A stretch of 64,000 nucleotides of DNA from Octopus sinensis (lineage: Eukaryota): contig NW_021836176.1 in assembly GCF_006345805.1 (NCBI RefSeq), positions 1 to 64,000 of the forward strand. Reading direction: 5' to 3'. The notes under the pieces were generated by a model. It was given only the letters and a program-made list of their open reading frames with translations, was not told where the DNA came from and ran no database searches. Both the position numbers and the translations under genes were made by a program. This document shows positions 1 to 64,000 of the stretch, one piece after another. The stretch's first letter is position 1, and the number at the start of each line of letters is the position of its first letter.

Positions 1-12071: not shown

Positions 12072-12562
12072 ATATATATTAGAACGAAAATATACGTTCA
12101 CTGTACTCTGGGGGTCATTTGTCCCTTATTTCTAACCCTAAAATACTTCGTTCATGATGTTATTCCTGTTTTCAATCCTTAATTATCATTTCTTTCAGTA
12201 ACTTCATAATAAACCATAACTGATCCAAAATAATTTGTGTACTTATTCTTCGTTATATACAGAGATTCAAAATAAATATTTAATAAATATATTTTGTTTT
12301 GGGATGGAAAATGGCGAGAAAAAATGTGTGTTGAGAAGTTAATATTGTAATTAATTGCTGTTAATATTATTTTGCAGTTGTTTTTGCCGCTGATAATGTT
12401 TCGTTATTGTTTTTAATTACTTGTTGATTGTGATAATGATAATGATAATGATGATGGCTAAAATTTGTAACCCTCGGTCAGCACAGACACAGACACATAG
12501 CTATGATCAAACGTACTTCCACGGTATACTTCTCTTTCTTTATCAAAAACAGTGAAGTCCCA

Positions 12563-12963
12563 GGGTGGCGAGCTAGCAGAAATGGTACGCCGGACGAAAT
12601 GCTTATCAGCGGTGTTTCGTCTATCTTTATGTTCTGAGTTCAAATTCCGCCGAGGTCGACTTTGCCTTTCATCCTTTCGGGGTCGATAAATTAAGTACCA
12701 GTTACGCACTGGAGGTCGATATAATCGACTTAATCCGTTTGTCTATCCTTGTTTGTCCTCTCTGTGTTTAGCCCCTTGTGGGTAGTAAAGAAATAGAAAT
12801 AGGTATTTCGTCTGTCGTTACGTTCTGAGTTCAAATTCCGCCGAGGTCGACTTTGCCTTTCAACCTTCCGGGGGTCGATAGATTAAGTAGCAGTCAAGTA
12901 CTAGGGTCGATCTAATCGACTGGCCCCCTCACACAAAATTTCGCACCTTGTGCCTAGAATAAT
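12563..12963 (+). mobile_element. SINE family B dimer (second unit with alternative 3' end)
   Basis: Head ggtggcgagctagcagaaatgg, same dimer junction near 12790, ends ggccccctcacacaaaatttcgcaccttgtgcctag. Confidence 0.8.
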
Positions 12964-13834
12964 AATTTTAAAAAAAAAACAAAAACAGTAAAGTCCTGAT
13001 TTCTGAGAGATTTAGCTGCTGTTTCTAGCCGGTCGAACACAGAGGCTCTCCTTCATTGGCTCAGTTATTAATTACTGTTGTTGTTGTTGCTTAGCCTTAA
13101 GTGTATAGATCAGAGGCTTTCCAGGTGTGACCATTCCGTCTAATTCAGTTTCTCAAAGAATTGTGACCCAGTGTATACTTTTCAACGACAGTGGAGTGGT
13201 TGTTTGAGGGGGATTTGGCTGCTATTTCTAGCGCGGCCTGTAACTGCTAGATAGAGATTTCCTTACTACTGCTGCTGCTGCTGTTGTTGTTGTTGTTGTT
13301 GTTGTTAGAGTTGTTGGTTACATTGTTACTCCAATGTTGCTATTGTTGGTGGAAGTGTTTCACAAATCAAACCCAACCCAGTTCAACCTTAGAAAAAAAA
13401 ATCAATTCCACAATCAAATATTTCTCTCTCCGTTGCGCCGAATCCAGTCCATCACCAAAGCTACAATCGATCCATCAAGTGCCCCAGCATGGCCACAACA
13501 CCCCAATTGCAATAACAATTAAGAGAAAACAAATAATTGTCTATCGATACGTCTATTAATACATCCGACCAAAATCAAATTATGCTAAGAATTATCAAAC
13601 TGAATCGATAAAATCTATGAAATATATCCCTTTGTAGGTGCTGGCAGAGCCATGTTGTCTGTGACTAGGGCAGGTTAAGGGTTTTGTTTAGAAACAATTG
13701 AAAGTTTAGGGATTAATCTTTCCAGGGTACCAATATGAGAATGCTTGTAAAGTTGCTGAGAGCTGTGGGTCGTCTGATGTCTCCCAAGAGGAATTTAGCT
13801 GATGGGAGCTTTGCATGTAACTGTATGAAGTTAA

Positions 13835-14157
13835 GGCGCGTGGCTTAGTGGTTAGGGCATTTGACTCACAATCGTAAATACGTGAGTTCGATTCCCGGTG
13901 GTGCCCAGTGTCCATGAGCAATAACACTTTATTTCATGTTGTTCCAGTCTACGCTGCTGGCGAAACCGAGTTGTACCCGTTTTTCAAAAGGGCCGGCCTT
14001 GTCACACTCCGTGTCACGCCGAATCTCCCTGAGGACTATGTAAACAGTATATGAGTGTCTGTGGAATACTCAGTCAACTTGCGTGATAATTTCACAAGCA
14101 GGTTGTTCTGTTCATTAGATCAGCTGGAATCCTTGTTGTCACAACCACCTGAGTGCC
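13835..14157 (+). mobile_element. SINE family C, diverged
   Basis: A box ggcgcgtggcttagtggttagg and B box gagttcgattccc. Shares caaaagggccggccttgtcac...tttcacaagcagg with 1894-2273. Confidence 0.8.
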
Positions 14158-14228
14158 AGTTTGATGTATGTGTGTGTATATATGTGTGTGTGTGTATGGG
14201 TGGTGTGTATTTAAATGTGTGTATAGAT

Positions 14229-14446
14229 CAGTGGTTTTCAACCAGGGTTCCGCAGAACCTTAGGGTTCCGCCAGTACAGTCAGGGGTTCCGCAAGAAGTC
14301 ACAAAACTGCTAAAATCGGCAGTAATTTTTGAGTCTCCTGTGCAGATATGTGTGCATAAGACTATTAAATTATTGCACAGGGGTTCCTCGAGCCAGTGGA
14401 ATGTTTCCTTGGGGTTCCGCTCCAGCAAAAAGTTTGAAAAGCATTG
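14229..14446. mobile_element. hAT (Charlie/Buster-type) MITE, 218 bp
   Basis: Ends cagtggttttcaacc ... gtttgaaaagcattg (imperfect TIR). Perfect 8-bp TSD gtatagat (14221-14228 / 14447-14454) with central TA. Confidence 0.88.
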
Positions 14447-14639
14447 GTATAGATGAAAGAATGTATGTAAGAACGACTGTCTATGAATGTATATACGTGT
14501 ATCTATATATGTGTATGTAAGTATGAGTATATATATAATATATATATATATATCAATAATAACAAAGGGTAAAATTTGGCTGCTATTTCTAAACTTCGGT
14601 ATGTGGTAAAGCAAATCTTTGCTGAACCCTATTATAAAG

Positions 14640-14703
<64 letters not shown>

Positions 14704-14876
14704 CTCTGTGTGTTTATGTATGGGTATATATACGTTTTATTTGTTTATTATTGTGCAAATTAATTAATCATCGTTATATGTTTTATCTTATATTTCATCT
14801 TTCTATAAGATGTAATTTTTCTAAATGGTATAATTTAATTTTTTATTATTGAATTGATAAAAGGTGTTTTTTTTTC

Positions 14877-14918
<42 letters not shown>

Positions 14919-15714
14919 TTCAGCAAAAATTTAGATTCAAATGAATATGGTACTTAATTTAGATGCACCTGAATTTTGTATGGTGTTATCCATAAAAATT
15001 TGTGGGGTGGTTATAATCAAAATTGTACCAAATTACCGGGGTCATTCTTGTTGCTTATTTTGATTATATATATATATATACATATATATATTTATAAGTT
15101 GGTGTGTCAAGTTATAATCCTTTACATCAAAATTCAGAAACTTTTCTTCGTTATTCTTCATCAAAAACCAAAATTATACCAACATGAGAAGAACAATCTC
15201 CCTTACACACACAAACCAAGAAAAAAACAAAAAAAAAAACAAAAAAAAAACTGATATATAAAAGGTGGATAGGGACCGGTTGATGCTATGTTATCAACAC
15301 TTTGATCACTGGGAGGGCTGCTCCAGTATGGCCACAGCAGTCTGATAACCGGAATCGGTAGAAGAATAAAAGTTGAAGAATTCAGTGAGAGTCCAGATGA
15401 AATCCATTTACGCGCTTAACTTTTTAAAGCTAGTATCCTCCTTCGGCGCTCCTGTTCTTCTACAAATGAAATAGTCCATTGCCTTAAGTACCCGTAATTA
15501 TCTGCATGCGATCTCCACACCCATATATATATATGTATGTGTATGTATGTGTGTGTGTGTGTGTGTTTATAGTTATAATTTTGCTTGTTTTCAAAATTCT
15601 GCTTAAGTGTACAGACTTATATATCGTTCAGTTAAGTTCTTTACATGTGTGTGAGTGTGTGTATAGGTCTATGCAAATTTTAATCTAATATATGTTAATA
15701 TATGTTAATATATG

Positions 15715-15753
<39 letters not shown>

Positions 15754-15915
15754 GTAAATGTAAATGTATTTCTATGTCTTGTTATATTTGTACTATATTA
15801 ATGTATAATATCATTGCTATTATGTAGTGGTTTAATAAAGTATTGATTGGGCATTATCTGATGGTTGATGATTGATTTAGGTATGTTTCTCCATTTTCTC
15901 ATTTTGTATATATAT

Positions 15916-15949
<34 letters not shown>

Positions 15950-16029
15950 GGATAGATAGATAGATAGATAGATATAGATATATGCAAAATATGTGTATAT
16001 AAATGTATATATATATATATATATATCCT

Positions 16030-16148
16030 TATATATTAATTATATAAGTATATGTTAATATAAATTATATATATATATATATTTTCTAATATATCTATCA
16101 TATATATTGTATATATAATATCTATAAGTATATCATATATGTATATTG

Positions 16149-16179
<31 letters not shown>

Positions 16180-16287
16180 TAACTATAAGTATATGTTAAT
16201 ATAAATATATATATATATATATTTTCTAATATATCTATCATATATATTGTATAATAATATCTATAAGTATATCATATATGTATATTG

Positions 16288-16319
<32 letters not shown>

Positions 16320-16444
16320 TAATTATATAAGTATATGTTAATATAAATTATATATATATATATATTTTCTAATATATCTATCATATATATTGTATATATA
16401 ATATCTATAAGTATATCATATATGTATATTGATATATATATATA

Positions 16445-16445
<1 letters not shown>
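16030..16445. repeat. AT-rich minisatellite, ~140-bp unit, 3 copies
   Basis: attttctaatatatctatcatatatattgta at ~16081, 16221 and 16364. Confidence 0.85.
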
Positions 16446-16486
<41 letters not shown>

Positions 16487-16885
16487 TATATATAATGATA
16501 TAGAAATATGTAAACAGGCAAACGTGCGCTGTTGATGTAAGCGCTTCCTCTTGCAAGATATTGGAAGTCTAATATCGAATGTTTCGCCAGAGGCAGTTTC
16601 TGCTTGTCTTGCCTGCCTTTCTCAAAAGTGCGTGTTCTGCTGCTGTCGTTGCTGCGGTTAACATCGCTTCTATTGCTGCTGTTGCTACTACTGCTATGGC
16701 AGCTGCTGCAGTTGCTGCTGGTTGGTTTGTCACCAGTGATGGTGTCGGTTCTGCTACTATTTGTTGTCGGTGTTGTTGTTGCTGTTGTTATTGGTGATGG
16801 TGGTGGTGATGGTGGCTTTCGGCATTGTATACGTCGATGTATTTTGTAGACACACCCACACACATGCACACGTGTATATATGTAT

Positions 16886-16917
<32 letters not shown>

Positions 16918-16948
16918 ATATATATATATATTACACACATGTATATAT

Positions 16949-17124
16949 GCAGCAGTGGCTGTGTGGTAAGTAGCTTGCTTACCAACCATATGGTTCCGGG
17001 TTCAGTCCCACTGCGTGGCACCTTGGGCAAGTGTCTTCTACTATAGCCTCAGGCCGACCAAAGCCTTGTGAGTGGATTTGGTAGACGGAAACTGAAAGAA
17101 GCCTGTCGTATATATATATACATA

Positions 17125-17220
<96 letters not shown>

Positions 17221-17440
17221 CTGTGTGTGTGTGTGTGTGTTTGTCCACCCCCCTAGCATTGCTTGGCAAACGATGCTGGTGTGTTTACGTCCCCGTCACT
17301 TAGTGGTTCAGCAAAAGAGACCGATAGAATAAGTACTAGGCTTACAAAAAAGAATAAGTCCCGGGGTCGATTTGCTCGACTAAAGGTGGTGCTCCAGCAT
17401 GGCCGCAGTCAAATGACTGAAACAAGTAAAAGAGTAAAGA
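16949..17440 (+). mobile_element. SINE family A, full length
   Basis: Matches the 3451-3858 consensus, with an expanded internal (TA)n(TG)n. Confidence 0.9.
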
Positions 17441-17590
17441 GAGTGTGTGTGTGTGTGTGTGTTCTTTTATTCTCTGTAAACTTGGTGCTTATTCTTTTGG
17501 TCTCTTCAGCTGAACTGCTAAGTTTTGAGGATATAAACACGTTTTTGGCAGGATTTTTACAGCTGGATGGCCTTCCTAACACCAACCATT

Positions 17591-17748
17591 CATTGAGTTA
17601 ATCCTGCATTATCTTGTAGCTTTGAGATTTCACTGATGTAATTGTTTGTTATTTTTTTTTTAAAATGGCATTGTAGAGTGAGTGTGAGAAGCTAGATCTG
17701 GCCAGTAGAAAATGTTAACCTGATATGGCCAATTTAAGCACCAAAAAT
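17591..17748 (-). mobile_element. Inverted, diverged 5' part of MITE family 1, abutting the array at a shared TTAA
   Basis: Reverse complement reads ttaa-atttttggtgcttaaattggccatatc...ggccagatctagcttctcacactcactctacaatgccatt...gaaatctcaaagctacaagataatgcaggattaa. Confidence 0.75.
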
Positions 17749-17752
17749 TTAA

Positions 17753-20700
17753 CCCTTTAGCATTTAAACCAACCATATCGTGCTCAAATATCCGACAGGG
17801 TTTACATTTGACCCAGCAAGATCCAGCCTCTCACACCTACCCTACAATGTCATTCTAAAAATAAACAATCACATCATTGAAATCTCAAATCTATGAGATA
17901 ATGCATGATTAATTCAAAACAAGGCCAGATCCATCCTCTCACACCTACCCTACAATGTCATTCTAAAAATAAACAATCACATCATTGAAATCTCAAATCT
18001 ATGAGATAATGCATGATTAATTCAAAACAAGGCCAGATCCATCCTCTCACACCTACCCTACAATGTCATTCTAAAACTAAACAATCACATCATGGAAATC
18101 TCAAATCTATGAGATAATGCATGATTAATTCAAAACAAGGCCAGATCCATCCTCTCACACCTACCCTACAATGTCATTCTAAAAATAAACAATCACATCA
18201 TTGAAATCTCAAAGCTATGAGATAATGCATGATTAATTCAAAACAAGGCCAGTTCCAGCCTCTCACACCTACCCTACAATGTCATGTTAAAAATAAACAA
18301 TCACATCATTGAAATCTCAAAGCTATGAGATAATGCATGATTAATTCAAAACAAGGCCAGATCCATCCTCTCACACCTACCCTACAATGTCATTCTAAAA
18401 ATAAACAATCACATCATTGAAATCTCAAATCTATGAGATAATGCATGATTAATTCAAAACAAGGCCAGATCCATCCTCTCACACCTACCCTACAATGTCA
18501 TTCTAAAAATAAACACATCATCATTGAAATCTCAATCTATGAGATAATGCATGATTATTCAAAACAAGGCCAGATCCATCCTCTCACACCTACCCTACAA
18601 TGTCATTCTAAAACTAAACAATCACATCATGGAAATCTCAAATCTATGAGATAATGCATGATTAATTCAAAACAGGCCAGATCCTCCTCTCACACCTACC
18701 CTACAATGTCATTCTAAAAATAAACAATCACATCATTGAAATCTCAAAGCTATGAGATAATGCATGATTAATTCAAAACAAGGCCAGTTCCAGCCTCTCA
18801 CACCTACCCTACAATGTCATGTTAAAAATAAACAATCACATCATTGAAATCTCAAAGCTATGAGATAATGCATGATTAATTCAAAACAAGGCCAGTTCCA
18901 GCCTCTCACACCTACCCTACAATGTCATGTTAAAATTAAACAATCACATCATTGAAATCTCAAAGCTATGAGATAATGTATGATTAATTCAAAACAAGGC
19001 CAGATCCATCCTCTCACACCTACTCTACAATGTCATTCTAAAAATAAACAATCACATCATTGAAATCTCAAAGATATGAGATAATGCATGATTAATTCAA
19101 AACAAGGCCAGATCCATCCTCTCACACCTACCCTACAATGTCATTCTAAAAATAAACAATCACATCATTGAAATCTCAAATCTATGAGATAATGCATGAT
19201 TAATTCAAAACAAGGCCAGATCCATACTCTCACACCTACCCTACAATGTCATTCTAAAAATAAACAATCACATCATTGAAATCTCAAAGCTATGAGATAA
19301 TGCATGATTAATTCAAAACAAGGCCAGATCCATCCTCTCACACCTACCCTACAATGTCATTCTAAAAATAAACAATCACATCATTGAAATCTCAAATCTA
19401 TGAGATAATGTATGATTAATTCAAAACAAGGCCAGATCCATCCTCTCACACCTACCCTACAATGTCATTCTAAAAATAAACAATCACATCATTGAAATCT
19501 CAAATCTATGAGATAATGCATGATTAATTCAAAACAAGGCCAGATCCATCCTCTCACACCTACCCTACAATGTCATTCTAGAAATAAACAATCACATCAT
19601 GGAAATCTCAAATCTATGAGATAATGCATGATTAATTCAAAACAAGGCCAGATCCATCCTCTCACACCTACCCTACAATGTCATTCTAAAAATAAACAAT
19701 CACATCATTGAAATCTCAAATCTATGAGATAATGCATGATTAATTCAAAACAAGGCCAGATCCAGCCTCTCACACCTACCCTACAATGTCATTCTAGAAA
19801 TAAACAATCACATCATGGAAATCTCAAATCTATGAGATAATGCATGATTAATTCAAAACAAGGCCAGATCCAGCCTCTCACACCTACCCTACAATGTCAT
19901 TCTAAAAATAAACAATCACATCATGGAAATCTCAAATCTATGAGATAATGCATGATTAATTCAAAACAAGGCCAGATCCAGCCTCTCACACCTACCCTAC
20001 AATGTCATTCTAAAAATAAACAATCACATCATGGAAATCTCAAAGCTATGAGATAATGCATGATTAATTCAAAACAAGGCCAGATCCATACTCTCACACC
20101 TACCTCACAATGTCATTCTAAAAATAAATAATCACATCATTGAAATCTCAAAGCTATGAGATAATGCATGATTAATTCAAAACAAGGCTAGATCCAGCCT
20201 CTCTCACCTATCCTACAATGTCCCTCTAAATATAAACAATCCCTACATTTGTGAGATAGTGTGTGGTTAATTTAAAGCAAAGTGAATAAATAAGAATTAT
20301 GTTTGACAGTGTATTCTGAATGCTAAGGAGTTAACCCCGTAGGATTTGAACCAGCAATATGCAGCTGAAATAGTCTGTCTGTTTTATGTTCAAACCAGCT
20401 GTGTCTGGCCCCTCACACCTACCCTAAAAAATGTCATTTTAAAGAGACAAAAAACAATTGTGTGATTGGAATCTCAAATCTGTAAGAAAATGCATGATTA
20501 ATTCAAAACAATGGTAAAATTTAAGCTTTATATTTCACATCATAGAAATCTTCAAGTTACAAGATAATGCATGATTAATTTGAAACAATAGGACTAAATA
20601 CGGACTACATTTGACAGAATAATATGAATTTTATTTCAGTTATGTTCAAACTGCCCAGATCCATCCTCTCACTCATACCCTACAATGTCATTCTTAAAAT

Positions 20701-23700
20701 AAATAATCACATCTTTGAAATCTCAACGCTATGAGATAATGCATGATTAATTCAAAACAAGGCCACATCCTGCCTCTCACACCTACCCTACGATGTCATT
20801 CTCAAATAAAAACAATCACATCATTGAAATCTCAAAGCTATGAGATAATGCATGTTTAATTCAAAAAAAGGCCAGATCCAGCTTCTCACACCTACCCTAC
20901 AATGTCATTCTAAAAATAAACAATCACATCATTGAAATCTCAAAGCTATGAGATAATGCATGATTAATTCAAAACAAGGCCACCTCTTGCCTCTCACACC
21001 TACCCTACGATGTCATTCTCAAATAAAAACAATCACATCATTGAAATCTCAAAGCTATGAGATATTGCATGATTAATTCAAAACAAAGCTTGATCCAGCC
21101 TCTCACACCTACCCTACAATGTCATTCTAAAATAAATAATCACATCATAGAAATCTCAACGCTATGAGATAATGCATGATTAATTCAAAACAAGGCCACC
21201 TCCTGCCTCTCACACCTACCCTACAATGTCATTCTAAAAATAAACAATCACATCATTGAAATCTCAAAGCTGTGAGATAATGCATGATTAATTCAAAACA
21301 AGGCTAGATCAAGCCTCTCACACCTACCCTACAATGTCATTTTAAAATAAACAATCACATCATTGAAATCTCAAAGCTATGAGATAATGCATGATTAATT
21401 CAAAACAAGGCCACCTCCTGCCTCTCACACCTACCCTACAATGTCATTCTAAAAATAAACAATCACATCATTGAAATCTCAAAGCTGTGAGATAATGCAT
21501 GATTAATTCAAAACAAGACCAGATCCTGCCTCTCACACCTACCTCACAATGTCATTCTAAAAATAAACAATCGCATCATTGAAATCTCAAAGCTATGAGA
21601 TAATGCATGATTAATTCAAAACAAGACCAGATCCTGCCTCTCACACCTACCCTACAATGTCATTCTAAAAATAAACAATCACATCATTGAAATCTCAAAC
21701 TGTGAGATAATGCATGATTAATTCAAAACAAGGCCGGATCCTGTCTCTCACACCTACCCTACAATGTCATTCTAAAATAAACAATCTCATCATTGAAATC
21801 TCAAGAAGTGAGATAATGCATGATTAATTCAAAACAAGGCCAGATCCTGTCTCTCACACCAACCCTACAATGTCATTCTAAAAATAAACAATCACATCAT
21901 TGAAATCTCAAAGCTATAAGATAATGCATGATTAATTTAAAACAAGGCCAGATCCTGTCTCTCACACCTACCCTACAATGTCATTCTAAAAATAAACAAT
22001 CTCATCATTGAAATCTCAAAGCTGTGAGATAATGCATGATAAATTCAAAACAAGTCCAGATCCTGTCTCTCACACCTACCCTACAATGTCATTCTAAAAA
22101 TAAACAATCACATCATTGAAATCTCAAAGCTATGAGATAATACATGATTAATTCAAAACAAGGCCAGATCCTGTCTCTCACACCTACCCTACAATGTCAT
22201 TCTAAAAATAAACAATCACATCATTGAAATCTCAAAGCTATGAGATAATGCATGATTAATTCAAAACAAGGCCGGATCCTGTCTCTCACACCTACCCTAC
22301 AATGTCATTCTAAAAATAAACAATCACATCATTGAAATCTCAAAGCTATGAGATAATGCATGATTAATTCAAAACAAGGCCAGATCCTGTCTCTCACACC
22401 TACCCTACAATGTCATTCTAAAAATAAACAATCACATCATTGAAATCTCAAAGCTATGAGATAATGCATGATTAATTCAAAACAAGTCCAGATCCTGTCT
22501 CTCACACCTACCCTACAATGTCATTCTAAAAATAAACAATCTCATCATAGAAATCTCAAAGCTATGAGATAATGCATGATTAATTCAAAACGAGGCCACC
22601 TCCTGCCTCTCACACCTACCCTACAATGTCATTCTAAAATTAAACAATCTCATCATTGAAATATCAAAGCTATGAGATAATGCATGAGTAATTCAAAATA
22701 AGGCCACATCCAGCCTCTCACACCTACCCTACAATGTCATTCTAAAAATAAACAATCACATCATTGAAATCTCAAAGCTATGAGATAATGCATGATTAAT
22801 TCAAAACAAGGCCAGATCCAGCCTCTCACACCTACCCTACAATGTCATTCTAAAAATAAACAATCACATCATTGAAATCTGAAATCTATGAGATAATGCA
22901 TGATTAATTCAAAACAAGGCCAGATCCAGCCTCTCACACCTACCCTACAATGTCATTCTAAAAATAAACAATCACATCATTGAAATCTCAAATCTATGAG
23001 ATAATGCATGATTAATTCAAAACAAGGCCAGATCCATCCTGTCACACCTACCCTACAATGTCATTCTAAAAATAAACAATCACATCATGGAAATCTCAAA
23101 GCTATGAGATAATGCATGATTAATTCAAAACAAGGCCAGATCCATCCTCTCACACCTACCCTACAATGTCATTCTAAAAATAAACAATCACATCATTGAA
23201 ATCTCAAATCTATGAGATAATGCATGATTAATTCAAAACAATGCCACATCCATCCTCTCACACCTACCCTACAATGTCATTCTGAAAATAAACAATCACA
23301 TCATGGAAATCTCAAATCTATGAGATAATGCATGATTAATTCAAAACAAGGCCAGATCCAGCCTCTCACACCTACCCTACAATGTCATTCTAAAAATAAA
23401 CAATCACATCATTGAAATCTCAAAGATATGAGATAATGCATGATTAATTCAAAACAAGGCCAGATCCATCCTCTCACACCTACCCTACAATGTCATTCTA
23501 AAAATAAACAATCACATCATTGAAATCTCAAAGATATGAGATAATGCATGATTAATTCAAAACAAGGCCAGATCCATCCTCTCACACCTACCCTACAATG
23601 TCATTCTAAAAATAAACAATCACATCATTGAAATCTCAAATCTATGAGATAATGCATGATTAATTCAAAACAAGGCCAGATCCAGCCTCTCACACCTACC

Positions 23701-26700
23701 CTACAATGTCATTCTAAAAATAAACAATCACATCATGGAAATCTCAAAGCTATGAGATAATGCATGATTAATTCAAAACAAGGCCAGATCCATCCTCTCA
23801 CACCTACCTCACAATGTCATACTAAAAATAAATAATCACATCATTGAATTCTCAAAGCTATGAGATAATGCATGATTAATTCAAAACAAGGCTAGATCCA
23901 GCCTCTCTCACCTATCCTACAATGTCCCTCTAAATATAAACAATCCCTACATTTGTGAGATAGTGTGTGGTTAATTTAAAGCAAAGTGAATAAATAAGAA
24001 TTATATTTGACAGTGTATTCTGAATGCTAAGGAGTTAACCCCGTAGGATTTGAACCAGCAATATGCAGCTGAAATTGTCTGTCTGTTTTATGTTCAAACC
24101 AGCTGTGTCTGGCCCCTCACACCTACCCCTAAAAAATGTCATTTTAAAGAGACAAAAAACAATTGTGTGATTGGAATCTCAAATCTGTAAGAAAATGCAT
24201 GATTAATTCAAAACAATGGTAAAATTTAAGCTTTATATTTCACATCATAGAAACCTTAAAGTTACAAGATAATGCATGATTAATTTGAAACAAGAGGACT
24301 AAATACGGACTACATTTGACAGAATAATATGAATTTTATTTCAGTTATGTTCAAACTGCCCAGATCCATCCTCTCACTCATACCCTACAATGTCATTCTT
24401 AAAATAAATAATCACATCTTTGAAATCTCAACGCTATGAGATAATGCATGATTAATTCAAAACAAGGCCACATCCTGCCTCTCACACCTACGATGTCATT
24501 CTCAAATAAAAACAATCACATCATTGAAATCTCAAAGCTATGAGATAATGCATGATTAATTCAAAACAAGGCCAGATCCAGCTTCTCACACCTACCCTAC
24601 AATGTCATTCTAAAAATAAACAAGCACATCATTGAAATCTCATAGCTATGAGATAATGCATGATTAATTCAAAACAAGACCGGATCCTGCCTCTCACACC
24701 AACCCTACAATGTCATTCTAAAAATAAATAATCACATCATTGAAATCTCAAAGCTATAAGATAATGCATGATTAATTCAAAACAAGGCCAGATCCATCCT
24801 CTCACACCTACCCTACAATGTCATTCTAAAAATAAACAATCACATCATTGAAATCTCAAAGCTATGAGATAATGCATTATTAATTCAAAACAAGGCCAGA
24901 TCCTGCCTCTCACACTTACCCTACAATGTCATTCTAAAAATAAACAATCACATCATTGAAATCTCAAAGCCGTGAGATAATGCATGATTAATTCAAAACA
25001 AGGCCAGATCCTGCCTCTCACACCTACCCTACAATGTCATTCTAAAAATAAACAATCACATCATTGAAATCACAAAGCTGTGAGATAATGCATGAATAAT
25101 TCAAAACAAGGCCGGATCCTGTCTCTCACACCTACCTCACAATGTCATTCTAAAAATAAACAATCGCATCATTGAAATCTCAAAGCTATGAGATAATGCA
25201 TGATTAATTCAAAACAAGACCAGATCCTGCCTCTCACACCTACCCTACAATGTCATTCTAAAAATAAACAATCACTTCATTGAAATCTCAAAGCTGTGAG
25301 ATAATGCATGATTAATTCAAAACAAGGCCAGATCCTGTCTCTCACACCTACCCTACAATGTCATTCTAAAAATAAACAATCACATAATTGAAATCTCAAA
25401 GCTGTGAGATAATGCATGATTAATTCAAAACAAGGCCAGATCCAGTCTCTCACACCTGCCCTACAATGTCATTCTAAAAATAAACAATCACATCATTGAA
25501 ATCTCAAAGCTGTGAGATAATGCATAATTAATTCAAAACAAGACTAGATCCTGTCTCTCACACCTACCCTACAATGTCATTCTAAAAATAAACAATCACA
25601 TCATTGAAATCTCAAAGCTGTGAGATAATGCATGATTAATTCAAAACAAGGCCGGATCCTGTCTCTCACACCTACCCTACAATGTCATTCTAAAAATAAA
25701 CAATCTCATCATTGAAATCTCAAATCTATGAGATAATGCATGATTAATTCAAAACAAGGCCAGATCCAGCCTCTCACACCTACCCTACAATGTCATTCTA
25801 AAAATAAACAATCACATCATGGAAATCTCAAAGCTATGAGATAATGCATGATTAATTCAAAACAAGGCCAGATCCATCCTCTCACACCTACCTCACAATG
25901 TCATACTAAAAATAAATAATCACATCATTGAAATCTCAAAGCTATGAGATAATGCATGATTAATTCAAAACAAGGCTAGATCCAGCCTCTCTTACCTATC
26001 CTACAATGTCCCTCTAAATATGAACAATCCCTACATTTGTGAGATAGTGTGTGGTTAATTTAAAGCAAAGTGAATAAATAAGAATTATGTTTGACAGTGT
26101 ATTCTGAATGCTAAGGAGTTAACCCCGTAGGATTTGAACCAGCAATATGCAGCTGAAATAGTCTGTCTGTTTAATGTTCAAACCAGCTGTGTCTGGCCCC
26201 TCACACCTACCCCTAAAAAATGTCATTTTAAAGAGACAAAAAACAATTGTGTGATTGGAATCTCAAATCTGTAAGAAAATGCATGATTAATTCAAAACAA
26301 TGGTAAAATTTAAGCTTTATATTTCACATCATAAAAACCTTAAAGTTACAAGATAATGCATGATTAATTTGAAACAATAGGACTAAATACGGACTACATT
26401 TGACAGAATAATATGAATTTTATTTCAGTTATGTTCAAACTGCCCAGATCCATCCTCTCACTCATACCCTACAATGTCATTCTTAAAATAAATAATCACA
26501 TCTTTGAAATCTCAACGCTATGAGATAATGCATGATTAATTCAAAACAAGGCGACATCCTGCCTCTCACACCTACGATGTCATTCTCAAATAAAAACAAT
26601 CACATCATTGAAATCTCAAAGCTATGAGATAATGCATGATTAATTCAAAACAAGGCCAGATCCAGCTTCTCACACCTACCCTACAATGTCATTCTAAAAA

Positions 26701-29700
26701 TAAACAAGCACATCATTGAAATCTCATAGCTATGAGATAATGCATGATTAATTCAAAACAAGACCGGATCCTGCCTCTCACACCAACCCTACAATGTCAT
26801 TCTAAAAATAAATAATCACATCATTGAAATCTCAAAGCTATAAGATAATGCATGATTAATTCAAAACAAGGCCAGATCCATCCTCTCACACCAACCCTAC
26901 AATGTCATTCTAAAAATAAACAATCACATCATTGAAATCTCAAAGCTATGAGATAATGCATGATTAATTCAAAACAAGGCCAGATCCTGCCTCTCACACT
27001 TACCCTACAATGTCATTCTAAAAATAAACAATCACATCATTGAAATCTCAAAGCCGTGAGATAATGCATGATTAATTCAAAACAAGGCCAGATCCTGCCT
27101 CTCACACCTACCCTACAATGTCATTCTAAAAATAAACAATCACATCATTGAAATCACAAAGCTGTGAGATAATGCATGATTAATTCAAAACAAGGCCGGA
27201 TCCTGCCTCTCACACCTACCTCACAATGTCATTCTAAAAATAAACAATCGCATCATTGAAATCTCAAAGCTATGAGATAATGCATGATTAATTCAAAACA
27301 AGACCAGATCCTGCCTCTCACACCTACCCTACAATGTCATTCTAAAAATAAACAATCACTTCATTGAAATCTCAAAGCTGTGAGATAATGCATGATTAAT
27401 TCAAAACAAGGCCAGATCCTGTCTCTCACACCTACCCTACAATGTCATTCTAAAAATAAACAATCACATCATTGAAATCTCAAAGCTGTGAGATAATGCA
27501 TGATTAATTCAAAACAAGGCCAGATCCTGTCTCTCACACCTGCCCTACAATGTCATTCTAAAAATAACAATCACATCATTGAAATCTCAAAGCTGTGAGA
27601 TAATGCATAATTAATTCAAAACAAGACTAGATCCTGTCTCTCACACCTACCCTACAATGTCATTCTAAAAATAAACAATCACATCATTGAAATCTCAAAG
27701 CTGTGAGATAATGCATGATTAATTCAAAACAAGGCCGGATCCTGTCTCTCACACCTACCCTACAATGTCATTCTAAAAATAAACAATCTCATCATTGAAA
27801 TCTCAAGACTGTGAGATAATGCATGATTAATTCAAAACAAGGCCAGATCCTGTCTCTCACACCAACCCTTCAATGTCATTCTAAAAATAAACAATCACAT
27901 CATTGAAATCTCAAAGCTGTGAGATAATGCATGATTAATTCAAAACAAGGCCAGATCCTGTCTCTCACACCAACCCTACAATGTCATTCTAAAAATAAAC
28001 AATCACATCATTGAAATCTCAAAGCTGTGAGATAATGCATGACTAATTCAAAACAAGGCCAGATCCTGTCTCTCACACCAACCCTACAATGTCATTCTAA
28101 AAATAAACAATCACATCATTGAAATCTCAAAGCTGTGAGATAATGCATGATTAATTCAAAACAAGGCCAGATCCTGTCTCTCACACCAACCCTACAATGT
28201 CATTCTAAAAATAAACAATCACATCATTGAAATCTCAAAGCTGTGAGATAATGCATGACTAATTCAAAACAAGGCCAGATCCTGTCTCTCACACCAACCC
28301 TACAATGTCATTCTAAAAATAAACAATCACATCATTGAAATCTCAAAGCTGTGAGATAATGCATGACTAATTCAAAACAAGGCCAGATCCTGTCTCTCAC
28401 ACCAACCCTACAATGTCATTCTAAAAATAAACAATCACATCATTGAAATCTCAAAGCTGTGAGATAATGCATGACTAATTCAAAACAAGGCCAGATCCTG
28501 TCTCTCACACCAACCCTACAATGTCATTCTAAAAATAAACAATCACATCATTGAAATCTCAAAGCTATAAGATAATGCATGATTAATTCAAAACAAGGCC
28601 AGATCATGCCTCTCACACCTACCCTACAATGTCATTCTAAAAATAAACAATCACATCATTGAAATCTCAAAGCTATGAGATAATGCATGATTAATTCAAA
28701 ACAAGGCCAGCTCCTGTCTCTCACACCTACCCTACAATGTCATTCTAAAAATAAACAATCTCATCATTGAAATCTCAAAGCTGTGAGATAATGCATGATT
28801 AATTCAAAACAAGTCCAGATCCTGTCTCTCACACCTACCCTACAATGTCATTCAAAAAATAAACAATCACATCATTGAAATCTCAAAGCTATGAGATAAT
28901 GCATGATTAATTCAAAACAAGGCCAGATCCTGCCTCTCACACCCACCCTACAATGTCATTCTTAAAATAAACAATTTCATCATAGAAATCTCAAAGCTAT
29001 GAGATAATGCATGATTAATTCAAAACGAGGCCACCTCCTGCCTCTCACACCTACCCTACAATGTCATTCTAAAATTAAACAATCTCATCATTGAAATCTC
29101 AAAGCTATGAGATAATGCATGAGTAATTCAAAACAAGGCCGGATCCTGTCTCTCACACCTACCCTACAATGTCATTCTAAAATTAAACAATCGCATCATT
29201 GAAATCTCAAAGCTATGAGATAATGCATGATTAATTCAAAACAAGGCCAGATCCTGCCTATCACACCTATCTCACAATGTCATTCTAAAAATAAACAATC
29301 ACATCATTGAAATCTCAAAGCTATGAGATAATGCATGATTAATTCAAAACAAGGCTAGATCCAGCCTCTCACACCTACTCTACAATGTCATTCTAAAAAT
29401 AAACAATCACATCATGGAAATCTCAAAGCTATGAGATAATGCATGATTAATTCAAAACAAGGCCAGATCCATCCTCTCACACCTACCTCACAATGTCATA
29501 CTAAAAATAAATAATCACATCATTGAAATCTCAAAGCAATGATATAAGCATGATTAATGCATTAATTCAAACAAGGCTATCCAGCCTCTCTCACCTATCC
29601 TACAATGTCCCTCTAAATATAAACAATCCCTACATTGTGAGATAGTGTGTGGTTAATTTAAAGCAAAGTGAATAAATAAGATTATGTTTGACAGTGTATT

Positions 29701-32700
29701 CTGAATGCTAAGGAGTTAACCCCGTAGGATTTGAACCAGCAATATGCAGCTGAAATAGTCTGTCTGTTTTATGTTCAAACCAGCTGTGTCTGGCCCCTCA
29801 CACCTACCCCTAAAAACGTCATTTTAAAGAGACAAAAAACAATTGTGTGATTGGAATCTCAAATCTGTAAGAAAATGCATGATTAATTCAAAACAATGGT
29901 AAAATTTAAGCTTTATATTTCACATCATAGACACCTTAAAGTTACAAGATAATGCATGATTAATTTGAAACAATAGGACTAAATACGGACTACATATGAC
30001 AGAATAATATGAATTTTATTTCAGTTATGTTCAAACTGCCCAGATCCATCCTCTCACTCATACCCTACAATGTCATTCTTAAAATAAATAATCACATCTT
30101 TGAAATCTCAACGCTATGAGATAATGCATGATTAATTCAAAACAAGGCCACATCCTGCCTCTCACACCTACGATGTCATTCTCAAATAAAAACAATCACA
30201 TCATTGAAATCTCAAAGCTATGAGATAATGCATGATTAATTCAAAACAGGCCAGATCCAGCTTCTCACACCTACCCTACAATGTCATTCTAAAAATAAAC
30301 AAGCACATCATTGAAATCTCATAGCTATGAGATAATGCATGATTAATTCAAAACAAACCGGATCCTGCCTCTCACACCTACCCTACAATGTCATACTAAA
30401 AATAAATAATCACATCATTGAAATCTCAAGCTATAAGATAATGCATGATTATTCAAAACAAGGCCAGATCCATCCTCTCACCCTACCCTACAATGTCATT
30501 CTAAAAATAAACAATCACATCATTGAAATCTCAAAGCTATGAGATAATGCATGATTAATTCAAAACAAGGCCAGATCCTGCCTCTCACACTTACCCTACA
30601 ATGTCATTCTAAAAATAAACAATCACATCATTGAAATCTCAAAGCCGTGAGATAATGCATGATTAATTCAAAACAAGGCCAGATCCTGCCTCTCACACCT
30701 ACCCTACAATGTCATTCTAAAAATAAAGAATCACATCATTGAAATCTCAAAGCTGTGAGATAATGCATGATTAATTCAAAACAAGGCCGGATCCTGTCTC
30801 TCACACCTACCTCACAATGTCATTCTAAAAATAAACAATCGCATCATTGAAATCTCAAAGCTATGAGATAATGCATGATTAATTCAAAACAAGACCAGAT
30901 CCTGCCTCTCACACCTACCCTACAATGTCATTCTAAAAATAAACAATCACTTCATTGAAATCTCAAAGCTGTGAGATAATGCATGATTAATTCAAAACAA
31001 GGCCAGATCCTGTCTCTCACACCTACCCTACAATGTCATTCTAAAAATAAACAATCACATCATTGAAATCTCAAAGCTGTGAGATAATGCATGATTAATT
31101 CAAAACAAGGCCAGATCCTGTCTCTCACACCTGCCCTACAATGTCATTCTAAAAATAAACAATCACATCATTGAAATCTCAAAGCTGTGAGATAATGCAT
31201 AATTAATTCAAAACAAGACTAGATCCTGTCTCTCACACCTACCCTACAATGTCATTCTAAAAATAAACAATCACATCATTGAAATCTCAAAGCTGTGAGA
31301 TAATGCATGATTAATTCAAAACAAGGTCGGATCCTGTCTCTCACACCTACCCTACAATGTCATTCTAAAAATAAACAATCTCATCATTGAAATCTCAAGA
31401 CTGTGAGATAATGCATGATTAATTCAAAACAAGGCCAGATCCTGTCTCTCACACCAACCCTACAATGTCATTCTAAAAATAAACAATCACATCATTGAAA
31501 TCTCAAAGCTGTGAGATAATGCATGATTAATTCAAAACAAGACCAGATCCTGTCTCTCACACCAACCCTACAATGTCATTCTAAAAATAAACAATCACAT
31601 CATTGAAATCTCAAAGCTGTGAGATAATGCATGACTAATTCAAAACAAGGCCAGATCCTGTCTCTCACACCAACCCTACAATGTCATTCTAAAAATAAAC
31701 AATCACATCATTGAAATCTCAAAGCTGTGAGATAATGCATTTAATTCAAAACAAGGCCAGATCCTGTCTCTCACACCACCCTACAATGTCATTCTAAAAA
31801 TAAACAATCACATCATTGAATCTCAAAGCTGTGAGATAAGGCATGACTAATTCAAAACAAGGCCAGATCCTGTCTCTCACACCAACCCTACAATGTCATT
31901 CTAAAAATAAACAATCACATCATTGAAATCTCAAAGCTGTGAGATAATGCATGACTAATTCAAAACAAGGCCAGATCCTGTCTCTCACACCAACCCTACA
32001 ATGTCATTCTAAAAATAAACAATCACATCATTGAAATCTCAAAGCTGTGAGATAATGCATGACTAATTCAAAACAAGGCCAGATCCTGTCTCTCACACCA
32101 ACCCTACAATGTCATTCTAAAAATAAACAATCACATCATTGAAATCTCAAAGCTATAAGATAATGCATGATTAATTCAAAACAAGGCCAGACCATGCCTC
32201 TCACACGTACCCTACAATGTCATTCTAAAAATAAACAATCACATCTTTGAAATCTCAAAGCTATGAGATAATGCATGATTAATTCAAAACAAGGCCAGAT
32301 CCTGTCTCTCACACCTACCCTACAATGTCAATCTAAAAATAAACAATCACATCATGGAAATCTCAAAGCTATGAGATAATGCATGATTAATTCAAAACAA
32401 GGCCAGATCCATCCTCTCACACCTACCTCACAATGTCATACTAAAAATAAATAATCACATCATTGAAATCTCAAAGCTATGAGATAATGCATGATTAATT
32501 CAAAACAAGGCTAGATCCAGCCTCTCTCACCTATCCTACAATGTCCCTCTAAATATAAACAATCCCTACATTTGTGAGATAGTGTGTGGTTAATTTAAAG
32601 CAAAGTAAAATAAGAATTATATTTGACAGTGTATTCTGAATGCTAAGGAGTTAACCCCGAGGATTTGAACCAGCAATATGCAGCTGAAATTGTCTGCTGT

Positions 32701-35700
32701 TTATGTTCAAACCAGCTGTGTCTGGCCCCTCACACCTACCCCTAAAAAATGTCATTTAAAGAGACAAAAAAATTGTGTGATTGGAATCTCAAATCTGTAA
32801 GAAAATGCATGATTAATTCAAAACAATGGTAAAATTTAAGCTTTATATTTCACATCATAGAAACCTTAAAGTTACAAGATAATGCATGATTAATTTGAAA
32901 ACAAGAGGACTAAATACGGACTACATTTGACAGAATAATATGAATTTTATTTCAGTTATGTTCAAACTGCCCAGATCCATCCTCTCACTCATACCCTACA
33001 ATGTCATTCTCAAATAAAAACAATCACATCATTGAAATCTCAAAGCTATGAGATAATGCATGATTAATTCAAAACAAGGCCAGATCCAGCTTCTCACACT
33101 ACCCTACAATGTCATTCAAAAATAACAAGCAATCATTGAAATCTCAAGCTATGAGATAATGCATGATTAATTCAAAACAAGACCGGATCCTGTCTCTCAC
33201 ACCTACCCTACAATGTCATTCTAAAAATAAATAATCACATCATTGAAATCTCAAAGCTATAAGATAATGCATGATTAATTCAAAACAAGGCCAGATCCAT
33301 CCTCTCACACCTACCCTACAATGTCATTCTAAAAATAAACAATCACATCATTGAAATCTCAAAGCTATGAGATAATGCATGATTAATTCAAAACAAGGCC
33401 AGATCCTGCCTCTCACACTTACCCTACAATGTCATTCTAAAAATAAACAATCACATCATTGAAATCTCAAAGCCGTGAGATAATGCATGATTAATTCAAA
33501 ACAAGGCCAGATCCTGCCTCTCACACCTACCCTACAATGTCATTCTAAAAATAAACAATCACATCATTGAAATCTCAAAGCTGTGAGATAATGCATGATT
33601 AATTCAAAACAAGGCCGGATCCTGCTCTCACACCTACCTACAATGTCATTCTAAAAATAAACAATCGCATCATTGAAATCTCAAAGCTATGAGATAATGC
33701 ATGATTAATTCAAAACAGACCAGATCCTGCCTCTCACACCTACCCTACAATGTCATTCTAAAAATAAACAATCACTTCATTGAAATCTCAAAGCTGTGAG
33801 ATAATGCATGATTAATTCAAAACAAGGCCAGATCCTGTCTCTCACACCTACCAACAATGTCATTCTAAAAATAAACAATCACATCATTGAAATCTCAAAG
33901 CTGTGAGATAATGCATGATTAATTCAAAACAAGGCCGGATCCTGTCTCTCACACCTACCCTACAATGTCATTCTAAAAATAAACAATCTCATCATTGAAA
34001 TCTCAAGACTGTGAGATAATGCATGATTAATTCAAACAAGGCCAGATCCTGTCTCTCACACCAACCTACAATGTCATTCTAAAATAAACAATCACATCAT
34101 TGAATCTCAAAGCTGTGAGATAATGCATGACTAATTCAAACAAGGCAGATCCTGTCTCTCACACCAACCCTACAATGTCATTCTAAAAATAAACATCATC
34201 ACATCATTGAAATCTCAAAGCTGTGAGATAATGCATGATAATTCAAAACAAGGCCAGATCCTGTCTCTCACACCAACCCTACAATGTCATTCTAAAAATA
34301 AACAATCACATCATTGAAATCTCAAAGCTATAAGATAATGCATGATTAATTCAAAACAAGGCCAGATCCAGCCTCTCACACCTACCCTACAATGTCATTC
34401 TAAAAATAAACAATCACATCATTGAAATCTCAAAGCTATGAGATAATGCATGATTAATTCAAAACAAGGCCAGATCCTGTCTCTCACACCTACCTACAAT
34501 GTCATTCTAAAAATAAACAATCTCATCATTGAAATCTCAAAGCTGTGAGATAATGCATGATTAATTCAAAAACAAGGTCAGATCCTGTCTCTCACACCTA
34601 CCCTACAATGTCATTCTAAAAATAAACAATCACATCATTGAAATCTCAAAGCTATGAGATAATGCATGATTAATTCAAACAAGGCCAGATCCTGCCTCTA
34701 CACCCCACCCTACAATGTCATTCTAAAATAAACAATTTCACTCATAGAAATCTCAAAGCTATGAGATAATGCATGATTAATTCAAAACGAGGCCACCTCC
34801 TGCCTCTCACACCTACCCTACAATGTCATTCTAAAATTAAACAATCTCATCATTGAAATCTCAAAGCTATGAGATAATGCATGAGTAATTCAAAACAAGG
34901 CCGGATCCTGTCTCTCACACCTACCCTACAATGACATTCTAAAATTAAACAATCGCATCATTGAAATCTCAAAGCTATGAGATAATGCATGATTAATTCA
35001 AAACAAGGCCAGATCCTGCCTATCAGACCTATCTCACAATGTCATTCTAAAAATAAACAATCACATCATTGAAATCTCAAAGCTATGAGATAATGCATGA
35101 TTAATTCAAAATAAGGCCCATCCAGCCTCTCACACCTACCCTACAATGTCATTCTAAAAATAAATAATCACATCTTTCAAATCTCAACGCTATGAGACAA
35201 TGCATGATTAATTCAAAACAAGGCCAGGTCCAGCCTCTCACACCCACCCTATAATGTCATTTTAAAATAAACAATCACATCATTGAAATCTCAAGCTATG
35301 AGATAATGCATGATTAATTCAAAACAAGGCTAGATCAAGCCTCTCACACCCACCCTACAATGTCATTCTAAAAATAAACAATCACATCATTGAAATCTCA
35401 AAGCTATGAGATAATGCATGATTAATTCAAACAAGGCAGATCCAGCCTCTCACACCTACCCTACAATGTCATTCTAAAATAAACAATCACATCATTGAAA
35501 TCTCAAAGCTATGAGATAATGCATGATTAATTCAAAACAAGGCCAGATCCAGCCTCTCACACCTACCCTACAATGTCATTCTAAAAATAAACAATCGCAT
35601 CATTGAAATCTCAAAGCTATGAGATAATGCATGATTAATTCAAAATAAGGCCACATCCAGCCTCTCACACCTACCCTACAATGTCATTCTAAAAATAAAC

Positions 35701-38610
35701 AATCACATCATTGAAATCTCAATGCTATGAGATAATGCATGATTAATTCAAAACAAGGCCAGATCCTGCATCTCACACCTGCCCTACAATGTCATTTTAA
35801 AATAAACAATCGCATCATTGAAATCTCAAGACTGTGAGATAATGCATGATTAATTCAAAACAAGGCCACATCCAGCCTGTCACACCTACCCTACAATGTC
35901 ATTCTAAAAATAAACAATCACATCATTGAAATCTCAAAGCTGTGAGATAATGCATGATTAATACAAAACAAGGCCAGATCCACCCTCTCACACCTACCCT
36001 ACAATGTCATTCTAAAAATAAACAATCACATCATTGAAATCTCAATGCTATGAGATAATGCATGATTAATTCAAAACAAGGCCAGATCCTGCCTCTCACA
36101 CCTGCCCTACAATATCATTCTAAAAATAAACAATCACATCATTGAAATCTCAATGCTATGAGATAATGCATGATTAATTCAAAACAAGGCCAGATCCTGC
36201 CTCTCACACCTATCCTACAATGTCATTCTAAAAATAAATAATCACATCATTGAAATCTCAATGCTATGAGATAATGCATGATTAATTCAAAACAAGGCCA
36301 GATCCAGCCTCTCACACCTACCCTACAATGTCATTCTAAAAATAAACAATCACATCATTGAAATCTCAATGCTATGAGATAATGCATGATTAATTCAAAA
36401 CAAGGCCAGATCCTGCCTCTCACACCTGCCCTACAATGTCATTTTAAAATAAACAATCGCATCATTGAAATCTCAAGACTGTGAGATAATGCATGATTAA
36501 TTCAAAACAAGGCCAGATCCAGCCTCTCACACCTACCCTAAAATGTCATTCTAAAAATAAACAATCACATCATTGAAATCTCAAAGCTGTGAGATAATGC
36601 ATGATTAATTCAAAACAAGGCCAGATCCAGCCTCTCACACCTACCCTACAATGTCATTCTAAAAATAAATAATCACATCATTGAAATCACAATGCTATGA
36701 AATCTCAATGCTATGATTAATTCAAAACAAGGCTAGATCAAGCCTCTCACACCCACCCTACAATGTCATTTTAAAAATAATCACATTATTTAAATCTCAA
36801 AGCTATGAGATAATGCAGGATTAATTGAAAACAAGGCCAGATCCAGCCTCTCACACATACCCTACAATGTCATTCTAAATATAAACAATCACATTATTTA
36901 AATCTCAAATCTATGAGATAATGCATGATTAATTCAAAACAAGGCCAGATCCAGCCTCTCACACCTACCCTACAATGTCATTCTAAAAATAAATAATCAC
37001 ATCATTGAAATCTCAAAGCTATGAGATAATGCATGATTAATTCAAAACAATGCCACATCCAGCCTCTCACACCTACCCTACAATGTCATTCTAAAAATAA
37101 ACAATCACATCATTGAAATCTCAATGCTATGAGATAATGCATGATTAATTCAAAACAATGCCACATCCAGCCTCTCACACCTACCCTACAATGTCATTCT
37201 AAAAATAAACAATCACATCATTGAAATCTCAATGCTATGAGATAATGCATGATTAATTCAAAACAAGGCCAGATCCTGCCTCTCACACCTACCCTACAAT
37301 GTCATTCTAAAAATAAACAATCACATCATTGAAATCTCAATGCTATGAGATAATGCATGATTAATTCAAAACAATGCCACATCCAGCCTCTCACACCTAC
37401 CCTACAATGTCATTCTAAAAATAAACAATCACATCATTGAAATCTCAATACTATGAGATAATGCATGATTAATTCAAAACAAGGCCAGATCCTGCCTCTC
37501 ACACCTACCCTACAATGTCATTCTAAAAATAAACAATCACATCATTGAAATCTCAATGCTATGAGATAATGCATGATTAATTCAAAAGAAGGCCAGATCC
37601 TGCCTCTCACACCTACCCTACAATGTCATTCTAAAAATAAACAATCACATCATTGAAATCTCAATGCTATGAGATAATGCATGATTAATTCAAAACAATG
37701 CCACATCCAGCCTCTCACACCTACACTACAATGTCATTCGAAAAATAAACAATCACATCATTGAAATCTCAATGCTATGAGATAATGCATGATTAATTCA
37801 AAACAATGCCACATCCAGCCTCTCACACCTACCCTACAATGTCATTCTAAAAATAAACAATCACATCATTGAAATCTCAATGCTATGAGATAATGCATGA
37901 TTAATTCAAAACAAGGCCAGATCCTGCCTCTCACACCTACCCTACAATGTCATGCTAAAAATAAACAATCACATCATTGAAATCTCAATGCTATGAGATA
38001 ATGCATGATTAATTCAAAACAATGCCACATCCAGCGTCTCACACCTACCCTTCAATGTCATTCTAAAAATAAACAATCACATCATTGAAATCTCAATGCT
38101 ATAAGATAATGCATGATTAATTCAAAACAATGCCACATCCAGCCTCTCACACCTACCCTACAATGTCATTCTAAAAATAAACAACCACGTCATTGAAATC
38201 TCAATTCTATGAGATAATGCATGATTAATTCAAAACAATGCCACATCCAGCCTCTCACACCTACCCTACAATGTCATTCTAAAAATAAACAATCACATCA
38301 TTGAAATCTCAATGCTATGAGATAATGCATGATTAATTCAAAACAAGGCCAGATCCAGCTTCTCACACCTACCCTACAATGTCATTCTAAAAATAAACAA
38401 TCACATCATTGAAATCTCAATGCTATGAGATAATGCATGATTAATTCAAAACAAGACCGGACCCTGCCTCTCACACCTACCCTACAATGTCATTCTAAAA
38501 ATAAACAATCACATCATTGAAATCTCAAAGCTATGAGATAATGCATGATTAATTCAAAACAATGTGAATAAATAAGCATTGCATTGGATAGAATATTCTA
38601 AATGCTAAAG
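17753..38610 (+). repeat. MITE-derived satellite array: ~170 copies of a 108-bp monomer with five internal MITE end-to-start junction blocks
   Basis: Monomer AGGCCAGATCCAGCCTCTCACACCTACCCTACAATGTCATTCTAAAAATAAACAATCACATCATTGAAATCTCAAAGCTATGAGATAATGCATGATTAATTCAAAACA (starts 17921 and 18029, spacing 108). Begins TTAA|ccctttagcatt. Junction TTAAs at 20331, 24035, 26119, 29716 and 32651. Ends with subterminal gtgaataaataagcatt...aatgctaaag. Copy number is an estimate from length. Confidence 0.95.
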
Positions 38611-38910
38611 TTATTCTCTCAAAATATTCTAATTAATTTGAGTTCAAACTGGTCAGATCCAGCCTCTTACATTTCTCCTATGACGTCATTCTGGAAAAGA
38701 AAATGGAATTTGTAACTGATTCACAAAGCTATGAGATAATGCATGAATAATTCAAAACAATGAACGTAAAGAAAGGTCACACTTGCCAAGATAATCTGAA
38801 TGCTAAAGTTATTCTACCAAAATATTGTTTTATGTTCAAACCAGCCAAACCCAGCCTCTCACACCCAACAATGCCTTTGTAAAAACAATCACATGATTAA
38901 AATCTCAAAT
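38611..38910 (+). repeat. Degenerate MITE-1 units continuing the array
   Basis: Two diverged monomers joined by atgctaaag|ttattct..caaaatatt at 38610 and ~38808; cut off by a SINE-A at 38912. Confidence 0.75.
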
Positions 38911-38911
38911 A

Positions 38912-39081
38912 GGCGCAGGAGTGGCTGTGTGGTAAGTAGCTTGCTAACCAACCACATGGTTCCGGGTTCAGTCCCACTGTGTGGCACCTTGGGCAAGTGT
39001 CTTCTGCTTTAGCCCCGGGCCGACCAATGCCTTGTGAGTGGATTTGTAGACGGAAACTGAAAGAAGCCTGTCGTATATATG

Positions 39082-39141
<60 letters not shown>

Positions 39142-39371
39142 CACAGGGGTGGCTGTGTGGTAAGTAGCTTGCTAACCAGCCACATGGTTCCGGGTTCAGT
39201 CCCACTGTGTGGCACCTTGGGCAAGTGTCTTCTGCTATATCCCCGGGCCGACCAATGCCTTGTGAGTGGATTTGGTAGACGGAAACTGAAAGAAGCCCGT
39301 CGTATATATGTATGTATATATATGTGTGTGTGTCTGTGTTTGTATCCCTAGCATTGCTTGACAACCGATGC
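38912..39371 (+). mobile_element. SINE family A tandem: 5' half (38912-39139) plus 3'-truncated copy (39140-39371)
   Basis: Two heads separated by (TA)n. Confidence 0.88.
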
Positions 39372-39721
39372 TTTCCAGTTTAACGAAGTTATAAAATTAT
39401 CCTATATATATATATATATATAAACAAGTGTTTGCAAGGTTATTTAATTTCTGCCGACACTGATTTCAAGTATGTAATTGCAGCCAATGACCCAGGCTCC
39501 TTTTATTGAGCCTGGTCGCAGTTCATTTATTTTCATTCAGCATCTGGTGGTCATCTTAGAGACGCCTTGTGTCGAAAAATATATCATTCATAGCAGATAT
39601 TTTCTCAGTATCATTCACATGAACCTGACTTGGATCAGATTTTGGTTTGCAAGATTCTTCATATGAGTTCGTGTGTTGAAGCATATTCTGTTGCATCTGG
39701 GCAGAGTCATTTTCTTTTTAT

Positions 39722-40117
39722 GCGCAGGAGTGGCTGTGTGGTAAGTAGCTTGCTAACCAACCACATGGTTCCGGGTTCAGTCCCACTGCGTGGCATCTTG
39801 GGCATGTGTCTTCTGCTATAGCCCCGGGCCGACCAATGCCTTGTGAGTGGATTTGGTAGACGGAAACTGAAAGAAGCCTGTCGTATATATGTATATATAT
39901 GTGTGTGCTTGTGTGTCTGTGTTGTCCCCCTAGCATTGCTTGACAACCGATGCTGGTGTGTTTATGTCCCCCGTAACTTAGCGGTTCGGCAAAAGAGAAC
40001 GATAGAATAAGTACTGGGCTTACAAAGAATAAGTCCCGGGGTCGATTTGCTCGACTAAAGGTGGTGCTCCAGCATGGCCACAGTCAAAGGACTGAAACAA
40101 GTAAAAGAGTAAAGAGT
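39722..40117 (+). mobile_element. SINE family A, full length
   Basis: Matches the family consensus including the aaagagt tail. Confidence 0.9.
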
Positions 40118-40219
40118 ATAACGTAACACACTCACTGGTAACATTTCCACTTATTTCTTATTTTATTTTCCTAAAATTTTCGTTGCGTCTTGCAACCTTT
40201 TCAATAGTCTTGATTCTCT

Positions 40220-52520: not shown

Positions 52521-52870
52521 TTTTCAAAACCAATTGAAGGGCAGTGTATTTTAAGAGAAATATGGCAGCAAAATGTATTAAGCGATCTAAATTAAAGCCT
52601 TTTGTTGAAATTTCCTGATAATTTATGTTCCAAATATCAGATTAACAATGATAATGCTATCTTACAAAATTGTTCGCTATTTTCAAATCTAATTAAGACA
52701 AATGTAGTTAATTCCAGCAGAGATATGGAAAGGAAGATGTTCTTAATTCATAATTCTTATGGTTTCTTTATCTAAACTGATATTGTAGATTTAAAGGCTT
52801 TTGCTCAGATGAGATTTAATTATGCACATCGTTAAAAACTACAGATACTCTATATTCCTGTGTATTAAAA

Positions 52871-53286
52871 GGCGGCGAGCTGGCAGAAATGTTAGCACTC
52901 CGGGTGAAACGCGTAGCCGTATTTCGTCTGCCGTTACGTTCTGAGTTCAAGTTCCGACGAGGTCGACTTTGCCTTTCATCCTTTCGGGGGTCGATAAATT
53001 AAGTACCAGTTACGCACTGGGGTCGATGTAATCGACTTAATCCGTTTGTCTGTCCTTGTTTGTCCCCTCTGTGTTTAGCCCCTTGTGGGTAGTAAAGAAA
53101 TAGGTATTTTGTCTGCTGTTACGTTCTGAGTTCAAATTCCGTCGAGGTCGACTTTGCCTTTCATCCTTTCAGGGTCGATAAATTAAGTACCAGTTACGCA
53201 CTGCGATCGATGTAATCGACTTAATCCCTTTGTCTGTCCTTGTTTGTCCCCTCTGTGTTTAGCCCCTTGTGGGTAGTAAAGAAATT
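52871..53286 (+). mobile_element. SINE family B dimer with 15-bp TSD
   Basis: TSD tatattcctgtgtat at 52851-52865 and 53287-53301; dimer junction near 53100. Confidence 0.9.
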
Positions 53287-53339
53287 TATATTCCTGTGTA
53301 TAGGCATTTATTGGTGTCTTAAGCTTCCTGTCAGCTCTC

Positions 53340-53705
53340 ATTTAATGATAGCAAGTTTACTGAAAGGTGGGTGAATGTCACAAGAATGGCCAGTATGAAT
53401 GGACCAATTCTGAGGATACACCTGTAGTATAAAAAAAGTATTATAAAAGGAGACAGGGGCTCTCTACCCTCCCTTTCCCTTTTGACCAGGCTCCCATGGC
53501 TTTTAAGGGTTTTTCCACGAGTAACCTTTCGAAGCGCCGCCCCCTATTGGGAATCTCAATTGTTAGATTTTCGTTGTTATCTCTGGAATTTTTACACGGT
53601 TTTTTGCAAACGGACAAAACCCTTTGTAACTTTCGCCCTGTGTTTTGTCCCTTTATGTTTTAATTAATTTTTGTCAGCCCTTGTGGCCAATAAACGAATT
53701 AATTT
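53340..53705 (+). mobile_element. Tx1/L1-like LINE 3' end, second family
   Basis: Frame from 53350: SKFTERWVNVTRMASMNGPILRIHL* (F..RW C-terminal motif). 3' UTR ends gtcagcccttgtggccAATAAA. Confidence 0.65.
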
Positions 53706-53709
53706 AATG

Positions 53710-54916
53710 AAAAGCACATAGAAAGCACCATCCGAACGTGGCCGATGCCAGCACCGCCCCGACTGGCTTCTGTGCCAGTGGCACATAAAAAGCACCATCT
53801 GAACGTGGCCGTTGCCAGCGCCGCCTTGGCTGGCTTCCGTGCCGGTGGCACGTTAAAAGCTCCAACCGATCGTGGACGATGCCGGACACCCCTGGCACCT
53901 GTGCAGGTAGCACGTAAAAAGCACCCACTACACTCGCGGAGTGGTTGGCGCTAGGAAGGGCATCCAGCTCTAGAATGACCGCCAGATCAGACTGGAGCCT
54001 GGTGCAGCCCCTGGCTTCCCAGACCCCGGTCGAACCATCCAACCCATGCTAGCGCGGAAAGTGGACGTTAAACTATGATGATGATCTCTTACATTTATTT
54101 ATCTCTTACTCCCTCTGTTTAATGATCTCTTACATTTAATTAACTCTTCCCCCCCCCACACACACATTTACTGCAACCTTGGCTCACCCATGTTTTCTGT
54201 TCTTCGGCCTCCACTCACTTTTATTCGCTTTGTAACTTGAGGGTCCACTCTGATACTTCATCATATTCTTTATCTCTATCCAACTCCACCTCACCGATTT
54301 CCATCCACCCTGCCACTGCCAGAACTGCCTGACTGGCCCTCGTGTCGGTGGCACGTAAAAGCACCCACTACACTCTCGGAGTGGTTGGCATTAGGAAGGG
54401 CATCCAGCTGTAGAAACTCTGCCAGATCAGATTGGAGCCTGGTGCAGCCGTCTGGTTCGCCAGACCTCAGTCAAAATCGTCCAACCCATGCTAGCATGGA
54501 AAGCGAACGTTAAATGATGATGATGATCATGATGATATATATATAAAGCACCACTCGAGCATGGTCGTTACCTGCGTCGCATTACTGGCACTTGTGCCGG
54601 TGGCATGTGAACAAAACATTAGAGTGAGGTCGTTGTCAGTGCCACTGGACTACCCCCTGTGCAGGTGGCACGTAAAAAACACCATTTCAGCAAGGCTGTT
54701 GCCAGTACCGCCTGACTGGTCCTCATGCCGGTGGCACGTAAAAGCATCCACTACACTCTTGGGAGTGGTTGGCGTTAGGAAGGGCACCCAGCTGTAGAAA
54801 CTCTGCCAGATCAGATTGGAGCCTGGTGCAGCCATCTGGTTCGCCAGTCCTCAGTCAAATCATCCAACCCATGCTAGCATGGGAAATGGACGTTAAATGA
54901 TGATGATGATGATGAT
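53710..54916 (+). mobile_element. Three consecutive RTE-LINE 3' UTR copies (53710-54085, 54311-54538, 54546-54916)
   Basis: Each has ~60-67-bp gtgccggtggcacgtaaaaagcacc modules, ggagtggttggcg(t/c)taggaagggca.ccagct and an (atg)n tail. Confidence 0.85.
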
Positions 54917-55229
54917 ACAGATAGATAAATAGATAGATAGATAGTTATGTATATAAATGTGTATATGTATATGTGCATACAGATATGTATATACATTTGT
55001 TTGTATATGTGTGTGTGTGCACGTGTGCACAGAGATGTGTACATATGTACATAAATGTGTCTGTGCTTATATTTCTGTACATATATTTGCATATGTGCGT
55101 GTGTGTATGAACGTATATATATGCGTATATATAAATATATACACATGCACAAGAGATGAATAAAAGAAGAGGTTTTGTATATCTTTTTAAATAGACAAAC
55201 CAAAATCTAATTTATTCTACTCTCAGTGG

Positions 55230-56421
55230 TATATACATACATACATACATATATATATATACATATATATACATATATATATATACATATATATACATAT
55301 ATATATATATACATATATATACATACATATATATACATATATATACATACATATATATACATATATATACATATATATATATACATATATATACATACTA
55401 TAACATATACATATATATACATATATATACTATATACATATATATACATATATATATATATACAGATATATATATACATATATTACATAATATACACATA
55501 TATATATATATACATATATATACATATACATATATACATATATAATACATTATATATATACAATATATACGTACATATTATATATAACATATATATACAT
55601 ATATAACATATATACATATATACATATATATATATATACATATATATACATATATACATATATATATATACAACATTATATACTACACATATATATACAT
55701 ACACATATATACATATATATATATACACATATATTATACATACACATATATATACAGACACATATATATACATACACATATATACATATAATATGATATA
55801 TACACATATATACATTATATATATATACACATATATACATATATATATATACACATATATACATATATATATATATACACACACACATATACATATATAT
55901 ATATATATACACACACATATACATATATATATATATATACACACACATATACATATATATATTATATATATATATACACACATATATACATATATACACA
56001 CACATATACATATATATATTATATACACAACACACATTATACATATATACACACACATATACATATATATATATATATACACACAACACATGTACACAGA
56101 CATATACATATATATATATATATCTACACACATATATACAATATTAGATATATTACACAACACATATATATATATATATATCACCACATATATACATATA
56201 CAATATATAGATGCACACATATATACACACTCTATATACATATACACATATATATATATACACATATATACATATACATACACATATATATAATATATAC
56301 ACACATATATACATATACACATATATATATATACACACATATATATATATATAACACACTATATATATATATATACACACATAATATACTATACCATATA
56401 CACCCATATATACATATACAC

Positions 56422-56479
<58 letters not shown>

Positions 56480-56480
56480 T
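55230..56480. repeat. (TA/TACA)n microsatellite
   Basis: Direct inspection. Confidence 0.95.
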
Positions 56481-57140
56481 CTGTTTACTATCGGCATGAA
56501 GAGAAAGAATTCAGCCTGTTTTCTATTTCTATCGTAAAAAACTACTTTTTTTTTTTCTTGAAACAGTTGTATATATATTGAAAATGAATTATCCAGTATT
56601 TAGTAATTCTAATCATGTTTCTTCATGCTATTATCAACATATTCCTCTGAGGTACAAAGTCGTACTCAAACCGAGAATCACAATTTGATCTTTAGTACAT
56701 GTGTAGTGTGAAAGGCTAAACATTTTCCTGACTCCCTAAAGGCAAGGAGCGATAATTAATTGTCATAATAAGACAGTAAAGCTTCCACGTTTGTTTGGGG
56801 TTTTTTTTCTGGATATATTTCATTCAACGTGAAAGCGAAAATCTGTATTACTGAACTCAGTGTTGTTAATTGAAAATGTTTTCTCAAGAGATTTACCTTT
56901 AACCATCATCTGGTTGCGCTACTTGCATGGATTCCTGTGATTCACTGTTGCCATTCAATTTTGTTATTTATTGGTGTGAATTTAAATTGGAGAGCTTAAG
57001 TCACAACAAATCCTTCATTAGCCGATTATACATCCGTGAGTGTGGCCCCTACGGATGCATCGCAGTTGGTTTCTTGACACAAAGGGACAGAAGAAACATT
57101 CCTATCTCCTTCAGGTAAAAAACAATCTTTTATTGTCATA

Positions 57141-57357
57141 AGATGGCGAGCTGAGAGCAACTTTAGCATGCCGAGCAAAATTCTTAGTGGTATTTCATCT
57201 ATCTTTACATTCTGAGTTCAAATTCCACTGAAGTCAACTTTGCTTTTTATCCTTTCGGGGTCGATAAATTAACTACCGGTTACATACTGGAGTTGATCTA
57301 ATCGAATGGCCCCCTCCCCAAAATTTCACGCCTTGTGCTTAGAGTAGAAAAGAATAG
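57141..57357 (+). mobile_element. SINE family B monomer, diverged
   Basis: gatggcgagctgagagc...ctgagttcaaattcc...ggggtcgataaattaactacc...gccttgtgcttagagtagaaaagaata. Confidence 0.78.
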
Positions 57358-57500
57358 TTTATTTTTATAAAATGATCGTAAATCTTTCATATTTTGTTAT
57401 ATTTTATTCGGGGTGAAAGCAAAAATCTGTCACAGAAGTTCTCAAGGATAAATTCAGTGTCGTTACTTTAAAGGATTTTCTCAAAAGAGTTTACATCACA

Positions 57501-58170
57501 GAGTGTAAGTGCCCTGAGAGAAAAGTTGGACCTAAGAAGCATCAGATATGGTCTGCAAGAGAGATGACAGTGCTGGTATGGTCATGTGATGACAATGGAT
57601 GAGGATAGCTGTGTGAAAAGTGTCACACCCTAGCAGTTGAGAGGAACCTGCAAAAGAGTTAGAAGAGGTAGACCCAAGAAGACCTGGAATGAAGTAGTGA
57701 AGCACGACCATTGAACATTGGGCCTCACCAAGGCAATGACAAGTGACCGAGACCTTTGGAGAAATGCTGTGCTTGAGAAGACCTGGCAAGCCAAGTGAGA
57801 CCATAACCATGGCCTATGCCAGTGCTGTATAACCAGCCCATTTAAGAGCACCCTTCAATCATTGGACAATAAACTATGCTTGTGAAGACCTGTTGAGGCA
57901 AATGGAATTGCTGTCATGGCCGATGACAGTACTGCCCGATTGGCACCTGTGCCAGTAGAACGTTAGAAGCACCATCCGAGCGGGATCATTGCCAGGGCTG
58001 CTGACTGGCTCCCGTGATGGTGGCACGTAAAAAAAGCACCATTCGAGTGTGGTCGTTGCCAGGTCCGCTGGACTGGCTCCGGAACAGGTGGAACGTAAAA
58101 AGCACCATTTGAGTGTGGCCGATGCCAGTACTGCCAGACTGGCCCTCATGCCGGTGGCACACAAAAGCAT
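57501..58170 (+). pseudogene. RTE-clade LINE ORF2 C-terminus (disrupted) plus start of the modular 3' UTR
   Basis: Translates SVSALREKLDLRSIRYGLQER*QCWYGHVMTMDEDSCVK / RRGRPKKTWNEVVKHDH*TLGLTKAMTSDRDLWRNAVLEKTWQAK*. WYGHV, GRPKKTW and DRDLWR are RTE hallmarks. Followed by the ~60-bp modules. Confidence 0.88.
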
Positions 58171-58359
58171 TCAAGGCATTCTCCATTTGAAGCAAGGCAT
58201 TAGTCCAGACATGTTTTCTTCGGTTTGAAGCAGTCCTGGAATTCTTATGTTTTCATGATGTCCTGTGCCCCCATGTGCATATATGTATATGTATAGATGT
58301 AAGTATGTACATATACCTTTGTATATACTGAGGTATGGAGCGTATATTATATATATATA

Positions 58360-58663
58360 TCTTTATATATAAAAATGAAGTTGTGTGTGTGTCTGTCTAC
58401 ACCAATTTAGATTCCTAACTACTCCCACATTTTGTGGTGCAGTTTAACCAAAAGCGGGTATCTTATAGTCGTGATTCATATCGAGCCCTTCTGGGTATTA
58501 GCGCGTGTCTACAATGAGTCTACGATTTAAAAACAAATTTACCATATTTTTTCCGCATTTTTAATGCATTTTCATTCGGTTTATATAAAGGAAGTAACTC
58601 TCTAAAAATGCTTATATAGTTATTTCCCTTACAAACCCGAGCAACGCCGGGCGATATGGCTAG
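58360..58663 (+). mobile_element. Non-autonomous Helitron family A, short variant
   Basis: a|TCtttatatataaaaa ... cccgagcaacgccgggcgatatggCTAG|t; lacks a ~100-bp internal segment. Confidence 0.85.
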
Positions 58664-58867
58664 TATATATATATATATTTGAAAAGTTATAGCATATAGA
58701 CTCGAGGCATGGTACTTATCGCCTCGTGCCTATATGCTAGCCTTGGTTTTCTGCTGAAGAGGCAATGCCAATTGTAAATAATTTTATTTTATTCACAAAA
58801 GATTGCGGAAACTATGCATAGTCCAGAAAGGAGAGGGTAAACGTTTTTATTTCTCTTTCCATTTCAG

Positions 58868-58909
58868 AATTACAACTATTAGTGGTTTGGAGTTTAACTT
58901 CTCTTTCTA
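58868..58909 (+). CDS. Candidate internal exon of an unidentified gene (42 bp)
   Basis: Acceptor tttttatttctctttccatttcAG and donor GTGAGT. Open frame LQLLVVWSLTSLS, phase-compatible with 60774-60814. No homology recognised. Confidence 0.35.
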
Positions 58910-58986
58910 GTGAGTCAGATGTCCTATTATGACCATCTCCTTTGTTTTATATATATATATATATATATATATTTTATATATATGTA

Positions 58987-59027
<41 letters not shown>

Positions 59028-59753
59028 TAAATAAAACATATGCATATATATATATATATACTATATGTTACTACCTACCTCTACATGTATATATACATGC
59101 ATATATGAGTACAGGAACACCAAAAAAAACGTCGAACACAATGAGAAACGAAAACATAGACACAAACCCAGGAACTGGACATTTTTCTTAAACAACAAAA
59201 AAATAGAGTACAGGACAAATAACACAAGGAAAAAAACCTTTCTTCAGTCGCCATGGTTTCATCTACTCTATGTTTCAAAATTGAAGGCGAAAATATATAT
59301 ATATATATATGTGTGTATATATATATATATATATGTGTGTATATATATATAATGCCAGCATGGAAAATGGATGTTAAGCAATGACAATGATGATGATGAT
59401 AACATATTCACACATACATGCACGACAAGCTTCTTCCAGTTTCAGTCTTTCTGCCTTGCAAATCTACTCAAAAGGGCTGAGCTAAGCCTGTGTCCAGATA
59501 GTACAAGACACTTGCTGAATGTGCCATGCAGTGGAACTGAACCCAGAACCGTGTGGCTAGGAAGCAAACGTTTTACTACACAGCCATGCCTGTTGTTTGA
59601 AGAATGTACCGGACAAACCGCTTGAAGAATCTCTTTTTTTATTAGCATTCTCATCAAATCTGCAACCATGTCATTAATTTGCAGAGACCTTCAACCACTA
59701 TGAGGCATTTGTCAACTCTAAATACAAGACATTAATTAAAAGAGACCATTTGA

Positions 59754-59951
59754 GGCCCACAGCTCTTCAATATCCTCCCGAAGAACCTGAGGGACCTGCA
59801 TGGGGTGGATGCGGATGTCTTTAAAATATAACTGGATCTCTTCCTGTCAGGTGTCCCGGATGAACCAACTTCACGGCAGGAGGTGCAGATGAGGGCAGCT
59901 GCATCGAACTCTCTCATGCACCAAATGACAATTGCTAAAAAGCATTCGTGA
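59754..59951 (+). pseudogene. CR1/L2-group LINE ORF2 C-terminus (disrupted)
   Basis: GPQLFNILPKNLRDLHGVDADVFKI*LDLFLSGVPDEPTSRQEVQMRAAASNSLMHQ; GP.LFN.LP...FK..LD motif. Confidence 0.8.
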
Positions 59952-60251
59952 AGTAAAATCATGTAGCAACACCAAATGGCGGTGTTCCAGCATGGCCACA
60001 GCTCGTGAGCTGAAACTAGATAAGATAAGATGAGATAAAAAAAATTTTCTCCAGGGTTTTCTTTGAATAATTTGCAACTGCATTCGGTGACTCATTAGAA
60101 GGGTTTCGTTAATTCAAACAGCTTTCATTGTAAATCGATATTCTTTCAGTTGAATATTGGATGACTGCAGGAAATGGTTTTAGTTGAATAGGAATATTTG
60201 CACTGTAATGGTTTCATGGTATGCATGATGATGATGATGATAACGGGTGGC

Positions 60252-60400
60252 GATGAGCTGAACAGAAGAGGATTGGCCGTTGACCTGTGGATCAATCATG
60301 CCAAAACGAAGTATATGCAGTCCAAAGATGTGATACCCAGTGAAGTAATGGTTGGGGATGATGTAAGTGAGGGATGGGAAAATCATGTGTATCTCACACC
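60252..60400 (+). pseudogene. RTE-type reverse transcriptase fragment, highly diverged
   Basis: DELNRRGLAVDLWINHAKTKYM...HVYL resembles the EL...G..VGL.IN..KTKYM...YVYLG segment of RTE RT. Confidence 0.6.
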
Positions 60401-60773
60401 ACGGGATGTGACATGAATAGTTAGGTTTAATGGAGAAAAAGATCAGGGCAAAGAGTGCTCAAATTGGTGAAGGATATGCTGGCCACAGTCCAATGACAGT
60501 AATGGGTAAAAGAAAAAATATACTGGGGTTGATTTGTTTAGCTAAAAGGCTTCAAGGTTGTGCCCCAGCATGGCCACAGTCCAATGACTGTAACAGGTAA
60601 AAGATAAAAGATATACTGGGGTTGATTTGTTCAACTAAAAACCTTCAAGGTTGTGCCCCAGCATGGCCACACTCCAGTGACTGAAAAAGTAAAGGATGAA
60701 ACATAACACCCTTAATTCCATTATATGTTTCTACTTATAAATCTCCACTCTTCATTTTATTTCAATGTCTTAG

Positions 60774-60814
60774 AGGAAGCATTGAAAGACTTCTACATTT
60801 TGCTCTCCCATCAA
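60774..60814 (+). CDS. Candidate internal exon (41 bp)
   Basis: Acceptor ctcttcattttatttcaatgtcttAG and donor GTAAGC. Frame (K)EALKDFYILLSHQ, ends in phase 0. Confidence 0.35.
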
Positions 60815-60915
60815 GTAAGCGATGCTGTTTCCTCTTCATTAATTCAACTGCAATACTATATAACCAGAAGTTTGGGAATTGGATATATTCTATGAAGATC
60901 TGTGTCCTTTATCCT

Positions 60916-61055
60916 CATCATTGTTTGACCGTGGTCGAGACAATGGAATTTACCATGTTACGCCAGACATCACGGTCCATCATAGCATTACGGAGGTCCT
61001 GTTGCTGGATGCCTGTATCCCTGGAGATTACATCAGAGTAGGAGAGTGTGCACCC
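60916..61055 (-). pseudogene. RTE-clade LINE 3' end (second RTE family)
   Basis: GCTLSYSDVISRDTGIQQQDLRNAMMDRDVWRNMVNSIVSTTVKQ* followed by a tgatg tail. Confidence 0.8.
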
Positions 61056-61089
61056 TAATATATATATATATATATAATATATATATATA

Positions 61090-62223
61090 CTAGCATTAAA
61101 GACCCGTCGTTGCCGGGTCATAGTGCTAGTGCATGTATATATGTGTATATATATGTGTACATATGACATGTACTCTATATATATACATCTACACATAAAA
61201 TACAAATACAAAGTTATATCTTGATATCACTAGTAGTGATAACAATACTCAAAATATATAACAGACTGGAATTGTTAGCCCGTCTCTTGTAATTTCAATC
61301 AATTGTATCTTGTCCTTCCTCTTGTATACAAGTGTGGCTACAATCCGACGGCTGCAGTGAAATTCATTTTTGGACTTCTTCTATCGAAGACATTTTAACA
61401 AAAATACTCGTTGTTGTAAACGGTGAAAATATTGTCACATTTCCCCAAACAGGGACACAATTCAATTTTTAAACAATAACCAAGCTCCTTCTCCCAAAGG
61501 GGGAGGGTTTACGGTTTACAATTATTTAACAAATGCAACACAAACAACAACGCTTCCTTACGAGGAACCAACAAACGTGATAACAATAGTTAAACAGAAA
61601 TAATAATAACAACAACCTTACGGTAAACCAAAAAGCAGTACTCTGTTGAAGCTATAGACCTTTATGGATCAGAATTAAACTAACAGCGGTACTCAGTAGA
61701 ATGCTTAATGCTAGCTAATTAGCAAATAATCTAATGTAAAAGCTGTGCATACCTCCATCTGGACTATTCCATTTCTGCACTTAAATTTTATTTTTTATTT
61801 ATTCCCATTCATGTGAAACCACTGATTCAAGTTCAAGTCATTGATGCAATTTTATACCAATTGCTATATTTTTACTTTTGTTATGTTACAATAATATTAT
61901 ACTTTAGTTTGATTTTAATTATTACTTACTACATATAATTCAATTGTTATTATTATTTTTATTGTTAAAGTGAAAGTATCAGATATAAAAGAGAGAAACG
62001 TTTTTGTTTCACTTTTAACACGTAATACTGAAATAGTGGAGAAGATATGATGTTGCTATGGGCTCACTCTAGGCAAGAAGTTGAACATTTTTTTGCCCAT
62101 GAAACTACATGGACCCTAAGTAAGGCATGTGTAAAATTGAATGAAATTGGTTGTGTAGTTTCTCAAGTTTTAGGGAAAACACACAGACAGACAGACACAC
62201 ATTCTCAGTTTTATATATAAAGA
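61090..62223 (-). mobile_element. Non-autonomous Helitron family B (1134 bp)
   Basis: Minus strand a|TCtttatatataaaactgag..., hairpin gacccggcaacgacgggtc and CTAG|t end, inside (TA)n. Confidence 0.78.
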
Positions 62224-62279
62224 TATACACCACACACACCACACACATATATATGTGAATATATATTGTATATATATGT

Positions 62280-62482
62280 ATCATCATCATTCATCATTGT
62301 TCGACCGTGGTCGAGACAATGGAATTTACTATGTTACGCCAGACTTCACGGTCCATCATAGCATTACGGAGGTCCTGTTGCTTGATGCCTGTATCCCTGG
62401 AGATTACATCAGGGTAGGAGAGTGTGCGCCCTCTGGTATTGCGAGCAGATGGCTTCCAGAGGAGAAGAGTAGAAATTACCTC
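62280..62482 (-). pseudogene. RTE-clade LINE 3' end (second RTE family)
   Basis: EVISTLLLWKPSARNTRGRTLSYPDVISRDTGIKQQDLRNAMMDREVWRNIVNSIVSTTVEQ* followed by (tga)n. Confidence 0.85.
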
Positions 62483-62650
62483 GTGTCCTTAATTTCTGTG
62501 CTGAACATAAACTTACTTGATTCCAAAATCAACAGCTTAAATCAGATTCTGTAATGTTACACAACCAAATTTTATTCTCCGAAAACAAATGAAAAATTAA
62601 TTTATGCTTAACATCCAGAATACCTGTAAAGCTAGTCTTTTGTATTTTAT

Positions 62651-62949
62651 AATAATAATAATAATAATTGTGTACAGTGCTCAGGTGCACTACAACTCAT
62701 CTAATGTGTATGTATAATCAGGTGTAGTTTCGGCGGATTTCGGAGAGCATGAGGGCCTTAAAGGATGCAGTGTCATGGCAGTCAACAACTGACGCAGGCA
62801 GTTTGTTCCATGCTTCAGCAACTCTGAGCGTGAAAAAATGTTTCTGAAAGTCATGGGAGCTCTGTTGTTTTCTGACTTTGTAGGCATGTCCACGTTGTGT
62901 GGACACATGGAGATCAAAAAGGTGTTCAGTGTTGTGGTTGGTGAGGTTG
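62651..62949 (-). pseudogene. CR1 LINE 3' end with (ATT)n tail and a 31-bp flanking duplication
   Basis: QRGHAYKVRKQQSSHDFQKHFFTLRVAEAWNKLPASVVDCHDTASFKALM (RGH..K...FF..RV...WN.LP motif). Duplication at 62620-62650 / 62950-62980. Confidence 0.88.
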
Positions 62950-63099
62950 ATACCTGTAAGGCTAGTCTTTTGTATTTTATAATAATAATAATAATAATAA
63001 TAATATTGTGTACAGTGCTCAGGTGCACTACAACTCATCTAAAGTGTATATATAATCAGGTGTAGTTTCGGCGGATTTCGGAAAGCATGAGGGCCTTAA

Positions 63100-63764
63100 C
63101 CCTTTAGCATTCAAACCGGCCATATCCGGCCAAAATATTTAACCTGTTTTATATTGAAACTGACCAGATCTCACCTCTCACCTCAGCCCTACCATGTCAT
63201 TCTAAAACTAAAAAATCACATCACTGAAATATCTAAACTACAAGATAATGCATGATTAATTCAAAAGAATATAAATCAAAATCAAACCGAATCAAAATAG
63301 ATGAACATCAATGGAATTTGTATCTTTGTGGTACCAGTGCCGGTGGCACATAAGAAAGCCATCCGAACGTGGCTGTAGCCAGTACCGCATTGACTGGCCT
63401 CTGTGCTGTGGGCACGTAACAAACACCATCCAATCATGGCCGTCTGCCAGCCTCGTCTGGCACCTGTGTCGGTGGCACATAAAAAACACCATCCGAGCGT
63501 GGCCGTTCGCCAGCCCCATCTGGCACCTGTGTCGGTGGCACATAAAATCACCCACTACACTCTCGGAGTGGTTGGCGTTAGGAGGGGCATCCAGCTGTAG
63601 AAACACTGCCAGATCTGACTGGCCTGGTGCAGCCTTCGGGCTCCCTAGACCCCAGTTGAACCGTCCAACCCATACTAGCATGGAAAGCGGACGTTAAACG
63701 ATGATGATGATGATGATAAACAAACAAACATCACATTTGATAGAATAATCTGAACACTAAAGGG
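63100..63764 (+). mobile_element. piggyBac-type MITE family 1, single-monomer copy (contains a nested RTE 3' UTR)
   Basis: TTAA TSD at 63096-63099 and 63765-63768. TIR ccctttagcattca / tgaacactaaaggg (12/14). Empty site gagggccTTAAaggatgcag at 62751-62770. One copy of the 108-bp monomer lies at ~63165-63270. Confidence 0.92.
63277..63716 (+). mobile_element. RTE-LINE 3' UTR copy nested in the MITE
   Basis: Modules gtgtcggtggcacataaaa, terminus gcatggaaagcggacgttaaacgatgatgatg. Confidence 0.85.
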
Positions 63765-63955
63765 TTAAAGGATGCAGTGTCATGGCAGTTAACAACTGAT
63801 GCAGGCAGTTTATTCCATGCTTCAGCAACTCTTCCCAGGATTCCATTCAGCCATAATGTATAAACAAACCTATCTTTCTAAATAGATTGCTAATTGGCAC
63901 TCTATAGAGAATTCATACAGTGCTTGTCAAACGGAATGATTCTATTCTTTTGTAG

Positions 63956-64000
63956 ATATTACCAGAAATAATTACAACAATCTTAATCGTATCAAATCGT
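63956..64000 (+). CDS. Candidate exon start (runs off the window)
   Basis: Acceptor gattctattcttttgtAG; phase-0 frame ILPENNYNNLNRIKS is open to the window end. Confidence 0.3.
   Translation, partial: MLPEIITTILIVSNR

What the first reader, a model, noticed from the sequence alone, without database searches (positions are those of the whole stretch)
17753..38610. A 21-kb satellite born inside a piggyBac-type MITE, with its unexpanded progenitor in the same window
Seen: the array starts with TTAA plus the TIR ccctttagcatt and the MITE's subterminal 60 bp, and ends with the MITE's right subterminal sequence. Between them the internal 108-bp segment is repeated ~170 times. The single-monomer copy at 63100-63764 has TIRs, a TTAA TSD and an empty-site paralogue. 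Known: TTAA TSD with CCC...GGG ends is the piggyBac signature, and TE-derived satellites are documented (e.g. Drosophila Tetris and DINE arrays, bivalve pearl/DTC84). I do not know of a description of this family. Inference: a snapshot of MITE-to-satellite transition in a cephalopod.
Basis: partly seen in the sequence, partly recalled or inferred. Interest (0 to 1): 0.85.

Follow-up and report, generated by a model that had tools for sequence, protein, structure and literature searches.

The report
Octopus MITE-derived 108-bp tandem array
A 21-kb block of about 170 copies of a 108-bp unit in an octopus genome grew out of the middle of a small piggyBac-type transposon; this route to satellite DNA is already known from frogs, flies and bivalves, so it is a clear but fairly ordinary new example.

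Summary
A 108-bp array spans 17819-38562. It starts at TTAA plus CCCTTTAGCATT plus a 66-bp MITE head, and it ends in the MITE tail. The copy at 63100-63764 has TIRs, TTAA duplications and an exact empty-site paralogue at 62758-62761.

- The array is not continuous. About 170 regular monomers (94% alike) lie in six runs separated by five near-identical 465-bp blocks. Each block holds a complete tail-TTAA-head junction of two abutting MITEs.
- The right end lacks the terminal GG and the TTAA. It runs into two more degenerate MITE units whose palindromic TIR-TTAA-TIR centre is deleted. So the locus is a cluster of at least six MITE-derived units, not one MITE.
- The 63100 copy is a paralogue (81-84% in the monomer) carrying a nested 440-bp repeat. 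It is not the progenitor.

Three Octopus vulgaris loci hold three full 220-230-bp single-monomer copies with the same ends, so one monomer is the usual state in this small sample. The array holds no SINE, whereas 34 loci of three repeat families lie in the 43 kb outside it, so it is young or fast-homogenising.

MITE-to-satellite conversion is documented (Xmix/Xstir, miDNA4). I rate this a new member of a known kind. No transposase link was found, and read support was not testable.

The parts
17546..17748 (-). Degenerate inverted MITE copy. It lies head-to-head with the array's left end and shares the TTAA at 17749. On the minus strand: head 17707-17748, one monomer 17593-17706, then a fragment of the nested-type repeat at 17546-17591.
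   Evidence: BLAST to the 63096 copy; 79% to the monomer consensus; alignment; HMM positions 12-175, E 2e-24.
17749..17752 (.). TTAA shared by the inverted copy and the array's left end.
17753..17818 (+). MITE head H2: TIR CCCTTTAGCATTTAAA plus subterminal sequence.
17819..20189 (+). Monomer run 0: 22 x 108 bp. This is the most homogeneous run (96.5% within the run).
20190..20654 (+). Junction block J-a. In order: diverged monomer M* (20190-20277); tail T3 (20278-20330); TTAA (20331-20334); head H3 beginning CCCCGTAGGATTTG (20335-20404); diverged monomer M' (about 20405-20512); start of a tail; second half of a monomer (20535-20587); truncated tail (to about 20629); the 3' part of a head (to 20654).
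20655..23893 (+). Monomer run 1: 30 monomers.
23894..24359 (+). Junction block J-b (TTAA at 24035-24038).
24360..25977 (+). Monomer run 2: 15 monomers.
25978..26443 (+). Junction block J-c (TTAA at 26119-26122).
26444..29578 (+). Monomer run 3: 28-29 monomers. Its start is 98-99% identical to the starts of runs 2 and 4.
29579..30039 (+). Junction block J-d (TTAA at 29716-29719).
30040..32512 (+). Monomer run 4: 23 monomers.
32513..32970 (+). Junction block J-e (TTAA at 32651-32654).
32971..38559 (+). Monomer run 5: 51-52 monomers, with private variants (for example alignment column 73 is T in 19 of 51).
38560..38610 (+). MITE tail T2. It ends ...TCTAAATGCTAAAG; the terminal GG and the TTAA are missing.
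38611..38810 (+). Degenerate long unit R1: 3' part of a head, one monomer and a tail. It joins T2 through a junction that lacks about 28 bp, the TIR-TTAA-TIR palindrome.
38811..38910 (+). Degenerate long unit R2: 3' part of a head plus monomer positions 1-71. It has the same deleted junction as R1 and is cut off by a SINE.
38917..39070 (+). tRNA-like SINE copy that truncates the MITE cluster on the right. No monomer remainder follows it.
62620..62825 (+). Empty-site paralogue of the 63096 insertion site, with a single TTAA at 62758-62761.
63096..63768 (+). Single-monomer MITE copy with its two TTAA duplications. The element CCC...GGG spans 63100-63764. Head 63100-63165, monomer 63166-63269, tail split by a nested insertion.
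63278..63717 (+). Nested, unrelated ~440-bp repeat inside the tail of the 63100 copy. It has 63-bp internal tandem units and a (GAT)n tail. It is absent from the Octopus vulgaris full-length copies.
2442..2513 (+). Another family member: tail ...GAACACTAAAGGG plus TTAA (2510-2513). The left part has degenerated.

Best explanation
The region 17546-38910 is a nest of copies of a ~230-bp non-coding, piggyBac-type MITE family of octopus. Each copy has a 66-bp head with TIR CCCTTTAGCATTYARA, a 108-bp middle segment M, a ~55-bp tail and a TTAA target duplication.

Shown by the sequence:
- At least six MITE-derived units lie side by side. One is inverted and shares the TTAA at 17749. The others are head-to-tail.
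- One tail-TTAA-head junction is intact. Three other junctions have lost the palindromic TIR-TTAA-TIR centre.
- About 170 copies of M (94% alike) fill the space between head H2 and tail T2.
- A 465-bp block containing the intact junction recurs five times at 97.6-99.1% identity. The monomers flanking it are up to 98-99% alike between runs.

Inferred history:
1. MITEs were mobilised in trans by a piggyBac-like transposase and landed in, or were duplicated at, the TTAA that flanks a resident copy.
2. In the single-copy element, M is bracketed by an imperfect direct repeat: TTCAAAC-TG at the end of the head and TTCAAAAC-AA-TG at the end of M. Slippage or unequal exchange between the two repeats made the first dimer. 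Its junction, TTCAAAACAA(T/G)GCC|AGATCC, is exactly what the array shows.
3. Unequal crossing-over expanded and homogenised the array.
4. Later unequal exchanges between monomers on either side of the intact junction duplicated multi-kb pieces. That produced the five junction blocks.

The array has no coding capacity and no detected RNA family. It is most likely a neutral, young tandem repeat rather than a functional element.
For: Array and ends.
TIR and TTAA above chance: 14 matches against 1.06 expected; 18-nt arms at 89%.
Exact filled/empty site pair.
Family in Octopus vulgaris: three full single-monomer copies of 218-228 bp, plus partial copies ending in TTAA.
The nested repeat is secondary: the L001 copy aligns over positions 1-243 at 87% to the window copy with the nested repeat removed.
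Junction blocks.
Deleted palindromic junctions.
Monomer statistics: mean pairwise identity 93.9%, no decay at the edges, local variants.
Recent multi-kb duplications: runs 2, 3 and 4 are 98-99% alike.
Array consensus is only 71-85% identical to dispersed monomers.
Flanking direct repeat and M|M junction. The T variant of the junction occurs in 10 monomers, 9 of them in the last run.
No SINE or other repeat in the 20.7-kb array, against 34 loci in the 43.3 kb outside; Poisson P(0) between about 1e-5 and 1e-7.
No ORF of at least 110 aa in the array and no Rfam hit.
piggyBac hallmark of CC[C/T]T termini plus TTAA: PMC2872659.
Against: No piggyBac transposase and no autonomous partner with matching TIRs was found or could be searched for.
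The right end of the array lacks the TIR tip and the TTAA, so a single bounded element cannot be shown.
Head H2 ends ...CAGCA before the first monomer, whereas the array junction carries ...GGCC. The first duplication may therefore have happened in a neighbouring unit rather than in the H2-bearing copy.
The microhomology origin is inferred from one junction type.
Array length and the 98-99% identical multi-kb duplicates could not be checked against reads.
Only about 104 kb of octopus DNA outside the array was sampled for other copies.
Confidence: 0.8

Rival explanations
1. Reverse direction. The 108-bp satellite came first, and a MITE captured one monomer and spread it. The array would then be ancestral satellite that happens to be flanked by MITE halves.
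For: Homology alone does not give a direction. Satellites carried inside mobile elements are known (review PMC9659126).
Against: All four full-length dispersed copies (63100, L001, two in L003) and the degenerate single-monomer units in the window (17593 inverted, R1, R2) carry just one monomer. They are old: 70-87% alike, and 71-85% to the array consensus. The array is 94% homogeneous and free of SINEs. The array's M|M junction is made of the last bases of the head joined to the end of M, as expected if the MITE was the template. Head and tail flank the array in the correct order and orientation.
Confidence: 0.06
2. The array is real, but its length and its five-fold higher-order structure are partly an assembly artefact (mis-tiling of long reads or merged haplotypes).
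For: The multi-kb blocks are 98-99% identical. Several differences between junction blocks are 1-2-bp indels, as noisy long reads would leave.
Against: Monomers carry many private substitutions and run-specific variants. The spacings between junction blocks differ (3704, 2084, 3601 and 2934 bp). The blocks differ by 0.9-2.4%, more than polished consensus error would give.
Confidence: 0.1
3. The element belongs to Kolobok (T2-MITE-like), the other TTAA-targeting superfamily, not to piggyBac.
For: Kolobok elements also duplicate TTAA. The closest functional precedent, Xmix/Xstir, is a Kolobok T2-MITE (PMC6004289).
Against: Kolobok and T2 termini are AGGRR or RR (PMC6004289). Every end here starts with C, mostly CCC. 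That matches the CC[C/T]T piggyBac motif and coral piggyBac TIRs such as CCCTTTAACGCCC (PMC2872659).
Confidence: 0.04

Closest known systems
Xmix MITE / Xstir tandem repeats of Xenopus laevis (Hikosaka & Kawahara 2004, as cited in PMC6004289, PMC2872659 and PMC9659126)
   Same: A TTAA-flanked MITE whose internal segment is amplified into tandem repeats between the element's own ends. The general picture is tandem repeats 'riding' on a MITE.
   Different: Xmix is a T2/Kolobok element with AGGRR termini. The octopus element has CCC termini of the piggyBac type. Xstir arrays are dispersed on many mobile copies; here only one array was seen, and it sits in a cluster of several abutting MITE units with a higher-order repeat that includes a TIR-TTAA-TIR junction.
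miDNA4 MITE-borne satellite of Xenopus tropicalis (Scalvenzi & Pollet 2014, as summarised in PMC9659126)
   Same: Birth of a satellite monomer within a MITE, followed by tandem amplification and homogenisation.
   Different: miDNA4 is listed as a Tc1-mariner MITE and was documented genome-wide. Here the ends are TTAA/CCC and a single locus was examined.
Coral CMITE tandem arrays (Acropora; PMC2872659)
   Same: piggyBac-type MITEs (TTAA, CCCTTT... TIRs) that occur as tandem arrays of whole elements. The octopus locus likewise has head-to-tail whole units (T3-TTAA-H3, R1, R2).
   Different: CMITE arrays repeat the full ~100-bp MITE. In octopus the large expansion is of the internal 108-bp segment only, and most inter-unit junctions have lost the TIRs.
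Bivalve pearl/CvA/BIV160 and Crassostrea Helentron-borne satDNA-like repeats (PMC7492417, PMC9659126)
   Same: Mollusc mobile elements with a core of tandem repeats between conserved flanks, which seed satellite-like arrays.
   Different: Those carriers are Helentron/Helitron-related and have neither TIRs nor TTAA duplication. The octopus element has both, plus an exact empty site.
Drosophila DINE-1 central tandem repeats and Tetris TIR-220 arrays (as listed in PMC9659126)
   Same: Expansion of part of a non-autonomous class II element into satellite arrays.
   Different: Different superfamilies (Helitron, foldback) and different parts of the element amplified.

Membership tests
piggyBac-superfamily non-autonomous element (MITE) | TTAA target-site duplication | tested here: met
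   TTAA lies on both sides of the 63100 copy, with a single TTAA in the empty paralogue. TTAA is present at 17749, 2510 and the five junction blocks. In Octopus vulgaris, L003:13216-13440 has TTAA on both sides, L001 has TTAA on one side and TAAA on the other, and the L002 tails end in TTAA.
piggyBac-superfamily non-autonomous element (MITE) | 12-19-bp terminal inverted repeats beginning CC[C/T]T (criterion as stated in PMC2872659) | tested here: met
   CCCTTTAGCATTCA against its partner TGAACACTAAAGGG: 18-nt arms including the TTAA, 89% complementary. There are 13 family ends in the window against about 1 expected.
piggyBac-superfamily non-autonomous element (MITE) | Evidence of past mobility (filled site versus empty site) | tested here: met
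   The joined flanks align to 62620-62825 at 92% over 214 bp, across the junction. Insertion and precise excision cannot be told apart.
piggyBac-superfamily non-autonomous element (MITE) | Small, non-coding and multi-copy | tested here: met
   218-235 bp without the nested repeat. There are no ORFs. Four full copies and several partial copies were found in about 104 kb.
piggyBac-superfamily non-autonomous element (MITE) | An autonomous partner with matching TIRs that encodes a piggyBac (DDE_Tnp_1_7) transposase | not testable with these tools
   There is no transposase ORF in the window, and no searchable octopus genome was available.
Kolobok / T2-MITE | Terminal AGGRR / RR motif next to the TTAA (PMC6004289) | tested here: not met
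   All ends read TTAA-CCC..., or the diverged forms CCCC and CTCC.
TE-derived satellite DNA (Xmix/Xstir or miDNA4 type) | The monomer is homologous to an internal segment of the element, and the array is flanked by the element's own ends | tested here: met
   83.7% over 104 bp to 63166-63269. The head lies at 17753-17818 and the tail at 38560-38610. The right TIR tip and its TTAA are missing.
TE-derived satellite DNA (Xmix/Xstir or miDNA4 type) | Long arrays at many loci or high genomic abundance (satellite in the strict sense) | not testable with these tools
   One array was seen. There is none in 61 kb of Octopus vulgaris DNA. Scans of metagenome and viral contigs were empty.
Helitron/Helentron-borne mollusc tandem repeats (pearl-like) | No TIRs and no target-site duplication | tested here: not met
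   The element has TIRs and a 4-bp TTAA duplication.

The most novel reading that the evidence does not exclude
The leftmost unit (17749-20334, 2.6 kb) is a complete transposon. It has TTAA and a CCC-type TIR at both ends and carries 22 monomers. If units like this are still substrates for a piggyBac transposase, this family could spread ready-made satellite seeds around octopus chromosomes. The palindromic TIR-TTAA-TIR junctions left by insertion next to a resident copy would then act as fragile sites that drive array formation. That would be a transposase-coupled route to satellite birth in a lineage where satellites are essentially undescribed.
Probability: 0.15. Interest if true: 0.6.

Novelty: new member of a known kind. 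Interest (0 to 1): 0.4.

Why it matters
This locus gives a base-resolved example of how a satellite-like array starts from a transposon. Several stages survive side by side in one 64-kb window:
- the single-monomer element with a proven empty site;
- whole-element tandem units with intact and with deleted TIR junctions;
- the young 108-bp array and its multi-kb higher-order duplications.

It also defines an apparently abundant piggyBac-type MITE family for octopus repeat annotation, where SINEs dominate the literature. I found no satellite or MITE description for octopus in the held library. It does not reveal a new mechanism, because the same transition is documented in Xenopus, Drosophila and bivalves.

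Tried and rejected
- Exact scans of metagenome contigs and viral contigs for the conserved monomer core ATAATGCATGATTAATTCAAAA gave 0 hits.
- ORF listing found no transposase and no credible gene in the window. All ORFs of at least 110 aa are translations of simple or interspersed repeats.
- ARAGORN and Rfam at gathering threshold found nothing. The SINE's tRNA-like head is therefore not recognised by these tools, and the monomer is not a known RNA.
- Two protein searches with repeat-derived ORFs returned only three Octopus vulgaris hypothetical proteins. They were useful for naming the host and for fetching 61 kb of comparison DNA, but too few for a real copy-number histogram.
- Literature searches found no description of this family or of any octopus satellite.
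- I considered a short higher-order repeat of 2-10 monomers and rejected it. k-mer lags and identity by lag decay smoothly. Only kb-scale duplications (lags 2084, 3596 and 3704) stand out.
- I considered that the array edges keep older monomers. They do not: the first monomer is 98% identical to the consensus. The diverged monomers are those inside the junction blocks and in R1 and R2.
- The HMM used was partly built from window sequences. Its hits on those same pieces are by construction, so I relied on the Octopus vulgaris hits and on the BLAST and MAFFT alignments instead.


Full report
**1. The observation**

Tandem Repeats Finder reports one dominant array at 17819-38562. The period is 108 bp, with 191 period-equivalents, 85% matches and a score of 26484.

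- Immediately to the left lies TTAA (17749-17752), then CCCTTTAGCATTT and a 66-bp subterminal segment.
- The last monomer is followed by CAATGTGAATAAATAAGCATTGCATTGGATAGAATATTCTAAATGCTAAAG, ending at 38610.

The copy at the end of the window reads TTAA (63096-63099), then CCCTTTAGCATTC...GAACACTAAAGGG (63100-63764), then TTAA (63765-63768). The inverted-repeat finder gives 18-nt arms at 89% complementarity. The array consensus aligns to 63166-63269 at 83.7% over 104 bp.

The pattern TTAACCCTTTAGCATT with up to 3 mismatches occurs 14 times in the window, against 1.06 expected from shuffles. None of 100 shuffles reaches 14, and 13 of the 14 matches are ends of this family.

The 'empty-site paralogue' is real. 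Joining the two flanks of the 63096 copy gives a sequence that matches 62620-62825 at 92% over 214 bp, straight across the junction. The empty site reads GGGCC-TTAA-AGGATGCAG; the filled site reads GGGCC-TTAA-[element]-TTAA-AGGATGCAG.

**2.

The spacing of monomer hits is 108 bp for most monomers, but it breaks at five recurrent places. Aligning these places shows five copies of a ~465-bp block, at 20190-20654, 23894-24359, 25978-26443, 29579-30039 and 32513-32970. They are 97.6-99.1% identical to each other.

Each block contains, in order:
- a diverged monomer;
- a complete MITE tail ending GAATGCTAAGGAG;
- TTAA;
- a complete MITE head beginning CCCCGTAGGATTTGAACC;
- another diverged monomer;
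- half a monomer;
- a truncated tail;
- the 3' part of a head.

So two MITE copies abut at a shared TTAA inside the array, and that junction has been copied five times.

The regular monomers number 169 by nhmmer. They fall into six runs of about 22, 30, 15, 29, 23 and 52.

**3. The two ends of the cluster**

Right end. The tail stops at ...GCTAAAG, without the terminal GG and the TTAA. It is followed by two more degenerate units, each made of the 3' part of a head, one monomer and a tail (38611-38810 and 38811-38910). The second unit is cut at monomer position 71 by a tRNA-like SINE, and no remainder follows.

I aligned these junctions with a canonical tail-TTAA-head junction. The tail-to-head joins at 38610 and 38810 are the canonical junction minus about 28 bp, which is exactly the palindromic TIR-TTAA-TIR centre. 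The join at the end of each junction block carries a larger deletion of the same region.

Left end. On the opposite strand, 17593-17748 is a further degenerate copy (head plus one monomer). It lies head-to-head with the array and shares the TTAA at 17749.

The locus is therefore a nest of at least six MITE-derived units, not one MITE. Only the first unit, 17749-20334, has both ends and both TTAAs intact.

**4. The family outside the array**

The 63100 copy is 665 bp long only because an unrelated ~440-bp repeat is nested in its tail at 63278-63717. That repeat has 63-bp internal tandem units, a (GAT)n end and 11 loci in the window.

An ORF of this nested repeat finds only Octopus vulgaris hypothetical proteins. 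A SINE-derived ORF does the same. The three O. vulgaris loci fetched through these proteins total 61 kb of GCA_951406725.2. They contain the following:
- Three full-length copies of 218-228 bp, each with one monomer: L001:12122-12349, L003:6453-6670 and L003:13216-13440.
- The L001 copy aligns to the window copy with the nested repeat removed, over positions 1-243 at 87%.
- L003:13216-13440 has TTAA on both sides.
- Three partial copies in L002. The two tail fragments (near 5781-5852 and 12121-12240) end in TTAA; the third (4243-4406) is a head plus one monomer.

Another tail plus TTAA lies at 2442-2513 in the window.

Three conclusions follow:
- The host is an octopus.
- The family is dispersed and probably abundant. 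About 10 loci in about 104 kb is a rough figure.
- Its usual state in this sample is one monomer. All four full-length copies, and the degenerate single-monomer units in the window, have just one.

**5. Age and direction of origin**

- Dispersed copies are 70-87% identical to each other. Their monomers are 71-85% identical to the array consensus.
- Array monomers average 93.9% pairwise and about 96.5% to their consensus. There is no decay towards the edges: the first monomer is 98%.
- Variants are local. One substitution is confined to the last run (19 of 51), and others are concentrated in the first run. This is what unequal exchange between neighbours produces.
- The monomers that follow the second, third and fourth junction blocks are 98-99% identical position by position. 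Multi-kb self-matches occur at lags of 2084-3704 bp. The latest growth was therefore by duplication of kb-sized pieces that include the junction block.
- The 20.7-kb array contains none of the three interspersed repeat families that occupy 34 loci in the other 43.3 kb. The expected number is 16, or 6-12 under stricter counting; P(0) is 8e-8, or 2e-3 to 1e-5.

Together these results put the array well after the dispersal of the family, and they favour MITE to array over the reverse.

**6. How the first duplication probably arose (inference)**

In the heads of the family, the bases before the monomer read GTTCAAAC-TG-GTC|AGATCC, with variants TGCCC, CAGCC and TGACC. The monomer ends AATTCAAAAC-AA-TG|TGAATAAAT, which runs into the tail. 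The array junction is AATTCAAAAC-AA-GG-CC|AGATCC.

The 108-bp unit is thus bracketed in the single-copy element by an imperfect direct repeat, TTCAAA(A)C(AA)TG. The array junction is the end of the monomer fused to the last bases of the head, just past that repeat.

The predicted ancestral form...CAATGCC..., survives in 10 monomers, 9 of them in the last run. Slippage or unequal exchange between the two short repeats is therefore the most economical origin.

The present left head, H2, ends ...CAGCA rather than ...GGCC. This hints that the first dimer formed in a neighbouring unit, and that recombination later joined the array to H2. That point is weak.

**7. Superfamily**

The element meets the hallmarks quoted for piggyBac and its MITEs: a TTAA duplication, an exact empty site and 13-16-bp TIRs beginning CCCT (PMC2872659). 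That paper also lists coral piggyBac TIRs such as CCCTTTAACGCCC.

Kolobok, the other TTAA-targeting superfamily, has AGGRR/RR termini (PMC6004289), which are not present here.

No transposase is encoded in the window, and I could not search an octopus genome for the autonomous partner. 'piggyBac-type' therefore rests on end structure only.

**8. Comparison with known cases, and verdict**

Amplification of an internal MITE segment into tandem repeats is documented for Xmix/Xstir in Xenopus laevis (cited in PMC6004289, PMC2872659 and PMC9659126) and for miDNA4 in X. tropicalis (PMC9659126). Tandem arrays of whole piggyBac-type MITEs are described in corals (PMC2872659). Mollusc examples involve Helentron-type carriers (PMC7492417, PMC9659126).

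I found no description of this octopus family or of any octopus satellite in the held library. Octopus repeat papers emphasise SINEs (PMC8967140).

Verdict:
The origin from the MITE family, the piggyBac-type ends and the cephalopod host all hold. 'Inside one MITE' and 'progenitor in the same window' are oversimplified.
- The phenomenon is a new member of a known kind.

Not testable here:
- read-level support for the array length;
- genome-wide abundance;
- any chromatin or centromere role;
- the identity of the mobilising transposase.

Noticed in passing
window 63278-63717; also 45340-45779(-), 53714-54085, 54333-54917, 50407-50586 and others: An abundant ~440-bp interspersed repeat with internal 63-67-bp tandem units and a (GAT)n tail. 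It has 11 loci in the window, and one copy is nested in the tail of the 63100 MITE. ORFs read from it match Octopus vulgaris 'hypothetical proteins'.
   Followed up: partly
window 17546-17591 (-) next to 17593-17706 (-): A fragment of that same repeat abuts the monomer of the inverted degenerate MITE copy, in the same order and orientation as in the 63100 copy. This could be two independent insertions near the same spot. It could also be a composite MITE-plus-repeat subfamily that transposed as a unit.
   Followed up: no
window 39726-40115 as the type copy; 13 + 10 loci, e.g. 16951-17440, 38917-39372, 47549-48113, 50670-51968: A composite SINE: a tRNA-like part A, a (TA)n(TG)n microsatellite and a part B. 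It is very dense in the window but absent from the array. Neither ARAGORN nor Rfam recognises it.
   Followed up: partly
window 62620-63832: The empty and filled sites belong to a local ~330-bp tandem duplication (92-95% identity). The MITE insertion, or a precise excision, therefore post-dates that duplication.
   Followed up: partly
window 17819-38562: The array's + strand is strongly C- and A-rich (GC skew -0.32 to -0.44, AT skew about +0.2, GC 34-35%). Each monomer carries one TTAA at position 91, so the array offers 217 TTAA targets, yet it holds no insertion.
   Followed up: no
window 1-1297, 10105-11209, 42702-43796, 44620-45324, 55230-56478: Other sizeable tandem repeats: a 162-bp CT-rich unit x8; a 292-bp unit x3.7 built from SINE-like sequence; a 457-bp AT-rich unit; (AGGT)n of 700 bp; (TA)n of 1.2 kb.
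   Followed up: no
window 20513-20587 in each junction block: The second MITE of the junction block carries an extra half monomer (positions 51-105) after a partial tail. This is a separate small internal duplication or a 5'-truncated extra unit, and it suggests the family is prone to internal rearrangement.
   Followed up: partly

What the first reader, a model, noticed from the sequence alone, without database searches (positions are those of the whole stretch)
20200..33000. The five 'spacers' in the satellite are fossil transposon tail-TTAA-head junctions
Seen: each ~450-bp block contains tgaatgctaaggag-TTAA-ccccgtaggattt (TTAA at 20331, 24035, 26119, 29716, 32651). This is a right TIR (12/14 to consensus) and a left TIR (10/13) sharing one TTAA. 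It is followed by a whole diverged MITE and a second, TIR-deleted end-to-start fusion. Inference: the array is a concatemer of MITEs whose internal repeats expanded, and the junction block was then multiplied as a higher-order repeat. Internal TIRs could let a transposase excise or reshuffle sub-arrays.
Basis: partly seen in the sequence, partly recalled or inferred. Interest (0 to 1): 0.8.

Follow-up and report, generated by a model that had tools for sequence, protein, structure and literature searches.

The report
Fossil transposon junctions inside a satellite
Five near-identical 467-bp interruptions in a 21-kb satellite array are relics of the place where two small piggyBac-type transposons (MITEs) sat tail-to-head sharing one TTAA, later copied along with neighbouring satellite units; this is a clear example of an already known route from transposon to satellite DNA.

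Summary
A 108-bp satellite of about 190 monomers (17819-38562) is interrupted five times by a 467-bp block. Each block holds GAATGCTAAGGAG-TTAA-CCCCGTAGGATTT, with TTAA at 20331, 24035, 26119, 29716 and 32651. The fifth copy has a 1-bp deletion.

The sequence either side of the TTAA is significantly homologous to the tail and head of a TTAA-flanked MITE with CCCTTTAGCATT termini. Other copies lie in the window: a solo copy at 63096-63768, the left end of the array at 17749, and relics at 2443-2513, 17593-17748 and 38563-38909. The satellite monomer is this MITE's internal core (86% identity).

Each block also holds two further MITE-MITE boundaries with deleted termini. The five blocks are 96-99% identical and sit in colinear 2.1-3.7 kb higher-order units, so one ancestral junction was multiplied by segmental duplication.

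Shown: the homology, the single shared TTAA, and common descent of the blocks. Inferred: how the first tandem formed. I favour a second insertion into the flanking TTAA followed by unequal exchange; rolling-circle copying of a circularised element is the rival.

Nothing supports the idea that the degenerate internal termini are still used by a transposase. This is a new member of a known kind (MITE-derived satellite with a target site kept in the tandem junction). Interest is modest.

The parts
17593..17748 (-). Inverted, truncated MITE copy (degenerate head plus one core). Its head runs in register up to the TTAA at 17749, giving a head-TTAA-head arrangement with the array.
   Evidence: The core is 79% identical to the satellite consensus on the minus strand. 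The head matches the solo head at 27/45 positions in register, against a random 11.8 +/- 2.9. A 1-3 bp indel at the terminus cannot be excluded.
17749..17818 (+). Left boundary of the array: TTAA (17749-17752), then the MITE head of element A with a consensus terminal repeat CCCTTTAGCATTT (17753-17765).
   Evidence: Zero-mismatch hit to TTAACCCTTTAGCATTT. The head is 77% identical to the solo head.
17819..20189 (+). Sub-array 1: 22 monomers of the 108-bp satellite, the 'AT' variant at positions 7-8. With the head at 17753 and the tail at 20281-20330, this forms a structurally complete tandem-repeat MITE with TTAA at both ends (17749-20334).
20190..20656 (+). Block 1. Degenerate last monomer 20190-20280. 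Tail A with terminal repeat 20281-20330. TTAA 20331-20334. Head B with terminal repeat 20335-20410. Core B 20411-20511. 23-bp tail-start-like spacer 20512-20534. Half core 20535-20588. Tail C lacking its terminal repeat 20589-20629. Head D remnant lacking its terminal repeat 20630-20656.
   Evidence: Feature map; homology.
23894..24361 (+). Block 2, same anatomy, TTAA at 24035-24038.
25978..26445 (+). Block 3, same anatomy, TTAA at 26119-26122.
29577..30041 (+). Block 4, same anatomy, TTAA at 29716-29719. It carries several private 1-bp indels.
32513..32972 (+). Block 5, same anatomy, TTAA at 32651-32654. It is the most diverged copy (96.3-97.5% to the others) and has a 1-bp deletion in the head terminus.
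20657..32512 (+). The satellite runs between blocks (20657-23893, 24362-25977, 26446-29576, 30042-32512). They are colinear higher-order units of 19-34 monomer equivalents, made of 'TG'-type monomers, and each ends in 2-11 'AT/pre'-type monomers before the next block.
   Evidence: Ordered variant strings. Long alignments at shifts of 3591 and 2088 bp are 96.3% identical, against about 92.7% between monomers in general.
32973..38562 (+). Last satellite run. The first ~20 monomers are colinear with the preceding units. A hybrid monomer at 35118-35225 marks a sixth unit without a block. A distinct right-end monomer subfamily follows (AATGC at positions 69-73).
38563..38909 (+). Right end of the array: two more whole-MITE units joined by identical partly deleted junctions (..AATGCTAAAG|TTATTCT..). 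Tail E1 38563-38610, head remnant 38611-38654, core 38655-38760, tail E2 38761-38808, head remnant and partial core 38809-38909. The structure is then cut by SINE insertions, and no terminal right-hand repeat is found.
63096..63768 (+). Solo reference MITE. TTAA at both ends. An 18-nt inverted repeat including the TTAA, 89% complementary. One core at 63166-63269, 86% identical to the satellite consensus. An unrelated repeat is inserted at about 63305-63715.
2443..2513 (+). Tail of a third, degenerate dispersed MITE copy, ending ..GAACACTAAAGGG-TTAA.

Best explanation
The array is a satellite born from a non-autonomous, piggyBac-type MITE with a TTAA target and CCCTTTAGCATT...AATGCTAAAGGG termini. 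The five 'spacers' are copies of one fossil stretch in which several MITE units once lay head-to-tail.

Steps shown:
(a) The 108-bp monomer is the MITE's internal core.
(b) The array starts with an intact TTAA plus head and ends in tail relics.
(c) Each block holds a tail, a single TTAA and a head, followed by further MITE-MITE boundaries whose termini are deleted.
(d) The blocks share one ancestor. They were spread recently by segmental, higher-order duplication of 2-3.7 kb units, through out-of-register exchange between monomers.

Steps inferred:
(e) The first tandem arose when a second copy inserted into the TTAA flanking a resident copy. Because piggyBac-type insertion duplicates TTAA, this leaves exactly one TTAA between the two ends.
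(f) Unequal exchange then expanded the dimer into a short array of whole MITEs.
(g) The TIR-TTAA-TIR junctions, originally 30-bp palindromes, were mostly lost to deletions.
(h) The core-only 108-bp repeat arose by joining the core end to the last 4 nt of the head. The short direct repeat TTCAAA(A)C is present at both breakpoints. The repeat then expanded.

Today the blocks are passive passengers with no sign of function or mobility.
For: - Motif and coordinates.
- Extended tail and head homology, with z of 5-12.
- TTAA on all scorable MITE ends, an 18-nt terminal inverted repeat, and a CCCTTT terminus. This matches the piggyBac hallmark of a CC[C/T]T terminus plus TTAA, and the coral piggyBac and CMITE termini CCCTTTAACGCCC / CCCTTTAAGCCCTA (PMC2872659). 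Kolobok, the other TTAA superfamily, has AGGRR termini instead (PMC6004289).
- Core equals monomer, 84-87% identity.
- Block identity of 96.3-99.0%, with shared derived features.
- Colinear monomer variants between blocks.
- Three spatially separate monomer subfamilies bounded by blocks.
- Three junction types sharing one orientation.
- An independent head-TTAA-head junction at 17749, which rolling-circle copying cannot produce. It shows a second landing on a flanking TTAA.
- The satellite junction TTCAAAACAA|GGCC|AGATCC is core end plus head end.
- The double-insertion model predicts a target site kept within the tandem junction, later expansion, and frequent terminal deletions, as seen for hobo (PMC5932611).
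Against: - No sequence from outside the window could be obtained, so the MITE 'consensus' rests on about 4 dispersed or terminal copies plus the array.
- TTAA as a true target-site duplication is inferred. No empty site is available.
- The MITE units inside the array are no closer to each other (69-77%) than to dispersed copies (67-82%). The order of events and the dimer-forming mechanism therefore cannot be resolved.
- The terminus of the inverted copy at 17749 is very degenerate (6/13 in the terminal repeat), and its exact end is inferred from the in-register alignment only.
- No transposase is in the window.
- Assembly errors in a 21-kb satellite cannot be excluded.
Confidence: 0.8

Rival explanations
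1. Circle and rolling-circle origin. An excised MITE, whose ends carry complementary TTAA overhangs after piggyBac-type excision, self-ligated into a circle with one TTAA between tail and head. The circle was copied by rolling-circle replication, and the concatemer reintegrated. Core expansion and higher-order duplication followed as in the main model.
For: A single TTAA between intact-length ends is exactly the predicted circle junction. At least 5-6 MITE units lie in one orientation. Rolling-circle replication is an accepted alternative model for tandem DNA transposons such as Bari1 (PMC5932611; review PMC12628747).
Against: The head-TTAA-head junction at 17749 in the same locus cannot be made this way and points to insertion into flanking TTAA sites. 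The two right-end junctions share one deletion, so they arose by tandem duplication of an already damaged junction rather than directly from a circle. The units are not closer to each other than to dispersed copies. No circular DNA data are available.
Confidence: 0.15
2. Satellite first. A pre-existing 108-bp satellite was captured as a single monomer by a MITE, and the blocks are later MITE insertions into the satellite rather than relics of its origin.
For: Capture of a pre-existing tandem repeat by a MITE has been proposed for Xenopus miDNA4 (review PMC12628747). Every monomer offers a TTAA target at position 91.
Against: An insertion into a monomer TTAA would read satellite-TTAA-head...tail-TTAA-satellite. 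The blocks instead read tail-TTAA-head, and the monomers next to them grade into MITE tail and head at the normal core boundaries rather than at position 91. The array itself begins with a MITE head and ends with MITE tails. The inter-monomer junction contains the last 4 nt of the MITE head.
Confidence: 0.04
3. Live internal ends. The TIR-TTAA-TIR junctions are still recognised by a piggyBac-type transposase, which excises or reshuffles sub-arrays and so drives the variable block spacing.
For: Element A (17749-20334) has TTAA and recognisable ends on both sides. piggyBac families with recent insertions are reported in Octopus vulgaris (PMC13282606), if the window is from an octopod.
Against: The junction termini are mutated (tail ...AAGGAG instead of ...AAAGGG; head CCCCGTAGGATTT) and are identical in all five copies. 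No inverted repeat is detectable in the block. Spacing differences are whole-monomer indels with colinear variant order. The block-less unit has a hybrid monomer typical of homologous exchange. There are no excision footprints or precise TTAA-only sites.
Confidence: 0.04
4. Assembly artefact. A single block was multiplied by mis-assembly of a long satellite.
For: Satellite arrays are error-prone to assemble. Blocks 4 and 5 carry many 1-bp indels that could be read errors.
Against: Each block has private substitutions. Three variants are shared only by blocks 2 and 5. Each block sits in a different monomer context with a different unit length.
Confidence: 0.05

Closest known systems
Tandem transposon dimers by double insertion, expanding into arrays (McGurk & Barbash 2018, PMC5932611; hobo, R1)
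   Same: Head-to-tail elements with exactly one target-site copy kept between the termini. Later expansion by unequal exchange. Many junctions carry deleted termini.
   Different: Here the element is a roughly 250-bp TTAA-type MITE rather than a full hobo or R1. The junction is ancient and degenerate rather than a young polymorphism. The main amplified unit became the internal core, not the whole element.
Tandem-repeat-containing MITEs and MITE-derived satellites (Xenopus Xmix/Xstir; bivalve pearl and DTC84; Drosophila Tetris and DINE-TR1; review PMC12628747)
   Same: An internal MITE segment is amplified into tandem arrays. Single-core mobile copies, composite MITE-plus-array forms and long arrays coexist. 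Short direct repeats lie at the core boundaries.
   Different: Xmix/Xstir belongs to Kolobok (AGGRR termini, PMC6004289), whereas this element has CCCTTT termini of piggyBac type. I found no cephalopod example in the searchable literature. Those descriptions, as far as I read them, do not report retention of an intact TIR-TSD-TIR junction inside a higher-order unit.
Coral CMITEs, piggyBac-derived MITEs that form tandem arrays of full-size elements (Wang et al. 2010, PMC2872659)
   Same: TTAA target. CCCTTT... termini of 13-14 bp. Small non-coding elements. Tandem arrays of whole MITEs.
   Different: CMITE arrays were short and were attributed to replication slippage. No core-only satellite and no higher-order multiplication were described. 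There is no sequence similarity beyond the terminal motif.
Higher-order repeat organisation of satellites (for example primate alpha satellite)
   Same: Multi-monomer units are more alike (96-99%) than the monomers within a unit (about 93%). Copy number changes by unequal exchange. Monomers at array edges are diverged.
   Different: Only five to six units, of unequal length (19-34 monomers). The unit is marked by a non-satellite transposon relic.

Membership tests
piggyBac-superfamily MITE | Flanked by TTAA (target-site duplication) | tested here: met
   TTAA is at both ends of the solo copy (63096, 63765), at the array's left end (17749), at the tail relic (2510) and at J1. That it is a duplication is inferred, because no empty site is available.
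piggyBac-superfamily MITE | 12-19 bp terminal inverted repeats beginning CC[C/T]T | tested here: met
   The termini are CCCTTTAGCATT[T/C] and GAA[T/C][G/A]CTAAAGGG. The inverted repeat is 18 nt including the TTAA and 89% complementary. The motif definition and similar coral termini come from PMC2872659.
piggyBac-superfamily MITE | Short, non-coding, multiple dispersed copies | tested here: met
   The element is about 250-280 bp without the inserted repeat. There are no ORFs of note. Three dispersed copies plus the array lie in 64 kb. The genome-wide copy number was not testable.
piggyBac-superfamily MITE | Matching autonomous piggyBac element, or mobilisation by its transposase | not testable with these tools
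   No transposase ORF is in the window. No host-genome collection was available.
Kolobok (T2-type) MITE | TTAA target with an AGGRR / RR terminal motif | tested here: not met
   The termini start CCC, not AG. The motif is taken from PMC6004289.
MITE-derived satellite / tandem-repeat MITE | Satellite monomer homologous to the internal part of the MITE | tested here: met
   The solo core is 86.4% identical to the satellite consensus, the inverted copy 86.9%, core B 84.2% and core E1 84.0%.
MITE-derived satellite / tandem-repeat MITE | Arrays bounded by MITE ends, with a variable core number among copies | tested here: met
   The left end has TTAA plus a terminal repeat. Tails lie at 20281, 38563 and 38761. 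Core counts are 1 (solo, inverted copy), 1.5 (element B), 22 (element A) and longer runs.
Tandem TE junction by double insertion | Two full-length ends in head-to-tail order separated by exactly one target-site copy | tested here: met
   The tail alignment ends at ..AAGGAG|TTAA and the head alignment starts at TTAA|CCCC, in register with the other copies. This feature does not distinguish double insertion from a circle junction.
Higher-order repeat satellite | Units more similar to each other than the monomers within a unit, with a colinear order of monomer variants | tested here: met
   Blocks are 96.3-99.0% identical. 4.6-kb and 3.7-kb alignments are 96.3% identical at shifts of 3591 and 2088 bp, against about 92.7% between monomers.

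The most novel reading that the evidence does not exclude
The single-TTAA tail-head junction is the scar of a circularised piggyBac-type excision product, formed when the element's own TTAA overhangs self-ligated and the circle was then amplified by rolling-circle replication. On this reading, cut-and-paste TTAA transposons can seed satellites through extrachromosomal circles. Alternatively, such junctions remain weak transposase substrates that release sub-arrays as circles.
Probability: 0.12. Interest if true: 0.6.

Novelty: new member of a known kind. Interest (0 to 1): 0.3.

Why it matters
The locus preserves several stages of a transposon-to-satellite transition:
- a single-core mobile MITE;
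- a complete MITE with 22 cores and TTAA at both ends;
- a tail-TTAA-head junction;
- a graded series of junction deletions;
- a core-only satellite;
- recent higher-order duplication.

Such intermediates are usually erased, so the locus is a good teaching and annotation case. It is also a concrete handle for asking how often TTAA transposons land next to resident copies. I found no description of a MITE-derived satellite in a cephalopod in the searchable literature. The taxon is my own reading of the SINE content and is not verified. The mechanism is not conceptually new, and no cellular function is indicated.

Tried and rejected
- **Copies elsewhere.** Exact-pattern scans with ATAATGCATGATTAATTCAAAA found nothing in the viral or metagenome collections. 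The perfect junction GCTAAAGGGTTAACCCTTTAGC found nothing in metagenomes.
- **Protein route to public assemblies.** Four exact look-ups of ORFs from the block, the array and a flanking region were not on record. One homology search with concatenated short ORFs from the array and blocks gave no hit at E <= 0.001. The genome collection on offer holds only bacteria and archaea, so I did not use it.
- **Literature sequence search.** A search for the termini and monomer found only unrelated primers. A search for the SINE sequences, meant to confirm the taxon, found nothing.
- **Transposase in the window.** None is present; all long ORFs are low-complexity.
- **Rfam and tRNA scans.** Both were empty.
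- **Degenerate tail upstream of the solo MITE.** I tested whether this would be a third junction. It was not significant against four of five tails, so I rejected it.
- **Hairpin at J1.** The present junction is not a stable DNA hairpin (z -0.64).
- **3-monomer higher-order repeat at the right end of the array.** Identity was 97.5% at a shift of 3 monomers, against 97.2% and 96.9% at shifts of 1 and 2. This is not convincing, so I do not claim it.
- **23-bp spacer as the start of a tail.** It matches in register at 15/23, 14/23 and 12/23. I keep it only as tentative.


Full report
**Context**

The window is AT-rich eukaryotic DNA, crowded with SINE-like repeats, microsatellites and tandem repeats. 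From memory, the SINEs resemble those of octopods. I could not verify the taxon, so it is only a lead. No coding gene, tRNA or Rfam family is detectable.

**Checking the observation**

Tandem Repeats Finder reports one 108-bp array from 17819 to 38562: 191 copies with 85% matches.

A shorter core finds the fifth copy, which has a 1-bp deletion. No shuffle produced a match.
- TTAA lies exactly at the five stated coordinates.
- Mapping the monomer consensus back onto the window shows that the five blocks are the only large interruptions of the array, and that all have the same internal layout.
- The tail-side and head-side matches to the terminal repeats seen elsewhere in the window are 12/14 and 10/13, as stated.

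**The MITE family in the window**

- A solo element lies at 63096-63768. It has TTAA on both sides and an 18-nt terminal inverted repeat including the TTAA (89% complementary). It carries one internal core, 63166-63269, that is 86% identical to the satellite consensus, and an unrelated repeat is inserted in it.
- The array begins with TTAA-CCCTTTAGCATTT and a 66-nt head that is 77% identical to the solo head.
- A tail relic ends ..CTAAAGGG-TTAA at 2513.
- An inverted, truncated copy lies at 17593-17748.
- The terminus CCCTTT plus TTAA fits the piggyBac hallmark (CC[C/T]T, TIRs of 12-19 bp, TTAA). It resembles coral piggyBac and CMITE termini (PMC2872659).
- It does not fit Kolobok, the other TTAA-targeting superfamily, whose ends are AGGRR (PMC6004289).
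- No transposase is in the window.

**Anatomy of a block (block 1; the others are identical in layout)**

| Coordinates | Feature |
|---|---|
| 20190-20280 | degenerate last monomer |
| 20281-20330 | tail A, ending in the mutated terminal repeat GAATGCTAAGGAG |
| 20331-20334 | TTAA |
| 20335-20410 | head B, starting CCCCGTAGGATTT |
| 20411-20511 | core B (84% to the satellite consensus in global alignment) |
| 20512-20534 | 23-bp spacer |
| 20535-20588 | half core (monomer positions 51-104) |
| 20589-20629 | tail C without its terminal repeat |
| 20630-20656 | last 27 nt of a head (D), after which the regular satellite resumes |

- Head B scores z of about 10-12 against the two other heads. 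Tail A scores z of about 5-12 against four other tails. At most 1 of 2000 shuffles did as well.
- In the multiple alignment, the tail homology ends and the head homology begins exactly at the TTAA.
- The J2 boundary (tail C | head D) is the same kind of junction with about 50 bp missing around the termini.
- The 23-bp spacer matches the first 23 nt of tails in register at 15/23, 14/23 and 12/23. It is possibly a third boundary with a still larger deletion. This is tentative.
- At the right end of the array, two more whole-MITE units are joined by identical junctions ..AATGCTAAAG|TTATTCT.., lacking about 29 bp. That junction was therefore itself duplicated.

At least three independent junction types thus point to an ancestral run of whole MITEs in one orientation.

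**Common descent and higher-order multiplication**

- Over about 800 aligned bases, the blocks are 96.3-99.0% identical. Most differences are private to one copy. Three variants are shared only by blocks 2 and 5, and five set block 1 apart.
- All five share the same mutated termini, the same breakpoints and the same spacer.
- Writing each monomer as a string of its informative positions shows the same order of variant monomers after blocks 2, 3, 4 and 5, and partly after block 1. The units differ by runs of whole monomers, for example six extra '..T.TA...G.C' monomers in units 3 and 4 and a 14-monomer gap in unit 2.
- Long alignments at shifts of 3591 and 2088 bp reach 96.3%, against about 92.7% for monomers in general.
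- Monomers left of a block are the 'AT' type (95.8% alike among themselves). Those right of it are the 'TG' type. The far right end has a third type. The blocks therefore separate differently homogenised sub-arrays.
- After the fifth unit, the variant order continues to monomer type 27 (35011). It is followed by a hybrid monomer (35118) whose 3' half carries the signature of the first post-block monomer. This is a sixth unit from which the block is absent, with the mark of homologous exchange.

**Origin of the 108-bp unit**

In MITE copies, the core is preceded by a head ending ..GTTCAAACTG[G/C]CC and followed by ..ATTCAAAACAA|TG.. The satellite's inter-monomer junction reads ..ATTCAAAACAA|GGCC|AGATCC. 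That is the core end, then the last four bases of the head, then the core start. The short direct repeat TTCAAA(A)C lies at both breakpoints.

This fits two routes. One is slippage or unequal exchange within a single MITE. The other is a deletion that removes tail, TTAA and head between neighbouring MITEs. The partly deleted junctions J2 and E1/E2 look like intermediates of the second route. This step is inference.

**How the first tandem formed**

piggyBac-type insertion duplicates TTAA. A second copy landing in the TTAA next to a resident copy therefore yields exactly tail-TTAA-head. This is the 'double insertion' model, which predicts a target site kept inside the tandem junction, later expansion by unequal exchange, and frequent terminal deletions (PMC5932611).

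The main rival is circularisation plus rolling-circle replication (same paper; review PMC12628747).

One in-window fact leans toward double insertion. The inverted copy at 17593-17748 aligns in register with other heads right up to the TTAA at 17749 (27/45 against a random 11.8 +/- 2.9). This is a head-TTAA-head junction that rolling-circle copying cannot make.

On the other hand, the array's MITE units are no closer to one another than to dispersed copies, so age has erased most of the signal. I put double insertion followed by unequal exchange at roughly three times the likelihood of the circle route.

**Live internal ends**

- The junction termini are mutated and identical in all five copies.
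- No inverted repeat is detectable in the block.
- The junction is not a stable hairpin now.
- Length differences are whole monomers.
- The block-less unit shows recombination, not excision.

I consider transposase-driven reshuffling unlikely, at about 4%.

**Comparison with what is known**

MITE-derived satellites and tandem-repeat MITEs are well documented. Examples are Xenopus Xmix/Xstir, miDNA4, bivalve pearl and DTC84, and Drosophila Tetris and DINE-TR1 (PMC12628747; PMC6004289). Tandem arrays of whole piggyBac-type MITEs are known in corals (PMC2872659). Target-site-containing tandem junctions are known in Drosophila (PMC5932611).

A recent Octopus vulgaris repeat annotation lists piggyBac and MITE families but does not mention satellites (PMC13282606). 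My searches found no cephalopod example.

The locus is therefore a new member of a known kind. Its value lies in the unusually complete series of intermediates.

**Limits**

No sequence outside the window could be obtained. Family-wide statements, the target-duplication status of TTAA, the taxon and the correctness of the assembly all remain unverified.

Noticed in passing
17593-17752: An inverted, truncated MITE copy meets the first MITE of the array at the same TTAA, giving a head-TTAA-head arrangement. This looks like a second, independent case of an element landing on a resident copy's flanking TTAA. It also puts core-derived arms of 61-64 nt, 76-85% complementary, in inverted orientation at the array edge.
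   Followed up: partly
35011-35225: A hybrid monomer (35118) carries the 3' signature of the first post-block monomer directly after a type-27 monomer. This is a sixth higher-order unit without a block, consistent with block loss or bypass by homologous exchange between flanking monomers.
   Followed up: partly
1833-1893 and 2281-2341: A 61-bp direct repeat (95% identical) flanks a minus-strand tRNA-like SINE. The SINE is inserted in a third, degenerate MITE copy (about 1780-2513). This is unusually long for a SINE target-site duplication.
   Followed up: no
50737-51721; 47774-48111; 38897-39340: SINE copies with (TA)n tracts are themselves arranged in tandem, with up to about 5 copies at a period of about 190 bp. 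This is another transposon-to-tandem-repeat conversion in the same window.
   Followed up: no
10105-11209 and 52919-53285: Tandem repeats with periods of 155, 292 and 184 bp, made of another tRNA-related SINE-like unit (..GGGTTCAAATCCCGCCGAGGTCGAC..).
   Followed up: no
1-1297: A strongly strand-skewed CT-rich tandem repeat: 162-bp unit, 8 copies, 93% matches. It runs off the left end of the window.
   Followed up: no
43049-44110 and 55230-56478: (TA)n-rich tracts of more than 1 kb. The 42-44 kb stretch has only 18% G+C.
   Followed up: no
17819-38562: Every monomer contains a TTAA at position 91 (GATTAATTC), and the array holds 217 TTAA sites in all. Even so, no MITE insertion is seen within any monomer.
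   Followed up: partly
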